A stretch of DNA of 64,000 nucleotides from Erysipelotrichia bacterium. Lineage in GTDB: Bacteria; Bacillota_I; Bacilli_A; RFN20; CAG-826. The notes beneath the pieces were generated by a model, which was not told the DNA's origin, made no database searches, and saw only the letters and a list, made by a program, of their open reading frames with translations. This document shows, piece after piece, positions 1-64,000 of this stretch. The translations under genes were made by a program, and so were the position numbers. Location: the NCBI GenBank assembly GCA_012522695.1, contig JAAYJX010000107.1, positions 22,408-86,407 on the forward strand, written 5' to 3'. Numbering within the stretch: position 1 is the stretch's first letter; each line of letters begins with the position of its first letter.

Positions 1-685
1 GTTTTAAAAATAATCCGCCGGCTTCTAAAACAATAATTTGACTAGCGGCCGTATCCCATTCTTTAGTCCCATCACTTAAACGGTAAGTAATTTCAGCTAA
101 GCCTTGCGCGATTCTGCAAGCTTTTAAAGACGAACCAAAAGTTTGTCTTTTTTTAATTAATTTATGATGCTTTTGAATTAAATCGAGTTCTTTTTCATTA
201 ACATGAAAGCGTGATGTTAAAACAATTAAATTTTTCGTTTTATCATTAACTCTAATTTTTTTAATCCGATTCTTTTTTTGATAAAAAGCTCCGCCATCTT
301 TTGTTGCAAAATATAATTCGCCAGTCGCCGGAACTAAAACAACACCAACGACAATTTCGTGTTTATAACTTAAAGCAATACAAGTTGTAAATTCGTCATT
401 TTTAGCAATGAAATCTTTGGTTCCATCAATTGGATCAACAATCCAAACATAGTCATTTGTTAATCTTTTTTTATCATCAATTGTTTCTTCAGTTAAAAAA
501 GCATGTGTCGGAAAAGCACTACCTAAAACATCGCGAATTGTTAAATCAGCAACTTTATCAGCAAGCGTCACTGGCGAATCATCTTCTTTAATTTCAACTT
601 CAATAGGTTGAGAATAAATCTCCAGAATTTTTTCTTTAGCGGCTAAAGCTGCGCGAATCGCGACTTGTAGTTCATTTTTCCACAT
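1..685 (-). CDS. cysQ: 3'(2'),5'-bisphosphate nucleotidase CysQ / inositol monophosphatase family (runs off window start)
   Basis: Hand-translated from ATG at 685 (not in ORF track): MWKNELQ...DDSPVTLAD...LTEE...WIVDPIDGTKDF...GSSLK...KEWDTAA, the IMPase/CysQ motifs. Confidence 0.88.
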   Translation of the reverse strand, partial: MWKNELQVAIRAALAAKEKILEIYSQPIEVEIKEDDSPVTLADKVADLTIRDVLGSAFPTHAFLTEETIDDKKRLTNDYVWIVDPIDGTKDFIAKNDEFTTCIALSYKHEIVVGVVLVPATGELYFATKDGGAFYQKKNRIKKIRVNDKTKNLIVLTSRFHVNEKELDLIQKHHKLIKKRQTFGSSLKACRIAQGLAEITYRLSDGTKEWDTAASQIIVLEAGGLFLK

Positions 686-689
686 TTTT

Positions 690-1646
690 TTACTCCTTAA
701 GTAATTGATCTAAATCTTGCACAATTTTATTAATTTCTTGTTCAGAGCCCTTTAACATTCTAACACCGGCTGCTAAGGCGTGACCACCGCCTCCATATTT
801 AAGAGCGACTTCACGGATTGGCACCGTATTAGAACGTAGTTCAACTCGCATACCACCTTCAAGATTTTCAGTAAATAAAGCAAAAATTGGATAACCTTTT
901 ATATTGCTATAAGTATTTACTTGACTTGAAGCATAAGCATAACTTAAACCAAGATTTAAATAAACTTCCTTTTTGACATAACAATAAATAACACCATGAG
1001 GGCTTTTTTGATAATTAGAAAGTAAATAACCACGATATTTTAAATAATTTTCTTCGACTTCATAAATAACATTAAAAAGCTCTTTTGGCTCAATTTGATA
1101 ATCATATAAATTAGCCGTTGTTAAAAACGTGCTTTTATTCGTTGGCTCATATAAAAAACGTCCAGAATCAGTTGCAATACCTAAATATAAAGCTTCAGCA
1201 ATTGTTTTATTCATTTTAAGTTTATAAGTTGCAATAAATTCAGCAATTATTTCAGCGGTTGCTATTTTATTCGTCTTCATAACTTTAGCGTAAGGAAAAG
1301 GTTTGCTTTCATAATGATGATCAATTTTTAAATATTCTTTTGCTAAATTAATACGCTGATCTTCTACTAAAGCAAAATCACTAACATCAACTAAAATTGC
1401 TAAAGATTCTTTAATAATTTGATCTTCAACAACATCCATTGCGCCAAGGCGAAAAAATAAAGAAGGTAGACCGCTACCGACCGCATAAACTTTTTTATTT
1501 GGAAAATTTATTCTTAAGGTATCACGAAGACCAATTTGGCTTCCATAACAATCGCCATCTGGTAATGTATGACCAAAAATTACAATTGTGTCATGCTTTA
1601 AAATTAATTTATGAGCAATTTTAAAATCTTCATTTTTTATAAACAT
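690..1646 (-). CDS. nrnA: DHH/DHHA1 bifunctional oligoribonuclease / pAp phosphatase
   Basis: GHxxPDGDC, IDHH, GIATDSGRF, GGGGHALAAG motifs. Confidence 0.9.
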   Translation of the reverse strand: MFIKNEDFKIAHKLILKHDTIVIFGHTLPDGDCYGSQIGLRDTLRINFPNKKVYAVGSGLPSLFFRLGAMDVVEDQIIKESLAILVDVSDFALVEDQRINLAKEYLKIDHHYESKPFPYAKVMKTNKIATAEIIAEFIATYKLKMNKTIAEALYLGIATDSGRFLYEPTNKSTFLTTANLYDYQIEPKELFNVIYEVEENYLKYRGYLLSNYQKSPHGVIYCYVKKEVYLNLGLSYAYASSQVNTYSNIKGYPIFALFTENLEGGMRVELRSNTVPIREVALKYGGGGHALAAGVRMLKGSEQEINKIVQDLDQLLKE

Positions 1647-1647
1647 T

Positions 1648-2505
1648 TTAGCCTTTGTTTATACAGCCAAAAACTTCACATTTATTTTTGACGACTTCTT
1701 GGATTCCTTTTAATCCTGGACCAATGATTTTCCGAGGATCATAAACTTTTTCATTATTTTTAATTACATCGCGGACAATTTTTGTCCAAGCTTGTTGACA
1801 TTCAGTATTAACATTAATTTTACAAGTGCCGCGTTCGATTGCCATTTTGATTTGATAATCAGGTATCCCTGAGCCGCCATGTAAAACTAAGGGTATATTT
1901 TTTAATAAATTACGAATAACTAACATTTCATCAAATCCTAGTTTAGGTTCACCTTTGTATGGACCATGAACAGATCCCAAAGCAGGCGTTAAACAATCGA
2001 CATTAGTTTCTTTAACTAATTGTTCACATTCGTGAGGAAGAGCATACATCGATTCAGCTACGACATCATCCTCTTCACCACCAACACGTCCTAATTCAGC
2101 TTCAACAGAAACACCACGAGGATGAGCATAGTCAACGACTTTTTTTGTCATTGCAATATTTTCTTCAAGTGGATATTTTGAGGCGTCAATCATAACAGAA
2201 GTAAAACCTGCGTCAATCGCATTTTTGCAACTTTCAAAAGAACTTCCGTGGTCTAAATGTAAAGCAATTGGAATAGAAATATCTTTATCTTTTAAATATC
2301 CTTTTACAAAGCCAACGACTGTATGAAAACCACCCATATATTTCGCTGCGCCTTCACTAACGCCTAAAATTACCGGAGTGTTTAAACGAACGGCTTCATC
2401 AATAATAGCAGTCGTCCATTCTAAATTATTAATATTAAATTGGCCAATCGCGTATTTTTCATCTAATGCTTTTAAGAGCATTTCTTTCATACTAACTAAA
2501 CCCAT
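1648..2505 (-). CDS. fba: Class II fructose-1,6-bisphosphate aldolase
   Basis: [27 protein letters not shown]. Confidence 0.95.
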
Positions 2506-2530
2506 ACTTATTCTCCTTTGATTCGTTTAA

Positions 2531-2920
2531 TTAATCTTCTTTTTCTTCATCATCATCTTCAGAATCTTCATCGCCATCACTAAACTTTTCAGCCCGTTCA
2601 GGTTTTAAATATTCAAGTTCTTCTTCATCGATTTCGTCTGATTCTTCCACCTCACTATAAACTTCATTCATATCAATATGAACTTTGTCAAAAGTATGAT
2701 GAATACGTAAATCCCAAAAGTTATCAATTAGCGTCACAAAACGCCCATCGAGTGATAAATCCGTGTAAAAACGGCCTATTTTGCCACGAATTTGCTCAAT
2801 TTCAAAATTTGCTCTTTTCGTAACTTCTTCCCACAAATCGTGAAAACTAATTGGTAAGTTTTCTTGTCCTGTTTCTAAAATTACATCGTACGCTAAGTCT
2901 AATAAAGATTTGCCTTTCAT
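2531..2920 (-). CDS. rpoE: RNA polymerase delta subunit
   Basis: FYTDLSLDGRF...WDLR plus acidic C-terminal tail. Confidence 0.9.
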   Translation of the reverse strand: MKGKSLLDLAYDVILETGQENLPISFHDLWEEVTKRANFEIEQIRGKIGRFYTDLSLDGRFVTLIDNFWDLRIHHTFDKVHIDMNEVYSEVEESDEIDEEELEYLKPERAEKFSDGDEDSEDDDEEKED

Positions 2921-2935
2921 ATATATTTTCTCCTT

Positions 2936-4558
2936 CTACATTTTTTTTGGAGCGCTTACTCCTAAAATATTTAAAGCATTAGCTAAAACAATTTTACTCG
3001 CTTTACAAAGCGCTAAACGCGCCCCACTTAATAATTTATTTTCTTCATCAAGAACCCGACATTCAGTATAAAAAAGATGGATAAGATTTGCGAGTTTTTG
3101 AATATAGTTTGCAATTTTATATGGCTCACGATGTTTAGCCGAAAGTTCAATAAATAGTGGGAAATCATGTAAGTGTTTAAGTAAGTTTATTTCCGCTTTT
3201 GCGTTTAATAAAGAACCACTTAAATCAAGATTATAATGTTTCCCATCTTCTAAAAGTCGGCTTAAGCGAGCGTGAGCATATTGTGCATAAAAAACTGGGT
3301 TAGAACTATTTTGTTCAAGTGCTAAATTATAATCAAAATCTAAATGACTTGAAGCTGCACGAGCAGCAAAAAAGTAGCGGGCCGCATCAACACCAACTTC
3401 ACCTACAAGTTCATTTAAAGTAATTGCCGTTCCACCGCGTTTTGACATTTTAACTTCTTCATCGCCTTTCATTAAGCGAACAATTTGAACGAGCTCAAAA
3501 TCAATAATATTTTCTGGGTAACCTTGCATTAAAAGAGAGCTTTTTATTCGTTTTGTATATCCATGATGATCAGCGCCAAAAACATCGATAAGTAAATCAT
3601 AGCCACGGCTTGCTTTTTCTAAATGATAAGCAATATCAGGTAACAAATATGTATAGGCGCCATCACTTTTAATAATAGGCCGATCTTTGTCATCACCATG
3701 CATTGTTGTTTTTAAATAAGTTGCGCCTTCTTCTACATAAATAAAAGGGCGATATTTTTCAATTGTCCGTTCAATTAGGTTATCCTGACGAATAACAGAT
3801 TCATAACTATATAAATCAAAAGTCACACGGAATAATTTTAAATCTTCAATAATTTTATCAAGTAACAAACGTACTCCTTCATTAATAAAAATGTTTTTAT
3901 TTTCTAAGTTATCTTCAATAAGTTTTGTACCATATAAACGTTTTAAGGTTTTTGCCACCTTAATAATATCGTAAGCATGGTAACCGTCTTCAGGCATTTT
4001 TAATGTTCGGCCGAACTCATTTAAATATCGTACTCTTAAAGACTCGCCCATCTTTTCAATTTGTGCACCAGCATCGTTAACGTAGTATTCACGCACCACA
4101 TCATAACCAGCAAATTCATAAAGACGACAAATTGCATCACCAATCGCAGCACAACGTGCGTGTCCTAAATGTAAATCACCAGTTGGATTAGCACTTACAA
4201 ACTCAACGTTAATTTTAAAATTTTTTTCTAGGCCGCGGCCATAGTTTTGATTCAGTTTAATAATTTTGCTAATTAATTTTTGAAAAAGAGGCGGTTTTAA
4301 AAAGAAATTTAAAAAGCCAGGACCAGCAATTTCAATTTTTTCTAAATCGTCCATATTTATAACTTGGACAATTTTTTCTGCTAATTCTTTTGGCTTTAGT
4401 TGGGCTTTCTTAGAAAATTGAAGAGCAATATTAGATGCATAATCACCATGATTATCGTCTTTGGCTCGCTCAATAATAATTTCATCAAGTAAAACATCAA
4501 GTTTTAAACTTACTAAGGCATTAAATATTTTATTTTTTAAAAATAAGTCAATTGTCAT
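2936..4558 (-). CDS. argS: Arginine--tRNA ligase
   Basis: VEFVSANPTGDLHLGH (HIGH-like), GADHHGY, KMSKR, YAQYAHAR. Confidence 0.97.
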   Translation of the reverse strand: MTIDLFLKNKIFNALVSLKLDVLLDEIIIERAKDDNHGDYASNIALQFSKKAQLKPKELAEKIVQVINMDDLEKIEIAGPGFLNFFLKPPLFQKLISKIIKLNQNYGRGLEKNFKINVEFVSANPTGDLHLGHARCAAIGDAICRLYEFAGYDVVREYYVNDAGAQIEKMGESLRVRYLNEFGRTLKMPEDGYHAYDIIKVAKTLKRLYGTKLIEDNLENKNIFINEGVRLLLDKIIEDLKLFRVTFDLYSYESVIRQDNLIERTIEKYRPFIYVEEGATYLKTTMHGDDKDRPIIKSDGAYTYLLPDIAYHLEKASRGYDLLIDVFGADHHGYTKRIKSSLLMQGYPENIIDFELVQIVRLMKGDEEVKMSKRGGTAITLNELVGEVGVDAARYFFAARAASSHLDFDYNLALEQNSSNPVFYAQYAHARLSRLLEDGKHYNLDLSGSLLNAKAEINLLKHLHDFPLFIELSAKHREPYKIANYIQKLANLIHLFYTECRVLDEENKLLSGARLALCKASKIVLANALNILGVSAPKKM

Positions 4559-4671
4559 TGTTTTTCAAACTTATATTATACTAAATGAATAGTATAATTC
4601 AATCTTTATATAACTAAATGCAGTCATACATTTACTCGCTTTCATATTTTTATTTAAGTTTTGCAAAAGTT

Positions 4672-5148
4672 TTACTTTTGTTTAAGCAAAATAACAGCCG
4701 TCGCCTTACACGCTTCAAGGCGCCCTAAACTATCAAGTTTTTCATTCGTTGTAGCTTTAATCGAAATGTTTGAAATTGAAGTGTTTAACGTTTTAGCAAC
4801 TTTTTCTTTCATTAAAGGGATATAAGGACTTAAAAGAGGTTTTTCTAAAATAATTGTGATATCGGCATTAACTAAAAGGTAACCTTTATTAATTACGAGT
4901 TGATAAACTTTTTCTAGTAATAATAAGCTTGAAATATTTTTATATTTAGCATCTGTATTAGGAAAATGTTGACCAATATCACCTAAAGATAAGGCACCAA
5001 GAAGAGCGTCGATTAAAGCGTGCAAAACAACATCTGCGTCACTATGACCAACTAATCCATATTCAGAAGGGATTAAAACCCCTCCTAAAAAGAGTTGATA
5101 GTTTTTTTTAAGTTTGTGGATGTCTTCACCAATACCAATGCGATACAT
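4672..5148 (-). CDS. ispF: 2-C-methyl-D-erythritol 2,4-cyclodiphosphate synthase
   Basis: RIGIGEDIH, GHSDADVVLHA, DIGQHFP, KATTNE. Confidence 0.95.
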   Translation of the reverse strand: MYRIGIGEDIHKLKKNYQLFLGGVLIPSEYGLVGHSDADVVLHALIDALLGALSLGDIGQHFPNTDAKYKNISSLLLLEKVYQLVINKGYLLVNADITIILEKPLLSPYIPLMKEKVAKTLNTSISNISIKATTNEKLDSLGRLEACKATAVILLKQK

Positions 5149-5158
5149 AAATTTCCTT

Positions 5159-6262
5159 TTATCGAAAGCGATAATAAATTACGTCACCATCTTTGATAAG
5201 ATAGTTTCGCCCTTCAATTTTTAGCTTGCCTGCTTCCTTAATTGCTAATTCACTTTTATAAGTGACAATATCATTATACGTGTATACTTCTGCTTTAATA
5301 AAGCCTTTTTGAATATCACTATGAATTAAGCCTGCTCCATCATAAGCGGTTTTTTGCTTATTAATCGTCCAAGCCCTGCACTCTTCTTCACCAACAGTAA
5401 AAAATGTTAATAGGTTTAATAAGCGAAACGAGCTTTGAATAATTTTACTTAAACTTAACTCTTTAATTTGCCATTCATTCATAAAATCTTCTTTTTCAAC
5501 ATCATTAAGTAAAGAAAGTTGTGCTTCTAATTCTAAAGCCAAAGGAATTACTTCGCTTTTTTCTAATAAGGCTATATCTAAAACGTGTTGGTAAAGCGTG
5601 TTTTGTTCTAAATTAAATAAATCATCGATACTAATATTAGCAATATATAAAAGAGGCTTAATTGTTAATAAAAACAAAGTGCGTCTAGCAAAAAACTTTT
5701 GTTCATCGTTTAAATCTAATTGTCTAAGAGTTTTTCCTAAAAGAAGGTTTTCTTTAAAAAAATGTAATGCTCTAACTTCTTCTAGAAGTTTTTTATCTTT
5801 CGCAAGTTGCGCTTTTGTTTCAATTTTTTGAAGTCTTTTTTCAACCGTTTCTAAATCACGATATATTAATTCTAAATTAATAATTTCGATATCATTTTTA
5901 GGATTAATTTCATTTTCGACATGAATTATTTGCTCGTTTTTAAAAACACGGACGACGTGTAATAAGACGTCACATTCACGAATATGCGATAAAAATTCAT
6001 TACCTAAGCCTTCTCCTTTTGATGCACCTTTAACTAAACCAGCAATATCAAAAAAAGTTAATGAAGCATATGTTGTTTTTTTAGGTTTAAAAAGAGAAGA
6101 CAAAAAAGTTAGACGCGAATCATTAATTAATGCATAACCAATGTTTGGTTGAATTGTTGTAAATGGGTAATTGTGCACTTCAATCGTTTGTGAAGTTAAT
6201 GCATTAAAAAGTGTTGACTTGCCAACATTAGGTAAACCTATAATTCCAACTTTAGTCGACAT
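5159..6262 (-). CDS. ychF: Ribosome-binding ATPase YchF
   Basis: GLPNVGKST, NYPFTTI, DIAGLVKGASKGEGLGNEFL, C-terminal TGS domain. Confidence 0.95.
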   Translation of the reverse strand: MSTKVGIIGLPNVGKSTLFNALTSQTIEVHNYPFTTIQPNIGYALINDSRLTFLSSLFKPKKTTYASLTFFDIAGLVKGASKGEGLGNEFLSHIRECDVLLHVVRVFKNEQIIHVENEINPKNDIEIINLELIYRDLETVEKRLQKIETKAQLAKDKKLLEEVRALHFFKENLLLGKTLRQLDLNDEQKFFARRTLFLLTIKPLLYIANISIDDLFNLEQNTLYQHVLDIALLEKSEVIPLALELEAQLSLLNDVEKEDFMNEWQIKELSLSKIIQSSFRLLNLLTFFTVGEEECRAWTINKQKTAYDGAGLIHSDIQKGFIKAEVYTYNDIVTYKSELAIKEAGKLKIEGRNYLIKDGDVIYYRFR

Positions 6263-6270
6263 TTATTTAA

Positions 6271-6468
6271 TTAAATAAGGCGAATGTTTCGTGCTCTAAA
6301 ACCACGTGAAGATTCTTCAAGTTCGAATTCAACTTTTTGACCCGGACTTAATTCGGCGAAATCTTCATTCAAAATACTAGAAAAATGAAAAAAGATATCA
6401 TTATCGTCGTCGGTATGGATAAATCCATAACCTTTTTTATTATTATACATTTTTATTTTGCCAATCAT
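6271..6468 (-). CDS. Cold-shock domain protein
   Basis: KGYGFI and IFFHFS RNP motifs, 65 aa. Confidence 0.92.
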   Translation of the reverse strand: MIGKIKMYNNKKGYGFIHTDDDNDIFFHFSSILNEDFAELSPGQKVEFELEESSRGFRARNIRLI

Positions 6469-6577
6469 AATTAATAACGCCTCACTTTTTTATATTTATG
6501 TCTAGTTTTAGACACCAAATAGTATCATACCACTAATTAGTTTTTAATACTATTAAAAGATGCAAGGGATGTTAGTG

Positions 6578-9379
6578 TTAAGAGAAGACTTTTTGATTTT
6601 TCTTAAGGTGATAATAAAAGGCTAAACGCGTAGCAAAATAAGCAATTATAAAAGATAAAGTAAAAATAAGGGCTAATGGACGAAGATCTATTCGAAAAGA
6701 AATGTTAGACATAAAGTAGTTACTTAAATAATGATTTAATAAAAAATCGGCAAATATCGTTTCAATGCTTGCAATTACAAAAGCTAAACTACTTAATAAA
6801 AAACTACTTACTAAAAAAGAGCGACGAATTTCTTTTTGATTAATTCCTAAATAAAAATAAAGGTTTATATCTTTAGAATTTTCTTCAATAGTAACGTAAA
6901 TAACGATAAAGAAAAGGAAAAAAGAAGTTAGAAGAGCTAAACATGCAAAAACTAATAAAGATACTTTTAACAAAGACATCGTTTCATCTAAACTTTTATT
7001 TATTTTATCAATTGGATTAGAGAAGCTAAATTGTGGATAATTAATTTTTAAACGCTCAATTATTTCATTTGTATTATTTAAATCCTTTGTTTGAAAAATA
7101 ACGTGCTTTGGCACTAGTGAAAATGGATCAATATTCGCTTTTGTTTGAAAAAATATTAACGGCCAAGATGAACGATGATGAAGTGATATTTCATTACCTT
7201 TGCTAACGCCAACAATTTTTAATTGTTGTGTTGAATAAAGTTTTTCAATCTTATCTTTTGTGTAATAAATATTGTCATAATTAGTAGCCAAATATAATGT
7301 TTGTGAAATTATTTCTTTATCCATAAATAATTGTTTCATTAAGCCTTCTGAAACTACTATTTCATCAAATGAAGAAGGTGCTGTTCCATACATAATTGTG
7401 TCTAAGTTTGATGAAAACAAAAGACCCCCGCTTAAACTTGTTTGTAAATTTCCTAATATAATCCCTTTTGGTAAATTATCAATTAATTCAAAAGTTTCAT
7501 CGATAAATGTATCTAAATCAATAACTTCGTCAATTAAGTCATTACTTAAAGAAACAAAAACATTTTGGGCAAAACCCATTAAAAAAGAATTAGGGTGATA
7601 ATAATAGCCTTTGTCAGAAGTATAGTAGAAATTTTTTAAATTTTTTTCATTTTTCACGATGTTAGGTAATAGACTAACGTTTAGATGTTTGTAGTCTAAA
7701 TGATAAACTAATAATCGATTTAATAATTTCGTCGGGTTATTTAAAGTATGTGTCGGAAAGTGTTTTTGCGAAGCACATTCAAAAAGAAAAGCACTTATTA
7801 ATTCATCATTAATTGTTTTTTCTAAAAAATAAGAAGGGTCTAAATAGCATTTTAAATAATAAGTTTTGCTAATCTCCCATGGTAAAGATGGTTGAAAATG
7901 ATCAATGCTTGGTAAACGCATTTTTTCTTCAAAAACATATTCGCTCCAAAGCGGATTAGTATGAAACAAACAAATCTCATTAGTTTCCATCACACCACTA
8001 AGATGAAAAACTTGTTCATCTTCATATTGCCACTCATCATTAGCGACACTAAAAGTAACTAGTGGGGATTCGGCTTTAATATATTGTCCTAATGAAAAAA
8101 ATGATCGTTCAATTTTTAAAGCAAAGCATAAGGCAAACATGTCATTGTATGGTAGACCAATAACTAATTCATCATTATTATAATCAGCTTTATAATTTGG
8201 TAATAATTCACTTTCATCTTCTTTTTCCCCTAAAACAAAAAAATCGTGAATTTGCCGACTACTAAAACGCGGCAACATTGTTTTATAAGTCGTTGACGAA
8301 ATAAAAAATTCATCGCAAGAATGAAAAAAAGTTTCAAATGGAGTTTGATATGTAACGCCTATATATTCAACGAAAGTAGCATATCGTTGTTGGATAAATG
8401 CTACGTTTTTAAAATTAGCACTATATTTACGGCTCAAAGAAGGCAGGTCTTCTTTTGAAGACATCACAATCATATTCGGCTTCATTACTTGCATAAAACT
8501 TTCTTGGATTTTTTCATTCATTGATGTTGTTAAAAGAACGGCTAATCCAGCGCCAAATAAGCCCATCGACATAATTAAATTGTTTAAGATTAGACGCGTT
8601 TTCCGTATTTTAAAAATTGAAAAAGCCCGTTTAATTTTCGTAAATAAAGGTATGACAAAATCTTCCCTTTTCTTATTTAATAAAGGAAAAGCAAAGGTAA
8701 CATGTTCATTTTTATAATTATTCAACTCTTGCTTTTTTAGTGTGCCGTTTTTAAGAAATAATTTTGTTTGACAATATTCATTAACTAAATCTTCATCATG
8801 ACTTGCGAAAATTATTAAATAATGTTTGGATAATTTTTGTAATATTAACATTATTTCTTTTGCTGTTTTTTGGTCTAACGCTCCGGTGGCTTCATCACAT
8901 AAAATAATTTGGGGTCGATTAATAAGGGCCCTAACTAAGGCGACACGTTGTTTTTCTCCGCCTGAAAGATGCCTTACTTCTTTATTTAAAAAGGATGATA
9001 AACCAACTAAGTTTAATAAATATTTGATTAGTTTTATTTTTTCTTCATTCGTTTCGTTTGTCGCTACTTCTAAAGGTAAGACAATATTATTAAAAACTGT
9101 TTCATTTTCAAAAAGTCGAAAATCTTGAAATAAATAACCAATATTTAATAAACGGAAAGAAGTTAAGTAATCCTTCTTTCGCCCGAGGTCCTTTTTTTGA
9201 AAATAATAAGTGCCTTGATAAGACGTTTCTAAACCTGCAAGAATATTTAAAAGGGTTGTTTTACCTGACCCGCTTTTGCCAACAAGTGCGTAAAATCCCA
9301 TCTTTGGTAAATCCAGATTAATATTATTTAAAACAGCCCTTTTTCCATAACTTATCGAAATGTTTTTTAGTGAAATCAT
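6578..9379 (-). CDS. ABC transporter ATP-binding/permease fusion (MacB/FtsX-like)
   Basis: GKSGSGKT, LSGGEKQR, ILCDE; one TM, a large extracytoplasmic region, three C-terminal TMs. Confidence 0.85.
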   Translation of the reverse strand: MISLKNISISYGKRAVLNNINLDLPKMGFYALVGKSGSGKTTLLNILAGLETSYQGTYYFQKKDLGRKKDYLTSFRLLNIGYLFQDFRLFENETVFNNIVLPLEVATNETNEEKIKLIKYLLNLVGLSSFLNKEVRHLSGGEKQRVALVRALINRPQIILCDEATGALDQKTAKEIMLILQKLSKHYLIIFASHDEDLVNEYCQTKLFLKNGTLKKQELNNYKNEHVTFAFPLLNKKREDFVIPLFTKIKRAFSIFKIRKTRLILNNLIMSMGLFGAGLAVLLTTSMNEKIQESFMQVMKPNMIVMSSKEDLPSLSRKYSANFKNVAFIQQRYATFVEYIGVTYQTPFETFFHSCDEFFISSTTYKTMLPRFSSRQIHDFFVLGEKEDESELLPNYKADYNNDELVIGLPYNDMFALCFALKIERSFFSLGQYIKAESPLVTFSVANDEWQYEDEQVFHLSGVMETNEICLFHTNPLWSEYVFEEKMRLPSIDHFQPSLPWEISKTYYLKCYLDPSYFLEKTINDELISAFLFECASQKHFPTHTLNNPTKLLNRLLVYHLDYKHLNVSLLPNIVKNEKNLKNFYYTSDKGYYYHPNSFLMGFAQNVFVSLSNDLIDEVIDLDTFIDETFELIDNLPKGIILGNLQTSLSGGLLFSSNLDTIMYGTAPSSFDEIVVSEGLMKQLFMDKEIISQTLYLATNYDNIYYTKDKIEKLYSTQQLKIVGVSKGNEISLHHRSSWPLIFFQTKANIDPFSLVPKHVIFQTKDLNNTNEIIERLKINYPQFSFSNPIDKINKSLDETMSLLKVSLLVFACLALLTSFFLFFIVIYVTIEENSKDINLYFYLGINQKEIRRSFLVSSFLLSSLAFVIASIETIFADFLLNHYLSNYFMSNISFRIDLRPLALIFTLSFIIAYFATRLAFYYHLKKNQKVFS

Positions 9380-10770
9380 TATTCTTCTTTTAGCTCATCG
9401 ATAAGTGGTTTTTTCTTAAATCTTTGCATTGGTAAAAACGTAAAAACATAACTTAAAAAAAATGCTAAAAAAAAGCATATAAAAACTAAAAAATAAGGAA
9501 TATTAAGAAAGGTTTTAAGCGGCAAAATAATTAGATCTTGAAAATAAAATTGCTTTTCAAAAAAGATATTCCCAACTTTCATAAAAACAAAACTTAAAAC
9601 AAAAGAAAAGAAAACACTACTTAACGTTAGGAATAGAGATTCTAAATAAAAAATCCTTAATAAATCTTTTTTTGCTAAGCCTAAGATTGTTAATAATGCC
9701 GCTTCTTTTTTTCTTAAAATAAAGTTTGTATAGGCATTAATCATAATTAAAAAAACACTGCCTAAAAAGGCAATCGCAATAAAAATAATCATCGAATAAA
9801 AAGAAGCGCGCGTCAGTTCATAATATGCATTTTTTATCATTTCGCTAGTTGAAGTGATTTCAATATGAGAGTCAGAATTATTTAACATTTTTATTAAAGA
9901 AGAAAGTGTTTGATAATCTTTTGAAGAAAAAATAAAAAGTTTCAGCTCATAGTTATGCAAATATGAATCATCATCTAGTAAGCTAAATAAGTCGTAAATT
10001 GAAGTCTTAATGCTGCGAAAGTCTGATAAATTGCTCAAAACTATTCCTTTTAAATAAGTTTCTAAAGCCGAATATGAATAAAAAATCTTACCTTCATTTA
10101 AAAAAGTTAACTCTTTGAAAATGCCGCAAATCTTAAATTTAGTTTGTAAGAAAAAAGTATCGTAATTTAATTCAACAGGAAGATTAAATTCATAAATAAT
10201 TTTATTCTCACCATTAAAAAATAATTCACTATTTATAAGTTTTTCTAAATCACTATTTAATGTGTTCGCAAGCGTTTCATTAATATAAATATCAAATAAA
10301 TTGTTATCGTTTTGAATCATTCCGTAAGTTAATAAATCTTCCTTCTTTTTAAGTTCACTAAGAGCATAAAAAGGAGCAAAAAAACATTCATCAACTTGCT
10401 CGTTTTCATAACTTAAAGCATATTGACCCGGGAATATTTTTGCGTAATCGTTACTTAAAACATACTCATCTAAATAGTTATCCAAAAATAATAAATCGCT
10501 TTTTTGTGGCCGTTTTGTTTTAACTAATTTTAATGGGGATGATTCAAAAGAGTACATTTCTTTTTTAGTAATCGAATAATGGTTAATATCAACAATTTTT
10601 TCTTGCGTTTTTAATAAAAATAAATTTGTCCCTTCATAAAATCCAACAGCAATAATTAGTGACGAAAAACTAATTAGTAAAGAGAGAAAAACAAAAATGT
10701 TTTTTAATAAATTGTTTTTTAAATAAACAATAGAAAATCGCCATAAAAAAGTTTTTGATTTAATTTTCAT
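9379..10770 (-). CDS. ABC transporter permease (FtsX/MacB-like)
   Basis: N-terminal TM, large loop, C-terminal TMs with RKKEAALLTILG. Confidence 0.8.
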   Translation of the reverse strand: MKIKSKTFLWRFSIVYLKNNLLKNIFVFLSLLISFSSLIIAVGFYEGTNLFLLKTQEKIVDINHYSITKKEMYSFESSPLKLVKTKRPQKSDLLFLDNYLDEYVLSNDYAKIFPGQYALSYENEQVDECFFAPFYALSELKKKEDLLTYGMIQNDNNLFDIYINETLANTLNSDLEKLINSELFFNGENKIIYEFNLPVELNYDTFFLQTKFKICGIFKELTFLNEGKIFYSYSALETYLKGIVLSNLSDFRSIKTSIYDLFSLLDDDSYLHNYELKLFIFSSKDYQTLSSLIKMLNNSDSHIEITSTSEMIKNAYYELTRASFYSMIIFIAIAFLGSVFLIMINAYTNFILRKKEAALLTILGLAKKDLLRIFYLESLFLTLSSVFFSFVLSFVFMKVGNIFFEKQFYFQDLIILPLKTFLNIPYFLVFICFFLAFFLSYVFTFLPMQRFKKKPLIDELKEE

Positions 10771-11453
10771 ACATCATTTTGAATAAGTAGTTTGCCGTTA
10801 TTAATACTTAAATGTTTTGTTGCAAATTGTTTTAATAAATCTAAATCATGTGAAACGATAACGACTAATCGTTTTTTCGAAATATCTTTTAAAAAATGCA
10901 AAATCTCATATGCATTTTCTTCATCTAAAGCTCCTGTTGGTTCATCAGCAAAAACAACGTCAGGATTATTAATAAGGGCTCTTAAAATAGCGACTCTTTG
11001 TTTTTCTCCACCAGAAAGAAACTTGGCCTTTTGATAAGCAAGGTATTCTAATTTATAATTTCTAAGTAAAACTAAAGCTTGTTCATAAGAGTAATTAATT
11101 CCATAACTATTAATTAAAAGGGGTAATGCTAAATTAAATAAGACATTGTGTTCTAAAAATAAATTATAATTTTGAAAAACAAAGCCTAATTGAGTATTGC
11201 GATAACGTCTTAATTTTTTCTCGTTCATTAAAAAGAGATTTTCATTTTTAAAATATATTTCTCCTTCATCGGCTTTTAAAAAACTAGCTAGTAAATTTAA
11301 AAGTGTTGATTTTCCGCTTCCAGAATGACCAGAAATTAAAACAAGGCCTTCTTTTTCTAAACTAAAACTCACATTTTTCAAAACTTCGATTTTTATTTGT
11401 TCATGAAAAAAGGATTTAGAAAGATTTACAATTTTAAATAAAATGTTGTCCAC
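10767..11453 (-). CDS. ABC transporter ATP-binding protein (LolD/MacB-like)
   Basis: GHSGSGKST, LSGGEKQR, FADEPTGALD, VSHD. Confidence 0.92.
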   Translation of the reverse strand: MDNILFKIVNLSKSFFHEQIKIEVLKNVSFSLEKEGLVLISGHSGSGKSTLLNLLASFLKADEGEIYFKNENLFLMNEKKLRRYRNTQLGFVFQNYNLFLEHNVLFNLALPLLINSYGINYSYEQALVLLRNYKLEYLAYQKAKFLSGGEKQRVAILRALINNPDVVFADEPTGALDEENAYEILHFLKDISKKRLVVIVSHDLDLLKQFATKHLSINNGKLLIQNDV

Positions 11454-11494
11454 TACTTAAATATAAGTAGGCAAAGAAAGATTATATTAAAAAA

Positions 11495-11716
11495 TTATTT
11501 AATTTCGATTTTATTTTCTTCGTGCGATAAAACTTTTTTAAATCGTCTATTAAAATCAACACGATTCATCATAATTTGGTGTCCACATCCTAAACACATA
11601 ATTTTTATGTCAGCACCAACACGAATAATTTGAAACTTTTTACTTCTTGTTAAACATGGGTGTTCCCTTTTCATTTCCACCACATCATAAAGTTCATAAG
11701 TAAGTTTTTTTGTCAT
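11495..11716 (-). CDS. DUF951 (YyzM-like) protein
   Basis: DVVEMKREHPC...RVGADIKIMCLGCG. Confidence 0.85.
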   Translation of the reverse strand: MTKKLTYELYDVVEMKREHPCLTRSKKFQIIRVGADIKIMCLGCGHQIMMNRVDFNRRFKKVLSHEENKIEIK

Positions 11717-11724
11717 AGTAGTTA

Positions 11725-12417
11725 TTATAATTCATTTATAAAATAATTTAGGCAAAAAGCTGATAAAGCTAAACCAGCGCTAGAAGGAACGTTCATCATT
11801 GAGGCCAAATAATTTTCTTTTAAAAGAGGTGATTCACTAGAATAGACAACGGGAATATTATTTGTCGCAACGTTTTCTTTTTTTAAATATTGCTTTAGCT
11901 TTTTAGCCAAAGGGTCACCACTTACCTCATTTAACAAACCTATTTTAACTTCTGTTGGATCAAGGCGATTAGCCATTCCTAAACTGGAAATAAAAGGAAT
12001 ATTGTATTTTTGAGCAAATTTTATTAAAAGGGCTTTTGCACTACTTTGATCGATTGCATCAATTATAAAATCGATTTTATAATGCTTTAATGTTTCAAAA
12101 AATTTCTTATTTACCCTCTTATTGAAAACTTCAATTTTAATATTTTTATCGATTTTTAAAAGATATTTTTTCGCTGCTTCAACTTTTAAAAACCCAATAT
12201 CTTCTTCATTATATAAAATTTGGCGGTTTAAATTTGAGTGTTCGACAAAATCTCCATCAACTAAAATAAAATTCATAATACCTGAACGAGCAAGACTTTC
12301 TAAAGCCGTTCCCCCAACACCACCCAAGCCACAAACTAAAACGGTTTTATTTTTCAAAACTATGAGTTTTTCTTCACCTATTAAAAGCCTTGTCCGACTA
12401 AAACGATTATTTTCCAT
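11725..12417 (-). CDS. tcdA: ThiF-family tRNA threonylcarbamoyladenosine dehydratase
   Basis: RFSRT, GLGGVG, SNLNRQ, DAID, DPLAK, VYSSE. Confidence 0.8.
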   Translation of the reverse strand: MENNRFSRTRLLIGEEKLIVLKNKTVLVCGLGGVGGTALESLARSGIMNFILVDGDFVEHSNLNRQILYNEEDIGFLKVEAAKKYLLKIDKNIKIEVFNKRVNKKFFETLKHYKIDFIIDAIDQSSAKALLIKFAQKYNIPFISSLGMANRLDPTEVKIGLLNEVSGDPLAKKLKQYLKKENVATNNIPVVYSSESPLLKENYLASMMNVPSSAGLALSAFCLNYFINEL

Positions 12418-13279
12418 AGGTAATTTCTAAGATTTCTTTAACATTACTAACCCAATGCATAGGTAGTTGATTATTACAAAAAGTCATTTGCCGCTTAACG
12501 TAGCGTCTTGTATTTTTTTTAATTTCTTTAATAGCTTCTTCAACTGAAATTTCCCCTTTCAAAGAAGTGATTAATTCTTTGTAACCGATTGCTTCAAGAG
12601 CTTGAATGTTATCACCATATTTTTCATATAAATACTTTACTTCCTTAAGTAAACCTTTTTCGATCATTAAATCAACGCGTTTATCAATCCCATCATAAAT
12701 TGTTTGTCGATTATGTTTTAGACCAAAAAATTTTGCTTCATATAAAAGCTCGTCTTTTCTTGTTAGAAGGTTGTCCGATTTTTTAATTCCTTGCGCTAAA
12801 TAAATTTCAATTGCCCTTAAAACGCGTCGTCGATTATGGGGATGAATTTTTTCGCTTGCTAGAGGATCGATTTTAACTAATGTTTTAAAAAGTTCTTCAT
12901 TATTCATTTTTTGATAAAGCGACATATCAACTTTTTTTTGCTCTAAAAAGTGATAATTGAATAAGGCGGCTTTAATATAAAGACCACTACCTCCAAGCAA
13001 AATAATCGGAATATTTTTTTTAATTAAATCATCAATAATTAAACGAGCATCTTTTTGATAAGTAGCGATAGAGTAAGGTTCATCAACATTAACATAAGAA
13101 AATAAATGATGCTTAATATTTTGAAATTGTTCATTTTGTGGCTTATTTGTGCCGATTTCTAATTGTTTATAAATATGAAAAGCATCGGCGTTAATAATTT
13201 CACCCTTAATTTTTTTAGCAAGAGCGACTGCTAATTGATCTTTACCAGTATGAGTCGGGCCTGTAATTACGATGATCAT
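12407..13279 (-). CDS. miaA: tRNA dimethylallyltransferase
   Basis: GPTHTGK, IGTNKP, GGSGLY, RRVLRAIE, IGYKE, KRQMTF. Confidence 0.95.
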   Translation of the reverse strand: MIIVITGPTHTGKDQLAVALAKKIKGEIINADAFHIYKQLEIGTNKPQNEQFQNIKHHLFSYVNVDEPYSIATYQKDARLIIDDLIKKNIPIILLGGSGLYIKAALFNYHFLEQKKVDMSLYQKMNNEELFKTLVKIDPLASEKIHPHNRRRVLRAIEIYLAQGIKKSDNLLTRKDELLYEAKFFGLKHNRQTIYDGIDKRVDLMIEKGLLKEVKYLYEKYGDNIQALEAIGYKELITSLKGEISVEEAIKEIKKNTRRYVKRQMTFCNNQLPMHWVSNVKEILEITYGK

Positions 13280-13296
13280 AAGTTAATTATACAAAA

Positions 13297-13611
13297 TTAT
13301 TTTAAAATTTCTTCGATTGCCTTTAAAAGATTATTTACTTCATTAAAAACAAAATTATAATTAACAATTAACGGGTGTTCATCATAAAGTTTTTGTAAGC
13401 GGAGAAGTTCTTCTTTTTTCTTTTGGTGAACTTTTTTAGAACTACCAAAATGAAGAGATAAATCGACTTGCGCTTTTTTGATTTTCTCTTTTAAATCATG
13501 AAGCTCATTATTTTTTTTAATTTGTTCTAATAATAAAAAATATTGTTTAACAACTGGTTCATTGAGTAGTTCTTCTTTAATTTCTAAAAGAAGACTATTT
13601 ATTAACTCCAT
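13297..13611 (-). CDS. YlbF/YmcA (RicA-like) family protein
   Basis: Small helical protein ending HPLIVNY...EVNNLL, directly after miaB as ymcA is in Bacillus. Confidence 0.65.
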   Translation of the reverse strand: MELINSLLLEIKEELLNEPVVKQYFLLLEQIKKNNELHDLKEKIKKAQVDLSLHFGSSKKVHQKKKEELLRLQKLYDEHPLIVNYNFVFNEVNNLLKAIEEILK

Positions 13612-15046
13612 CGACAATTTTTCCTCTTAAAGAATGTAAATGCGATTTCAAAATTTCAACATAAACAATTTGACCAATCAAAGATTCATCACCAGGAAAA
13701 TGAACTAACTTATTCGTTTCAGTATAACCTGATAAGATTTCCTTTTTCTTTTTACTAATTCCATCAACTAAAACAGGATAGGTCTTTCCAACCATTTGAT
13801 CAGCAGCTTTTTTAATTGATACTTCAAGTGTGTCGACTAATCTTTGAAAACGCTCACCCTTAACTTCACGACTAACATTATCTATTAACTTAGCTGCCGG
13901 TGTTCCAACACGTGAAGAATAAATAAATGTAAAGGCACTTTCATAGGCAGCTTCTTTTACAACTTCTAATGTTTCTAAAAATTGTTCTTCACCTTCGCCT
14001 GGAAAACCAACAATTAAATCAGTTGAAATATGAACACCAGGTAAGTTTTTTCTTAAATCTTTAATAATTTGTAAATATTGTTTTGATGTATATTTTCGCC
14101 CCATAAGTTTTAAAATTTCATCACTACCACTTTGTACAGGTAAGTGAACATATTTCATAATGTTAGGATAGGTCTTCATTACTTCAATAATATCACTAGA
14201 AAAATCAAAGGGATGTGAAGTCAAAAAGCGGAGGCGAGGAATTTTTAACTTTGCTACTTCTTCAAGTAACATGCTAAAAGTTGCATTATTTTTTAAATCT
14301 TTACCATAAGAATTAACGTTTTGTCCTAAAAGCGTTATTTCTTGATAACCATTATTTATAAGTTCTTGGCATTCACTTAAAATTTCTTCTTTGGGACGAC
14401 TTCGTTCTTGACCACGTGTATATGGAACGATGCAATATGTACAAAATTTATCACAACCATAAGAAATATTAACAAAAGCCTTATGTTTTAAATTACGTAG
14501 TGAAGGAAGTTTTTCAATAATTTCAATTGGGCGAGATTTAACATCAACTACACGGCTATTATCTCTTAATGAAATATCAATTAATTCAATAAGATTGTCT
14601 AAATTATGTGTTCCAAATATTAAATCAACATGTCGATATTTTTTAACAATTAAATCAATCATATGTTCTTGTTGGACCATACATCCACATACCGCAAGCA
14701 AAACATCTTCATTATTTAAGCGATAGTTTTTTAATGAACCGATTTCACCGATTACTTTATTTTCAGCGTTTTCGCGAACACAACATGTATTTAAAATAAT
14801 TAGATTAGCCGTTAAAATATCATCTGTTTTTTTAAAACCGACATTTTCTAAAAGGCCAGCCATAATTTCTTCATCGCGCATATTCGCCTGACAACCATAT
14901 GTACGAATATGATATGTTTTATTTTGCGCAAAAGATAAAACTAAAGGCGAAGAAAAACAAGTAAAGTCTTTAACTTCCATTTTTAAAAGACGTTTACGAA
15001 GTTCATTAGTTTGTGGTTTAGAAATAATATTAACGGCTTTTTTCAT
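13595..15046 (-). CDS. miaB: tRNA-2-methylthio-N6-dimethylallyladenosine synthase
   Basis: TYGCQAN, NTCCVRENAE, radical-SAM CDKFCTYC, TRAM domain. Confidence 0.95.
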   Translation of the reverse strand: MKKAVNIISKPQTNELRKRLLKMEVKDFTCFSSPLVLSFAQNKTYHIRTYGCQANMRDEEIMAGLLENVGFKKTDDILTANLIILNTCCVRENAENKVIGEIGSLKNYRLNNEDVLLAVCGCMVQQEHMIDLIVKKYRHVDLIFGTHNLDNLIELIDISLRDNSRVVDVKSRPIEIIEKLPSLRNLKHKAFVNISYGCDKFCTYCIVPYTRGQERSRPKEEILSECQELINNGYQEITLLGQNVNSYGKDLKNNATFSMLLEEVAKLKIPRLRFLTSHPFDFSSDIIEVMKTYPNIMKYVHLPVQSGSDEILKLMGRKYTSKQYLQIIKDLRKNLPGVHISTDLIVGFPGEGEEQFLETLEVVKEAAYESAFTFIYSSRVGTPAAKLIDNVSREVKGERFQRLVDTLEVSIKKAADQMVGKTYPVLVDGISKKKKEILSGYTETNKLVHFPGDESLIGQIVYVEILKSHLHSLRGKIVDGVNK

Positions 15047-15052
15047 TTAAAA

Positions 15053-16615
15053 TTATTTGGCTGTTTCGGTTGCGCGATATTCACGAATAACCGAGACTTT
15101 AATTTGACCTGGATAAGTTAATTCATTTTCAATTTTTTCACGAATATCCCGTGCTAATTTAAAAGCGGCTAAATCATCAATTTTTTCAGGAACGACGATA
15201 ACTCTTACTTCACGTCCTGATTGCATTGCAAATGATTGTGAGACACCTTCATAAGATTTAGCGAGTGCTTCAAGTTTTTCAATTCGCTTAATATAATTTT
15301 CAACCGTTTCACGTCGAGCGCCTGGTCGAGCTGCACTTAAAGTATCGGCCGCGGCTACTAGATGAGAAATAATGTATTTTGCCGGAACATCATCGTGATG
15401 CGATTCAATTGAATTAATAACAACATCTGGTTCGCCATATTTTTTAGCAAGACGAACACCAATCTCAACGTGTGAACCATCCATTTCAAAATCAACAGCT
15501 TTACCAATATCAAGTAAAAGTCCAGCGCGCTTAGCTAAGTTTTGATCAAGACCAAGCTCAACAGCCATGATTCCACTTAAATAAGCAACTTCTAAAGCGT
15601 GATCATAAGCGTTTTGGCCATAACTTGTTCGATATTTTAAACGGCCTACATAATTTAATAATTCTTTGTGGATTTTAGGAAGACCTAATTTAAAAGCTGC
15701 CTCTTCACCGGCTTTACGAATAACTTCATCAATTTCTTCTTTAACTTTTGCGGCAACTTCTTCAATTCTTCCTGGTTGAATACGACCATCGCGAATTAAT
15801 CTTTCTAACGTTAATTTAGCAATTTCACGACGAATCGGGTCAAAACTCGAAACAGTAATAACTTCTGGCGTATCATCAATAATTAAATCAACACCTAAAA
15901 GTTGTTCAAGTGTTCGAATATTACGACCTTCACGACCAATAATTCTCCCCTTCATTTCATCATTTGGTAAAGTTACAGCTGAGACCGTTCTTTCCGTTGT
16001 GACATCTTGAGCATATTTATTAATTGCTAAAGCAATTAATTCTTTAGCAGTTTCATGAGCTTTTTCTTTTGCTTCATCTTCTTTATTTTTAATAAAAGCA
16101 GCAATTTCCTTAGCAAGTTTACTTTCAACACGACGAAAAATTTCATCACGTGCTTCGTTTGTTGAAAGTTGAGCAACTTTTTCAAGTTCTTTTAAAATCG
16201 AATCAATTTTATCTTGTAAAATATCATTACGACGTTGTGTTTCTTTTAAACGTTCATTAAGCGTTTGTGTTTTTTCTTCTAAAGCAACTTCTTTGTTAAT
16301 TAATTGAGCATCACGACGATCAATATTATTTTCACGTTGCATGAGTTTATTTTCAATCACATGAAACTCAGATTTTCTTTCTTTAATTTCTTTTTCAACT
16401 AATAGACGAGCTTCATGAGCAGCTTGTTTAGCGTCAATTTGGGCCGACTTCGTAATGTGTTCAGCTTTAATTTCAGCATCGCGAACGATTTTTTCAGCTT
16501 TTTTAGTTGCAAGAACTTTTTTAAGTTGAGGAATTAAAAAGACAATTAAAATGCCAATTCCAATTCCTAAGAAAAAGGCAATAATAATTAAAATAATTGC
16601 TAGTGTTGAGTCCAT
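15053..16615 (-). CDS. rny: Ribonuclease Y (HD motif reads LD)
   Basis: N-terminal TM, coiled coil, KH ([13 protein letters not shown]), [20 protein letters not shown]; AGLLLDIGK instead of AGLLHDIGK. Confidence 0.96.
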
Positions 16616-16860
16616 TATATTTTCTCCTTTATTATATTATCGTAATAAATTATTTTCTAAAGAAAATAAGTCACGTAATTTATTACCAAAAACGTGCATA
16701 AAGTAGTACCGGCTTTTATTTGTACGGATTACTCCGATAAAAAAGACTACGACGAATCTATGGTAATAAGTATCTTGCGATACATATTTATCTTAACAAA
16801 CAAAAGCTGAAAATAAAATAATAATGTTTAAAAATGAAGAAAATCTTCATCCTAATTAAA

Positions 16861-16890
16861 TAAAAAGGACTGTAAGTCATTACAAGTCCT
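16861..16890 (-). terminator. Rho-independent terminator of recA
   Basis: Minus strand AGGACTTGTAA-TGAC-TTACAGTCCT followed by TTTTATTT. Confidence 0.75.
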
Positions 16891-16911
16891 AATTAAAAAA
16901 TATATTAGTTA

Positions 16912-17907
16912 CTAAACTAAGCCAGTTTTAATCTTATTTACTAGTGTTTCAAAAATATCAGGATTTTTCTTGAGAAAAACTTTTGCTGTTTCGCGTCCTT
17001 GACCCATTCGTTCATTATTATATTCATACCAGGAGCCAGATTTTTTAACTAATCCAAGATCAACAGCTAAATCTAACACTTCACCTTCTTTAGAAATACC
17101 TTGGCCATAAATAATATCAACTTTACAAGATTTAAAAGGTGGAGCGACTTTATTTTTAACAACGCGAATTGTAACGGCATTACCAATTAAATCATTACCT
17201 TGTTTAAGTGCTTCGCCGCGTCTTATATCAACGCGAACTGATGAATAAAACTTTAAAGCTCTTCCACCACTTGTTGTTTCTGGATTTCCATAAACAATCC
17301 CAACTTTTTCACGAAGTTGATTAATAAAAACAATACTACAAGAAGACCTATTTAAAACAGCGACTAATTTACGCATAGCCTTAGACATTAGACGCGCTTG
17401 TAATCCTACTTGATTATCTGCCATCAAGCCATCAAGTTCAACTTGTGGTACTAAAGCAGCAACACTATCAACAACAATAATATCAATCGCACTACTAGAA
17501 GCTAACATTTCAACAATTTCTAAAGCTTGTTCACCGCTATCAGGTTGCGACAAAATTAGTTCATCAATATCAACACCTAAGTTTTGTGCATAAAGCGGGT
17601 CAATCGCATGTTCAGCATCAACAAAGGCAGCCCGCCCACCTAACTTTTGTGCTTCAGCAATAGCATGCAATGCTAAAGTCGTTTTACCGCTACTTTCAGG
17701 CCCAAATATTTCAATAATCCGGCCTTTAGGATAACCACCTACTCCTAGGGCAAAATCTAATAATAGTGACCCTGAGGGAATGACATCAACATCAACATTT
17801 GGTCTTTCACCGAGTCGCATAACTGCGCCTTTACCATATGTTTTCTCGATTGTTTTTAAAGCATCTTCGAGTGCTTTCATTTTTTCTTTTGAAACTTCTT
17901 TGGCCAT
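16912..17907 (-). CDS. recA: Recombinase RecA
   Basis: [39 protein letters not shown]. Confidence 0.99.
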
Positions 17908-17958
17908 AATTTACTCCTTTAATAAATATATAAGTTAACAAATTAAGTTTATAACAAT

Positions 17959-18423
17959 TTAACTTAAAATGCTTATGATAGACTCAATCATTTTTTTAAC
18001 TGTCTTTTCGCGAATTTTATTTCTTTGACCAACTAATTTAAGTTCATAAGAATAAAATTTTTCTAAATACGAAATAGCATAATAAACTTCACCAATTTCT
18101 TTTTGATCTTTTTCAACACTAGGTCCAGCATTACCCGTTATAGCGATACACAAATGAACATTTAAATATTTTTGTCCGGCCTTTGCTAGAGCAACTGCAA
18201 CTTCTTTTGAAACAACACCATATTTATTTATTAAGTCTTTATTAATTTTAAGAATGTTAGTTTTTGTTTCTTCTTGGTAAGCAATAAGAGCACCTTTAAA
18301 AAAAGAAGAAATACCAGGAAGGTCAGTTATTGTTTTTGAAAAAAGACCGCCTGTCATCGATTCAATCGCGCCAAAGGTAATCTTTTTTTCTTGAAGAAGT
18401 TTATATAATATTTTATTTTTCAT
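17959..18423 (-). CDS. cinA: CinA C-terminal / NMN deamidase (PncC) family protein
   Basis: ESMTGG, GVVSKEVA, ITGNAGP; pgsA-cinA-recA synteny. Start placed at the internal Met overlapping the pgsA end. Confidence 0.85.
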   Translation of the reverse strand: MKNKILYKLLQEKKITFGAIESMTGGLFSKTITDLPGISSFFKGALIAYQEETKTNILKINKDLINKYGVVSKEVAVALAKAGQKYLNVHLCIAITGNAGPSVEKDQKEIGEVYYAISYLEKFYSYELKLVGQRNKIREKTVKKMIESIISILS

Positions 18424-19039
18424 CTTTTTTAAAAACATGGCGATTTTCAATTAAATAAATAATCCCGGAAATTAAAGAAACAAGTGTCGCTAAATAAATA
18501 ATAAGATTGGTTATTTTTAATCCAACCGGAAAGCTTTGATCAAAATATGAAAAAGGCCAATTGTTTAACAAAACAAAACTAATTGCCACCATTTGTAAGA
18601 CCGTTTTAATTTTGCCAAAAATATTCGCGGCAATAACTTTGTTATTTGAAATCGCAATTAAGCGGAGGGCGTCGACGATTAAGTCGCGCATGATTAATAA
18701 AATCACACACCATAAAGAAAATGAAATATTTCCTGCTGCGTAACTTGGTGTCACAATTAAAAAGATAATTAAGCTATTGACTAATAATTTATCGGCAATT
18801 GGATCTAAAAAACGACCAAGATCAGTAATTAAATTATATTTTCTTGCAAGATGGCCATCTAAATAATCAGTAAAAGCCGCCATGAAAAAAACAACAAAAA
18901 CAATAAAATAAATTAAATTAATTTTTGAGTTACCTAAATAAATTGGATCAAGATTAAAAAACGACAAAACAAAAAGTCCCAAAAGCATTATTGTAACAAT
19001 AACGATACGTGATAAAGATAATTTGTTTGGTAAATTCAT
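18413..19039 (-). CDS. pgsA: CDP-diacylglycerol--glycerol-3-phosphate 3-phosphatidyltransferase
   Basis: MNLPNKLS, TDYLDGHLARK...GRFLDPIADK, GKIKT. Confidence 0.95.
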   Translation of the reverse strand: MNLPNKLSLSRIVIVTIMLLGLFVLSFFNLDPIYLGNSKINLIYFIVFVVFFMAAFTDYLDGHLARKYNLITDLGRFLDPIADKLLVNSLIIFLIVTPSYAAGNISFSLWCVILLIMRDLIVDALRLIAISNNKVIAANIFGKIKTVLQMVAISFVLLNNWPFSYFDQSFPVGLKITNLIIYLATLVSLISGIIYLIENRHVFKKDEK

Positions 19040-19056
19040 AAATTTCTTAAAAGTGA

Positions 19057-19400
19057 GTATCGACCCTATAAGCCATGTTCTGTCAAAGGGTAACTATTTA
19101 TCTATGCACGTAAGTGCATGCGTGCCGCCATTCATTTCTTTTAGCACACTTCCCCTACCGAATTTGGGTTTCTCGCTTGTGGGGTTTACCAACGTTCCAC
19201 TTTAATGTTTCCACTAAACTACGTCACTGTGGCACTTTCAGAGTCTTAACCATAGCCTAAGCCTTAGGTTTTGACTCGCCGTTATGCGCTCCCGCATACC
19301 TAGTGTTATTTTTTCCACTAGCACAATCACTACGAGCATCTCAGCTCGTGCGAGCATGGACTTTCCTCTAAACTAAATTAGCAGTTACCGAGGTCGATAT
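19057..19400 (-). ncRNA. rnpB: RNase P RNA, bacterial type B
   Basis: Minus strand GAGGAAAGTCCATGCTCGC...AAAGTGCCACAGTGAC...GGTAAACCCCACAAGCGAG...ACAGAACATGGCTTA, terminal helix ATCGACC/GGTCGAT; gpsB-rnpB synteny. Confidence 0.97.
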
Positions 19401-19762
19401 TATTTTAACTTTCGAGGATCAACGCCAAGAGCATATAACTTTTCTTCAAGGATGTTAATGCGCTTAATATATTCGACGTTTTGCAAGGATACTTTTTGAT
19501 CACTTTTGATATTGCCAAATCTTTCTTCATAACGTGCTTTGATAAGTTCTAACTCACGTTGAGTTTTACGAAGATCGTTAATCGTTGTCTCAAGTTTTGT
19601 GATGTACTCATTCCGTTCTTCAATTTTTTTAGAAAAATCTTTGTAATCATTAATGATCAAGTCAAGAAAGTCATCTACTTCATGACAATCATAACCTTTA
19701 ACATTCGCTTTAAACTTCTTGTTAAGAATATTTTGGGCATTTAAATTTGCTTTCGATTTCAT
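19400..19762 (-). CDS. gpsB: DivIVA-domain protein GpsB
   Basis: ILNKKF...KGYDCHEVDDFLD, coiled coil, IKRINILEEKLY. Confidence 0.85.
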   Translation of the reverse strand: MKSKANLNAQNILNKKFKANVKGYDCHEVDDFLDLIINDYKDFSKKIEERNEYITKLETTINDLRKTQRELELIKARYEERFGNIKSDQKVSLQNVEYIKRINILEEKLYALGVDPRKLK

Positions 19763-19886
19763 GACTTCATCCTCGACAATTAATTATATTAAAGTTTTAA
19801 AATCAATACAAATATAATTTCCTTATAAGAGGGCTTTTCAACTTTCGCTTTTTTATCTTTCAATGATATACTTATTATTGCTATTT

Positions 19887-20612
19887 ATGAAAATACTTAA
19901 CAAAGTTTTAAAAAGGCGACTTCACTTAGTTTTTCTTGATTTTGAAGGAACACAATTTTCTCATGAAATGATTGCTTATGGTGCTGTTATTGCAAGTTTA
20001 AAAAAAGACGGGTCAATCAGACGAATACATAAAGGTATTAAAGGGTATGTTAAACCTACGAATAAAATTGGAAAATTTGTAACTGATTTAACAAACATTA
20101 CTGAAGAAACCCTAAATAAAAAAGGCGTTTCTTTTGAAGAAGCAATTGATCATATTCATAGTTATTGTGGACGTAATTTTGAAAAAGTTTTATTTGTCAC
20201 TTTTGGCGATCATGACATTCGCATTCTTAATCAATCAGCAATGCATAGTAAAAAATATAATAAAGATTATTTAAAGCAAATTAAAAAATATCATTTTGAC
20301 TTATCTGGTTTTATTAATAACTATATTAAAGATGAAAAAAATAATTCTTATTCATTAGAAAATTATTTGAAAGTTTTTAATATCGAATTTAGTGGCGAGA
20401 AGCATGACCCACTTGCTGATGCAATTAATTTAGCACATTTATATAATGCTTTTGTTCGTAATAAAAAGATCGTTTCTGAACAATATAAAAAGGTCCTTTT
20501 AAACTTTAAAAAGATTCCCGCTCCCTTAGTCGAGTTATTAAAAAAATTAAAAGAAGAAGAAAAAGTTTCAATTAATGATTTAGAAGAAATTATTAATAAA
20601 CATTTAAGTTAA
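19887..20612 (+). CDS. DEDDh 3'-5' exonuclease (KapD-like)
   Basis: FLDFEGT, LTNIT, FGDHD, HDPLADA. Confidence 0.8.
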   Translation: MKILNKVLKRRLHLVFLDFEGTQFSHEMIAYGAVIASLKKDGSIRRIHKGIKGYVKPTNKIGKFVTDLTNITEETLNKKGVSFEEAIDHIHSYCGRNFEKVLFVTFGDHDIRILNQSAMHSKKYNKDYLKQIKKYHFDLSGFINNYIKDEKNNSYSLENYLKVFNIEFSGEKHDPLADAINLAHLYNAFVRNKKIVSEQYKKVLLNFKKIPAPLVELLKKLKEEEKVSINDLEEIINKHLS

Positions 20613-20613
20613 T

Positions 20614-21189
20614 ATGATTAAATATCCATCTGGTAAAACTTATCAAAAAAAATCCGAGAAAACAAAAATTCGCTCGAGTAGTTTAGCTAATCGTGGCATG
20701 GCACTTGAAGATGATATAAATAAGTCTAACGAATATTATCGCGATAAAAACATTGCCCTAATAACAAAAAGACCAACACCAATTAATGTTGTTAAAGTAG
20801 ATTATTCTCGTGGCGCAAAAATCATTGATGCTTATTTTGAAAAACAATCAACTACTGATTATAATGGTGTTTTTCAAGGAAAATACCTTGATTTTGAGGC
20901 AAAAAGCACGATTTCAAAAACTTCTTTACCGCTTGCTAATATTACCAAGCATCAAATCGAGCATATTAAAAAGGTCCAAGAACACGGCGGTATTGCTTTT
21001 TTTATTATTCGCTTTTCTTCATTAAACGAAACATATTTAATTGATGCAAGTTTTGTCATTAATCAATTTAAAGAACAAAAAAGAAAATCACTTGCTTATT
21101 TACAGTTAAAAAAAGTTGCCTATTTAATTGAGGAAGGTTTTCAACCACGTTTAGATTATTTAAGTGTCGTTAAAAAAGTTTATTTTTGA
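20614..21189 (+). CDS. recU: Holliday junction resolvase RecU
   Basis: NRGMALE, KRPTP, STTDYNG, DFEAKST, HQIEH. Confidence 0.96.
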   Translation: MIKYPSGKTYQKKSEKTKIRSSSLANRGMALEDDINKSNEYYRDKNIALITKRPTPINVVKVDYSRGAKIIDAYFEKQSTTDYNGVFQGKYLDFEAKSTISKTSLPLANITKHQIEHIKKVQEHGGIAFFIIRFSSLNETYLIDASFVINQFKEQKRKSLAYLQLKKVAYLIEEGFQPRLDYLSVVKKVYF

Positions 21190-21827
21190 TTTTTTAAAAA
21201 ATACAAACAATCATTTTTCATCTTACATATTTGACATTTTGGCGAACGCGCTAAACAAATATTCCGGCCAAACATAATCATTTGATGATTTACTTTATTA
21301 TAAAATTGAGGTTTCATTAAACCTTTTAAAATCATTTCAATTTGATCGGGTTGATTTTTTTCTTTAGCAAAACCTAGTCTTTTACTAATGCGCATTACAT
21401 GTGTATCAACGGCAAAAGAAGGAATATTAAAAAGTTCGGCTTGAATGACGTTACGCGTCTTATTACCAACACCTGGTAGACGCATTAATAATTCACTTTC
21501 AGAAGGGACGACCCCATTAAATTCTTCATCAATTATTGTTGCGATATTTTTAATATGACGAGCTTTATTACGATATAAACCAATTGTTTTAATTGCCTCT
21601 TCAATATCTTTAATAGGCGCTTCTTTTAGAGCTTTTAAAGTTGGAAAGCGACCGAATAAAGTAGGCGTTACTAAGTTGACGGATTTATCCGTTGTTTGTG
21701 CGCTTAACATCACGACAATTACTAACTCATAATCGTGAGTATAATCTAATTGAAAATGCGCAACAGGAAAAAGCTCCTCTAAGTACGTTCGAAAAGAAGT
21801 CATTTTCTTTTTATTTATCGTCGTCAT
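21180..21827 (-). CDS. nth: Endonuclease III
   Basis: LSAQTTD, HhH LPGVGNKT, VDTHV, C-x6-C-x2-C-x5-C Fe-S motif; start uncertain (21827 or 21803). Confidence 0.93.
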   Translation of the reverse strand: MTTINKKKMTSFRTYLEELFPVAHFQLDYTHDYELVIVVMLSAQTTDKSVNLVTPTLFGRFPTLKALKEAPIKDIEEAIKTIGLYRNKARHIKNIATIIDEEFNGVVPSESELLMRLPGVGNKTRNVIQAELFNIPSFAVDTHVMRISKRLGFAKEKNQPDQIEMILKGLMKPQFYNKVNHQMIMFGRNICLARSPKCQICKMKNDCLYFLKNQK

Positions 21828-22470
21828 CGATCCATTTTGTTTGGGCGATTTTAATTGTTTCTTCAATGTTTTCCTTCCATTTGTCAGTAATGGCAGTAAA
21901 ACCTTCTTTTTCTAAATCATCACGAGCTTGCCAACTTAATAAAATTTTATCAATTGAACGAAATGATTTTTTATTTTTAGCAAGCGCTTCTTTTAAACCG
22001 TTAATAATCATTTCTTCGCTATAGCCATAATTAAGCCATTCATTAATCATTGAAAATTCTAGTGGCGATAACGTCCGACTTAATTCTTTTTCAAAAATTG
22101 CATAAATATTTTTTAAAATAGCATTTCGGTGTTCTGAATTATTTATTTCTTGTTCTTTAGCTAATGTTTTTTGAAATTCTTCATATAACTTTTTACGAAG
22201 CGGCTCTAAAGACGTTTTAATACTTTTGCTCGTTGTTATGTATTCTAAAAAATTACGATTAATTAACTTAACGAGGATTTTATCGATTTCGCTCGTTGAA
22301 ATGGACATTTTTAAACTGAGTAAGTCGGCTGTGATAAACTTATTTTTTTGTTCAAGTAAATGATCAATAACTAAAATTGTCATCACTTCTTTTTCGTTTA
22401 AACCTATTTTTTTATAATGTTCTAATAATAAGTAGCGGAAGTCTAAGGCTTCCATTGAAATCACACTCAT
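21811..22470 (-). CDS. dnaD: DnaD replication/primosome protein
   Basis: LLEHYKKIGL, FEKELSRTLSPLE, SIDKILLSW; dnaD-nth synteny. Confidence 0.88.
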   Translation of the reverse strand: MSVISMEALDFRYLLLEHYKKIGLNEKEVMTILVIDHLLEQKNKFITADLLSLKMSISTSEIDKILVKLINRNFLEYITTSKSIKTSLEPLRKKLYEEFQKTLAKEQEINNSEHRNAILKNIYAIFEKELSRTLSPLEFSMINEWLNYGYSEEMIINGLKEALAKNKKSFRSIDKILLSWQARDDLEKEGFTAITDKWKENIEETIKIAQTKWIDDDDK

Positions 22471-22514
22471 CCAATACCTCGTTTATTTATCTTACCATGA
22501 CTCATAAAATTACG

Positions 22515-23123
22515 TCATGCTTTTTCTTTACTTTTTTCTAATTCAATTTTGTGAGGATTAATTTTTTCAAGTAAATAATAATATTTTTTAATTGCCTTAT
22601 TAGTTTTTGCTTCAATTTGAAAATTAAGTTTTTTAGCAAATCTTTCCGCGCGAACAATACGCAATGGATCTTCTTTAATTCTTTTTTTGGGGCATCCAAT
22701 AAAGCGAATAAGGCCTTGTTTTAAATCGCTAATCCCACTTGTAAAATCATAAACATTTAAATTCATATCAATATATAAGGCATTAATCGTAAAATCACGA
22801 CGTTTATAATCTTCTTTTAAAGTTTTAACAAAAGCTATTTTTTGCGGATGCCGATAATCACCATAACCACTTTCTTTACGGAGCGTTACTAAATCAATTT
22901 TTTGTTTTTTAAATATATAAGTAACAGTGCCATAACGCTCAAAAGTATAATTAGCATCAACTAAAAAACTTTTCATTTGCTTAGGTGTCGCATCGGTAAC
23001 AAAATCATAATCTTTAACTTCTAAACCAAGTAAATAATCGCGAGCCGTTCCCCCAACGATATATAAAGAAAAACCATGTTGATCAAAAATAGCCGCTAGT
23101 TCTAAAAATATTTTTTTAAGCAT
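22515..23123 (-). CDS. cca: CCA tRNA nucleotidyltransferase (short form)
   Basis: VGGTARD, DYDF, EDYKRRDFTINA, EDPLRIVR. Confidence 0.85.
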   Translation of the reverse strand: MLKKIFLELAAIFDQHGFSLYIVGGTARDYLLGLEVKDYDFVTDATPKQMKSFLVDANYTFERYGTVTYIFKKQKIDLVTLRKESGYGDYRHPQKIAFVKTLKEDYKRRDFTINALYIDMNLNVYDFTSGISDLKQGLIRFIGCPKKRIKEDPLRIVRAERFAKKLNFQIEAKTNKAIKKYYYLLEKINPHKIELEKSKEKA

Positions 23124-23141
23124 ACGTTTATTTTAGCAAAT

Positions 23142-23170
23142 AAAAAAAGCCCGGCCAACGCCAAGCTTTA
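23142..23170 (-). terminator. Rho-independent terminator after hup
   Basis: Minus strand AGCTTGGC-GTTG-GCCGGGCT followed by a T run. Confidence 0.6.
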
Positions 23171-23185
23171 ATATTTTTCTAAGAA

Positions 23186-23458
23186 TTAGTTAAGTTTGTC
23201 TTTTAAGTTTTTCGAAAGTTTAAAAGTTACTGTATTAGACGCTGGAATTTGGATTTTTTCACCAGTCGCCGGATTCGTTCCTAGACGAGCTTCGCGTTTT
23301 TTATGTTCAAATACACCAAAGCCAGAAATTTTTACAGAAACCCCATTTGCTAAAGAGTTTTCGATTATTTGTAAAAAAGCATCGACAAAATCAGTCGCTT
23401 CTTTTTTAGTCATGCCGGTATCTTCCATAAGAGCTAAAATTAAATCCGCTTTATTCAT
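23186..23458 (-). CDS. hup: DNA-binding protein HU
   Basis: MNKADLI, GFGVF, ARLGTNPATGEKIQIPA. Confidence 0.95.
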   Translation of the reverse strand: MNKADLILALMEDTGMTKKEATDFVDAFLQIIENSLANGVSVKISGFGVFEHKKREARLGTNPATGEKIQIPASNTVTFKLSKNLKDKLN

Positions 23459-23524
23459 AAAGTTCTCCTTCTTACTTTCTAAAAATTAACATATTGAACA
23501 TTATTTTTCAATAAATATATTTAA

Positions 23525-24523
23525 TTACTTTTCCTCTTTCAAACTTCTTTTCATTAATAAATTTATAACTTCGTTAGGTTTAGCATTTTCAAAAAGAACA
23601 CGATAGAGTGCACTTATAATTGGTAAATCAATATTTTGTTGTTTGCTTATTTCGTAAATAACTTTTGTTGTTCGAATACCTTCAATCGTTATATTTTTTA
23701 CTTTTAAAACATTTATAGCACTATTTTCAAGGCCTATTTGATAACCAGCTTGGTAGTTTCGTGAATGCTTTGAACCACAAGTTACGACTAAATCACCAAT
23801 CCCTGTTAAACCTAAATACGTTTTTTCTTTCGCATGAAAATGTGCTCCAAACTTAACCATTTCGTTTAATCCACGCGTAATAAGAGCAGCTTTTGCATTA
23901 TCGCCCAAACCTAGTCCATCAATTATTCCAGCACCTAAAGCAATAGCGTTTTTCATTGCTGTTGCATATTCTGCTCCAACTTCATCTTGAAGTAAATAAA
24001 CACGAAAATAATCATTACTAAAAAGATTTTGAACTAACTTAGCTGCTTTTTTCTTTTTTGAAACAGACGCAATTAATGTTAAGCGTCGTTTAATAACTTC
24101 TTCAGCATGAGATGGTCCTAGTAAAGAAACGACGGCTGTAATTTTTTCTTTTGGTATAACTTTACGAATAATTTGCGACATTCTTAAATTTGTTTCTGGA
24201 TCAAAGCCTTTAGCTGCGTTAACAAAAACAAGAGGCCGGTTTAAAAATTTATTAATGTCATCTAAAACAATTTTAACAGCATGAGTCGGAACAACGAGTA
24301 ATAAAAGTTCAGCAAAATCAATAACTTCTTTAATAGTATTTGTCGCCTTAATTTTTTCATCTAAAACAACGTCTTTAAAATAAGTCGTATTTGCGTGTTT
24401 TAAATTAATTTCATCAATTTGATTTTGACAATTACCATATAAAAAAACATCATGCTTATTATCAACAAGAACTTGTGCTAATGCACTAGCCCAAGAGCCA
24501 GTCCCAAAAATACCAATTTTCAT
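23525..24523 (-). CDS. gpsA: NAD(P)H-dependent glycerol-3-phosphate dehydrogenase
   Basis: GTGSWA, GPSHAEEV, KNAIA, GDNAKAA, GDLVVTC, SRN. Confidence 0.95.
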   Translation of the reverse strand: MKIGIFGTGSWASALAQVLVDNKHDVFLYGNCQNQIDEINLKHANTTYFKDVVLDEKIKATNTIKEVIDFAELLLLVVPTHAVKIVLDDINKFLNRPLVFVNAAKGFDPETNLRMSQIIRKVIPKEKITAVVSLLGPSHAEEVIKRRLTLIASVSKKKKAAKLVQNLFSNDYFRVYLLQDEVGAEYATAMKNAIALGAGIIDGLGLGDNAKAALITRGLNEMVKFGAHFHAKEKTYLGLTGIGDLVVTCGSKHSRNYQAGYQIGLENSAINVLKVKNITIEGIRTTKVIYEISKQQNIDLPIISALYRVLFENAKPNEVINLLMKRSLKEEK

Positions 24524-24527
24524 TTTT

Positions 24528-25838
24528 TTATGTTCTTTCTCTAAAAATAAATTTTAAAGGCGTCCCTTCAAAGTTATAAGAAAGACGTAGGCGATTTTCA
24601 ATATAACGAACGTAAGAAAAATGCGCATGCCGTTTATGATTAACGAAAAATACAAATGAAGGCGGTCTTATATCAACTTGATTAACAAAATATATTTTTA
24701 GTCTTCGTCCTTGATGTAAAGGCGGAGGATTCATTAATTGAGCGTCATGAATAATTTCATTTAAAATACTCGTTTGAATCCGTGTTTGATAAGCATTAAA
24801 AACTACATCAATTAAAGGCAAAATTTGATCAACTTGAAAGCCTGTTAAAGCTGAAACAAAAATAATTGGCGCGAAATCTAAAAATTTAAATTCTTTTTTT
24901 ATTTGTAAACGAAATTCATCCATACTCATAAATTTTTGGTCAATTAAATCCCATTTATTTACAACCAAAATAATCGCTTTATGAAGTTCAATAGCTCGAT
25001 TTAAAATATGTTTATCTTGTTCAATAATTCCTTCTTTAGCATCAATAATTAATAAAACAATTTCACTTCTTTCAACTGCATCTAAAGCGCGCAAAGCACT
25101 ATACTTATCAAGAGCTTCATAAATTTTTCCACGACGTTTTAAACCGGCCGTATCAATGGCAACATAAGTCTTATCTTCAACACTAAAAGAAGTATCAATT
25201 GCATCACGAGTTGTCCCAGGAATATTACTAACAATAACGCGTTTTTGCCCTAATATAGCGTTAAATAGTGAAGATTTACCAACATTTGGTCGTCCAATCA
25301 AAGAAAAGATAATTTCATCTTCGCTATATTTTTCTTCTTTACTTTCAGGCAATATACTAACGATATAATCAAGTAAATCACCAATGCCAATTCCGTGTTC
25401 ACCACTAACAATAAAAGGCTCGCCAAAACCTAAAGATGCAAAACTATACGCATCGCCAATTTTTGTAATATCATCAATTTTATTAACGACTAATACTACT
25501 TTTTTATTAGCGGTTTTTAACAAACGTGAAATTTGTAAATCGTCGTTTGTTAAACCGATTTGTCCATCAACAACAAAAACTATAATTTCGGCTTCCATAA
25601 TAGCAATTTCGGCTTGAATTCTTATTTGTTCTTGAAAAGGTGCTTTTGATATTTCAATCCCGCCTGTATCAATAAGACGAAATTTTTTATTAAGCCAACT
25701 AGTCGTCTCGTATAAGCGATCGCGAGTCACGCCTGGCTCATCATCTATGATTGCTCTTCTTTCTCCTAAAAAGCGATTAAAAAGTGTTGACTTTCCAACG
25801 TTTGGACTGCCGATAATTGCGACAATATCAAGCGCCAT
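24528..25838 (-). CDS. der: Ribosome biogenesis GTPase Der
   Basis: Two G domains (GSPNVGKST, GRPNVGKSS) and KH-like C-terminus. Confidence 0.97.
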   Translation of the reverse strand: MALDIVAIIGSPNVGKSTLFNRFLGERRAIIDDEPGVTRDRLYETTSWLNKKFRLIDTGGIEISKAPFQEQIRIQAEIAIMEAEIIVFVVDGQIGLTNDDLQISRLLKTANKKVVLVVNKIDDITKIGDAYSFASLGFGEPFIVSGEHGIGIGDLLDYIVSILPESKEEKYSEDEIIFSLIGRPNVGKSSLFNAILGQKRVIVSNIPGTTRDAIDTSFSVEDKTYVAIDTAGLKRRGKIYEALDKYSALRALDAVERSEIVLLIIDAKEGIIEQDKHILNRAIELHKAIILVVNKWDLIDQKFMSMDEFRLQIKKEFKFLDFAPIIFVSALTGFQVDQILPLIDVVFNAYQTRIQTSILNEIIHDAQLMNPPPLHQGRRLKIYFVNQVDIRPPSFVFFVNHKRHAHFSYVRYIENRLRLSYNFEGTPLKFIFRERT

Positions 25839-26506
25839 TAATTTTCTCCAAGTTTACGGCGAACAATATTTAAAACAGCTTCAACAGCTTCGTCAATACT
25901 TAAAAAAGAAGTATCAAGTAAAATTGAATCAACCGCTGGCTTTAATGGAGCAAAGTCTCGATGAGAATCTATATAATCTCTTTTTCTTAAATCGTCTTCA
26001 ACTTCACCTAAAGTCGTAATAATATTTTTCTCAAGGTTTTCTTCATAGCGACGCACAGCGCGTGTTCGCACATCAGCAATTTGAAAAATTTTAATATTAG
26101 CATTAGGTAAAACATACGTGCCAATATCTCGTCCATCCATAACAACAGAATCATTTTTAGCCATTTTTCTTTGCAAATCAACAAGAGCAAGACGTATTTT
26201 TTTATAACTTGCAATATAACTTACATTTTGAGAAATATATGTTTCGCGAATAATTTGCGTGACATCTTCATCATTACAAATAACCCTACCGTCATTTATT
26301 AATTTAATATCTACTTCTGGAATTAGTGAATTGGATGCTTCTTCATCTTTGGGATCTAAACCTTTTTTAATAACGTAATAAGTAAAAGCGCGATACATTG
26401 CACCAGTATCGATATATGTGTAGCCAAGAACTTGTGCAACTTTTTTGGCAACTGTTGATTTGCCAGCCGCGGCTGGTCCATCAATTGCAATCGTAATGTA
26501 TTTCAT
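25838..26506 (-). CDS. cmk: Cytidylate kinase
   Basis: IDGPAAAGKST, DTGAMYR, DGRDIGT. Confidence 0.97.
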   Translation of the reverse strand: MKYITIAIDGPAAAGKSTVAKKVAQVLGYTYIDTGAMYRAFTYYVIKKGLDPKDEEASNSLIPEVDIKLINDGRVICNDEDVTQIIRETYISQNVSYIASYKKIRLALVDLQRKMAKNDSVVMDGRDIGTYVLPNANIKIFQIADVRTRAVRRYEENLEKNIITTLGEVEDDLRKRDYIDSHRDFAPLKPAVDSILLDTSFLSIDEAVEAVLNIVRRKLGEN

Positions 26507-26519
26507 TTTGTTTTTCTCC

Positions 26520-26849
26520 TTAGCTAAATGCTTTAATCCCTGTTATAATTGCCAAAACTATTAAAATAATTAATAAAACAAAAAAAATGACACTTCGAAT
26601 AATATCTTTTTTATTTCTTTGCGTAAGTTTCTTTTTTTTCGCTTCTTCATCTTCTAGTTCTTTCGTTCCTTTTAAAATATCATCCACTGATAGAAGTAAA
26701 GTCTTTTTAAGACCCTTTATATCTTCCTCTTCTTCAATTTGTGGAAGCGTTGGCTCATTTGCTTCTTTTGGAAAAGATGAACGTTCAATTTTTAATCGAT
26801 AATCTTTATATTTTTCTTTTCTTGTTTTTTCCATCTCTTTTTTTAACAT
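26520..26849 (-). CDS. Hypothetical C-terminally anchored membrane protein
   Basis: Charged N-terminal region and one C-terminal TM; real start probably 26849 or 26834 because the longer ORF runs into the divergent ferredoxin gene. Confidence 0.6.
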   Translation of the reverse strand: MLKKEMEKTRKEKYKDYRLKIERSSFPKEANEPTLPQIEEEEDIKGLKKTLLLSVDDILKGTKELEDEEAKKKKLTQRNKKDIIRSVIFFVLLIILIVLAIITGIKAFS

Positions 26850-26962
26850 TACCTGCTTACTGCTATATTCTATTATAAAATAGAACTTATTTGTAGATAA
26901 AAGTAAAAACTTGCATATTGTTTCATAAAAGTTTATAATTTTTTCGCTTGGAGGAAAGTTTA

Positions 26963-27154
26963 ATGGCAAAAAAAGTAAGAATTGAACGCGACCTTTGTAT
27001 TGGTTGTGGATTATGTGCGGCAGTTATGCCTGAAGTATTCGAAATGGATGATGAAGGTAAAGCTGTTGTTCATACTCAACCTGAAGAAGGCGTTGAAGTT
27101 GATGTCGCTAACGATTGCCCAACTGGTGCAATTATTGTTGAAGACGAAGACTAA
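26963..27154 (+). CDS. fer: Ferredoxin (single 4Fe-4S)
   Basis: CIGCGLC...CPTGAI; GGAGG RBS before ATG 26963; ribU-fer-cmk neighbourhood as in Bacillus. Confidence 0.92.
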   Translation: MAKKVRIERDLCIGCGLCAAVMPEVFEMDDEGKAVVHTQPEEGVEVDVANDCPTGAIIVEDED

Positions 27155-27176
27155 TTTTTGTTATTTTTATATTAAG

Positions 27177-27209
27177 AAACTACCCTTGACATGTCGGGTA
27201 GTTTTTTTC
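27177..27209. terminator. Probable bidirectional terminator between fer and ribU
   Basis: AAACTACCC...GGGTAGTTTTTTT inverted repeat. Confidence 0.65.
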
Positions 27210-27893
27210 TTCAAAACGAATCATTAAATTATGACTGCTTTTATAAACTAATAATGTTATAGCAATAATTATACTATTCTTAATTACATTAAAAGGAACA
27301 ATTGCATATAAACCAAGCGACCATTCAACGTTAGTAATTTTAGGATTGGCGAGTTGCGCCATTGCTAATAAGGCTTCTTTTGGAAAACCCATTACAAACA
27401 TATAAAACGGAACCATTAAATATATATTAAAAAATAAACTTACAATAATTTGGACAATAAAGCCTAAACCTAATCCATAAAAAACACCTTTAAGGTTTCT
27501 TCTTTTTTGATAAATAAGAGAAGCCGGCACAATAAAAGCAATTGAATATATTAAGTCAGCCCATTCTCCAACAGTTAAAGTCGAAGTGAAAGGTAGTTTA
27601 ATTATTGTTTTAACTACTGTTGCTAAAATCGCCGCAAGTGGTCCATAAGCAAAGCCGGCAATAAAAAGCGGGACTTCATCAAAATGGATTTCTAAAAATT
27701 GTGGAAAAATTGGTAAAGGAAATTTTAAAAAGGGTGTGATATATAAAATGGCACTAAGTGCACCAAAAATACTCACCCGACTTAATAAACGAACTAAATT
27801 AATCTTTTTAATTTTTCTTGGCTTACATGTTCTAGCAACTAAATAAAAACAAAATAACCATACGATTAAGAACCCGATAAAAATTGAATACAT
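27180..27893 (-). CDS. ribU: ECF transporter S component, riboflavin (RibU-like)
   Basis: FPLPIFPQFLEIHFDEVP, YGPLA, VGE, VPFNVIK; FMN riboswitch upstream. Confidence 0.88.
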   Translation of the reverse strand: MYSIFIGFLIVWLFCFYLVARTCKPRKIKKINLVRLLSRVSIFGALSAILYITPFLKFPLPIFPQFLEIHFDEVPLFIAGFAYGPLAAILATVVKTIIKLPFTSTLTVGEWADLIYSIAFIVPASLIYQKRRNLKGVFYGLGLGFIVQIIVSLFFNIYLMVPFYMFVMGFPKEALLAMAQLANPKITNVEWSLGLYAIVPFNVIKNSIIIAITLLVYKSSHNLMIRFEEKNYPTCQG

Positions 27894-27933
27894 AATAAAA
27901 AGCCCCTTTTTCAGGACTTAGTAAAAAGAAATT

Positions 27934-28038
27934 TGCTTCTTTCCTCTTGACTTTACAATCGCCTCTAGAATTTCACTAGATCTGCCGCAGCTCGTGGGGT
28001 TTACCACCGGTCATGAATTTCACACGGTCCTGAAGTAC
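27934..28038 (-). promoter_or_regulatory. FMN riboswitch (RFN element)
   Basis: Minus strand CTTCAGGACCGTGTGAAATTCATGACCGGTGGTAAACCCCACGA...GATCTAGTGAAATTCTAGAGGCGATTGTAAAGTC...AGAAG, with two TGAAATT T-loops. TATAAT lies at 28043-28048; downstream GTCCTGAA can pair with the 5' TTCAGGAC. Confidence 0.9.
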
Positions 28039-28092
28039 TTATATTATACAAAAAAAAGACTTAGCGACAAATAATATAGTAAAGAAATAAGC

Positions 28093-28740
28093 TTATTTAG
28101 TTTGCGAGGCGCGTATTTTTTTAATAATCATTTCTTTTGATTTCATCACGCGGATTGTCGCCGCCATTTCTTGGTCGGCTAGTTTTGTGCGAATATCTTT
28201 AATTAAAGCAATTTGTTCAGGAATCATAATATGTTCAATCGCATTAACACGACGACGTGTTTTCTCGATTTCTTGAGCATAAAGTTCACTCTTTTTTTCT
28301 GCTTCAACTAAAGCAAAAATAAGCGGAATAAGTTTTTGGCTAAGAAGTAATGTTTCATCAAATTCAATCGGCATATTTGATAAAGAATGTGGCAAAATAA
28401 TTTCAGGGTCAAAATCTAAATCAAATTTTAGTGACTCAACGGTCATTGATTTTTCTTTATGTGTTGTTAAATCCAAATGAAAAAATGGAACAGAAGTTAA
28501 TTCAATTAATTGTTTTGTTTGTAATTTTAAACGTCCTTTTTTAAATTGTTGGAGCGTCGTTTTTAATAACTCTTCAACATCGTTGCGAAGTTTCTTTGTT
28601 TCAAAAACTAAATCCATAAATTGACGAATTAATTCATCTTGTTTATCTTTTAAAAGACGATGACCTCGTTGCGTTACCGCGAGTTGGTTTTTTAATTTAG
28701 TTAATTCCATCCGTGTCGGATTAACTATTGTTAGCGCCAC
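28093..28740 (-). CDS. ntpD: V/A-type ATPase subunit D
   Basis: PTRMEL, GHRLLKDKQDEL, EKTRRRVNAIEH; GTG start. Confidence 0.95.
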   Translation of the reverse strand: MALTIVNPTRMELTKLKNQLAVTQRGHRLLKDKQDELIRQFMDLVFETKKLRNDVEELLKTTLQQFKKGRLKLQTKQLIELTSVPFFHLDLTTHKEKSMTVESLKFDLDFDPEIILPHSLSNMPIEFDETLLLSQKLIPLIFALVEAEKKSELYAQEIEKTRRRVNAIEHIMIPEQIALIKDIRTKLADQEMAATIRVMKSKEMIIKKIRASQTK

Positions 28741-30131
28741 TATAAATCCTCGACTTTAATTACCTTATAATATTCAGCGATATGTTCATCACTAATCCGT
28801 TTTAATTCACTTGTTGGGAAAATACGTAAGAGCTCCCAGCCTAATTCTAATGTTTCAATAACTGTGCGATTAGCATTAAAACCTTGCGAAATGTATTTAT
28901 TTTCAAATTCTTCAGCAAATTTTGCATATAGTCTATCTGTTTCAGAAAGAGCACTATCACCTAAAACAGTTGCTAATTCTTTTGCTTCCTTACCACGAGC
29001 ATAAGATGAAAAAAGTTGGTTCATTGTGTCACTATGATCACTTCTTGTTTTGCCTCTACCAATCCCTTTATCTTTAAGACGAGACAAGGAAGGCAAAACA
29101 TCAATTGGTGGTAAAATACCTTTCATAAATAAAGGTCTTGATAAAATAATTTGACCTTCTGTAATATAACCTGTTAAGTCAGGAATTGGATGTGTCTTAT
29201 CATCTTCTGGCATTGTTAAAATTGGTAGTTGAGTAATTGAACCTTTCTTTCCAACAATCCGCCCAGCACGTTCAAATAAAGTTGCTAAGTCAGTATACAT
29301 ATAACCAGGATAACCACGACGACCAGGGACTTCTTTACGTGCACTAGAAATTTCTCTCAATGCTTCAGCATAGTTTGTAATATCTGTAAGGATAACAAGC
29401 ACATGCATATTTAATTCATAAGCTAAATATTCGGCTGCTGTAATCGCCATTCTTGGTGTAGCAATTCTTTCAATAGCAGGGTCGTTTGCTAAATTAACAA
29501 ACATGACTGTTCGTTCAATCGCGCCTGATTTACGGAAGTCTTCAATAAAATAATCGGCTTCTTCAAACGTAATACCAATTGCTGCAAAAACGACTGCAAA
29601 CTTTTCATCAGTTCCTAAGACTTTTGCTTGTCGAGCAATTTGTGCGGCTAATTTAGCATGAGGTAAGCCCGAGCCTGAAAAGATTGGTAATTTTTGTCCA
29701 CGCACTAAAGTATTAAGTCCATCAATCGCGGAAATTCCCGTTTGAATAAATTCACTAGGATAGTCTCGGGCAACCGGGTTTAAGGCTTGACCATTAATAT
29801 CTAAATGCATATCAGCAATCACAGGACCTTTATTATCAATCGGGCGACCTAAACCATCAAAGACACGACCTAAAATATTTGGCGCGACACTTAATTCAAT
29901 TCCGTGACCTAAAAAGACAGCCTTTGCATCATCAATTTTCATTCCTTGTGATGATTCAAAAAGTTGAACAAGAGCCTTATCTTCGTTAATTTCTAAAACT
30001 TTGCCAAGACGAACTTCACCATTAGCGAGTTTAACTTCAACGAGCTCATCGTATTTAACATCGCTAACTTTTTCAACAAGCATTAAAGGACCGACAACTT
30101 CTTTAATTGTTTTATATTGTTTAATTGCCAT
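28740..30131 (-). CDS. ntpB: V/A-type ATPase subunit B
   Basis: [39 protein letters not shown]. Confidence 0.97.
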
Positions 30132-30134
30132 TTT

Positions 30135-31898
30135 TTATTCCTCCTTTAAAGCTTGGAATTCACTTTCCATCAAAAGCATAATATTTTTAACTTCGTTTTG
30201 AGCTTCTTTTTCTTTGACGTATTTTAATCGACCGATACGTTCATTTACTTTCATCATTTCAATCGCCCGTAAATCTTTATTTTGTCTAATCGCAACATTA
30301 GCTAAGTCATACCATTTTAAAATAACTTGAATCATCAAATATTGTTTATCAATTGAAGTATAAGTATCAATTTCGTGATAAGCATTTTGGTGTAAAAAGT
30401 CTTCACGAATCATTTGCGCAGAAAGTAATTTAATTCGATCTTCTTTTGAAAGAGAATCAACCCCAACAAGACGAACGATTTCTAAAAGGGTTGCCTCTTC
30501 TTGAAGAAGAATTTGTAAACGCCTAATTAAAACATTCCAATCTTGATGATAATTAGTTGTAATATCTTCATGAATAACATCTTCATATAAACTATAACTT
30601 TTAAGCCAATCAATCGCCGGGAAGTGACGTCGATAAGCAAGTGTCGCACTTAAGCCCCAAAAAACTTTAACGATGCGTAAGGTAGCTTGTGAAACTGGTT
30701 CAGACGTATCGCCACCTGGAGGAGAAACAGCACCAATCGCCGTAACTGCACCTAAACGTTTTTCATCACCTAAACAACTAACATATCCAGCTCGTTCATA
30801 AAATTCAGCTAAGCGAGACGAAAGATAAGCTGGATAACCTTCTTCACCTGGCATTTCTTCTAAACGTGAAGACATTTCGCGAAGTGCTTCTGCCCAACGT
30901 GAAGTTGAATCCGCCATAATCGCAACTTTATATCCCATATCACGGTAATATTCAGCAATTGTAATCCCGGTATAAATTGAAGCCTCGCGAGCGGCAACAG
31001 GCATATTTGAAGTATTCGCAATTAAAACTGTTCTTTGCATTAAAGATTCGCCCGTCCGTGGATCTTTTAGGTGAGGAAACTCCATTAAAACGTCAGTCAT
31101 TTCATTACCACGTTCTCCACAACCAACATAAACAATAATATCAGCATCGGCCCATTTAGCTAATTGATGTTGAACAACAGTTTTACCAGAGCCAAACGGT
31201 CCAGGAATTGCAGCAATTCCGCCAATTGAAAGGGGAAATAAAGAATCAATAACACGTTGGCCAGTTACCATAATTTTATCTGGCGCTAACTTTGATATAT
31301 AAGGACGTTTTTTTCTAACCGGCCAATATTGAATCATATTAATTTCTTTTATTTCTCCGCGATTAGTTTTAATTTTTGCAATCGTCTCACTAACCGTTGC
31401 TTCGCCCTTATGGAGCCAAATTAAAGTACCTTTAACTTTCGGCGGAACTAAAATATAATGTTTAACAACTTTAGTTTCATTAACAAATCCTAAAATCATT
31501 CCACTACTAACTTCACTATCAACTTTCGCACTAGGTTCAAATAACCATTTCTTTTTTCGGTCTAATTTAGCAATATCTATACCAAGAGGAATGTGCGCAC
31601 CGTATGCATCATAAATACTCGTTAGAGGACGTTGAATTCCATCAAAAATTGATGAAATTAAACCAGGTCCAAGTTCAGCCGATAAAGGTTCATTAGTAAA
31701 ATAAACAGGTTCGCCTGGTCCGATCCCGGCTGTTTCTTCATAAACTTGAATTGAAGCTAAATCACCGCGTAGTTCGATAACTTCGCCAATAAGTTTTTTA
31801 TGTGAAACACGAACGACATCATATACTTGGACGTTTTCCATCCCACTTGCAACAACAAGTGGTCCGGCAACTTTTGTAATTGTTCCTCTTTTTTCCAT
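30135..31898 (-). CDS. ntpA: V/A-type ATPase subunit A
   Basis: PGPFGSGKTV, GCGERGNEM, EEGYPAYL. Confidence 0.97.
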   Translation of the reverse strand: MEKRGTITKVAGPLVVASGMENVQVYDVVRVSHKKLIGEVIELRGDLASIQVYEETAGIGPGEPVYFTNEPLSAELGPGLISSIFDGIQRPLTSIYDAYGAHIPLGIDIAKLDRKKKWLFEPSAKVDSEVSSGMILGFVNETKVVKHYILVPPKVKGTLIWLHKGEATVSETIAKIKTNRGEIKEINMIQYWPVRKKRPYISKLAPDKIMVTGQRVIDSLFPLSIGGIAAIPGPFGSGKTVVQHQLAKWADADIIVYVGCGERGNEMTDVLMEFPHLKDPRTGESLMQRTVLIANTSNMPVAAREASIYTGITIAEYYRDMGYKVAIMADSTSRWAEALREMSSRLEEMPGEEGYPAYLSSRLAEFYERAGYVSCLGDEKRLGAVTAIGAVSPPGGDTSEPVSQATLRIVKVFWGLSATLAYRRHFPAIDWLKSYSLYEDVIHEDITTNYHQDWNVLIRRLQILLQEEATLLEIVRLVGVDSLSKEDRIKLLSAQMIREDFLHQNAYHEIDTYTSIDKQYLMIQVILKWYDLANVAIRQNKDLRAIEMMKVNERIGRLKYVKEKEAQNEVKNIMLLMESEFQALKEE

Positions 31899-31913
31899 CT
31901 TTTTACTTCCTTT

Positions 31914-32222
31914 CTAAAAGAGCTTTAAACCAATCGCTCTTTCCACATCCTTTCGTAATTTTTCTAAACCTTCACCACTTGGATCTTGATCAATTGCCAA
32001 AGCAATAATAATCGGAAAAGATTTATCACTAAGCCTTTTTCTTACATCCTCAAAATGATGTTGTAAACGTTCATCGATAATAATAATTTGTTTTGTTTTT
32101 ATAAACTCATTCATATGCTTTAACAAAATGTCTTCATCTACAACTAAAAAGACATCAAAACCAAAACTTTTAAATAAATAAACATTTTCGGTTTTAGAAA
32201 TTACTAAGACTTTATTTTCCAT
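31914..32222 (-). CDS. ntpG: V/A-type ATPase subunit F
   Basis: FKSFG, PIIIAL, VERAIG; operon position. Confidence 0.85.
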   Translation of the reverse strand: MENKVLVISKTENVYLFKSFGFDVFLVVDEDILLKHMNEFIKTKQIIIIDERLQHHFEDVRKRLSDKSFPIIIALAIDQDPSGEGLEKLRKDVERAIGLKLF

Positions 32223-33164
32223 TTACTTTATTTCACTCATTAATAAAACATCACGATTTGCATAAAGACGTCTTAAATCAATTACTTCAATTTGTTTTAA
32301 AATAACATATTTAATAATCGCAGCCGAACTTTCTAAATTAATTTCAAGTGGTTTTAATTCCTCAATTAATAAAAGTAATAGTCGTTGCTCAAGTAAAGCA
32401 TGGTCATGTGTTTTTAATGCTTCTTCTAAGGGTTTAGCAAATTGGCCCATATAAAGATTAGCGAATTTATTAAAAAGTTCATCATCACTTGCCCCTGCTA
32501 TTTTTTTAATATCACCAACTTCTAAAGTTCCATGCGTTAATAGATGTAGACTTAATTCATCCATCTTTAATTTCATTTTACGAAAGCGTAGCATCGTTAA
32601 TAAATTACTAATATCAGTCGACATTTGAAAATAAATTAATAAGGATTGATCTTTACTTTTTATAATTTTTTCATATAAAAGATCTTGAAAAGTAAGCTGC
32701 AAATAAGTTGCAAGTTCATTTACATTATTAAAACTTTTTTCATTTGTCTTTAAAAGAAGCGTTTTATAAGGCTCGATTAAATTTGTATAATCATCAAAAA
32801 CAAAAGCATCTCTTAATACTTTTTCCTTAATAAAACCCGCTTCGATAAAAACTTCATCTTTAATTTGAAAAAGCTTCTTTTTGTAAAAAGACCTTATATT
32901 AACTAAATCGTAGTTTGTAAAAAAGATCATAACTAGTTGATCATTTTGCACGACTTCTAAAAGTTCTTTTTTTAAATGAAGAATTTCACCATCCACAAGT
33001 TTATGTAGCGAACTATTTTGATGACCTAAACCATAGCCAAAAGAGTGCAACTTTAAAACAAAGTTCTCATCACTAACTTTTCTTAACTCTAAAAAGTGTT
33101 CTTTGCTAAGTAAAGAACTTTGTTTAGTTCCTAAATATGCACTTGCGAATGTATAATCAACCAT
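32223..33164 (-). CDS. ntpC: V/A-type ATPase subunit C
   Basis: YDLVNIR and DISNL repeats; operon position. Confidence 0.8.
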   Translation of the reverse strand: MVDYTFASAYLGTKQSSLLSKEHFLELRKVSDENFVLKLHSFGYGLGHQNSSLHKLVDGEILHLKKELLEVVQNDQLVMIFFTNYDLVNIRSFYKKKLFQIKDEVFIEAGFIKEKVLRDAFVFDDYTNLIEPYKTLLLKTNEKSFNNVNELATYLQLTFQDLLYEKIIKSKDQSLLIYFQMSTDISNLLTMLRFRKMKLKMDELSLHLLTHGTLEVGDIKKIAGASDDELFNKFANLYMGQFAKPLEEALKTHDHALLEQRLLLLLIEELKPLEINLESSAAIIKYVILKQIEVIDLRRLYANRDVLLMSEIK

Positions 33165-33785
33165 TTATTTTTTGTTGTCCTTAAAAAGAAGTTCAAATAA
33201 TTGTTTTTCTTTTTCTTTGCGAATTTTTGCTAAAATTGGCACAACACTAAAATTTAAATCAAAAGTTTGACCAATTAAAATGAAGCCTTCGTCTTCGTTT
33301 GAGGGAATATTTTCTAAAGAAAGGGTATATTTTTTGCCTAAAGATTTATTTAATAAATCAAGGTCTACGAGTTTGCCTTTTGGTTTAGTTGATAACGCTT
33401 TTAAATATTTGTCGTATTCGTTTTTAGATACTCTTAAAACTTCATCACCTTGAATGTTTTCTTCTTTAATTAAACTTACAACAAAGTCTAATAAATCTTT
33501 TTCCTTAAGGTTTTTAAAGTGTTCTAAAACATCATTAAACAAATCATCAATTGCTTTATTTTTAAGCGCAGCAATCGTTTGCCGAAATTCTAAATCTAAA
33601 ATCGCGTCTTGTTGAGCAATTTCACTCGCGCTTTTGACTTTAGCTTTTTCAACAATTAAAGCAGCTTTTTTCTCAGCCTCATTAATAATTTGGTGTCTTA
33701 AAAATTCAGCGTCTTTTTCAGCCTTTTGTTTAATGAGATTACTTTCTTCTTCGCCTTTTTTAGCGATTTTTTTATAAATTGACAT
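33165..33785 (-). CDS. ntpE: V/A-type ATPase subunit E
   Basis: N-terminal coiled coil, EGFIL...DLNFS; start at MSIYKK. Confidence 0.82.
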   Translation of the reverse strand: MSIYKKIAKKGEEESNLIKQKAEKDAEFLRHQIINEAEKKAALIVEKAKVKSASEIAQQDAILDLEFRQTIAALKNKAIDDLFNDVLEHFKNLKEKDLLDFVVSLIKEENIQGDEVLRVSKNEYDKYLKALSTKPKGKLVDLDLLNKSLGKKYTLSLENIPSNEDEGFILIGQTFDLNFSVVPILAKIRKEKEKQLFELLFKDNKK

Positions 33786-33799
33786 TTTTAATCTCACTT

Positions 33800-34273
33800 T
33801 TAAACAGCAATTGTTGACCAAAGTAAAATACTAACGAGTAAAGCTAAAATTGCGTAAGTTTCGACAATTGCTGTCATCGTCATACCACGCGTCATTAGTT
33901 CAGGCCTTTTTCCTGTCATTAAAATAGATGTTGCGGCAATCTTACCTTGAGCAATAGCAGAAACTAATCCGACAATTGCAATTGGAATTGAAGCACCTAA
34001 AAGTGCCCAACCTTGCCAATCACTTAGTTCAACGACTCCACCACCTATGAGGCCGATTTTTTGCATAATTAAAACGCCAAGCAAAAAGCCGTAAATTCCT
34101 TGTGTGCCTGGTAGAGCTTGTAAAACTAAGACACGTCCAAACAGTTCTGGTTTTTCACTAAGAACACCATTTCCTGCTCGTCCGGCAATTGAAACGCCAA
34201 TTGCAGAACCAATACCTGCTAATCCGGCAGCAAGTGCTGCACCAATAATTGATAGAACTAATCCGTAACTCAT
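33800..34273 (-). CDS. ntpK: V/A-type ATPase subunit K (Na+-type c-ring)
   Basis: Four TMs with LPGTQGIYG, AIAQG and ETYAIL, matching the Na+ ligands of Enterococcus hirae NtpK. Confidence 0.93.
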   Translation of the reverse strand: MSYGLVLSIIGAALAAGLAGIGSAIGVSIAGRAGNGVLSEKPELFGRVLVLQALPGTQGIYGFLLGVLIMQKIGLIGGGVVELSDWQGWALLGASIPIAIVGLVSAIAQGKIAATSILMTGKRPELMTRGMTMTAIVETYAILALLVSILLWSTIAV

Positions 34274-36231
34274 TTTCTATCTCCTTTCTTCTTTCTTTTA
34301 TTTATTTTCGGCACGAATTCAATTTCATGCACTTGTTTTAGACGAATGGCAAAAGGTTCAAAAAGGTAGCCGTCACCTTCAAAGAACTTATTAAAAAATT
34401 CAATGTATTGCAAACGACCATCATGAACATAAGCCGATAGTAAGCCCATTGCAAAATTAAAAATATGACCAATTAAATACACTAATAACGATAAAATAAA
34501 ACCAAACCACGATCCTTGAATCATCTTAGCAAGTAAGTTCATCGTTGAAGCAATAACAGCAGAAGATAAACTTAAAGCTAAAATTCGTGAATAAGATAAA
34601 ATATCACTTAAATAACTCGTTGATGAATATATCGCGCCTAAACCTCCAGTAATTTTACCAAAAATATTTTTGCTTTTGCGTCCAGCTAAAAATAATAAAA
34701 TAAGCGCGCCTAAACCAGCAAAGCCTAAACCGATGTACATCAACACTTTAACATCGCCCCAAATAACCATTTGTGCAGCAACAAAAAGTAAACCAACTAA
34801 AACTAAAATCCAACTTAAACCATCGGCAATCGCCCCTAAAATATCTTTTCGTTTAATTAATAAAGCCATCTTTAAACCAAGGCCATTAATAATATGCAAA
34901 ACACCAAAGACAAGCGAAAATCCAAGCATAATAATTGGGTCATTAACAGGATTTAAAATAACACTCGTCCAATTTTGTTGGCCAAAAATCTTGCCAACTA
35001 AATGTCCTAAGTCAAAATCTGCACCAAAAAAGCTCCCAAATAATATCCCGGCAAGTACAGAAGTAATACCTGAATAAAAGAAAACATATAAAAGTTGTTT
35101 AAAGCCACCTTTTGGTTTTAACAACCAAAGACCAAGACCAAATAAAATAAGCATTAAAAGACCATAGCCAACATCACCCATCATAATCCCAAAAATAATC
35201 CAATACCAAAACGCCATCATTGGGTTAGGATCGATTTCTTTATGGTTTGGAACTGAAAACATATTCGTAATTGTTTCAAATTGCGAAACAAATTTATTAT
35301 TTTTTAATGCCGTTGGCGGAACTTCATTTTCTTTTGGATCGCTAATATCCATTTCGAAATCGGTTGTTACTTTAGAAATTTCTTCTTTTAATAAATCAAC
35401 TTGATCACTTCTAACCCAACCATCTAAATAAGTTGTGTGCTCAGTTTTAGCAAAAACAACTTTTTTCCGGTCAATTTCTGCTTGGAGGCGATCATGAAAA
35501 ATTTCAAGTTCGCTTTTATTTAAAGCGAGTGTTTTTATTTCATCATTTAAAGTTAAAATTCGTGTTTTTGTTTTTTCTAAATTAACTTCTAATTCTTCAA
35601 CATATTGTTTTAATGTTAAATCGCTTTTTGGAAAGTCGACTTCAACGAACGATTGAGAAATTAAATCTTCATTAATACTTGCGTCTTCTTCATAGTATGA
35701 AGCATAAAATAAAGCCGGCCCGTAATTAGTTAATTGTAAAGTTTGATAAGGCAATTCTTTTTCATCTAAGTACTTAGTCGCTTCTTCGATACGATCCTTT
35801 TTAATTAAACCGATATGATAACGAGCATATAAAGCAGAAGTTAATTCGTTTAAAGGAAAATCAATTTCTCTAAAGGGAGTAAATTTGTCGGCTAAAAGAG
35901 ATAGTTTTTCTTCTTCTTTTTTTACTTCTTCTAAATGTAAAAGTTTTTCTTCGATTTGCAAAAGAAGATCAAGTTGTTGTTTATCATCAAGCATAAATTT
36001 TTCATAACTAACTTGATGAAAGCGGAAGAGAGGTTTTTTCTTTGAAAAAGTTGGTAATTCACTAAGAACTTTACTAATCCTTTGTAAAAGAGCTGTTTCT
36101 TCTGTTACGTCTTTACTACTACTTGCTGAAGGAATAATCATAAAAAGCGCAGATTTTTGTAAAGCTTTTAAAACTAAATCTTGTTCGCTTTCAAAAGTAA
36201 ATAAACGTGCTTTTTGAACTTTAACGATCAC
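34270..36231 (-). CDS. ntpI: V/A-type ATPase subunit I
   Basis: EIDPNP, FGIMMGDVGYG, SYSRILAL, RLQYIEFF. Confidence 0.95.
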   Translation of the reverse strand: MIVKVQKARLFTFESEQDLVLKALQKSALFMIIPSASSSKDVTEETALLQRISKVLSELPTFSKKKPLFRFHQVSYEKFMLDDKQQLDLLLQIEEKLLHLEEVKKEEEKLSLLADKFTPFREIDFPLNELTSALYARYHIGLIKKDRIEEATKYLDEKELPYQTLQLTNYGPALFYASYYEEDASINEDLISQSFVEVDFPKSDLTLKQYVEELEVNLEKTKTRILTLNDEIKTLALNKSELEIFHDRLQAEIDRKKVVFAKTEHTTYLDGWVRSDQVDLLKEEISKVTTDFEMDISDPKENEVPPTALKNNKFVSQFETITNMFSVPNHKEIDPNPMMAFWYWIIFGIMMGDVGYGLLMLILFGLGLWLLKPKGGFKQLLYVFFYSGITSVLAGILFGSFFGADFDLGHLVGKIFGQQNWTSVILNPVNDPIIMLGFSLVFGVLHIINGLGLKMALLIKRKDILGAIADGLSWILVLVGLLFVAAQMVIWGDVKVLMYIGLGFAGLGALILLFLAGRKSKNIFGKITGGLGAIYSSTSYLSDILSYSRILALSLSSAVIASTMNLLAKMIQGSWFGFILSLLVYLIGHIFNFAMGLLSAYVHDGRLQYIEFFNKFFEGDGYLFEPFAIRLKQVHEIEFVPKINKRKKKGDRK

Positions 36232-36535
36232 GGTGATAAACCTCTTTTGTTACTATGTTAGCGAGTTCAACTTTTTTCTTTGTAATACTTTGGAGTAATT
36301 TAGTTTGTTCTTTATTTAAGTTTGCTTGAAAGGCTTCTTTTTTTTCTTCGATTATTTTTTTTGTTTTGGCTTCAATTTCTTCTTTTTCTTTTTTGGCTAA
36401 AGAAAGAAGTTCGTTAGCTTTTTCAGTACTCTTTTGTTTTGTTTTTTCTAACAAGTTTTCTTGATAGATTTTAGCATCCTCAATTAAGGCATTTGCCTGA
36501 CGTTCTGCTAAGATAATTTTCTCCATTGGTTTCAT
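36221..36535 (-). CDS. ntpF: V/A-type ATPase subunit G/H
   Basis: Small charged coiled coil, first gene of the F-I-K-E-C-G-A-B-D order. Confidence 0.7.
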   Translation of the reverse strand: MKPMEKIILAERQANALIEDAKIYQENLLEKTKQKSTEKANELLSLAKKEKEEIEAKTKKIIEEKKEAFQANLNKEQTKLLQSITKKKVELANIVTKEVYHRDR

Positions 36536-36645
36536 ATTCTAGACCTCGCTTTTTTGACTAAATCACAAAGAGTAATTTTAACATAAAATTATTTCTTTTT
36601 CTATAAAAGACTCCTATATTTGCTAAATATTGTGCTTTTTTTCAT

Positions 36646-37227
36646 CTATTGTTGCCCTTCAATAAACACCGATAATTTCCTAATCAAACTATAATATTGA
36701 GCATTATAATAATCACGAATATCTAATTTTGTTAATTCGATAAATTGATTAATGCGATATAAAAAAGTATTCCGATGAATATAAAGTTTTTTTGCCGCGT
36801 TAATCCCGTTTAGCCCACTACTAATAAAAGCATCGGCTGTCATTAATAAATACATGGGGATTTCTGCAAATTTACGTTGTGCTAATTTGATTAGTGAGTA
36901 ATCATTTTCTAAAGCTAATTTAAAAAATAAATCAGATAAATGAATAAGGTTTAAAATTCTTTTTTCTTTTGCTTTTTTAAAGGCTAATTTAGTTAAATCA
37001 CTATAATCGTGACTTACTAAAAAAAGAAAAAAATGGCCAGTATCACTTGTTATAACTGGCAATAATGTTTCAAGGTGATCGACTAAAGAAACATCTGCGA
37101 CTAAGTAGCCACTTTTCTCATTTAGAAAAACAATTTCTTCAATTTTTGTTCCTAGGCTATTTAAAGCGTCTAAAAAACGCTTCTTTTCAATTTCAAGAGG
37201 TGAATTAAAAAGATAGTACTTAATCAT
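36646..37227 (-). CDS. PucR/CdaR-family C-terminal HTH protein
   Basis: AAKKLYIHRNTFLYRINQF...LDIR. Confidence 0.8.
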   Translation of the reverse strand: MIKYYLFNSPLEIEKKRFLDALNSLGTKIEEIVFLNEKSGYLVADVSLVDHLETLLPVITSDTGHFFLFLVSHDYSDLTKLAFKKAKEKRILNLIHLSDLFFKLALENDYSLIKLAQRKFAEIPMYLLMTADAFISSGLNGINAAKKLYIHRNTFLYRINQFIELTKLDIRDYYNAQYYSLIRKLSVFIEGQQ

Positions 37228-37264
37228 ACTTATATTATTGTGCAGGCTGCACAAATAGTAAAGA

Positions 37265-38038
37265 CTAATTACTTTCTTCTTTATCGATTACTTCACGGGC
37301 AAGCGAAAAATAAGCTAAGCTTCCCGATGCACTAGGTCGAAAAATCGTTACAGGGACACCGCGAAAACTAGCTTCGGGAATCGAAATATTACGAGGAATA
37401 GTCGTTAAAAAAGTATTTTCTTTGAAAAGGCCCCTTATTTCTTGCGATATTTCAATACCTAAACGCGTCCTAGCGTCATACATCGTTAATAAAAAACCTT
37501 CGATTTCTAAATGGGGATTCGAAGATTTTTGTGTATTTGATATAGCAACAAGCGTTGGGCTTACAGCTTCAAGAGCAAAATATTCACATTGAACAGGAAT
37601 TAAAACACTGTTCGCAGCAACTAAAGAATTATAATTTAGTGTCCCTAAAGATGGAGGACAATCAATAATGATATAATCATAATCTTTTTTTAATGTTAGT
37701 AATGTTTCTTTTAATAAACTTAATTTATCAACAACTTTTTCTTCAATAGCTGAATCTATCGAGGCCAGTTTTAAATTAGAAGGAACGAGTTCTAAATGTT
37801 TAACGACAGTCTTTTTTATTACACGATTAAGATCGTAATTTTTAACTAAAACATCATAAATTGTTTTTGGTTGCAAAGCCGGGTCAAAGCCAAGACCACG
37901 TGTTGCATCACTTTGCGGATCTAAATCAATTAATAAGACTTTACGACGAAAATGAGCTAAGGCGCTCGATAAATTAATTGCCGTCGTCGTCTTACCAACC
38001 CCGCCCTTTTGATTTACAATGCCAATAATTTTCGCCAT
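37265..38038 (-). CDS. soj: ParA/Soj ATPase
   Basis: NQKGGVGKTTT, DLDPQ, DCPPSLG, PVQCEYFALE; start at MAKIIG. Confidence 0.93.
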   Translation of the reverse strand: MAKIIGIVNQKGGVGKTTTAINLSSALAHFRRKVLLIDLDPQSDATRGLGFDPALQPKTIYDVLVKNYDLNRVIKKTVVKHLELVPSNLKLASIDSAIEEKVVDKLSLLKETLLTLKKDYDYIIIDCPPSLGTLNYNSLVAANSVLIPVQCEYFALEAVSPTLVAISNTQKSSNPHLEIEGFLLTMYDARTRLGIEISQEIRGLFKENTFLTTIPRNISIPEASFRGVPVTIFRPSASGSLAYFSLAREVIDKEESN

Positions 38039-38078
38039 GATTAAATAGTTTATACTACTTAAGATATTTCTTAAATAG

Positions 38079-38783
38079 TTAAAGTGGTTTTGTTGCAATC
38101 AAACTATAACTACGAGGATAACGAATTGGTGTGATATCGTTTTTAACGATAAAAAGGGTAAAACGCGTTTCTTTTAAATTAGGTAATTCATCTTCATATT
38201 TATTTATAAGTTTACATTTTAAAGTTAAAAAAGCTTTGCGTGCTTGCGTAATTTCACTATGTGCTTTTTTGCCTTTCATCGCAATCAAACTACCTTTTAC
38301 TTTTAAAAGAGGGATCGCTAGTTCTAATAAAATATTAAGTTGTTTAACCGCCCGGGCAATAACAAAATCAAAACTTTCTCTTAGTTTATTTTGTGATTCA
38401 GCGCGCCCAACAATAACCGTAACATTTTTTAAGGATAGTTTTTCAACCATCGTTTGTAAAAAATGAGCTTTTTTTTGATTAGGTTCTAATAAAGTAACAT
38501 CAGCCGATTCGTTAAAAAGGGCAATAACTAAGCCTGGAAAGCCTGCACCACTACCAAGATCGATAATTGATTTATCTTTTAAATCGACATATTGAAGAGG
38601 AATAAGTGAATCATAAAAATGTTTTTCATAAATTTCCTCTTTTTTTTCTAAAGCCGTTAAATTAAAAAGTTTATTCCAATTTTGTAATTCATCGGCATAA
38701 AGCTTTAATTTTTTTAAAAGAGCATCATTAACGTTTAAACCTAAATGTTGTGTAATGGCAGCTTTTAAGTTTTCTAAAGTCAT
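38079..38783 (-). CDS. rsmG: 16S rRNA m7G527 methyltransferase
   Basis: NLTA, HFYDSL, DLGSGAGFPG, ARAV. Confidence 0.96.
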   Translation of the reverse strand: MTLENLKAAITQHLGLNVNDALLKKLKLYADELQNWNKLFNLTALEKKEEIYEKHFYDSLIPLQYVDLKDKSIIDLGSGAGFPGLVIALFNESADVTLLEPNQKKAHFLQTMVEKLSLKNVTVIVGRAESQNKLRESFDFVIARAVKQLNILLELAIPLLKVKGSLIAMKGKKAHSEITQARKAFLTLKCKLINKYEDELPNLKETRFTLFIVKNDITPIRYPRSYSLIATKPL

Positions 38784-40663
38784 AAAACACCTTCTTTTTT
38801 CAAAACTAAAATCAAAACCGCAATATCACTAGGGTTAACACCTTGAACTCGACTTGCTTGACCAATTGTTTGCGGTCTTATTTTTTGTAGTTGTTGACGC
38901 GCTTCTAAGGCGAGTCCATCAATATTTAAATAATTAATATTCGTAGGTAAATTAATCATTTCAAATTTCATAAATGCTGTTGCTTCTTTTTCTTGTTTGG
39001 AAATATAACCTTCATATTTAATACTAATTTCTAATTGTAAGATAGCTAACTCGCAAAGATTTAATTGTTTTAGACTAGGAATTAAATCACTTAAGTGTTT
39101 GTAATTTAAATTTGGTCTTTTTAATAAATCATAAGCAAGGTGTCCGCCTGTAAGAGGCTTTATATTATTTTTAAGTAAATATTTATTAATTTCTGCTTTT
39201 GCACCTAAATAAGTTGTTTTTAAAATATGTGTTGCCTTAGCAATTAATTCATTCTTCTTTTGAAACTCTGCATAACGCAATTCATCAACTAAACCTAATT
39301 GGTAAGCATAAGGTAAAAGACGCAAGTCAGCATTATCATGTCGAAGTAAAAGTCGATATTCGGCTCGACTTGAAAGAAGGCGATAAGGTTCACTTGCTCC
39401 TTTTGTTACTAAATCATCAATCATCACAGCTAAGTACGACTCATTCCGTTTTAAGATAAAAGGCTCTTTATTTTGAATTGACAAAGTCGCATTAATACCT
39501 GCGATCAAACCTAAACCTGCCGCCTCTTCATAACCTGATGTGCCACAAATTTGGCCCGCTCCATAAAGGCCCTCATATTTTTTTACTTTTAAAGTTAAAT
39601 CAAATTGAGTAGGAACGAGAGCATCATATTCAATCGCGTAACCATATTTTAAAATTTTAGCGTTTTCTAAACCTGGTAAAGAATGAACCATTTTTTCTTG
39701 AACGTCTTTTGGCATCGATGTTGCAAAACCTTGAATATAAACTGCATGACCATCTCTTGTTTCTGGTTCAAGAAAAAGCTGATGGGTTGGTTTATCAATA
39801 AACGTATGAATTTTTCCTTCAATTGACGGACAATAACGCGGACCAACACCTTGCATAACGCCGCTAAATTGAGCTGAACGATGTAAATTATTTAAAATGA
39901 TTTGATGTGTTTCATTAGATGTATAAATTAAATGACAAGGTAGTTGTTCTTCAAAAGGAACATACGTCGTTGTTAAATAAGAAAAAGCTAAATTATCTTT
40001 TGCCCCATATTGAATTTTTGCTTTTGAAAAATCAATTGTCCGTTTATCAATTCGAGGTGGGGTACCAGTTTTAAGGCGATAAATTTCTAAACCCATTTTT
40101 TGGAGTGAAGAAGATAATCCTAAAGAAGCTTTGTGCCCATCAGGTCCGCTTTTAAATTTTTCTTCACCACGTAAAATTTCGGCCTCCATAAACGTACCTG
40201 TTGTTAAAATAACAGCCTTACTTTTTACTTGACTTCCATCTTCTAAAACAACTCCATAAACTTTATTTTCATCATAAAGAAGGTCGACAATCATACCTTC
40301 TAAAACGTCTAAATTATCAGCTTCTTTTAATATTTTTTTAACAGCTTCCGGATAAGTTTTTCGATCACTTTGCGAACGAAGACATTGCACGCCTGGACCC
40401 TTTGAAGTGTTAAGCATTTTAAGTTGTAAATATCGATCATCAGCAGCTCGCGACATGACACCACCAAAAGCATCAATTTCCCTAACAACATTACCCTTAG
40501 CAGAACCACCAATTGAAGGGTTACAAGATAGTAATGCAATCGCATCAAAACTTATTGTATATAAAGCAACTTTCATCCCCATTTTCGAGGCGGCATAAGC
40601 AGCTTCAACTCCAGCGTGACCCGCACCAACAACAATAATATCGTAATCCACTTTAACCAACAC
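38780..40663 (-). CDS. mnmG: tRNA uridine-5-carboxymethylaminomethyl modification enzyme
   Basis: [40 protein letters not shown]. Confidence 0.97.
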
Positions 40664-42053
40664 TGCCTTCCATATCCATCTTAATAAGTTGGTTTAATTC
40701 AACAGCATATTCCATTGGTAATTCACGAGCAAATGGTTCAATAAAACCCATAATAATCATTTGTGTAGCCTCATCTTTTTCAATACCTCGCGACATTAGA
40801 TAAAATAATTGGTCTTCACTAATTTTACTAACGCTAGCTTCATGTTCAATAAATGATTCATTATTTTTTACTTCATTAGTTGGGATTGTGTCACTTTTAG
40901 AAATATCATCTAAAATGAGCGTATCGCATTCAACATGGCTACGAGCATTAAGGGCACCTTTTTCATGACGGACCGTTCCGCGATAATTAGCAACTCCACC
41001 ATTTTTAACAATTGATTTTGAAATAATAGTTGAACTTGTGTTTTCACCTAGATGTATCATTCTTGCCCCGGCATCTTGGTATTGATTTTCACCAGCTACC
41101 GCAATCGAAATACAAGTTCCTTTTGAATAATTTCCTTTTAAAATAACAGCAGGATATTTCATATTTACAAGACTACCAATATTGCCGTCAATCCACTCCA
41201 TTTCAGCATTTTCCATGCAAATAGCCCGTTTTGTGACGAGATTTAGAATATTCTTTGACCAATTTTGAACGGTTGAATAACGACACTTTGCATCTTTTAA
41301 AACAACAATTTCAACAACCGCCGCATGAAGAGAATCTTTTGAATATATCGGCGCGGTACAACCTTCAACATAATGAACTTCAGCACCTTCATCGACAATA
41401 ATTAACGTCCTTTCAAATTGTCCGCTTCGTTCATTATTAATCCGAAAATAAGATTGAAGAGGTTTATCTAATTTGACTCCTTTAGGAACGTAAATGAAAG
41501 ATCCTCCCGACCATACTGCGCCATTTAAAGCACTAAATTTATTATCAGTATAAGGGACAACACTATTAAAGTATTTTTGAAAAAGTTCAGGATAAAGTTT
41601 TAAAGCTTGATCAGTTGAAAGAAAGATAATTCCTTTTTCTTCAACTTCTTTTAACATGTTATGATAAACAACTTCTGATTCATATTGAGTTGTTACACCG
41701 GCAAGAAATTTTTGTTCAGCTTCAGGAATTCCAAGTTTTATAAAAGTGTTTTTAATTGTTTCGGGAACATCATCCCAACTCGTTTCTTCTTTTCTTGTCG
41801 CGCGATTAAAATATGTGTAATCATCAAAGTTAATAAAAGTTAAATCTGGACCAAAATTTGGGAGCTTCATTTTTTCAAATGCTTGCAGAGATTTTAAACG
41901 AAAATTAAGCATCCATTCTGGTTCGTTTTTAAGACGCGAAATAGTCCGTACAACTTCGATATTTAAACCTTTGCCAGTCGTTAAAAATTCAACGTTTTCG
42001 TCTTTAAAACCATAGGCATATTTTTCTTCAAATAACTTATCTTTTTTCTTCAT
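40653..42053 (-). CDS. sufB: Fe-S cluster assembly protein SufB
   Basis: [32 protein letters not shown]. Confidence 0.97.
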
Positions 42054-42480
42054 TTTCTAGTAAAATTTCTTCTAAACCTTCCCAACCTAAAATTGCACAT
42101 TTTATCCGAGCAGGTTGCTTATACGTATTCATAAAAACGATTGCCTCATCAAGAACGCTTTCATCAAATGGTAATTCGTAAATCATTTGCTCATATTGCT
42201 TAATAATATAAAGGGCTTCATCTTTTGTTTTATTAATAACTAAATCACACATAATATCAGTTGAGGCTGTCGAAATTGTACAAGCGACACCATCAAATAA
42301 ACAATCAGTAATAATATTTTTTTCGACAAATAAGTAAATATTAATATCATCAATACAATTAACTGAATTTAAATGTCTAGTTAAATAACCATCTTTTTTT
42401 GGTTTAGATTTATGCCGAGGATTTTGATAATGATCAAGAATAATCGCCCGCATTAAATTAGTATTAAGTGAAATAGGCAT
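42037..42480 (-). CDS. sufU: SUF system SufU
   Basis: [26 protein letters not shown]. Confidence 0.92.
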
Positions 42481-43702
42481 CGAGAAAATCTCCTCCTTTT
42501 AATAAGGTATTAACAAGAACATCAATATCTTCAAAAGTGTTATATAAATAAAAAGAAACACGGACGGTCGCAAATTCACCTAAATAATCAAGCAATACTT
42601 TAGCACAATGTTGTCCCGAGCGAACAGCAATACCTTGAGAATTTAAATAAGTCGCCAAGTCTTGGGCAAAAATACCTTTATAATTAAAAGTAATAATTCC
42701 AGAATCAGCAAATTCGTTATAAATAATAATATTTGGATTTTCTTTAAGTTTTTTAATCGCGTATTTTCTTAATTCTTGTTCATGTTGATGAATATTTTCC
42801 ATCCCAATCATCTTTAAATAATCAATCGCTGCTTTTAAACCTAAAATACCACTAATATTTTGTGTCCCAGCTTCAAACTTTACGGGCGGAAGTAAATAAG
42901 TAATATCACCACACATATCAAACTTTGCATTCATCCCACCACCCATCATAAATGGCGACATTTTTTCTAATAAATGATATTTAGCATATAAAACACCAAC
43001 ACCTGTTGGTCCACACATTTTATGGCCAGAAAAAGATAAAAAATCAACATCTAAATCTTTAACGTCCGTATGCACATGCGGAACTGATTGAGCTCCATCA
43101 CAAACTAAAAGGGCGCCGACTGAATGTGTAATTTTAGCTAACTCTTTTAAATCAAGAACATAACCTAAAACATTCGAAACATGAGCAACAGCAACAATTT
43201 TTGTTTTTTTTGAAATAACTTTTTTTAAGCTTTCTGGTTCAAGTTTTCCATTCTTATCAAGAGGTATATAATTAACTTTGCAACCAGTTAATTCACTTAC
43301 CTTAAACCATGGTAAAACATTACTTGCGTGTTCAGCTTGCGTAATTAAAATTTCATCATCTTTTGTTAAATATTTCACACCATAGCCATAGGCTATTAAG
43401 TTAATTGACATCGATGTTCCACTCGTAAAAACAATTTCATTTTTTTGTGCATTAATAAAATTAGCAACACTAAGACGTGCTTCATCAATTTTAAGATCAA
43501 TGTTGTAGCATAAATCATAATCACCACGATGAGAATTAGCTGTTTCGTATAAATAATAATTGCTAATTGCCTCGATAACTTGAAATGGTTTAAAAGTCGT
43601 TGCGGCATTATCTAAAAAAACTAATGGTCGATTTTGCATCTTTACTTCATTTTTAAACATCGGGAAATCTTTTCTTACAAAGTGTGGATTAATTTTTTTC
43701 AT
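42464..43702 (-). CDS. sufS: Cysteine desulfurase SufS
   Basis: LDNAATT, DGAQS, SGHKMCGPTG, RSGQHCA. Confidence 0.95.
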   Translation of the reverse strand: MKKINPHFVRKDFPMFKNEVKMQNRPLVFLDNAATTFKPFQVIEAISNYYLYETANSHRGDYDLCYNIDLKIDEARLSVANFINAQKNEIVFTSGTSMSINLIAYGYGVKYLTKDDEILITQAEHASNVLPWFKVSELTGCKVNYIPLDKNGKLEPESLKKVISKKTKIVAVAHVSNVLGYVLDLKELAKITHSVGALLVCDGAQSVPHVHTDVKDLDVDFLSFSGHKMCGPTGVGVLYAKYHLLEKMSPFMMGGGMNAKFDMCGDITYLLPPVKFEAGTQNISGILGLKAAIDYLKMIGMENIHQHEQELRKYAIKKLKENPNIIIYNEFADSGIITFNYKGIFAQDLATYLNSQGIAVRSGQHCAKVLLDYLGEFATVRVSFYLYNTFEDIDVLVNTLLKGGDFLDAYFT

Positions 43703-44418
43703 AGCTGTTCCTCAATTGAAAGCGTAATCTTTGCTTTCAAATCAACGTCTTTAAAATATTGGGCAATTGGCATTAAATAGCCATAAGTAATTAGTTTTTT
43801 AGCTTCTTCGATGTTTAGACCTCGCGACATTAAATAAAAAAGATGGTCTTCACTTAATTTACCAACAACAGCTGCATGAGACGCCATGACATCATTTTCA
43901 TAAATATTTAAATAAGGGTTTGCTTTACCACTTGCTAAAGGATCAAAAACGATAATTTTGGCCTTTTGACTCGTTTTTGATTTAATCGCGCCGTTAATTA
44001 TTTCGTTTGCCCCACTAAAAATTAGTTTTGATTCATGACGTGCAACACCATAATTATCCATTTCTGCATAAGTCTTAGGAGCCAAATGATTAAAAAAGAT
44101 ATTAAACTTTTTTTCATCTTTGTGACGACTTAAAGTCGCAAGTTTTAAACTAGCTCGTGCGCCTTTTTCTTTTAAATTAATCTTAAGTTCTAAACTAGTT
44201 GAGCCAAGGGAAAAATCAGCTAAAGCAAGTTCTAATTCACTACTTTCTAAAACATCTATTTCAATTTTGTTTTTTTGACCTTTTTGAAAGTTTAAAAGAC
44301 CTAAATTTAAATAAGAATTTTTATTTAATAAGATATGTAAAGAACTAGTTTCTTCTTCTAAGTTTAGAAGAAGTTGGTCGCTTCGACATTCATTAATAGT
44401 AATTTGTTTATTTATCAT
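43699..44418 (-). CDS. sufD: SufD (short form)
   Basis: PYLNIYENDVMASHAAVVG, FYLMSRGL. Confidence 0.88.
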   Translation of the reverse strand: MINKQITINECRSDQLLLNLEEETSSLHILLNKNSYLNLGLLNFQKGQKNKIEIDVLESSELELALADFSLGSTSLELKINLKEKGARASLKLATLSRHKDEKKFNIFFNHLAPKTYAEMDNYGVARHESKLIFSGANEIINGAIKSKTSQKAKIIVFDPLASGKANPYLNIYENDVMASHAAVVGKLSEDHLFYLMSRGLNIEEAKKLITYGYLMPIAQYFKDVDLKAKITLSIEEQL

Positions 44419-45235
44419 CTCTTGCTATATCTTTCGCTGCACAAAAACCAAGAGAGATTTCATTCATTGATGTATCTTCTTTTTCAATCTCAATACCTAA
44501 TTCAGTCTTAATCCATTCATAACCTGTTTCATCAATTTTTTTAATAATTTCTTGTCCGCCTTCAACGACGACTTTTCCATTTACCATAACAATCGCTTTA
44601 TTTAAATGAATCATATTATAAAGACGTGCATAATGAGAAACAATTAAAAATCCTCGACCTTTTGCTTGTTCTTCTTTAATAACTTCTGCGACAATATTCA
44701 TTGCATCAATATCAAGACCAGAATCGATTTCATCAAGCATGACAAACTTTGGATTAAGTAACGTCATTTGTAAAATTTCATTGCGCTTTTTTTCGCCACC
44801 TGAAAAACCTTCGTTTAAAAAACGATTAGCAAGTTCAAACGGCATTTTCATTTTTTGATAGCTTTGGTTCAAAAGGGTATAAAATTCAAATAAAGATAAA
44901 GGTTTTTCGCGTCGAACATTTAAGGCCGCTCTTAAAAAATCAGCATTAACGACACCACTAACTTCACTTGGATATTGCATTCCTAAAAATAAACCTGCTT
45001 TCGCTCTTTGATCAACACTCATCGCGAGTAAATTTTCTTCGTTTAAATAAACTTCTCCTTTAGTAATTTGATAACGAGGATTACCCATTAGAGCTTGTAA
45101 AAGAGTTGATTTGCCATGGCCATTTGGACCTAAAAAAGCAACAGTTTCGTTACTTTTAAGTGTTAAAGTAACGTTCTTAAGAATTTCTTTATTTTCAACA
45201 CTGACGTGTAAATTACTAATTTTTAAGATATCCAT
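44408..45235 (-). CDS. sufC: Fe-S assembly ATPase SufC
   Basis: GPNGHGKST, NEGFSGGEKKRNE, LDEIDSGLD. Confidence 0.96.
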   Translation of the reverse strand: MDILKISNLHVSVENKEILKNVTLTLKSNETVAFLGPNGHGKSTLLQALMGNPRYQITKGEVYLNEENLLAMSVDQRAKAGLFLGMQYPSEVSGVVNADFLRAALNVRREKPLSLFEFYTLLNQSYQKMKMPFELANRFLNEGFSGGEKKRNEILQMTLLNPKFVMLDEIDSGLDIDAMNIVAEVIKEEQAKGRGFLIVSHYARLYNMIHLNKAIVMVNGKVVVEGGQEIIKKIDETGYEWIKTELGIEIEKEDTSMNEISLGFCAAKDIARDDK

Positions 45236-45465
45236 TTATTCTTTCCCCTAAGCGAGTAATATTCTATATTAACATCCTTGTTTTTACAAACAATACGATA
45301 AGAAAATTATTTAAATGTGCCTCTATATTTTTATCTACTCAATTAGGTAAATTAGTGATAACAAACATTTTTTTGTAAATTTCGTAATTTTCTTTGTTGT
45401 AATAATTACATTAATGTAATAAAATAATGCGTGCTATGTTTAGGCTATGGAGGAAATGACTACTT

Positions 45466-47361
45466 ATGAGAAAAAGTAAAAAAACACTTACATTAGTAGC
45501 TGGATTAATTGCAACCTTTGCCTTATCAGCTTGTGATGGCCCAAGTTTTTCTAACGAAGGCCATATTTTAACTTACACAGGTGCAAGCGGAGTTGAGTAC
45601 CATTACTCAAGTGGAGAATTATTTGCAAACTACTTAAATAGTTCAAATAATATTTCAACACTTTTTGATTCCGTTTATAAAGTCGTTGTTCGCAACTACT
45701 TTGAAGAAGATGATAAAGGTAAAGAAAGTTATCCAGACATTAAAAAAGGTGCTGATAATGACGTGGCTGGCGTCAAATCAAAAGCAGAATCAGCGGCAGA
45801 AGACAATGGAACAAAATACAAAGATGAGTTTGAAAAGCAACTTAAAACGTATAACGTTGAAGATGAAGACCAACTTTGGGAACATTTTGTTTATCAAAGA
45901 ATGACGAGCGAATTTGAAGATCAATTTTATGATGATAATATCGAATTCATCCGTGATGCAAAAAAAGAAGATGTAGATAACACATTAAAGTATTCTGGTT
46001 ATCTTGAAAAAATGTCTCCCTACCATGTTCGTCATATTTTAGTAAAAGTTGGCGCACAAGATAGTGCTTTATACGACGGCAAAATTACCGAGGCTGAAGC
46101 AAAAAAACTCGCTAACGTTGGACAAAACTTAGCCCTTGGTGATGAAACCTTTGGGGCACTCGCTCAACTTTATAGTGAAGATACAGGCTCAGCAGAAAAA
46201 TTTGGTGATCTTGGTATTATGTCAGTCGGTACATCATTTATTAACGAATTTAAATTAGGCGTTTATGCTTATGAAGGTATTTATAATACAGTGCTTAGTG
46301 TTGAAGCAAAAGACGGCTTAGAAATAAGTGATGAGATGAAAGACGATTATCTAAACGCTCTTGATCATAATGAAATTGCAACTATTCCTTACGAAGCATT
46401 TCTTAAATTACAAGATTATAGTGAAGTTACAAAAGATGAAGATTCATTTTTAGTTAACGAAGGTAATGAATTTTTCTATCCTCGTAATGTTATTTTTAAT
46501 AAATACTTTAATCGTCACGATGTTTCAGTCGTTACACCAAATAAATTAGTTGACTCAACTGTCGTAGGTGGCGCAGTCACTAATGAAGATTTTGCTGGTG
46601 AATATGATGCAAATTATGCAGCTTTACCTGGTTTTCAACACGTTGATGGTTTAAACCTTGATGTTAATGGTGATGGCCAAGTTGATCTTAATGATAAAGT
46701 TTTAACGACTAAAAGCGGAAAAGTTATTTTAGCTGTTCGCGGTGGAAGTAGCGGCGATAGCGGCTATCAAGGCTTCCACTTTATTAGTGTCGAAAGAAGT
46801 GCTTTTGAAGAAACCGTTAATGGTGTTTCATTAAGCGAATATTATACGACTTATTATCCTGGCCAAAACAAATATCCGGTTTATACAAGTGAAGATCCGC
46901 AATACGTTGCTGGTCTAAAAAACTATAAACCTACTTATGTGAATTTCCTTGATCAACAAGTTAAAGATTATAAAGCGCGAGCAGAATCTGTTGAAGGTGA
47001 AATTAAAGGATTTGACAACAATTTAAAATATTATATTTATGAAAAATTAGTTGCCGATCAAAAAATCAAATTTAATGAAGAATTAACTTACGTTAATAAT
47101 AGCGGCGATGAAGTTAGTATTGACTTAAATACGACGCTTGCTAATTGGATTAGTGTCAATCGCCAAAAAGCTGATTACGATACGCGTAAAGCATGGGAAG
47201 AAAATTGGCATGACTATGTTGAGTTTCTTGAACAACAAAAAGCCTTACGTGTTCCTGGCAAATTACTAAGCGAAGTTTGTGCAAAAGAATATGAATTACC
47301 AGAAGGCGCGAAAACAGATGCCTTATGGATTAAAGGAGGTGCTTGTTACAATGACAAATAA
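45466..47361 (+). CDS. Lipoprotein with PpiC/parvulin domain (enlarged PrsA-like foldase)
   Basis: Lipobox LSAC; YHVRHILVK, FGALAQLYSEDTGSAEKFGDLG, QGFHFISVE. Confidence 0.75.
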   Translation: MRKSKKTLTLVAGLIATFALSACDGPSFSNEGHILTYTGASGVEYHYSSGELFANYLNSSNNISTLFDSVYKVVVRNYFEEDDKGKESYPDIKKGADNDVAGVKSKAESAAEDNGTKYKDEFEKQLKTYNVEDEDQLWEHFVYQRMTSEFEDQFYDDNIEFIRDAKKEDVDNTLKYSGYLEKMSPYHVRHILVKVGAQDSALYDGKITEAEAKKLANVGQNLALGDETFGALAQLYSEDTGSAEKFGDLGIMSVGTSFINEFKLGVYAYEGIYNTVLSVEAKDGLEISDEMKDDYLNALDHNEIATIPYEAFLKLQDYSEVTKDEDSFLVNEGNEFFYPRNVIFNKYFNRHDVSVVTPNKLVDSTVVGGAVTNEDFAGEYDANYAALPGFQHVDGLNLDVNGDGQVDLNDKVLTTKSGKVILAVRGGSSGDSGYQGFHFISVERSAFEETVNGVSLSEYYTTYYPGQNKYPVYTSEDPQYVAGLKNYKPTYVNFLDQQVKDYKARAESVEGEIKGFDNNLKYYIYEKLVADQKIKFNEELTYVNNSGDEVSIDLNTTLANWISVNRQKADYDTRKAWEENWHDYVEFLEQQKALRVPGKLLSEVCAKEYELPEGAKTDALWIKGGACYNDK

Positions 47362-49030
47362 GAAAAAAGGATTACTTTTTACACTTGCTTTAGCATCATC
47401 ATTTGTTTTAGCTTCGTGTAATGAAATTTCAGCTCTTCCCTTATTTTATGAAGGACCATTAGTCGTTAATCAAGATGGTGAAAAAACTGATGTTTATCAA
47501 AACTTAGTTGGTCTTTTATACGATTCATTAATTGATTCAAGCGATACTGCTAAAAAAGTTTTAAATGAAATGATGTATGTTATTGCAGTTGATCAATTTG
47601 GTGATTATCACGAAGTTAAAGAACTTCTTGAAACATCAGACGCAAATAGTGAAAAAGTTAGAGAGTTTATTGATGCTCACGCAAATGTTTATCAACGTGA
47701 TAGCGATGAAGAAAGTGACAAAAAAGCTAACGAATTTGCTCGTTTAGTCCACTTTGGTGAGGTTATGGATTATCGGATTAAAGAAGTTTTCTATAACGCT
47801 GCAACTGGTGGATCATATTCATATCGTTCACGATTTGATGAAGAAAAATACGCCGTTAGTTTAGCAAAAGATTTATACGATATCGAAGGTGTTTTCGAAC
47901 CAGGTGTTAATTGGCACGAAGATGTTTTAATCGATCCAAGTGTTAAAGTCGAAAATATTGGTAACTACGTTCATTTAGATCGTTATGATGATTATATTGA
48001 TCGCGGTGTTTTACCAAACCTTTATCGTGAACGTTTAGTCGAACAGTTTTTACTTGATAACAACTATTCAACTTTAGGTCGTACATATGCCCGTAAAGTT
48101 GAGTACATTAAAATTAGCAAAAATGATAATTACCCAAGTGCGGCTAAATCTTTAATTAATGCTTTTGTTGATAAATATATTTTAGATCCAAACGCAACTG
48201 GTGATGTTGATTTAGAAATTTTATCAAACGCCTGGCGCGGAATCGATTTAGACGTCGAAGCCGTTGCCTTACTTGATGAAGCATTTAGCAAAAAGGATGT
48301 TACTGATGCTGATGTTTTAAGTTATTTAGGTGATGCGACCGAATATTATCCGGAAACACAATTTGGCGCTATCGTCAAAGACTATTTAAAAATTACTGAT
48401 GATCGCTTTACGAATGATAAGAGTGTTGAAAGTGACTTTACTTCTAGTAACTCTTATAGCAAACAAGTTGGTTTAAAAATTAAAGCCGACACCCTTCGTT
48501 TAGAAGATTATACAAACGATGGTTGGTTCGTTAAAAGCGGCGGATTAAGCGAACTTCCCGAAGCAATTCGTTCACGTTTATTTAATATTAACGTTGCTAA
48601 CCAAGTCGATTTTCTTGTTGAAGAAGATCAAACTACACACGAATATGAATCTGGTAATTATGTTCGTAATATCCAAGGTAACTATTATTTAACACCAACG
48701 ATTTCCGAACAAGGAACAGACGTTCGCAAAGATAACTTTGTTATTTATGATATTTCAAGTTCAACATATTACATTATTAAAGTTCTTGAAGCTGTCTCAA
48801 CGAGTAAACTTTCTTATCTTAGTGATAATAACTATCAACACCTTCGCACAGATGAAAGTAAAACTTTTATCGAAGAAGTTGCCAAAGAAGTTACTCACGT
48901 TTTAAGTGCAAAAGACTCTTATATTAATAATGCTAACGAACATTATATTGGCCTTTATAACTTCAAATATCACGATACGACAATTTATGATTACTTTGTC
49001 GAAAACTTCCCAGATTTATTTGAAGAGTAA
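47351..49030 (+). CDS. Large acidic lipoprotein, possibly a degenerate parvulin paralog
   Basis: AAGGAGGT RBS before ATG 47351; lipobox LASC; weak parvulin-like strings (DGWF...LPE, YYIIKV). Confidence 0.65.
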   Translation: MTNKKKGLLFTLALASSFVLASCNEISALPLFYEGPLVVNQDGEKTDVYQNLVGLLYDSLIDSSDTAKKVLNEMMYVIAVDQFGDYHEVKELLETSDANSEKVREFIDAHANVYQRDSDEESDKKANEFARLVHFGEVMDYRIKEVFYNAATGGSYSYRSRFDEEKYAVSLAKDLYDIEGVFEPGVNWHEDVLIDPSVKVENIGNYVHLDRYDDYIDRGVLPNLYRERLVEQFLLDNNYSTLGRTYARKVEYIKISKNDNYPSAAKSLINAFVDKYILDPNATGDVDLEILSNAWRGIDLDVEAVALLDEAFSKKDVTDADVLSYLGDATEYYPETQFGAIVKDYLKITDDRFTNDKSVESDFTSSNSYSKQVGLKIKADTLRLEDYTNDGWFVKSGGLSELPEAIRSRLFNINVANQVDFLVEEDQTTHEYESGNYVRNIQGNYYLTPTISEQGTDVRKDNFVIYDISSSTYYIIKVLEAVSTSKLSYLSDNNYQHLRTDESKTFIEEVAKEVTHVLSAKDSYINNANEHYIGLYNFKYHDTTIYDYFVENFPDLFEE

Positions 49031-49063
49031 TATTTGCTCGAAAGTTAAATAATTATTATAATT

Positions 49064-49093
49064 AAAGGAGGATGATGTGTCCTCCTTTCTTTT
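49064..49093 (+). terminator. Probable terminator after the lipoprotein pair
   Basis: AAAGGAGGA-TGATGTG-TCCTCCTTT-CTTTT. Confidence 0.6.
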
Positions 49094-49101
49094 AATGTGA
49101 G

Positions 49102-49533
49102 GTGAAGAAAATGAAAAATAATGATTGTGTTTTTTGTCAAATTGTTAAAGGTTTAATGCCGGCGACAAAAATTTATGAAGACGATGACGTTTTAGCGTTT
49201 TTAGATATTTCGCAAGTTACACCTGGACATGCTTTAGTTATCCCAAAAAAACATTATGATAATTTTGTTTCAACGCCAAAAGATATTTTAAGTAAAGTCA
49301 TGTCCGTAACCCAAAGAATTAGCCAAGCGAGTTTAACGATGTTAGGTGCAAAGGGAATTAATGTTCTAACTAATGTTAATCGTGAAGCAGGACAATCGGT
49401 AATGCACTTCCACGTCCATATTATTCCTCGATATATAAGTGATCGAGGCTTTCAAATTACAATGCTTAAAAACGAACGTTTAAGTGAACTCAACTTACCT
49501 GTTTTAGCTAGTGAAATAAAAAAAGGTTTATAA
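49102..49533 (+). CDS. hit: HIT family protein
   Basis: DCVFC, GHALVIPK, AGQSVMHFHVHIIPR. Confidence 0.93.
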   Translation: MKKMKNNDCVFCQIVKGLMPATKIYEDDDVLAFLDISQVTPGHALVIPKKHYDNFVSTPKDILSKVMSVTQRISQASLTMLGAKGINVLTNVNREAGQSVMHFHVHIIPRYISDRGFQITMLKNERLSELNLPVLASEIKKGL

Positions 49534-49567
49534 AACCTCAAATAATATATTTAATTTGCATTAAAAT

Positions 49568-52063
49568 TTATTTTTTCTGATAATTATTTTTTAAAAATTC
49601 TAACGCGTCACTTTCATTTAAAGGACGTGATAAATAATAACCTTGAGCATAATCACAATTGTATGTTTTTAAATATTCTAAATGTGTTTCGTTTTCAACG
49701 CCTTCACCAACAACAAGAAAACCAAGTTTTTGACCAAGCGAGATAATGTCTTCAGTAATCGCTTTATTAATTTCAATTAATTCAATACCTTGTAAAAAAG
49801 CTTTATCAATTTTTAAAGCGTTGATTTCTAAAGAAATGAGACGATGAAGTGAAGAAAAGCCCGTGCCAAAGTCGTCAATTGCCACACGAATACCTTTTGA
49901 CGTTAATTTTTTTAATAATTGGTTAATACCAAAATAAGACGTTGTAAATGAAACTTCAGTTAATTCAAGCCAAATAGAACGTGGATTAACACCAATTGAT
50001 TCAATAAGAGCTAAAAATTTATTAACAAATTGGCGATCAAGTAATTGTTGAAAAGAAACATTAATCGACATCGACATATGATCATAGCCTAAATCATGGA
50101 CTGATTTTAAGAAAGTCAAAGCTAAACGGTTAATTTTATCACCGTAAATAATCATTAACTTATTCCTTTCTAATAGGGGAATAAATTCTAAAGGAGGGAT
50201 AAGACCTAACTTTTCGCTTTTAAAGCGGGCTAGGGCTTCAAAACCACTTATTTCGCCACGTTTAACATTAAAGATTGGTTGATATTGTAAATATAGTTGT
50301 TCATTATCAATTTGTACTGAAGCATCAACTAATTCTTTTAAAATTTGTTTTTCGCGTTCAATTTTTAAAGCAAGACGATCATCAAAATAACTAATCTCAA
50401 TTAATTTATCATCACTAGCTCTTTCTTGCTCAGTCGTTAAAAGAACGTTTTTAAGAATCGTTTCAAGTTGATTTGGCTTAGTATTTGGAGGAATATGTAA
50501 AACACCAACCCGGCACGTCACGCGTTCACTCCATAACAATGGTTCTAAAACTTTAACGACCTTTAAATAAAACTGATGGATTTCTTCTTCACTATCATAA
50601 TTTTTAATATAAAAACTTAAACGTGTTTCATGAGTAAGATATAGTTTACAATTATCATTTTCTAAAACTTTAAGTTTATTACTAATTTTCTTCATTAAAT
50701 CTCTTATATAGTGATAACCATGACTACTCGTTAATTGTTGAATTGAATTTAAGTTTAATAAGAAAAATGTTTTTTTCGATTTTTTATCATAAGTTAAATC
50801 ATACGTCATAAGTGTTTCTAAATAACGACGATTATGTAAACCCGTCCATTCATCAAATTCACTTCTATGTTTAATTTCTGCCTCATATTTTTTAATTTCG
50901 TTAATATCAATAATGATACCTTCTATGGCAATTGTTTCTTTATCACTATTAATGATCGGTTCACCAATTTCTAAGACCCATTTTTTCTCCTTATTTTTTG
51001 TAATAATCGGATATTGAAAACGGTATGTTGTTTGGTTTTTAACAGCTTTAAGTTGTAAATGGTAAATTTCACTTAAATATTCAGGGGCGATTAAATCGAT
51101 AAATTTTAAATCACGATTATCAATAAAAGCTTCAGGTTCATAACCAGTTAATTCTCTTGAACCTTTGGAAACAAACACTTTCGTAAAATCTTTATCAATG
51201 CGACTACGATAAGCTAAACCTGGTAGATGCGATAACAAAACGTCTTTGCTTCTTTCGCTTTCAAGAAAAGAAAGTTCAAATGATTTACGAATGCTCGTAT
51301 CACGAATAATCGCAAAATAAGTAAAAATTTCATCATCGGGAATATCGACTTTAATAACGAATAAATGCGTATAAACAACATCACCATTAGGACGGATAAA
51401 ACGTTTATCTAGATCATATCGATCAATTTTGCCTTTGATAAAATCGTTAAAGTATTTTAAATCTTTTTCTAAATCTTCTGGATGAGTATATTTTCGCCAG
51501 TCAATTTCGGTATGAAGGTCTTCTTCGATTGGCACGCCTAAAATATCGCGAAAAGCTTTATTAGCTCGAAATGATTGTAAGCGACCACCGCCTCTACGGA
51601 AAAACCTTGTAATGGAAATACCAAAAGGCGCGTGATTAAAAAGAGCAACAAAAATTTCACGCATATCCGATGATCTTTTTGAAGCGATAACATATTCTTG
51701 ATCTTTTTCAATTGAGCGAACGGCAAAATTTAAAGCATCACCATTAATTGGTGTCGTTAAATATTCAAATGTTTGTAGTTCTTGTGATTCTAAATTGTTT
51801 TTAATTGTTTCTTCTTTGCCAAGTAGAATAACACGAATATCTTTTATTTTTTTATCAAATTTTAAATGAGCTAAAAGTTGGTAACCTAATAAATCAGGAG
51901 CGTCTAAATCTAAAAATAAAAGGGGCGAACTTTCAATTTTAGCAAAATAAGCTAGTGCTTTTTGAATATTCGAACTATAAAAAATTTTATAATTGTTTAA
52001 AGCTAGGCTAATCGTTTTGTAATGTTCGTCTTCTTTTGAGAAAACAATCGCATGTTTTGTCAT
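49568..52063 (-). CDS. REC-like/PAS/PAS/degenerate GGDEF/EAL c-di-GMP phosphodiesterase
   Basis: LFLDL..P..GY receiver-like region; PAS (THPEDL); DEWTGLHNRR followed by HETRL in place of GGDEF; FEALAR, IDDFGTGFSS, KID, EGVE, QGYY. Confidence 0.88.
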   Translation of the reverse strand: MTKHAIVFSKEDEHYKTISLALNNYKIFYSSNIQKALAYFAKIESSPLLFLDLDAPDLLGYQLLAHLKFDKKIKDIRVILLGKEETIKNNLESQELQTFEYLTTPINGDALNFAVRSIEKDQEYVIASKRSSDMREIFVALFNHAPFGISITRFFRRGGGRLQSFRANKAFRDILGVPIEEDLHTEIDWRKYTHPEDLEKDLKYFNDFIKGKIDRYDLDKRFIRPNGDVVYTHLFVIKVDIPDDEIFTYFAIIRDTSIRKSFELSFLESERSKDVLLSHLPGLAYRSRIDKDFTKVFVSKGSRELTGYEPEAFIDNRDLKFIDLIAPEYLSEIYHLQLKAVKNQTTYRFQYPIITKNKEKKWVLEIGEPIINSDKETIAIEGIIIDINEIKKYEAEIKHRSEFDEWTGLHNRRYLETLMTYDLTYDKKSKKTFFLLNLNSIQQLTSSHGYHYIRDLMKKISNKLKVLENDNCKLYLTHETRLSFYIKNYDSEEEIHQFYLKVVKVLEPLLWSERVTCRVGVLHIPPNTKPNQLETILKNVLLTTEQERASDDKLIEISYFDDRLALKIEREKQILKELVDASVQIDNEQLYLQYQPIFNVKRGEISGFEALARFKSEKLGLIPPLEFIPLLERNKLMIIYGDKINRLALTFLKSVHDLGYDHMSMSINVSFQQLLDRQFVNKFLALIESIGVNPRSIWLELTEVSFTTSYFGINQLLKKLTSKGIRVAIDDFGTGFSSLHRLISLEINALKIDKAFLQGIELIEINKAITEDIISLGQKLGFLVVGEGVENETHLEYLKTYNCDYAQGYYLSRPLNESDALEFLKNNYQKK

Positions 52064-52194
52064 CGTGCTTTAGTAAACAAAGTAAACAACTCTGTTTTGT
52101 AATCTTATTATAATAAAGATAAGTTAAAAAATATATAAATATGTCAAAAATATTTTAATTTTTAAAAAATAAACATCTAAAAAGTTATTTTATT

Positions 52195-52920
52195 TTAATC
52201 AAAAGAGTGAACTAATTCTTCTAAAAGCGTCTCAATTAAGCTACCAATATGAGGCTGAGCTTCTAAACCAATACGTAGGGCAGATATTAGCTGATTATCT
52301 TTGCCAACTTCGTAAGTAACGGCTTTAAGTAAAAGCCAAGGAACGTCATGAACATAACATGCCGTAATAACGCCACCAGATTCTGTATCAAGGGCGATTT
52401 TATTTTCAATGTGCGAAAAGTTTTTCTTAATTAATTCATTCGCAACTTTTAAATTCGTATGAAAAGTATTCGTTGAAACAAGTGGTCCACGACCAATATT
52501 TAAGTTTTCTGTCCGTGAGTTAAGTGTTTGAATTAAACGAATGTAATCATCTTCACTTGAATAAAAAACAGGTAAGTCTTTAATTTGTCCATATTTAGTA
52601 TTACCTAAAGCTTCTAAGTTCATATCACCTAAATGAACACGTTCAGCAATAAATAAATCACCTTGATGAAGGTTAGGACTAATTGAAGTAACCGCACCAA
52701 CAGAAATAACAATATAAGGTTTATACTTACTAATCATAAAACTTGTCACAATTGCGGAAGTAATATTTGAATAACCTGTATGGGCCAAACAAACATCTTT
52801 ACCAGCAAAAGAACCAACATAATAAGGATGTTTCATCGCGATTTTGTTTTCTTCGCTAATTTTTAGACGAGATTTAAAATATAAAATATCGTCTTCGGTT
52901 GTGCCAATAATTAAAATCAT
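52195..52920 (-). CDS. MTA/SAH nucleosidase-like (PNP_UDP_1) protein, divergent
   Basis: ILIIG.., TG..ITSA, ISVGAV, GDLFIA, DTESGGV..ACY; several catalytic positions altered. Confidence 0.75.
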   Translation of the reverse strand: MILIIGTTEDDILYFKSRLKISEENKIAMKHPYYVGSFAGKDVCLAHTGYSNITSAIVTSFMISKYKPYIVISVGAVTSISPNLHQGDLFIAERVHLGDMNLEALGNTKYGQIKDLPVFYSSEDDYIRLIQTLNSRTENLNIGRGPLVSTNTFHTNLKVANELIKKNFSHIENKIALDTESGGVITACYVHDVPWLLLKAVTYEVGKDNQLISALRIGLEAQPHIGSLIETLLEELVHSFD

Positions 52921-54479
52921 TAATTACCACCTCTTCCTTTTTCAAAACGATTATTTTCTAAAAAGTTCATATAATTTTCTGGTCTAAGTGGTTCACTATA
53001 ATAAAACCCTTGAATACAATTTGCTCCCATTGATTGAAGAAGACGGATTTGTTCATATTCTTGAACACCTTCAATTACGACATATGCTTCTAAAATATGG
53101 GCAATTTTAATAATTTCACGGACTAAACCGCGTGATTTTTCATCAATTTCTAAATCACTTAAGAAAGCACGATCAATTTTAATAATGTCAAAAGGAATAC
53201 GTTTAATATAACTAAGTGAAGAGAAGCCTGTGCCAAAGTCGTCAATTGCTACTTTAATATTTAAAGCTTTAATTTTTTTGACAACCGCTAACAAATATAA
53301 AACGTCATATGGTGAAGGCGATTCAACGATTTCTACTTCTAATAACATCGGATTAATTTTATATTTTTTAATTGTTTCTTCAATATAAGGAACAACATCA
53401 CTACTAAAAATCATCCGTTTGGATAAGTTAACTGAAATAGGTAAAAGTCTTTTGCCGTGATCTCGCCAATGAGCTAAACGCTGACAAACAAGATCAAAAA
53501 CGTATTTATCAATTTCAATAATTAAATCAGATTGTTCGGCTAAAGAAATAAAAGCCGCTGGTGAAATTACACCACGCTCAGGATGAATCCAACGAAGTAG
53601 GGCTTCACTTGAAACAAAACGTTTAAGTTTTAAGTCGTATTTTGGTTGAAAGAAAACTTCAAATTCTTTTTTCTTTAAACCTTCTTCAATATCACGAGCT
53701 AAACCAACGTTACGTTCGCTTTTTTTAAACATTGAATCATTAAAAATAAAAATACCGCCGCGATCTGTATTAAGACGACCAAAATCACTTGCAATTAAAG
53801 CTGTTTGAAATAAACTTTCAGCCGAAGAGGTTTCTTTATTACGAATTGATAAACCATAGTGAGGATTAAAATCAATATTAACTTTTTCTTCACTTAAAAG
53901 ATGGTTAATATGTTCACTAAGTTTTTCTAAAGATTGTTGCATTTTCTTTTCGTTATATTTTGGAATAAAAAGTAAGAAGTTATCTGAATAATCATATCCA
54001 TAAAGTAATTTGGGATATTGTTTTTTTAATTCATCAATTGCTAAAAAAACCATACTAATAACTTTTGATTCTTTTTCATAACCATAACGTAAGAAAACTT
54101 CTTTTTTAAATTTAAACGTTGAAAAAGCAATTGCGACTGCTTCTTCATATTCTTTCCGACGGAAAAATTTATTAATTTGTAAAATTAAATCTCTTTCATC
54201 TAAAATATTTTCCGCTAATGGAAATAAGTTAGTATTTAAAACACGTTTAACAGATACTTGTTGCGAACGAGAGTAATTAATTAAGGCAAAAACTAAAAAG
54301 GCAATGCTTGTCAAAGTTAAAATAACAATTGCAAGTATTTTGTAGGCTAAATTACCATCAATGACTATAAAAGAGTCAAATAGCCCAGCGCTAACAATAA
54401 TATTTACAATAAAAAAGATAATAAAGCCTAAAAAATATAAGCTATATCGTAATGGATAATTAGGATTCTTATTTTTCAT
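52920..54479 (-). CDS. Membrane-anchored degenerate-GGDEF/EAL phosphodiesterase
   Basis: Two N-terminal TMs; YSDNF at the GGDEF position; SEALLRW, IDDFGTGFSSL, IKID, EGV, IQGFY. Confidence 0.88.
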   Translation of the reverse strand: MKNKNPNYPLRYSLYFLGFIIFFIVNIIVSAGLFDSFIVIDGNLAYKILAIVILTLTSIAFLVFALINYSRSQQVSVKRVLNTNLFPLAENILDERDLILQINKFFRRKEYEEAVAIAFSTFKFKKEVFLRYGYEKESKVISMVFLAIDELKKQYPKLLYGYDYSDNFLLFIPKYNEKKMQQSLEKLSEHINHLLSEEKVNIDFNPHYGLSIRNKETSSAESLFQTALIASDFGRLNTDRGGIFIFNDSMFKKSERNVGLARDIEEGLKKKEFEVFFQPKYDLKLKRFVSSEALLRWIHPERGVISPAAFISLAEQSDLIIEIDKYVFDLVCQRLAHWRDHGKRLLPISVNLSKRMIFSSDVVPYIEETIKKYKINPMLLEVEIVESPSPYDVLYLLAVVKKIKALNIKVAIDDFGTGFSSLSYIKRIPFDIIKIDRAFLSDLEIDEKSRGLVREIIKIAHILEAYVVIEGVQEYEQIRLLQSMGANCIQGFYYSEPLRPENYMNFLENNRFEKGRGGN

Positions 54480-55251
54480 CTTCATCTCTCCTTTCTTCGC
54501 TTGAAGACCGCAGTTTTTCTTTTTCTTTTTCAATTAAAAGTTTGAGTTTTTCTTGCTGCTTAATTTTTTCAAATTCATCTAAGCCTTCAAAATCAACTGA
54601 AACTTTTTCTGTTTCTTCTTTGCGCTCTTTAACATTTTTAGAAATATCAAAAAGCGAGCTAATAAAAACGTATAAAAGAGGAACAAGACCAACGATAATA
54701 ATCGTAAAAGGATTGCGCGTAAATTTAACGAAAAGTCCTAAAGCTTTAGAGTTTTTAATCCAAACTCCTAAGACGTCTTCTTCTTTAATCGTGTCAATTC
54801 CTTTACCCGTGCTTTGATCGCACACACCATTAGGAAATTGAGAACAAGTTTCGGCATTTTTATTATCACCAAATGTTTTAAAAGTAAATTTACCATCATT
54901 TTCAATTTTTTCAATAACACGGTGAGTAATAATTAAGCCGTCACTTCGACGGAAATAAGTAATAATATCGCCATCCATTGCATCCTCACTACTAGGTCCT
55001 TTAATTTGATTAGCGGGGACGCGTTTAATAATAATACCAACATCAATCGGTAAAACTGGCTCCATCGAATCAGTTAAAACTGTCAGCATTTGATAATTAC
55101 CAAATCGTTGCACACCATGGTTACTTCTCGCCGTAATTAAACCAAAGACTTGAAAAAAGAGTAAAAGACCAGCAAGCGAACCTAAAACAATCGTTGTAAT
55201 TCTATTTACAAGTTTCTTTTTTGGTAACTTAACTTTTTCTTTCTTATTCAT
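54469..55251 (-). CDS. sipW: Signal peptidase I, SipW/ER-type (S26B)
   Basis: VLTDSMEP (catalytic Ser), GDIITY, ITHRV (His instead of Lys), TFGDN; N- and C-terminal TMs. Confidence 0.88.
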   Translation of the reverse strand: MNKKEKVKLPKKKLVNRITTIVLGSLAGLLLFFQVFGLITARSNHGVQRFGNYQMLTVLTDSMEPVLPIDVGIIIKRVPANQIKGPSSEDAMDGDIITYFRRSDGLIITHRVIEKIENDGKFTFKTFGDNKNAETCSQFPNGVCDQSTGKGIDTIKEEDVLGVWIKNSKALGLFVKFTRNPFTIIIVGLVPLLYVFISSLFDISKNVKERKEETEKVSVDFEGLDEFEKIKQQEKLKLLIEKEKEKLRSSSEERRDEDEK

Positions 55252-56647
55252 CTTCTTTCCTTCTCATTTTAGCAACATTAATAACTTGTTCGCGCGCTTT
55301 TGCTAAAAGGGCTTCTTCTTCTAATCGTAGTTTTTCTAATCTTTCTTTTTCTTTTTTTGCTAAAATAGCGTCTTGTTTACGTTTAGCAAGAAGTAATTTA
55401 CGTTGACGTTCTTTTTCTTTCTTTTCAAGAGCTTTAAGTGCGGCAAGTTTTTTTGCCTCTTCGCGTTTTTCTAAAGCAAGTTGACGTTCTTTAGCTCTTT
55501 CTTCAAGACGAAGTTGTCGACGTTTTTCAGCCGCTTCAGCCCGTTTAATTTTTGCTTCAATTTGGGCAAGTGTTTCTTTTTTAACATCAACGCCGAAGGT
55601 TACGCTTTTACCAATAATTTTATCGTCAGTTAAATCAACATCAAGACGAACTTTTTTAAAGCGAGGTTTATAAAAGTATTGTTTCTTTTTATCACTTGGC
55701 ATCGTATGGTCACTTCTAAGTGTTAAATAAGAACTTAACATTAATAAATGTAAATCATCTAAATAATCTTCTTTAAATTCAATATCGTTTTGGCTAAAGC
55801 GATATTCAATACCTAAGACGTCATAACGTGTAATAAAAAGCCAGAGACGATACGCTGCTTGATATTCATAATTAAGACGCATTATATTTGTTTGTTGGAC
55901 CGGATCACTAACTGGTGCGACTTTACGCATTTCAAGCATAAAGCGCGAAGTTGTTAAGTATGTAATCCGTTTACGAATATGAAGAAGACGGTCGAGTAAA
56001 TCAGCATTAGCGTGTCTTTTCCCATCATCATCACTAGGAACAACAATCCGCATCTTAGTTTCAAATTCATATGATACTTCGTCGATTTTCATTTCTGAAG
56101 TTAATTTAACAATATCACTATGCCGTGTATCACTATGTTCAGATATATATTTATATCTAAGTTCAATAAAAGCTTGAAGACGACGAACAAGCGTCATAAT
56201 AAAACGGTTTTCATATATTTTTAATTCATCATCCATAAACATATTTAAAACTCGTTTAGGTTCGATTGTTCCATCACTACCAACTGAGCGGATATTTTGT
56301 GTATTTTGTGACATATGTTCAATTGAACGTTGGGTAATCTTTTTCGCCTTTTCAACACCGACAACTTCGGCTGTTTCTTTAATAAAACGATGTGGATCAT
56401 TAACAATTGCTTCTAAAGAAGGAAGCGCTCTTTCAATTTCTAAAATAAAATCAGGTGCATAAGTTTTAACTTCACGACGCGACACACCGCCATAAGTATT
56501 TTTAGAAGCAGCAAAAATATTTAAAAGTTCATGATATTCTTCATCACTACTTGCTAAACGTTTTAAGCGTGAAAAATGTTTTTGTTTTAAATCTTTAATA
56601 ATTTCGCTAGGAGTTAATACGGGAGCGTCTTTTTTGGTTTTTGCCAT
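55244..56647 (-). CDS. DUF2357 (McrC N-terminal-like) protein with a long charged coiled-coil tail
   Basis: PKRVL...IYENRFIMTL...TNIMRLNYEYQAAYRLW; lies directly after the McrB-like gene; E/K/R-rich C-terminus. Confidence 0.7.
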   Translation of the reverse strand: MAKTKKDAPVLTPSEIIKDLKQKHFSRLKRLASSDEEYHELLNIFAASKNTYGGVSRREVKTYAPDFILEIERALPSLEAIVNDPHRFIKETAEVVGVEKAKKITQRSIEHMSQNTQNIRSVGSDGTIEPKRVLNMFMDDELKIYENRFIMTLVRRLQAFIELRYKYISEHSDTRHSDIVKLTSEMKIDEVSYEFETKMRIVVPSDDDGKRHANADLLDRLLHIRKRITYLTTSRFMLEMRKVAPVSDPVQQTNIMRLNYEYQAAYRLWLFITRYDVLGIEYRFSQNDIEFKEDYLDDLHLLMLSSYLTLRSDHTMPSDKKKQYFYKPRFKKVRLDVDLTDDKIIGKSVTFGVDVKKETLAQIEAKIKRAEAAEKRRQLRLEERAKERQLALEKREEAKKLAALKALEKKEKERQRKLLLAKRKQDAILAKKEKERLEKLRLEEEALLAKAREQVINVAKMRRKEDE

Positions 56648-56662
56648 GACTATCCTCCTTTA

Positions 56663-58183
56663 TTAACCTATTTTTAAATAATCTGAAATAATTCTTTGTG
56701 ATTGCCAAAAAACACCTTTACCAAATAATTTATCAAGTTCACTCGAAAGTTCTTTTAATTCATCGTGCATAAACGCTAAGTTAAGCGAAGTAAATTTCTT
56801 TAAAACTTTAGAAGCAAAAATAAAATCAAGTGCTTCGTTTTCTGTACCCCCGCAAGCAATATAGTTCGAAGTAAAAAGACGAAGTTGTCTTAAAATTCGA
56901 TTACCAAAAGCAATCCGAAAACGATCAGCAACAAGTTTATCTAAACGATCAAATTTTGTTAATGCTTCTTTACTAATTGGGTAATTTGTTTGAGCGTTAG
57001 CAAAAAGTTTTAAAAAATCAGCTGAAGAAATTGAAACACCTTCCGTATATTCAACTGAACATGCTTCAATTTTTTCATTTAAAGTAATACTAATTGCTCG
57101 ATCATAAACTTTATCAGTAATTGTAAAAGTTGAGTCATCATTATTTGCTGTACCGACAAACCAAAGGTTTTGGGAAATAAGTAATTTACCATTTTCTAAT
57201 TGTTTAGGATTAATATTATCGGCTGTTCTTGTAATTTGAACTTTCCATTCATCAACCGAAGGCATTTCCATAATTGAAAGAAAGTCAGCAAAATAATATT
57301 CAATACGCGCGAGGTTCATTTCATCAAGAATAATCATATTCGGTTCTTGACGGTAACTTGCTTCATAAATAGCTTGTAAAAATTCGGTTTCATTAAACTT
57401 TTTCGTAAATTCATTAAAATAACCGAGCATTTCTGTTCTTTCTCGCCAAGATGGTTGAACAGAACATATTACCGCGTCATGTTTAAAAAACTTACCAATT
57501 GCATATGGTAAAGAAGTTTTACCAGTTCCCGAAATACCTTCTAAAATAATAAACTTCGATGTTCCTAACGCCGCAAACATCGTCCGAACTGTGCTCATAT
57601 CATAATATAAACAAAGCTGAGAGGCGGCAAAACGGAAAAAACGATCAACAATTTGTTCTAAAGAAATACCAATATCACTAGGTGGAACTTCGACAGTTGT
57701 ATCTAAATCAGCATATTTAATATCTATTGCTCCCAATTTTGGAAAGGCTTCTAAAACACGACGGTCACTACCTTCACCATCTTCACCTTCTGGTTGAAGA
57801 CCAAAAGAATCAGCTTTAAGTTTTAAAATTTCATTTTTTTCTTGAATTGCTAAAAATAATTCTTTATTTAATTTTTGCACTTCATCAAGAAGTTTTTCTT
57901 TTGAAACACGGCGATTATTAAAAACAATAAGTTTACGAACTAAAAAATACATAACGTAACCAAGTGAACCAATAAGGGCAAAGACTAAAATAATAAAAAC
58001 GACGAAGAGAATCCAGCCTCCTGCGCCGAATTGATGATTGTATGTTTGAAAAATTAATTTGTATTGACCAAAGTCACTACCAACTCCATACCAAGGTTCA
58101 GCAAAAATCGTTGCTAAAAAATGGCCTAAGTTTTTAAATAAAGCTTCAAACAACTCTCGAATGTAATTAAAAAATGCACTCAT
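56663..58183 (-). CDS. McrB-like AAA+ NTPase with N-terminal membrane anchor and coiled coil
   Basis: ILEGISGTGKTSL, VQPSW, LGYFN, LDEMNLARIEYYF, GTANNDDST (NxxD), KVYDRA; hydrophobic segment at about aa 55-80. Confidence 0.85.
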   Translation of the reverse strand: MSAFFNYIRELFEALFKNLGHFLATIFAEPWYGVGSDFGQYKLIFQTYNHQFGAGGWILFVVFIILVFALIGSLGYVMYFLVRKLIVFNNRRVSKEKLLDEVQKLNKELFLAIQEKNEILKLKADSFGLQPEGEDGEGSDRRVLEAFPKLGAIDIKYADLDTTVEVPPSDIGISLEQIVDRFFRFAASQLCLYYDMSTVRTMFAALGTSKFIILEGISGTGKTSLPYAIGKFFKHDAVICSVQPSWRERTEMLGYFNEFTKKFNETEFLQAIYEASYRQEPNMIILDEMNLARIEYYFADFLSIMEMPSVDEWKVQITRTADNINPKQLENGKLLISQNLWFVGTANNDDSTFTITDKVYDRAISITLNEKIEACSVEYTEGVSISSADFLKLFANAQTNYPISKEALTKFDRLDKLVADRFRIAFGNRILRQLRLFTSNYIACGGTENEALDFIFASKVLKKFTSLNLAFMHDELKELSSELDKLFGKGVFWQSQRIISDYLKIG

Positions 58184-58239
58184 CTATTAACTCCAATAAT
58201 ATATGATAACTTTAGTTAAAGAAAAAATCACCCTTATTT

Positions 58240-59436
58240 TTAAATATCTTCTTCACTAGCAGCACTAAAGCGTAAGTTTGCACCGAACGATTTAGATCTA
58301 AGCTTGTTGCTAGAAAAGGCGTCCCAGCCTTCATACCAAATTTGAATTTTAATTTCGGCCACGCCTTTTGTGTCAGTTTTAGCAATTGGCTGACCATCAA
58401 TAAATTCGGCGCTATAAGTCGAAAAAATTGTATGTTCTTGAAGGGCTGGTTTGTAGTTAGGGTGATCAATTAATAAAGGGCGTACGCCTTGTAATGTCCC
58501 TGCTTGATGAAGCGAGGGGGTTATACTAGTTTCCAAAGGAATACTTTCAGTAGTAATATCCCCCCAATTACTTTCATCTAAAGGTTCTAAGAAATCGCCA
58601 TAAGCAATTTCATAACGTGAGCCAACTTCTGATTCATCATTTGGATTAATTTTAGATCCCTCAGGTGTGGCATCAAAAAATCCATCTTCATCTAAATCAA
58701 GGCGGCCCCCGACCGTTGTGTAATCATTTGTATCGCGACCCGGACTAATAATATCGCTCGTTAATTGGCTTTCAAAACCAAAACGCAAAACTTTCAGCAA
58801 TTCTTCGCTGCCATAAAATTCATTGTCCGCGCCGATGAAGATGCCATAATTAGCAACTCCACTTGATGATGTCTCACCATTAGTTGCTTTCGCTACCCGA
58901 AATAATATTGTAAAAGAAATAAATGTTTCTTTATCAGCGGGTATTATTTGTTTTGCTTGTGGACGAGAACTACCGGCAATTGGTTCTTGATATAAGTTAA
59001 TTGCATCACCTTTACTAAAACGTCGAGAAGTAATAGGCATAACTGCATTAGTAACCGAGAAACCATTGTGATAGATAATTTGTCGCAACGTTTGATTATT
59101 AACGACGTTGCTCGTCCAATAAACATAGCCGTCACCTTCAATTCCGTATTCATCTGGAACTAAAGAATATTTTTCTTGTTCATTAATCGAAATTGGTGTG
59201 GCGACACGAAAGCCTACTTCTCTTATGCCGACTTCTTCTTTATTTAAAAAGTCAAAGCCGATTGTCGTTGTGTTAGCTAAATATTCACCAATCGTATAGC
59301 CAAGATAAGAAATTAAGACAAACGCTGCTAAAACACTACTTGAAATCGAGGTTAAAATGATCGAACGTTTTTTACGCTTCTTATGATCATTAACTTCTTT
59401 TTCTATATTAATTTGACGCAAACGCAAGTCCTCCAC
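58240..59436 (-). CDS. Membrane-anchored secreted protein, divergent paralog of the SipW-substrate proteins
   Basis: KKRKKR plus TM; shares LRFG and IWYEGWD..SN motifs with the 60.4-63.8 kb paralogs. Start may be TTG 59421 after GGAGG. Confidence 0.7.
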   Translation of the reverse strand: MEDLRLRQINIEKEVNDHKKRKKRSIILTSISSSVLAAFVLISYLGYTIGEYLANTTTIGFDFLNKEEVGIREVGFRVATPISINEQEKYSLVPDEYGIEGDGYVYWTSNVVNNQTLRQIIYHNGFSVTNAVMPITSRRFSKGDAINLYQEPIAGSSRPQAKQIIPADKETFISFTILFRVAKATNGETSSSGVANYGIFIGADNEFYGSEELLKVLRFGFESQLTSDIISPGRDTNDYTTVGGRLDLDEDGFFDATPEGSKINPNDESEVGSRYEIAYGDFLEPLDESNWGDITTESIPLETSITPSLHQAGTLQGVRPLLIDHPNYKPALQEHTIFSTYSAEFIDGQPIAKTDTKGVAEIKIQIWYEGWDAFSSNKLRSKSFGANLRFSAASEEDI

Positions 59437-59633
59437 TTTCTTAATAGAAATAGTCTAAAGAGACATCTTTGTTCGGTAAATTCACCATGTTTTGATTCTA
59501 ACCCCATTACTTGTTAGAGATCACTTGTGAAAAGATGCCTTTCTCACTAACTTGTTTAGACTTGTTAGGAGTCCCTCTAAAGAATAAAACGATGCTAACC
59601 GAGAATTGCCCAGAATCAATTAGTTATCTTATT

Positions 59634-59714
59634 CTTTCGGCAACTGGCTACCATCGTTTTGAAGGCCCTATAGTTTTGCGTCGCTAAATTTCTTTAGTTT
59701 TGCCTTTTTCGGTA
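59634..59714 (-). promoter_or_regulatory. c-di-GMP-I (GEMM) riboswitch
   Basis: Minus strand GGCAAAACTAAAGAAATTTAGCGACGCAAAACTATAGGGCCT...TAGCCAGTTGCC: GGCAAA, GAAA-capped P2, GACGCAAA junction, 3' TGCC. Confidence 0.9.
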
Positions 59715-59717
59715 TTG

Positions 59718-59746
59718 ATTATATAACAACTCAATAATCTTGTAAA
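59718..59746 (-). promoter_or_regulatory. SigA-like promoter for the riboswitch-led operon
   Basis: TTTACA (59741-59746), 17 nt spacer, TATAAT (59718-59723), immediately upstream of the aptamer. Confidence 0.65.
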
Positions 59747-59851
59747 GCCTTTTAATCAAAATTAGTCATATTTCACTAAATTATTACATTTTACTATGTA
59801 AAGAATGCAAAAAGACATATACTTTATCCAGTTATAACAACCTTAAACATA

Positions 59852-59882
59852 AAGAAAAAACCACCTAGAGATGGCTTTTCTT
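59852..59882 (-). terminator. Probable terminator after the 59908-60267 gene
   Basis: Minus strand AAGAAAAGCCA-TCTCTAGG-TGGTTTTTTCTT. Confidence 0.55.
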
Positions 59883-59907
59883 CATCTATTAATAATATCT
59901 AAATTAA

Positions 59908-60267
59908 TTATTTTTCTTTTTTAGCCGCTAATTCTTTTTCAAGTTCTTCACGTGCTTGACGACGCGCTTCTTCTAAAAGTTCTTCGTGCGATAAAGCCGC
60001 TACAGCGCCTTCTTTTTCCGTCATTAATGATTTAACAAGTAAGAAGACATTAAACAAGAATAGAATGATTAAAGGCAATACAATTAAAACAAAGAACCAA
60101 ACAGGATTCATTTGTAACCATTTAATAAACATATTAGATGATTCCCCTAACGTAGTTAAGGCAACAATTGAAATAGTAACGAGAACAACGGTAAGTACGA
60201 TCTGTGCGATAACTAAAACCAAATTCAGCCAGCTAGGCAATTTAATTTTTGTTTTTTCTTTATTCAT
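59908..60267 (-). CDS. Small two-TM membrane protein with C-terminal coiled coil
   Basis: Two hydrophobic helices and EELLEEARRQAREEL; resembles the non-catalytic parts of SipW. Confidence 0.75.
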   Translation of the reverse strand: MNKEKTKIKLPSWLNLVLVIAQIVLTVVLVTISIVALTTLGESSNMFIKWLQMNPVWFFVLIVLPLIILFLFNVFLLVKSLMTEKEGAVAALSHEELLEEARRQAREELEKELAAKKEK

Positions 60268-60325
60268 ATATGAGCTCCATGCATATTAAAAAAATATATT
60301 CTTTACGATAAAACTATCTTAATAG

Positions 60326-60376
60326 AAAAAAACTAGGGTGTCAAATTAAATTTATTCGACAAGCCCTAGTTATTTT
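60326..60376 (-). terminator. Terminator after fibre-like paralog (copy 1)
   Basis: AACTAGGG...CCCTAGTT stem followed by a T run on the minus strand. Confidence 0.7.
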
Positions 60377-60406
60377 AGAAAACTACGTTATAAACTTTGT
60401 AAGAAA

Positions 60407-61300
60407 TTAAGCAATAACTGGTAATGCGTACATCTTAAGATCGATTTTAAAGACACCACCGATAGCAGCGTTAACTGCGTGTTCGTCTTCGCCTTCAATC
60501 CAAAAACGGAAAGTGACATCAACAGTTGGAGCAGCGGATGTAAGTGTAAGGAAGGGTTCATAATTGTCAGCAGCAGCTTCTGCTACAGTTGGGTAGTAAT
60601 CAAATGCAGCGCCTTCCACAACGTCAGTTAAAACTTCAGTGTCAAGATATTCTTTAACACCCCAAGCTTCATCTTGGTCATCACCAGTTTTGGTTAAATA
60701 ATTGTAAGTTGTTTCTGCTTCAGGTGAATAATGATAAAATGCAGCTCCACCTTTAATCGCGGCCATACGAACGGCTTTAACAGCAGCAACGTCTGCGGCA
60801 TCAGCGCTTGCAGCGGTAACTGCAGTGCCTGCGTCAAAATAAACGTTTAAATCATTTGTTGATTGTGCGCCTGAGCCACGAGCGATTGTTAATGTAAAGT
60901 CAATTAAATAACCATCGGCATCACCAGCAGCGGCTAATGTAATATCATCAATACGATCGGCAACTTGGCCTCCGCCATAGGTGTTGGCCTTCCAGACTGG
61001 TTTGTAAAAATCAATACCGTCGCCGGAAATGTCAGTAACCTTGTTACCGCCTGAAAGAACAACATTATTAACAGTTTTACCATCATTAACATAATCATTA
61101 GTTGTGGCAGTCATAGTGTTTAGGGATGAAACATAGTGAACACTTAAGTCATTATCTTGTGTTTCAACGGTTGCGCTACTATATGAGATAGATGCGCTAC
61201 GGACGGTTGTAAACCAAGCAAATGTTGAGCTGGTTGCAGCAATACCACTTAAAACAACGAGTCCCATAATTGTAAGTAATACTTTATTTTTCTTATTCAT
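60407..61300 (-). CDS. Secreted protein with SipW-type signal peptide (TasA/camelysin-like candidate)
   Basis: MNKKNK, hydrophobic stretch, STFAWF; acidic mature part rich in Thr/Val/Ala; FRFWIEGED. Confidence 0.8.
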   Translation of the reverse strand: MNKKNKVLLTIMGLVVLSGIAATSSTFAWFTTVRSASISYSSATVETQDNDLSVHYVSSLNTMTATTNDYVNDGKTVNNVVLSGGNKVTDISGDGIDFYKPVWKANTYGGGQVADRIDDITLAAAGDADGYLIDFTLTIARGSGAQSTNDLNVYFDAGTAVTAASADAADVAAVKAVRMAAIKGGAAFYHYSPEAETTYNYLTKTGDDQDEAWGVKEYLDTEVLTDVVEGAAFDYYPTVAEAAADNYEPFLTLTSAAPTVDVTFRFWIEGEDEHAVNAAIGGVFKIDLKMYALPVIA

Positions 61301-61336
61301 AATTTTAAATTCTCCTTTTGTAATGAATATTCTTTA

Positions 61337-62227
61337 TTATAAGTTTACGGGTAATCCGTAAAGTTGTAATTCGATGTCGAATAATCCGCCAATGGCGTCA
61401 TTATCACAATGAACATCTTCACCTTCGAGCCATGCACGGAAGGTAACATCAACTGAAGCTCCTTTTGCCACACTAGCAATTGCAGTTGTAGCACCATCAG
61501 CAGTAGTCACATCAGTGTATTCAACAAACGCATTGTAATAAGGTCCGGCGTGGACAGCGGTTGTATACCCGTCTACACTATAAAGGTCTTCACCAGCGTC
61601 TTCGACAATGTGCTTATGTCCACCAGCTTCTGCTTCAGGTGAATAAATTAAGACGACAGCATCAGCTGCGCTAATAACAGCTAAGCGTGCAGCTTTAACA
61701 GCGGCAGCATTTTTAGCTTCTTGAGCTAATTCTTCTGGTGTTGCAGTACCCCCAGCGTATTCAACTTCTTTAGCAATAATTTTTGTGTCTGGACCAAGAT
61801 ATACTTTCATATCATCATCACCAATATCGTCAAGACTAATCGTGATCGTAAAGTCAACGTAATAACCATCAGCGCTTGTTGCACCCACGGTTGGAATTTC
61901 ATTAGCGACACGAGCAGATGGTTTGTCAAGTAGTGAATTCCAAACAGGTTTGTAAAAAACAAGACCATCACTTGAGACGTCTGTAATATCATTAATGCCA
62001 TCTAAAATGATTTCGTTGGCACTGCCAGTATCAGTCATACCAGAGTTTAATGAAGATTTAAAAGCAATATCTAAATTACCTTCTTTAGTAACGACTTTCG
62101 CGCTGGAATAATGTAGGGAAGCTGTTCGCGCAGTATAAAACCAAGCAAACGTTGAACTAATAGCAGCAATTCCGCTTAAAAAAGCTAAGCCAATTGTTGC
62201 TAATAAAATTTTGTTTTTCTTATTCAT
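61337..62227 (-). CDS. Secreted protein with SipW-type signal peptide (paralog)
   Basis: MNKKNK...STFAWF; TDVSSDG, FYKPVW, ADGYYVDFT, FRAWLEGED. Confidence 0.8.
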   Translation of the reverse strand: MNKKNKILLATIGLAFLSGIAAISSTFAWFYTARTASLHYSSAKVVTKEGNLDIAFKSSLNSGMTDTGSANEIILDGINDITDVSSDGLVFYKPVWNSLLDKPSARVANEIPTVGATSADGYYVDFTITISLDDIGDDDMKVYLGPDTKIIAKEVEYAGGTATPEELAQEAKNAAAVKAARLAVISAADAVVLIYSPEAEAGGHKHIVEDAGEDLYSVDGYTTAVHAGPYYNAFVEYTDVTTADGATTAIASVAKGASVDVTFRAWLEGEDVHCDNDAIGGLFDIELQLYGLPVNL

Positions 62228-62368
62228 GTAGAAAATCCTCCAATAGATTTCTCCTTTGTTGTTAAGGAGTTGTGAGGTCCAAATTGTTAATGGGACAATG
62301 GCCTCAAAGCGGGCAATTCGCTTCTAGTATCCATCAACGAGGGAGGTCAAATAAATACTAGCACCATT

Positions 62369-62398
62369 ATTATAGTATGTTTTGTAACTAAAATGCAA
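62369..62398 (-). promoter_or_regulatory. SigA-like promoter for the 62227/61300 gene pair
   Basis: TTGCAT (62393-62398), 18 nt spacer, TATAAT (62369-62374), just upstream of a structured leader. Confidence 0.5.
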
Positions 62399-62688
62399 GT
62401 ATTATGTTGTTACGAAGTAACAAGAAATTAAATTTTTAACATTTTTAAAAGTTTTTTGAAAAAAATTCGCTTTATTTTTATAAATTTAGATTTTTTAAGT
62501 GAATAAGTGACTTTGAAAAATGTGTGATTTTTTTAGTTTTTGTTTCTTTTTAAAAAACCATTATTTTTGTCGTAAAAAATATTTTTTTGCCTTGTGATGT
62601 TTTTTATAATAAAAATTGAGTTTTTTTGAGACTATTTTAGCCTTTTTGAAAAAACTAAATTTTAAAAATTATAAAAGCTGTTTTGGAT

Positions 62689-62736
62689 AAAAAAACTAGG
62701 GCTTTTTATAAGTAAATTGTTTGCCCTAGTTATTTT
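62689..62736 (-). terminator. Terminator after fibre-like paralog (copy 2)
   Basis: Same AAAAAAACTAGGG...GCCCTAGTTATTTT arms as at 60326-60376. Confidence 0.7.
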
Positions 62737-62755
62737 GTTAGTTTATAAGAATTAA

Positions 62756-63829
62756 TTAAATGACTGACAATGCATACATTCTTAGGTCAATACTAAAGAC
62801 ACCACCAATTGCGGCGTTAACTGCATCATCGTCTTCGCCTTCAACCCAAAAGCGGAAAGTAATATGAGCAGTTGGATCAGCTTCAGTAAGTGTAAGAAGG
62901 GGTTTATAATTTGCGTCTTCAGCTTCGACAACAGTTGAAAAATATTTAAACTCAGAACCTTTTTCATTTATTGTCGGTGTTGAAGGGTCATCTTGAATAC
63001 CTTCAACAGCATTAATCACATCTTCAGGATCAGCGGCATCACCTAAAATTGATGTATTAGAATAACCTAAAATAGTATAAGTAGTTCCACCACTGTCTTC
63101 ACTTAAATAATTATAAAGAGGCTCCGCGTGTGGCGCGTAATAGAAAATAGGCTTTAAGGGGCTTATATCGTCTATTACGGGATTATCAGGGTCAGTAATG
63201 TCATAAGTAACATCTGTTTCAATTACGGCCATTCTTACGGCTTCAACGACTTTATTATTTCGATCTTGTTGTTCAATTTGAGCATTACTTGGATTTTGAT
63301 TTTCGCCTATAACATCAATTGGCGAAATAAGTGTCCCACGATCAAAATAAATATTTAAATCATTTGGCGAATAAAGGTTAACACCACGAGCTATTTCTAA
63401 AGTAAAATCAATTAAATATCCATCAGCAGATTTAGTAAGATTGCCTTTATTATCTTTGTAAGATAAATCTATTTCATTAATATAGTCAGCTATACTTGCA
63501 TCGCCTGGATCATAAGCACTCCAAACAGGTTTGTAAAAATTAATGCCATCGCCTGAAATATCAGTAACTTTGTTAAGACCAGAAAGGACAACATTATTAG
63601 AACTTTTTCCTTCATTAACAGAAAGATTTGTTGTTGCGGTCACTGAATTAAGTGATGATATATATTTAACACTTAGGTCGTTATTTTTTGTTTCAACAGT
63701 TGCGCTTGTAAAAGAAATTATCGCACTACGAACGGTAGTAAACCAAGCAAAGGTTGAACCAGTCGCCGCCGCACCACTTAAAACAACAAGGCCAATTGTT
63801 GTTAGTAATAATTTATTTTTCTTATTCAT
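62756..63829 (-). CDS. Secreted protein with SipW-type signal peptide (paralog with acidic insertions)
   Basis: MNKKNK...STFAWFTTVRSA; NKVTDISGDG, FYKPVW, FRFWVEGED. Confidence 0.8.
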   Translation of the reverse strand: MNKKNKLLLTTIGLVVLSGAAATGSTFAWFTTVRSAIISFTSATVETKNNDLSVKYISSLNSVTATTNLSVNEGKSSNNVVLSGLNKVTDISGDGINFYKPVWSAYDPGDASIADYINEIDLSYKDNKGNLTKSADGYLIDFTLEIARGVNLYSPNDLNIYFDRGTLISPIDVIGENQNPSNAQIEQQDRNNKVVEAVRMAVIETDVTYDITDPDNPVIDDISPLKPIFYYAPHAEPLYNYLSEDSGGTTYTILGYSNTSILGDAADPEDVINAVEGIQDDPSTPTINEKGSEFKYFSTVVEAEDANYKPLLTLTEADPTAHITFRFWVEGEDDDAVNAAIGGVFSIDLRMYALSVI

Positions 63830-63852
63830 TTTTTTATTTCTCCATAAGCTTT

Positions 63853-64000
63853 TTATTGATCGTAATGTTTACGAATTTCGATTGTTTCAATTGTAAAAGT
63901 CAGACCTTGATAAACATTAGAGTTACCTAATGTTGATTTTTCATAAAAAACATCACCATTATCTTTTGAGGCAAATTTATAAAAAGTTGAGGGGTCGCCA
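63853..64000 (-). CDS. 3' end of an upstream gene (partial), possibly another secreted subunit
   Basis: Open frame from the window edge: GDPSTFYKF...LGNSNVYQGLTFTIETIEIRKHYDQ*, stop at 63853-63855. Confidence 0.6.
   Translation of the reverse strand, partial: GDPSTFYKFASKDNGDVFYEKSTLGNSNVYQGLTFTIETIEIRKHYDQ

Follow-up and report, generated by a model that had tools for sequence, protein, structure and literature searches.

What does a pair of McrB- and McrC-like proteins do among the genes of a SipW-type signal peptidase and of its candidate substrates? The question is raised by a locus of an uncultured digester bacterium, found in the last part of the window (the whole stretch of DNA analysed, 64,000 nt). 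The original prediction saw in it an undescribed, c-di-GMP-controlled fibre assembly system. The claim of novelty does not hold, since the core of McrBC and signal peptidase is already known and was named in print as CoCoPALM by Bell et al. 2024 (PMC11090510). Its likely role is to build fibres at the cell surface and to control them, not to cut DNA.

Organization of the locus

All the parts named in the original prediction are present where it had placed them, on the minus strand. The features are listed below; those beyond the window are given by their positions on contig C57.

C57:90568 to contig end, plus strand: divergent 7-TM diguanylate cyclase (GGDEF frame continued in contig C30)
C57:90304-90384, minus strand: second c-di-GMP-I riboswitch (covariance model, 65.5 bits)
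C57:89428-90267: 279-aa candidate substrate (ORF and motif)
C57:87092-89425: 777-aa candidate substrate (ORF and motif)
63853..64000, minus strand: 3' end of the gene for a 275-aa SipW-type candidate substrate with a TYAWF motif (ORF and motif); whole gene C57:86260-87087
62756..63829, minus strand: 357-aa TFAWF subunit paralogue (terminator-like hairpin after the gene)
61337..62227, minus strand: 296-aa TFAWF subunit, covered by RNA-library contigs
60407..61300, minus strand: 297-aa TFAWF subunit (beta-sandwich in the model, N-terminal segment poorly ordered)
59908..60267, minus strand: 119-aa membrane protein (two helices and a charged tail)
59718..59746, minus strand: sigma-70-type promoter-like site (consensus match only)
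59636..59714, minus strand: c-di-GMP-I riboswitch with overlapping terminator-like hairpin (covariance model, 66.5 bits)
58240..59421, minus strand: membrane-anchored subunit paralogue without TxAWF cleavage motif
56663..58183, minus strand: McrB-like AAA+ NTPase of the NxD class, with transmembrane and coiled-coil segments
55244..56647, minus strand: McrC-like protein (DUF2357, charged helical tail)
54469..55251, minus strand: SipW-type signal peptidase, Ser62 and His110 invariant
52920..54479, minus strand: two-TM EAL phosphodiesterase-like protein (EAL motifs intact, GGDEF motif absent)
52195..52920, minus strand: MTAN-fold protein (conserved Asp of the C-terminal SD motif absent)
49568..52063, minus strand: REC-PAS-PAS-degenerate GGDEF-EAL protein (EAL motifs intact)

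At least three tandem TFAWF paralogues had been noted, and three were found (62756-63829, 61337-62227 and 60407-61300). The riboswitch at 59636-59714 does head a close-packed run of six consecutive genes, from 58240-59436 to 52195-52920, the gaps between them being 56, 15, -8, -11 and -1 nt; the sipW gene overlaps that of McrC by 8 nt. The second EAL gene, noted after the run, lies 131 nt from the MTAN-like gene, at 49568-52063. The locus continues for about 4.9 kb beyond the window, with three more SipW-type candidate substrates, the second riboswitch and the divergent cyclase. It thus holds seven candidate SipW substrates or paralogues, including the membrane-anchored one and the 777-aa one; the latter, judging from its size, is likely the tip adhesin.

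The 119-aa membrane protein at 59908-60267 is a part that had gone unmentioned. It is conserved in 30 loci, and its tail resembles the SipW C-terminus (E 4e-9 to the C-terminal part of the SipW profile).

Secreted subunits and signal peptidase

A TxAWF motif follows the hydrophobic helix in the subunit signal peptides. The TIGR04088 model of the cognate SipW signal peptide, named in the original prediction, has no match to the window proteins, and matches weakly in only 3/47 and 5/47 relatives. Searches of Pfam and NCBIfam left the window subunits unnamed, while the 275-aa protein is matched by the subunit profiles (E 1e-4 to 2.5e-7). The anchored paralogue is related to the TFAWF family (hhalign, 99.6%); the original description needs correction in two respects, the start being probably a TTG at 59421, with a ribosome-binding site, and the protein being chimeric, as the chimera test assigns the anchor to one family and the body to another.

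The 297-aa subunit was modelled with AF2 on 144 sequences (pLDDT 83); a single-sequence model of the same protein (pLDDT 39.8) was discarded. Among 48,161 chains compared by VIA-align, the top structural match is TasA (8AUR; Z 6.5, rmsd 3.4, 139 residues aligned), with 7PNB, 9H8B, 7UEG and 9BAC at ranks 2, 5, 6 and 7, so that five of the top seven are TasA-superfamily members. A glycosidase domain ranks third, FimA scores 5.3, and a Z of 6.5 is below the tool's bar of 8. Foldseek returned nothing at E<=0.001 with the same model, its weak FimA rows fitting the general Ig-like pilin fold, and the subunit profile found no significant true relative among PDB sequences. PF12389 (Camelysin), suggested for the subunit by the Atlas at 0.88, is to be taken as a lead only; it matches a neighbouring gene above cut-off in locus L103, and below cut-off in L047. 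Residues 29-47 lie before the core match, whose start is at residue 48-50, and are left free in the manner of the TasA donor strand. On the whole, the comparison leans towards a TasA-superfamily beta-sandwich, with a moderate match of the predicted model.

The peptidase matches NF046067 with an E of 4e-18, below the cut-off of the model. Its S62 and H110, which we take to be the catalytic pair, are invariant in 39/39 sequences, and no sortase match was found in the genome. The surface-fibre role proposed for the subunits is supported by the intact SipW dyad, together with a TasA fibre as best structural match.

The McrB/McrC pair

The pair had been described as nuclease-less and membrane-anchored, and both attributes are upheld. 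The McrB family profile has a single PDB match, E. coli McrB (6hz4, E 6e-6). Walker A is found in 116/116 sequences and the N-x-DDS...DK..DR pattern (N.DDS-5-DK..DR) in 115/116; in a set of 97 McrBs the N-x-DDS (NxD) motif is present in 96 and was not located in the remaining one. An N-terminal hydrophobic helix occurs in 95/95, the transmembrane segment of the window protein spanning residues 56-74 and being followed by a conserved helix with L105, E115 and K116. The first 140 residues consist of amphipathic, transmembrane and coiled-coil helices, and a DNA-reader domain was not found there. No other gene of the operon is as well conserved at depth as McrB (51-53% to distant loci), whose dN is far below dS in 6/6 pairs, dS being saturated in two of them. 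Homology of its N-terminus with FtsB could not be established (DivIC matches 1/28 and FtsL 2/28, with an E of 0.006 for DivIC); FtsB is not among the PDB matches, and the HHpred E-value reported for CoCoPALM is itself 1.2 (PMC11090510).

The window McrC has no Pfam match of its own, DUF2357 being matched in 25 of 46 aligned members and assigned to McrC by the Atlas, both from features (0.96) and from structure (TM 0.74). The YENRF motif is kept. Neither PD-(D/E)xK nor another McrC-type nuclease family was found among the 46 members; regular-expression matches to PD-(D/E)xK in the tails were rejected as chance matches to charged residues. The C-terminal region is a low-complexity tail, 52% charged and free of proline, whose length goes from 70 to 752 aa across loci. 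Its net charge is +14 in the window protein and is not conserved, as 57 of 100 homologues are positive and 42 negative. The tail of the McrC profile matches, weakly, mainly long helical proteins, and a PDB sequence search with the profile gave no significant true relative.

c-di-GMP control and expression

The predicted c-di-GMP wiring is supported: two riboswitches, two EAL genes and a divergent cyclase all lie in the locus. Both riboswitches score well above the gathering score of 35 of the RF01051 covariance model; they are the only c-di-GMP-I riboswitches found in the genome (88% complete), one standing in front of the minor-subunit operon and the other in front of the machinery operon. 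The 3' strand of the window aptamer pairs with downstream RNA (-26.1 kcal/mol), none of 500 shuffles being as good; the second riboswitch has an overlapping terminator-like hairpin, equalled by 6/500 shuffles. From these predicted structures, both look like ON switches. A riboswitch is present in 38/100 loci (8 of the 38 helped to build the model) and in 13/20 loci, and an overlapping terminator accompanies it in 28 of 37 tested. No riboswitch precedes the genes of the 296-aa and 297-aa subunits, which have terminator-like hairpins on their flanks.

Both EAL-motif genes of the genome are in the locus. The cyclase gene reaches the contig end; the final 25 nt of C57 are found again in C30, whose frame has an intact GGDEF domain. 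The MTAN-like protein matches TIGR01704 above cut-off (85.6 bits). Where the C-terminal SD motif has its conserved Asp, it carries Tyr203; in 34 homologues this position is most often Y (16), then L (9) and G (3). This Asp is presumably catalytic in MTA/SAH nucleosidase, and the MTAN-fold protein is, from its sequence, likely non-catalytic. A link to Spiroplasma Fibril (NF033570, E 1.9e-6) was rejected, as ordinary MTAN models score far better.

The promoter-like site at 59718-59746 is the best in the region (11/12 consensus match) and precedes the riboswitch by 4 nt; there is also a TATAAT box at 62374, by the 296-aa subunit gene, and a terminator at 59880-59855, downstream of the 119-aa gene. 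Such sites are suggestive by position alone, their totals being close to chance (61 promoters against 60.7 by chance, 12 terminators against 8.0, sd 3.4). RNA-library contigs from 4 runs of 3 studies, mostly mismatch-free and with no DNA control, cover 58153-59702 and 60375-62349 piecewise; contigs of this type cannot rank genes or show transcript starts. With this restriction, which keeps either observation from being counted as evidence, the four runs show little cover from McrB to EAL, and contig ends fall near two predicted starts (62341-62349 and 59694-59702).

Conservation and genomic context

The association of McrB/DUF2357 with sipW and TxAWF genes was evaluated on the best 80 of 355 matches, loci being called well-flanked when at least 3 kb upstream and at least 4 kb downstream were available. 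As the original prediction implied, synteny extends to relatives: McrC, SipW and subunits lie on the McrB strand in 48/48 well-flanked loci, and in 68/80 overall. These loci were also the source of the subunit and SipW profiles, and related loci are not independent. The loci are spread over Bacilli, Lachnospiraceae, other Clostridia, Collinsella and Eggerthella (taxa as given in the records). Among hand-picked loci, the full set occurs in 12/20 at class level, and the full core in only 9 of 18 well-flanked relative loci. The system is common: all of 8000 candidates scored are McrB homologues at E<=0.001, and McrC matches occur in 72/399 genomes of a phylum-level sample. EAL, PilZ or riboswitch accompany 35 of the 48 well-flanked loci, the other 13 having no c-di-GMP element in the fetched stretch; PilZ genes are found in 9 loci, mostly of Lachnospiraceae. 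Protein clusters recurring in at least 9 loci include no channel gene and no recognisable nuclease or methylase.

McrB is patchy, being present in 34/61 relatives. A close McrB (E<=1e-110) is accompanied by the anchored-subunit family in 23 of 24 relatives; among the 37 others, two have the family (both at an E of about 7e-6). SipW occurs in 33 of the 34 McrB-positive genomes, and SipW homologues (E<=1e-10) also occur in 11 of the 27 McrB-negative ones; the motor is therefore not needed for SipW systems in general.

Closely related TM-McrB/McrC pairs adjoin cadherin-like, LRR or transglutaminase-domain surface proteins in loci lacking fibre subunits. There, the pair is often found by cadherin-like giants and a degenerate GGDEF-EAL gene, placed directly before McrB, or by riboswitch-led LRR proteins. 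Five hand-picked loci have SipW and an ABC transporter, with no detected subunit of the family described here, and three (L094, L097, L120) have a multi-TM McrB with McrC, and no obvious surface partner.

Relation to known systems

CoCoPALM was defined, in a few sentences and with no experiment, as a membrane-anchored NxD McrB, a coiled-coil McrC and a signal peptidase (PMC11090510). The locus shares with it the NxD McrB fused to a TM helix and coiled coil, the DUF2357 McrC with a coiled-coil-like tail, the adjoining signal peptidase and the proposed pilus role. It differs in the peptidase, likened to SipA (4N31) in the CoCoPALM supplement, and here of SipW type with an invariant Ser/His dyad. 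The terms c-di-GMP, EAL, TasA and riboswitch do not occur in the main text of PMC11090510, whose accessible portions gave nothing on the subunits, the riboswitches, the EAL/PilZ genes, the MTAN-like gene or the SipW-less adhesin variants. The reference protein of the authors' clade, RHC33375.1, is not among the accessions listed for 10 homologues looked up. In the literature covered, which largely excludes subscription journals, the name CoCoPALM is met, among relevant matches, only in this eLife paper and its preprint, and neither the announced CoCoPALM follow-up nor work linking SipW with DUF2357, or with Lachnospiraceae pili and AAA proteins, was found.

The TasA superfamily is reported to take in these subunit families (10.1101/2024.12.30.630787), and its fibres are described as self-assembling, with no NTPase (PMC9674648, 10.1101/2024.12.30.630787). 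Likeness to tapA-sipW-tasA and to the superfamily (8AUR, 7PNB, 7UEG, cannulae), as described there, includes a dedicated SipW-type peptidase with cognate signal peptides, a predicted beta-sandwich with a free N-terminal strand and, here, no sortase match in the genome. Unlike B. subtilis TasA, whose operon is reported to be SinR-controlled (PMC9674648), the subunits here are larger, with 9% identity to TasA, and come with an NTPase pair and riboswitch control.

Compared with McrBC of E. coli and T. gammatolerans (PMC7680126), the AAA+ Walker A/B, sensor loop and Arg motif and the DUF2357 of McrC are shared, whereas NxD replaces NxxD, a membrane anchor the DNA reader, and a charged tail the PD-(D/E)xK nuclease. 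LlaI/BsuMI R2 proteins are stated not to be GTP-specific (10.64898/2026.08.31.748284). An analogy of logic only may be drawn with Pseudomonas LapA/LapD/LapG for the cadherin-type loci L105 and L112, which combine a giant adhesin, a degenerate GGDEF-EAL and c-di-GMP; unlike in Lap, the window EAL proteins look catalytically intact by their motifs, and the host is monoderm. We know of no McrBC pair in the Lap system.

Proposed function

The locus probably produces SipW-cut beta-sandwich subunits for a TasA-type surface fibre, together with a membrane-anchored, NTP-driven McrB/McrC pair that likely controls how this fibre is assembled or displayed; induction by c-di-GMP is predicted. Binding of c-di-GMP would prevent the overlapping terminators, the minor-subunit and machinery operons being made at high c-di-GMP; the divergent cyclase and the two EAL proteins would set and damp the signal. 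SipW cleavage at the TxAWF signal peptides would free the N-terminal strand, and subunits would polymerise by donor strand; the base would be the anchored paralogue, left uncleaved, and the tip the 777-aa protein. By extension from McrBC structures, McrB would form a membrane-fixed ring, in whose pore the DUF2357 finger would stimulate hydrolysis and step round. The McrC tail may pass this movement to cytoplasmic parts of its partners (SipW tail, anchor subunit, 119-aa protein, TM-EAL); the outcome would be that adhesins are gated, positioned or released, and not that polymerisation itself is driven. A stricter form, in which a membrane-fixed rotary machine (McrB stator, nuclease-less McrC rotor and arm) mechanically gates, positions or retracts TasA-type fibres and other adhesins under c-di-GMP, is advanced only tentatively.

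That the pair is a true assembly or retraction motor, pulling or rotating precursors or the fibre base, with no fibres made or moved in its absence, would agree with its constant placement among subunit and sipW genes (all 48 well-flanked loci), with the rotary stepping model of McrC in the McrB ring (PMC7680126) and with the stalk-like variation in tail length. Against it stand the cytoplasmic site of McrB/McrC, the lack of a recurrent channel gene in the loci, the self-assembly described for TasA-family fibres and the unrelated single-chain adhesins that accompany the same pair; we regard such a motor as unlikely. The occurrence of the pair beside other adhesins, and of SipW in 11 genomes with no McrB, weakens the dedicated fibre-assembly motor of the original prediction, and makes a c-di-GMP-linked controller of adhesin display more likely than a required polymerisation motor. 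A switch limited to signalling or scaffolding, which would gather EAL/GGDEF/PilZ and SipW at a single place on the membrane and do no mechanical work, might be suspected from the frequency of c-di-GMP elements, from the degenerate GGDEF-EAL before McrB in cadherin-type loci and from the retention of a likely non-catalytic MTAN-fold protein; it is quite improbable, as the full catalytic set of McrB is strictly kept and many Lachnospiraceae and Collinsella loci lack a c-di-GMP gene in the fetched stretch.

An anti-phage or anti-plasmid role within a surface-protein operon, e.g. guarding a phage receptor, is suggested by McrBC ancestry, by the patchy presence of McrB, by the PADLOC candidate model PDC-M26A matching the AAA domain (E 4e-41) and by a PN-superfamily effector model matching the MTAN-like protein (E 1.6e-5). 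The lack of a McrC-type nuclease family among the 46 McrC members and of a recognisable nuclease or methylase among the recurrent clusters, the conservation of McrB at depth and the predicted c-di-GMP induction shared with adhesins make it very unlikely. The slightest chance is given to a fibre that captures DNA, with the McrB ring keeping a DNA-translocase role for uptake, or tethering the nucleoid: DNA translocation is reported to be powered by McrB, the genome has a ComEC-like gene and the window McrC tail is positive, but comEC is on another contig, no channel gene recurs, the tail is acidic in many homologues and McrB has no DNA-reader domain.

If real, the coupling preferred here, of NTP-driven control to a TasA-type fibre, would give a fibre class regarded as passive a step that is powered or gated, and would mean that a DNA-cutting defence motor was re-used for adhesion; the rotary form, if true, would be a new class of surface-appendage motor in Bacilli, Clostridia and Coriobacteriia of guts and digesters. 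CoCoPALM has so far been a name only. The locus adds candidate substrates, a peptidase apparently active by its conserved residues and a predicted inducing signal, and these make its function testable. The locus type is also found in named strains, Bacilliculturomica massiliensis (L047) and Sporofaciens sp. SGI.106 (L068).

Composition of the locus

Every element listed in the original prediction was found on the minus strand, including the three TFAWF paralogues, a c-di-GMP-I riboswitch (66.5 bits, against a threshold of 35) and a tight gene run, in which the gaps measure 56, 15, -8, -11 and -1 nt. Further genes lie beyond the window, on the same contig (JAAYJX010000107.1, C57 in the list below), of which the window takes up positions 22408-86407.

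52195-52920, minus strand: MTAN-like protein
54469-55251, minus strand: SipW-type signal peptidase
55244-56647, minus strand: McrC-like protein (DUF2357)
56663-58183, minus strand: McrB-like protein, 506 aa
58240-59421, minus strand: anchored paralogue of the subunits
59636-59714, minus strand: riboswitch 1 (c-di-GMP-I)
60407-61300, minus strand: 297-aa subunit
61337-62227, minus strand: 296-aa subunit
62756-63829, minus strand: 357-aa subunit
C57:86260-90267, beyond the window: 275-, 777- and 279-aa proteins, with a signal peptide of the same kind as the TFAWF subunits
C57:90304-90384, beyond the window: riboswitch 2, directly preceding the 275/777/279-aa gene set
Past the window, divergent: membrane diguanylate cyclase, its GGDEF domain located on contig C30

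The host genome (1.18 Mb, 32% GC, 88% complete) has uncultured Bacilli as its closest named relatives among the best 80 of 355 matches, and anaerobic digesters and biogas fermenters are the source of the RNA runs matching it. The two riboswitches of the locus are the only c-di-GMP-I matches in the whole assembly, and the only two ORFs of the genome with the EAL loop motif also fall within the locus. The MTAN-like protein scores above the TIGR01704 cut-off, yet Tyr replaces the conserved Asp of the SD motif.

Some neighbouring features were also recorded. One of two large lipoprotein-like genes (45466-49030) has a PrsA-like PPIC rotamase domain; both converge on the locus end, where close relatives have them too. 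The 119-aa protein (59908-60267) resembles a free-standing copy of the SipW C-terminal helix and charged tail, with an E-value of 4e-9 that is possibly composition-driven. Class B RNase P RNA (19064-19396) and an FMN riboswitch (27930-28041) are both ordinary.

The McrB/McrC pair and its relation to a described system

The only PDB match of the 506-aa protein's profile is E. coli McrB (E 6e-6). Walker A is present in all 116 McrB homologues and the N-x-DDS...DK..DR motif, the pattern of the NxD class of Bell et al. (PMC11090510), in 115 of them; an N-terminal hydrophobic helix is found in 95 of 95 full-length homologues. The McrC partner, assigned to DUF2357 by Atlas features and by structure, matches this domain in 25 of 46 family members and carries the YENRF motif in 87 of 108, followed by a charged tail of 70-752 aa, whose sign is not fixed; a family scan gave no PD-(D/E)xK nuclease match.

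The locus is very likely a member of CoCoPALM, as Bell et al. named the combination of a membrane-anchored NxD McrB, a coiled-coil McrC and a signal peptidase, the last being listed as SipA-like in their supplement. The terms c-di-GMP, EAL, TasA and riboswitch do not occur in their main text, and no follow-up publication was found by a literature search with most subscription journals outside its range. The original prediction's view that no such system is described fails for the core; of the variant with c-di-GMP riboswitches and SipW/TasA-type proteins, no description was found.

In McrBC, the finger of McrC occupies the pore of the ring and boosts hydrolysis, and a rotation has been proposed for it (PMC7680126); by analogy, the pair described here may work in the same way. 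Because nucleotide discrimination is absent from some McrB relatives (10.64898/2026.08.31.748284), no preference for GTP is assumed here.

Conservation and co-occurrence

Among the best 80 of 355 confirmed matches in the genome_contigs collection, 68 loci have McrC, SipW and subunit genes alongside McrB. The expected synteny of McrB/DUF2357 with sipW and TxAWF genes held in all 48 loci with at least 3 kb of upstream and 4 kb of downstream sequence, as counted with subunit and SipW profiles built from these loci themselves, the families having first emerged by unsupervised clustering. At least one c-di-GMP link was present in 35 of the 48 (EAL/GGDEF in 27, PilZ in 8, riboswitch in 23).

McrB was detected in 34 of 61 related genomes, SipW in 46 and the anchored-subunit family in 25; the latter occurs in 23 of 24 genomes with a close McrB versus 2 of 37 others, although related genomes do not count as independent cases. 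Of 399 scored genomes in a phylum-level sample, 72 have the McrC domain, several large families being at zero; 20 loci hand-picked from it showed the full core in 12 cases and riboswitches in 13, three of which are triple tandems.

Subunits and signal peptidase

The window peptidase matches the SipW model with an E-value of 4e-18, below the model's cut-off, and Ser62 and His110 are kept in 39 of 39 aligned homologues. The TIGR04088 model, named in the original prediction for the subunit signal, gives no hit to the proteins of the window. By hhalign, the TFAWF family is homologous to the family of the anchored paralogue and to the subunits of Lachnospiraceae (99.6% and 99.5%); all three have a WxEGxD-type C-terminal motif that recurs in a fourth family, also membrane-anchored, whose match is confined to the C-terminus (97.2%). 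In several Lachnospiraceae loci (L058, L061, L064, L071, L075), a gene with a prepilin peptidase A24 N-terminal domain immediately precedes the subunit run.

The AlphaFold model of the 297-aa subunit (pLDDT 83, 144-sequence alignment) was compared with 48,161 representative chains. The TasA fibre 8AUR ranked first (Z 6.5, rmsd 3.4 over 139 residues), ahead of 7PNB (5.9), a glycosidase domain (5.1), VesC (4.8), cannulae 9H8B (4.8), bundling pili 7UEG (4.7) and 9BAC (4.6); 7PNB, 7UEG and cannula proteins are placed in the TasA superfamily in 10.1101/2024.12.30.630787. All Z-scores are below 8, FimA reaches 5.3, and Foldseek returned no significant match for the model, so that a TasA-like fold is likely rather than proven. 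The match starts at residue 48-50, leaving residues 29-47 outside the core, where the donor strand of TasA is located.

In the window's clade (9 of 9 sequences), the anchor of the anchored paralogue aligns to the uncleaved anchor family with 18-30 bits and to TxAWF anchors with 2-8, whereas for its body the TxAWF family gives 79-107 bits and the anchor family 0-15. By these scores the protein is a chimera, and loci of this clade have no separate anchor gene; we infer a fusion by deletion.

Transcription units and riboswitches

Terminator-like hairpins lie 3' of the 357-aa, 297-aa and 119-aa genes, and their placement suggests four transcription units.

Riboswitch 2 with the 279-, 777-, 275- and 357-aa genes
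The 296- and 297-aa genes as a pair without a riboswitch, which has a separate TATAAT box
The 119-aa gene alone
Riboswitch 1 with the machinery genes

Of the promoter-like sites in the region, whose total is at chance level, the best one is 4 nt upstream of riboswitch 1. In both leaders the 3' strand of the aptamer is able to pair with downstream RNA, giving a hairpin with a U-rich tract behind it; this pairing was matched by 0 of 500 shuffles for riboswitch 1 and by 6 of 500 for riboswitch 2. A set of 44 leaders was assembled from 42 of the 43 riboswitch matches in the loci and the two described here; 7 lacked the 3' motif used, and aptamer and terminator overlap in 28 of the remaining 37 (by only 2-3 nt in 3 of the 28). 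From this overlap, both leaders are predicted to be transcriptional ON switches. Positions 58153-59702 and 60375-62349 are covered in pieces by metatranscriptome contigs (four runs, three studies), mostly without mismatch, with DNA carry-over being possible.

In three other loci, three tandem c-di-GMP-I aptamers stand before an anchor-subunit gene (L101:3811-4150, L102:3742-4083, L111:15178-15513), and one more precedes downstream subunit genes.

Role of the McrB/McrC pair

The reading that we moderately favour is that TasA-type fibre subunits are processed by SipW, and that the membrane-anchored McrB/McrC pair would act as an NTP-driven controller of their assembly or display. The original prediction, read as a fibre-specific motor, has the synteny in the 48 well-flanked loci in its favour; against it, eleven genomes have SipW without a McrB match, the full core is present in no more than 9 of the 18 hand-picked relative loci that are well flanked, and the pair also adjoins other surface proteins. 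In L098:4160-13738 and L099:4023-13009, a McrB-McrC-McrB triplet has as neighbours a membrane protein of 1000 aa that carries two transglutaminase-like domains, and another large surface protein. In L105, L108, L110 and L112, the TM-McrB/McrC pair comes after a C-terminally anchored protein exceeding 2000 aa and a membrane protein of 428-455 aa, with no fibre subunits of the window's family; in the two loci scanned (L105, L112), the former consists of cadherin-like repeats and the latter gives a weak GGDEF-EAL match. Three genomes carry this module in addition to a SipW-type locus (L105/L104, L108/L107, L110/L109). In L117:632-14922, which lacks SipW, TM-McrB and McrC come after two riboswitches and two BspA-type LRR proteins; an EAL gene is also present. 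Five loci (L089-L092, L096) combine SipW, a multi-TM McrB, a McrC-like gene ending in a zinc ribbon, an ABC transporter and a Listeria-Bacteroides repeat protein, and no subunits of the window's family were detected in them. Finally, L094, L097 and L120 have a multi-TM McrB (12-13 predicted TM helices in L097:8097-12291 and L120) and McrC without an obvious surface partner.

A strict assembly or retraction motor is unlikely. Across the loci compared by sequence, the commonest shared factor is surface adhesins with c-di-GMP, not SipW as such. A signalling scaffold is considered less probable still, a defence function is doubtful to a greater degree, and DNA uptake appears the most improbable role for the pair.

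In L114, McrC, subunit and SipW genes were found, and no McrB was detected within the fetched stretch. Seven records (L016, L022, L023, L025, L026, L028, L030) are titled Prevotella, Hallerella, Escherichia, Alistipes, Sodaliphilus, Faecalibacterium and Bacteroides; as their McrBs group with those of Bacilli in the tree, these titles look mislabelled.

Follow-up and report, generated by a model that had tools for sequence, protein, structure and literature searches.

An McrB-like NTPase with a predicted membrane anchor in a c-di-GMP riboswitch-headed locus encoding predicted TasA-like fibre subunits

The locus described here raises the question of what an McrB-like NTPase does when a membrane helix and a coiled coil stand at its N-terminus in place of a reader of modified DNA. 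The gene (56663..58183, minus strand, as are all the features of the window given below) encodes a 506-residue protein, which sequence searches, alignment and a structural model assigned to the CoCoPALM type of McrB-like NTPases; positions refer to the window, that is, the whole stretch of 64,000 nucleotides that was analysed.

A sequence-only reading had placed McrB-clade motifs in the C-terminal part of the protein, and all of them were located: Walker A (GISGTGKT, G216 to T223; 57515..57538), Walker B (LDEMN, with D287 and E288), the McrB signature N347-N348-D349-D350 (57134..57145) and D361-R362. Across 43 aligned sequences these residues do not vary, apart from I217. The signature had been called NxxD, and it reads so in the ungapped alignment to E. 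coli McrB, in which Walker A and B, the signature Asn and Asp and the arginine all line up; the motif is, however, N-x-D-(D/E), which Bell et al. (eLife 2024, PMC11090510) term NxD, with the same spacing as the NHDE and NTDE signatures of CoCoNuT-like plasmid proteins. Searches against the sequences of solved structures rendered E. coli McrB as the sole significant match (E 6e-4 by phmmer with the single sequence and E 1e-4 with a profile), and McrBC (6hz4) ranked first with Foldseek, MCM and RavA scoring almost alike. The Pfam family AAA_5, named in the earlier reading, did not come through (14.7 bits, E 0.031, below its cut-off), all AAA matches being subthreshold. In a 56-sequence tree the protein grouped with the N-x-D-(D/E) proteins, with E. 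coli McrB outside (support of 0.88), and lay nearer to E. coli McrB than to RavA; the tree is rooted on RavA and alone cannot exclude MoxR, its deep nodes are weak (0.31 to 0.46), and, as it includes no labelled CoCoPALM sequence, it supports no order of origin among McrB subtypes. MoxR/RavA-type ATPases pair with a VWA partner. A MoxR identity was rejected on the basis of the sequence matches, which were to McrB only, the tree position and the presence of a DUF2357 partner in 77 of 77 loci (see below), in agreement with the earlier assignment of the AAA domain to McrB. GTP rather than ATP is the likely but not certain substrate. In McrB the guanine is read by the N-linker (PMC7680126); some McrB homologs are described as using ATP too (preprint 10.64898/2026.08.31.748284).

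The N-terminal region comprises, approximately, a helical module (residues 1 to 57), a membrane helix (56 to 82; 57938..58018) and a coiled coil (98 to 123), and is followed by the NTPase domain (170 to 506). The transmembrane helix was predicted from hydropathy, the model and family comparison. Its hydrophobic segment (residues 56 to 74) showed a mean Kyte-Doolittle value of 2.82, and all 79 full-length family members, the window's included, contained a 19-residue segment of at least 2.24 within residues 1 to 140, compared with a maximum of 1.85 in the NTPase part of the same members (hydropathy only), so the membrane anchor proposed earlier was borne out. Lysine and arginine averaged 5.6 residues after the helix versus 0.85 before it in these 79 members, and a cytoplasmic C-terminus is thus expected. 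The AlphaFold2 model (pLDDT 78, pTM 0.65) placed helices at residues 2 to 25 and 34 to 49 and a long helix at 54 to 126 before the NTPase domain. The amphipathic start was also as claimed (hydrophobic moment of 0.60 to 0.68 over the first nine windows of the calculation), and the coiled coil was present but short. No nucleic-acid-binding or modified-DNA-reader family of Pfam matched the N-terminus, whose residues 1 to 126 are helical with a membrane segment, in concordance with the claimed absence of a reader. F5, P30, W31, Y41, F52, G56 and W57 were each conserved in 41 to 43 of 43 sequences, and given this strong conservation of aromatic and Gly/Pro positions, residues 1 to 57 are, as judged from the alignment, a conserved module and more than a bare anchor; the module probably sits outside or on the membrane. 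From McrB structures and the charge bias we reasonably infer a hexameric motor on the cytoplasmic face of the membrane. The earlier reading had overlooked the CoCoPALM name, the conserved module, the fibre operon and the riboswitch context.

Bell et al. gave the name CoCoPALM to a clade that carries an FtsB-like fusion of membrane and coiled-coil segments and is associated with signal peptidases, and deferred it after one paragraph (PMC11090510); the support given was an HHpred match to FtsB at E 1.2 and a match to SipA at E 8e-8 (PMC11090510, supplementary file 1), and RHC33375.1 was the example sequence (PMC11090510). The window locus shares with that clade an NxD McrB carrying a fusion of membrane and coiled-coil helices, a coiled-coil McrC and a signal-peptidase-family neighbour. 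Judging from sequence, the window protein fits CoCoPALM, since the NxD(D/E) signature is kept in 43 of 43 sequences and the transmembrane helix with its coiled coil, the signal-peptidase gene and a DUF2357 partner with a coiled coil are all present. The locus departs from the published description in a peptidase that keeps its Ser and His, in predicted TasA-like substrates, in c-di-GMP riboswitches and in the lack of an FtsB/DivIC match; family profile searches gave no FtsB/DivIC match at E 0.05, and the FtsB label was not adopted for the locus. What is added here beyond Bell et al. is the partner linkage, the nuclease-less tail, the Ser and His of the peptidase, the TasA-like fold match, the riboswitches and a 119-residue SipW-like protein. 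Subunits, riboswitch and nuclease loss go unnamed in the text and supplements consulted of that paper, whose Figure 3-figure supplement 1 may show more of the neighbourhood, subunit or other genes included. Among the papers listed in literature searches, which covered papers outside subscription, none followed up CoCoPALM and none linked McrB with SipW/TasA fibres.

The McrC-like partner (467 residues; 55244..56647) consists of a DUF2357 domain and a K/E/R/Q/A-rich coiled-coil tail in which no nuclease was found. In all 77 loci in which a further gene comes directly downstream of the McrB-like one, that gene encoded the partner (of the 80 loci fetched, 79 could be used; L034, for which the ORF caller picked an opposite-strand frame, was left out). 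The DUF2357 partner announced by the sequence-only reading was missed by Pfam at full length and recovered once the charged tail was trimmed (28.4 bits; cut-off, 23.3), and 55 of 56 aligned members of the partner family matched the domain. Conservation dropped after approximately residue 290. The window's partner carries 173 poorly conserved residues after DUF2357 (55% K/E/R/Q/A), tails across the family range from ∼170 to 1770 residues, and two of the 61 partners scanned contain 13 to 14 Big_2 repeats. No nuclease family was detected by Pfam in these 61 (of 67 complete partners), a scan without a positive control, given that the nuclease of comparator partners escaped it as well. In the partners of soluble relatives, PD...(E/D)xK motifs can be read by eye, and a strict regular expression found the nuclease motif in no partner, comparators included, and so was no test. 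As Pfam missed the comparator nucleases, the composition and length of the tail are the stronger argument for nuclease loss. The partner profile aligned to an McrC-like protein encoded in a CoCoNuT-like operon on a plasmid (99% over 198 columns); it gave no alignment with E. coli McrC (0.1%) and nothing real among solved structures. A lysine at column 258, kept in 41 of 56 family members, is leucine in the window's partner.

These features set the pair apart from E. coli McrBC. The motifs align without gaps and the gene order, McrB and then McrC, is the same, whereas neither a methylcytosine reader nor a PD-(D/E)xK nuclease was found and the partner profile does not align with McrC. A canonical McrBC restriction system was thus rejected, there being no DNA reader on the McrB-like protein and, in a Pfam scan without a positive control, no nuclease on the partner. 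Canonical McrBC translocates DNA (PMC7680126), and with the McrB ring placed at the membrane the system might serve DNA uptake or transfer, the fibre capturing DNA or cells and the ring pulling DNA at the membrane. We regard this as very improbable, given that neither of the DNA-contacting parts, the McrB reader and the McrC nuclease, was found, and that the 85 of 104 neighbour-family representatives scanned included no competence, relaxase or conjugation family.

A closer likeness was found to CoCoNuT systems, which share the NxD NTPase, the DUF2357 partner, to which the plasmid alignment above attests, and the coiled coils. The window locus differs from them in that a membrane anchor stands where they have RNA-binding domains, and in having no recurring HEPN, helicase or other nuclease neighbour. 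Membership in the tandem-nuclease group was also rejected: the adjacent genes encode a peptidase, EAL proteins and secreted proteins, and no such nuclease recurs in related loci. A role in defence would make the pair a CoCoNuT-derived sensor and effector, co-expressed with a fibre that acts as phage receptor, with infection leading to depolarisation, dormancy or fibre shedding. The plasmid McrC alignment is in line with such a role, as are the match of the NTPase part to the PADLOC defence candidate PDC-M26A (139 bits), a patchy distribution (matches of any subtype in 96 of the 151 genomes searched within the order) and a scatter of defence-like neighbours, each at a single locus: PDDEXK_2 (L101), Schlafen plus DUF4143 (L041), WYL (L040), Fic (L099) and AAA_21 (L098). 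We nevertheless consider it unlikely. No nuclease was found in the partner, and nuclease-less CoCoNuT McrC is stated always to have an adjacent nuclease gene (PMC11090510); among the neighbour representatives scanned there was no HEPN or DNA methyltransferase and no recurring defence family; the locus is under c-di-GMP control; and full-length copies were absent from the plasmids and phages searched. None of 72,556 plasmids carried a match covering 80% of the McrB-like protein, and 50,697 phage records yielded two partial matches.

The McrB-like gene belongs to a riboswitch-headed operon, in the order 398-residue subunit, McrB-like, McrC-like, SipW-like, EAL, nucleosidase and PAS-GGDEF-EAL. 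The c-di-GMP-I aptamer (59636..59714) scored 66.5 bits, against a gathering threshold of 35. A sigma-70-type promoter-like site (TTTACA-17-TATAAT; 59718..59746) ends four bases before it; this was the best of 61 such sites in the 15 kb scanned, a total at chance level, so that its position is the argument. A terminator-like hairpin (59855..59880) closes the upstream subunit operon, which is headed by a second aptamer (G000:C57:90304-90384); both c-di-GMP-I aptamers of the genome head this locus. The riboswitch was present in 15 of 16 related loci (7 of 7 and 8 of 9 in the two sets), L043 being the one without an aptamer; in L079, where little upstream DNA is available, the aptamer lies downstream. 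None was found in eight loci of other McrB subtypes, those with 4-5 or 12 membrane helices. In the predicted free fold of the leader, the 3' half of the aptamer pairs with downstream sequence before a U-rich stretch (z -2.7), which suggests that the riboswitches act as ON switches. Contigs from RNA libraries (4 runs from 3 studies) covered the riboswitch and the genes for the 398-residue and the 297- and 296-residue proteins, mostly with identical letters, but extended over little of the McrB-like, partner and SipW genes; such contigs can neither rank genes nor show transcription, and no expression claim rests on them.

The genes upstream encode the candidate substrates of the SipW-like peptidase. 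Six genes, for proteins of 297 (60407..61300), 296 (61337..62227), 357 (62756..63829), 275 (3' end, 63853..64000), 777 and 279 residues, carry a SipW-class signal peptide ending in STFA-WF; the last two lie past the window end together with the second riboswitch (G000:C57 87092-90384). All 6 of 1120 genome ORFs with the SipW-class motif sit at this locus, and, as the motif was derived from them, this count speaks for clustering and not for family membership. The first gene after the riboswitch (58240..59436) encodes a 398-residue paralogue with a divergent N-terminal hydrophobic segment, recognised by profile comparison: the family of the 297-residue protein joined that of the 398-residue protein at 95% (245 columns), and two other recurring upstream families at 98% (215 columns) and 92% (54 columns); the nucleosidase, used as control, reached 0.2%. 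T26, A28, W29 and F30 were invariant in 87 members of the 297-residue family.

Profiles of known fibre families were of little help with these proteins. TIGR04088 touched 6 of the 87 members weakly (best E 0.004), PF12389 and the rest of Pfam gave no match, and the family profile found none among the sequences of solved structures. The model of the 297-residue protein was a beta-sandwich (pLDDT 82, pTM 0.80), and when compared with 48,161 chains its first-ranked match was the TasA fibre (8aur; Z 6.4, rmsd 3.4, 139 aligned residues), followed by a Sulfolobus filament (7pnb; Z 5.9, rmsd 3.4, 138) and archaeal bundling pili (7ueg; Z 5.0, rmsd 4.7, 142), with a glycosidase tied at Z 5.0 and cannulae at 4.8. 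A Z value under 8 may, according to the comparison tool, reflect a common arrangement, and the TasA match is thus modest; it gains weight from having been foreseen from the signal peptide. With Foldseek, nothing was obtained at E 0.001, FimA being on top. The nearest named Atlas cluster was PF12389 (camelysin/TasA; 0.87 and 0.82), to be taken as leads only, and one neighbour in the related locus L081 passed the PF12389 cut-off, its family giving no alignment with the window's subunit family (0.1%). The members of the 297-residue family are predicted TasA-like fibre subunits. Residues 23 to 39 of the model were poorly ordered in the monomer and lay outside the aligned core, a disorder compatible with donor-strand exchange, though no test of polymerisation. 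Neither sortase nor transpeptidase was detected in the genome of origin (88% complete), in searches whose controls gave signal.

The SipW-like signal peptidase (54469..55251) has two membrane helices and a charged C-terminal tail, and retains Ser62 and His110, present in 99% of 106 aligned peptidases; these counts were taken from alignment columns, given that motif regular expressions under-counted. The Ser/His catalytic dyad is that of an ER-type signal peptidase, as in B. subtilis SipW. The protein matched its families below the curated cut-offs: NF046067 (E 4e-18; 65.7 of 190 bits) and TIGR02228 (E 3e-12; 46.9 of 51.85 bits). With both residues kept, the peptidase is SipW-like and apparently active, unlike the inactive SipA cited by Bell et al., and the SipA label of the CoCoPALM paper was not adopted for the locus. 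The S. pyogenes pilus chaperone SipA (PDB 4N31) is similar in that a signal-peptidase fold is encoded in a pilus locus, and differs in lacking the catalytic residues (PMC4049620).

A 119-residue protein with two membrane helices (59908..60267) resembles a SipW paralogue without the peptidase domain. In other loci that paralogue sits directly upstream of McrB, and its second helix and tail aligned with the 119-residue family at 98% (84 columns), the first helix weakly (55%). Unrelated helix-plus-tail profiles reached 77% and 53% against the same family, with reversed profiles at 5 to 6%, so part of the match is composition. The 119-residue gene occurred in 15 of 80 loci, the window included, and the upstream SipW paralogue in 38, with both in none and neither in 27. 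Our reading of these alignments is that the 119-residue protein may be a SipW whose peptidase domain was lost while a structural role remained, and the mutual exclusion of the two genes suggests such a role for the SipW membrane helices and tail; the exclusion follows lineage and may reflect a single event.

Among 45 well-flanked loci (upstream flank of 2.5 kb or more, downstream flank of 4 kb or more), a SipW-family gene was found within a few genes in 44, a subunit-family gene in 43 (L099 and L100 being without nearby subunit genes) and an EAL/GGDEF-family gene in 38; these loci are kin and not independent samples. In the window, the SipW-like gene is followed by genes for a membrane-bound EAL-domain protein (52920..54533), an MTA/SAH nucleosidase (52195..52920), which passes the TIGR01704 cut-off and is met again in 25 of 80 related loci, and, last of the run, a receiver-PAS-GGDEF(weak)-EAL protein (49568..52063). 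The frequency of EAL/GGDEF genes would fit a feedback in which the McrB/McrC pair senses the state of the fibre or envelope and controls the membrane EAL protein, tuning c-di-GMP and doing no mechanical work. The order SipW, membrane EAL, nucleosidase and PAS-GGDEF-EAL is fixed in the window's subgroup, a PilZ gene follows SipW in L108, and the variation in length of the partner tails is what a scaffold might show. However, many loci have their EAL genes upstream of the riboswitch or lack them in the available flank, while the SipW and subunit genes stay adjacent, and the eight loci of the subtypes with more membrane helices do without the riboswitch; this role in signalling also appears improbable to us.

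With a membrane anchor in place of the reader, a partner without detectable nuclease and a context of riboswitch, SipW and subunits, building a fibre is likelier than cutting DNA. The reading that we favour, and consider fairly probable, is that of a c-di-GMP-switched membrane motor, formed by the McrB-like protein and its nuclease-less McrC-like partner, which serves the export or assembly of a predicted TasA-like surface fibre at high c-di-GMP. The aptamers stand at the head of both the motor operon and the subunit operon, where the riboswitches would act as ON switches. The SipW-like peptidase would cleave before the conserved WF and free an N-terminal donor strand, which would complete the beta-sandwich of the next subunit, as in TasA. 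In McrBC the McrC finger spans the McrB pore, and its rotation model has been likened to F/V-ATPases (PMC7680126); similarly, the pore of the McrB-like hexamer may hold the finger of the partner and step round it during hydrolysis. The movement could be passed through the coiled coils to the membrane parts of the operon, with the cytoplasmic tails of SipW and of the 119-residue SipW-like protein as candidate receivers, and could in this way drive the feeding, gating or release of subunits. A complex prediction of McrB residues 1 to 160, the partner and SipW, in which SipW was scored, rendered a score of 0.00 and bears neither way.

The fibre operons known from other bacteria speak on both sides of the motor reading. 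B. subtilis tapA-sipW-tasA and C. perfringens sipW-bsaABC resemble the window in a dedicated SipW-like peptidase and several substrates with SipW-class signals, TasA being also the best fold match. They differ in that no NTPase is described for them in the reports on the two systems (PMC9674648, PMC11580942), while the McrBC-derived pair is a fixed member of the window's gene set. B. subtilis TasA is described with SipW and TapA as its only accessory proteins, and its fibres need no motor there (PMC9674648); secretion of BsaA leans partly on type IV pilus genes (PMC11580942). Also against a fibre motor, the linkage amounts to co-regulation and not to physical coupling, the TasA fold match is modest, the NTPase part matches the defence candidate PDC-M26A, and the nearest plasmid relatives sit in CoCoNuT-like operons.

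A further version of the motor reading, tentative and in our view rather unlikely, is a rotary membrane machine of apparently wall-less Bacilli, derived from a restriction enzyme, in which the McrB ring, fixed in the membrane, would be the stator and the McrC finger, turning in its pore, the rotor, and the long coiled coil of McrC would transmit torque or pull to SipW-derived membrane subunits, so that a TasA-type fibre is extended, retracted or spun under c-di-GMP control. If this were true, donor-strand pili would include a class driven by a motor, biological rotary motors would have a new origin, and the 4-5-helix, twin-McrB and 12-helix subtypes would represent this engine fitted to other envelope machines.

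Bacilli with small genomes, mostly uncultured ones from guts, rumen and digesters, commonly carry the gene set. At least 8000 McrB-like homologs of similar length exist, and a wider sample of genomes gave matches of any subtype in 86 of 399 at E 1e-30; several complete genomes of the class, 1.5-2.2 Mb in size, scored above 600 bits. According to record titles, the 80 fetched loci came mostly from uncultured Bacilli (Enteromonas, Anaeroplasma, Acholeplasmatales and Izemoplasmatales) and some Clostridia. The genome of origin (88% complete, as above) contains one McrB-like and one McrC-like gene; a PF04411 search of it was uninformative, as control genomes gave no signal either. CoCoPALM has been named, yet the searched literature holds neither a mechanism nor an experiment for it. 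The locus supplies testable parts, namely, an apparently active SipW, named substrates with a cleavage site, a riboswitch and a motor with residues amenable to point mutation. TasA-type fibres are described as self-assembling, and a dedicated motor would be new to the field; should the fibre reading be true, the locus would clearly exemplify how an anti-phage motor can be co-opted for building or moving a structure on the cell surface.

In the operon of the McrB-like NTPase, an MTA/SAH nucleosidase gene (window 52195-52920) lies between the two EAL genes, a placing that recurred in 25 of the 80 related loci. Convergent with the end of the operon are two adjoining genes for lipoprotein-like products (window 45466-49030, forward strand), the first of which carries a PPIC-type PPIase (PrsA-like) domain; the pair could be foldases for secreted proteins. 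An ordinary SUF iron-sulfur cluster operon occupies window positions 40653-45235 and adjoins mnmG/gidA. As for the c-di-GMP-I riboswitch, tandem arrays of three and two aptamers precede the operon in three related loci (L095:6029-6377, L075:6129-6314, and L060:5991-6179).

In the region of the predicted TasA-like subunit genes, the 528 bases that separate those for the 357-aa and 296-aa products (window 62228-62755) held no listed open reading frame of 80 aa, and RNA-library contigs from three runs entered this gap up to about 62341-62349. Past the window end, in the same genome, a 777-aa protein (L167:7093-9426) with a SipW-class-like signal peptide is a candidate tip adhesin. Upstream of the second riboswitch, which heads the subunit operon there, is a gene for a membrane protein whose truncated end is similar to the beginning of a GGDEF domain.

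Unusual forms of the McrC-like partner were also observed. Those of loci L039 (4599-11594) and L044 (9017-15760) exceed 2200 aa and contain 13 to 14 Big_2 Ig-like repeats, an odd feature since these proteins are presumably cytoplasmic; no membrane helix was predicted in either. The partner in L074 bears a repeated domain of another kind.

Further subtypes of the McrB-like protein itself were seen as well. In L111 (9326-11146), L112, L113, L115, L117, L118, and L130, it is 600 to 625 aa long with three to five membrane helices, preceded by a SipW-family gene with three helices and accompanied by a McrC-like partner, which in L111 ends in a Cys-rich zinc-ribbon-like tail. Downstream, most of these loci encode an ABC ATPase, a membrane protein of 9 to 12 helices, and an 830-aa one-helix protein. 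In L123 (7597-10272), L124, and L125, the McrB domain is fused to approximately 12 membrane helices (885 to 895 aa), and no SipW-family gene was detected in these loci; a zinc-ribbon-like tail likewise ends the partner in L123. Finally, L119 (7364-12489), L120, L121, and L122 contain one McrC-like gene between two membrane McrB genes, followed by genes for large one-helix proteins of 600 to 1740 aa. The NTPase domains of the twin McrB proteins were identical in three of these four loci, according to the trimmed tree alignment, while their N termini differed, which suggests either gene conversion or the formation of a hetero-hexamer.
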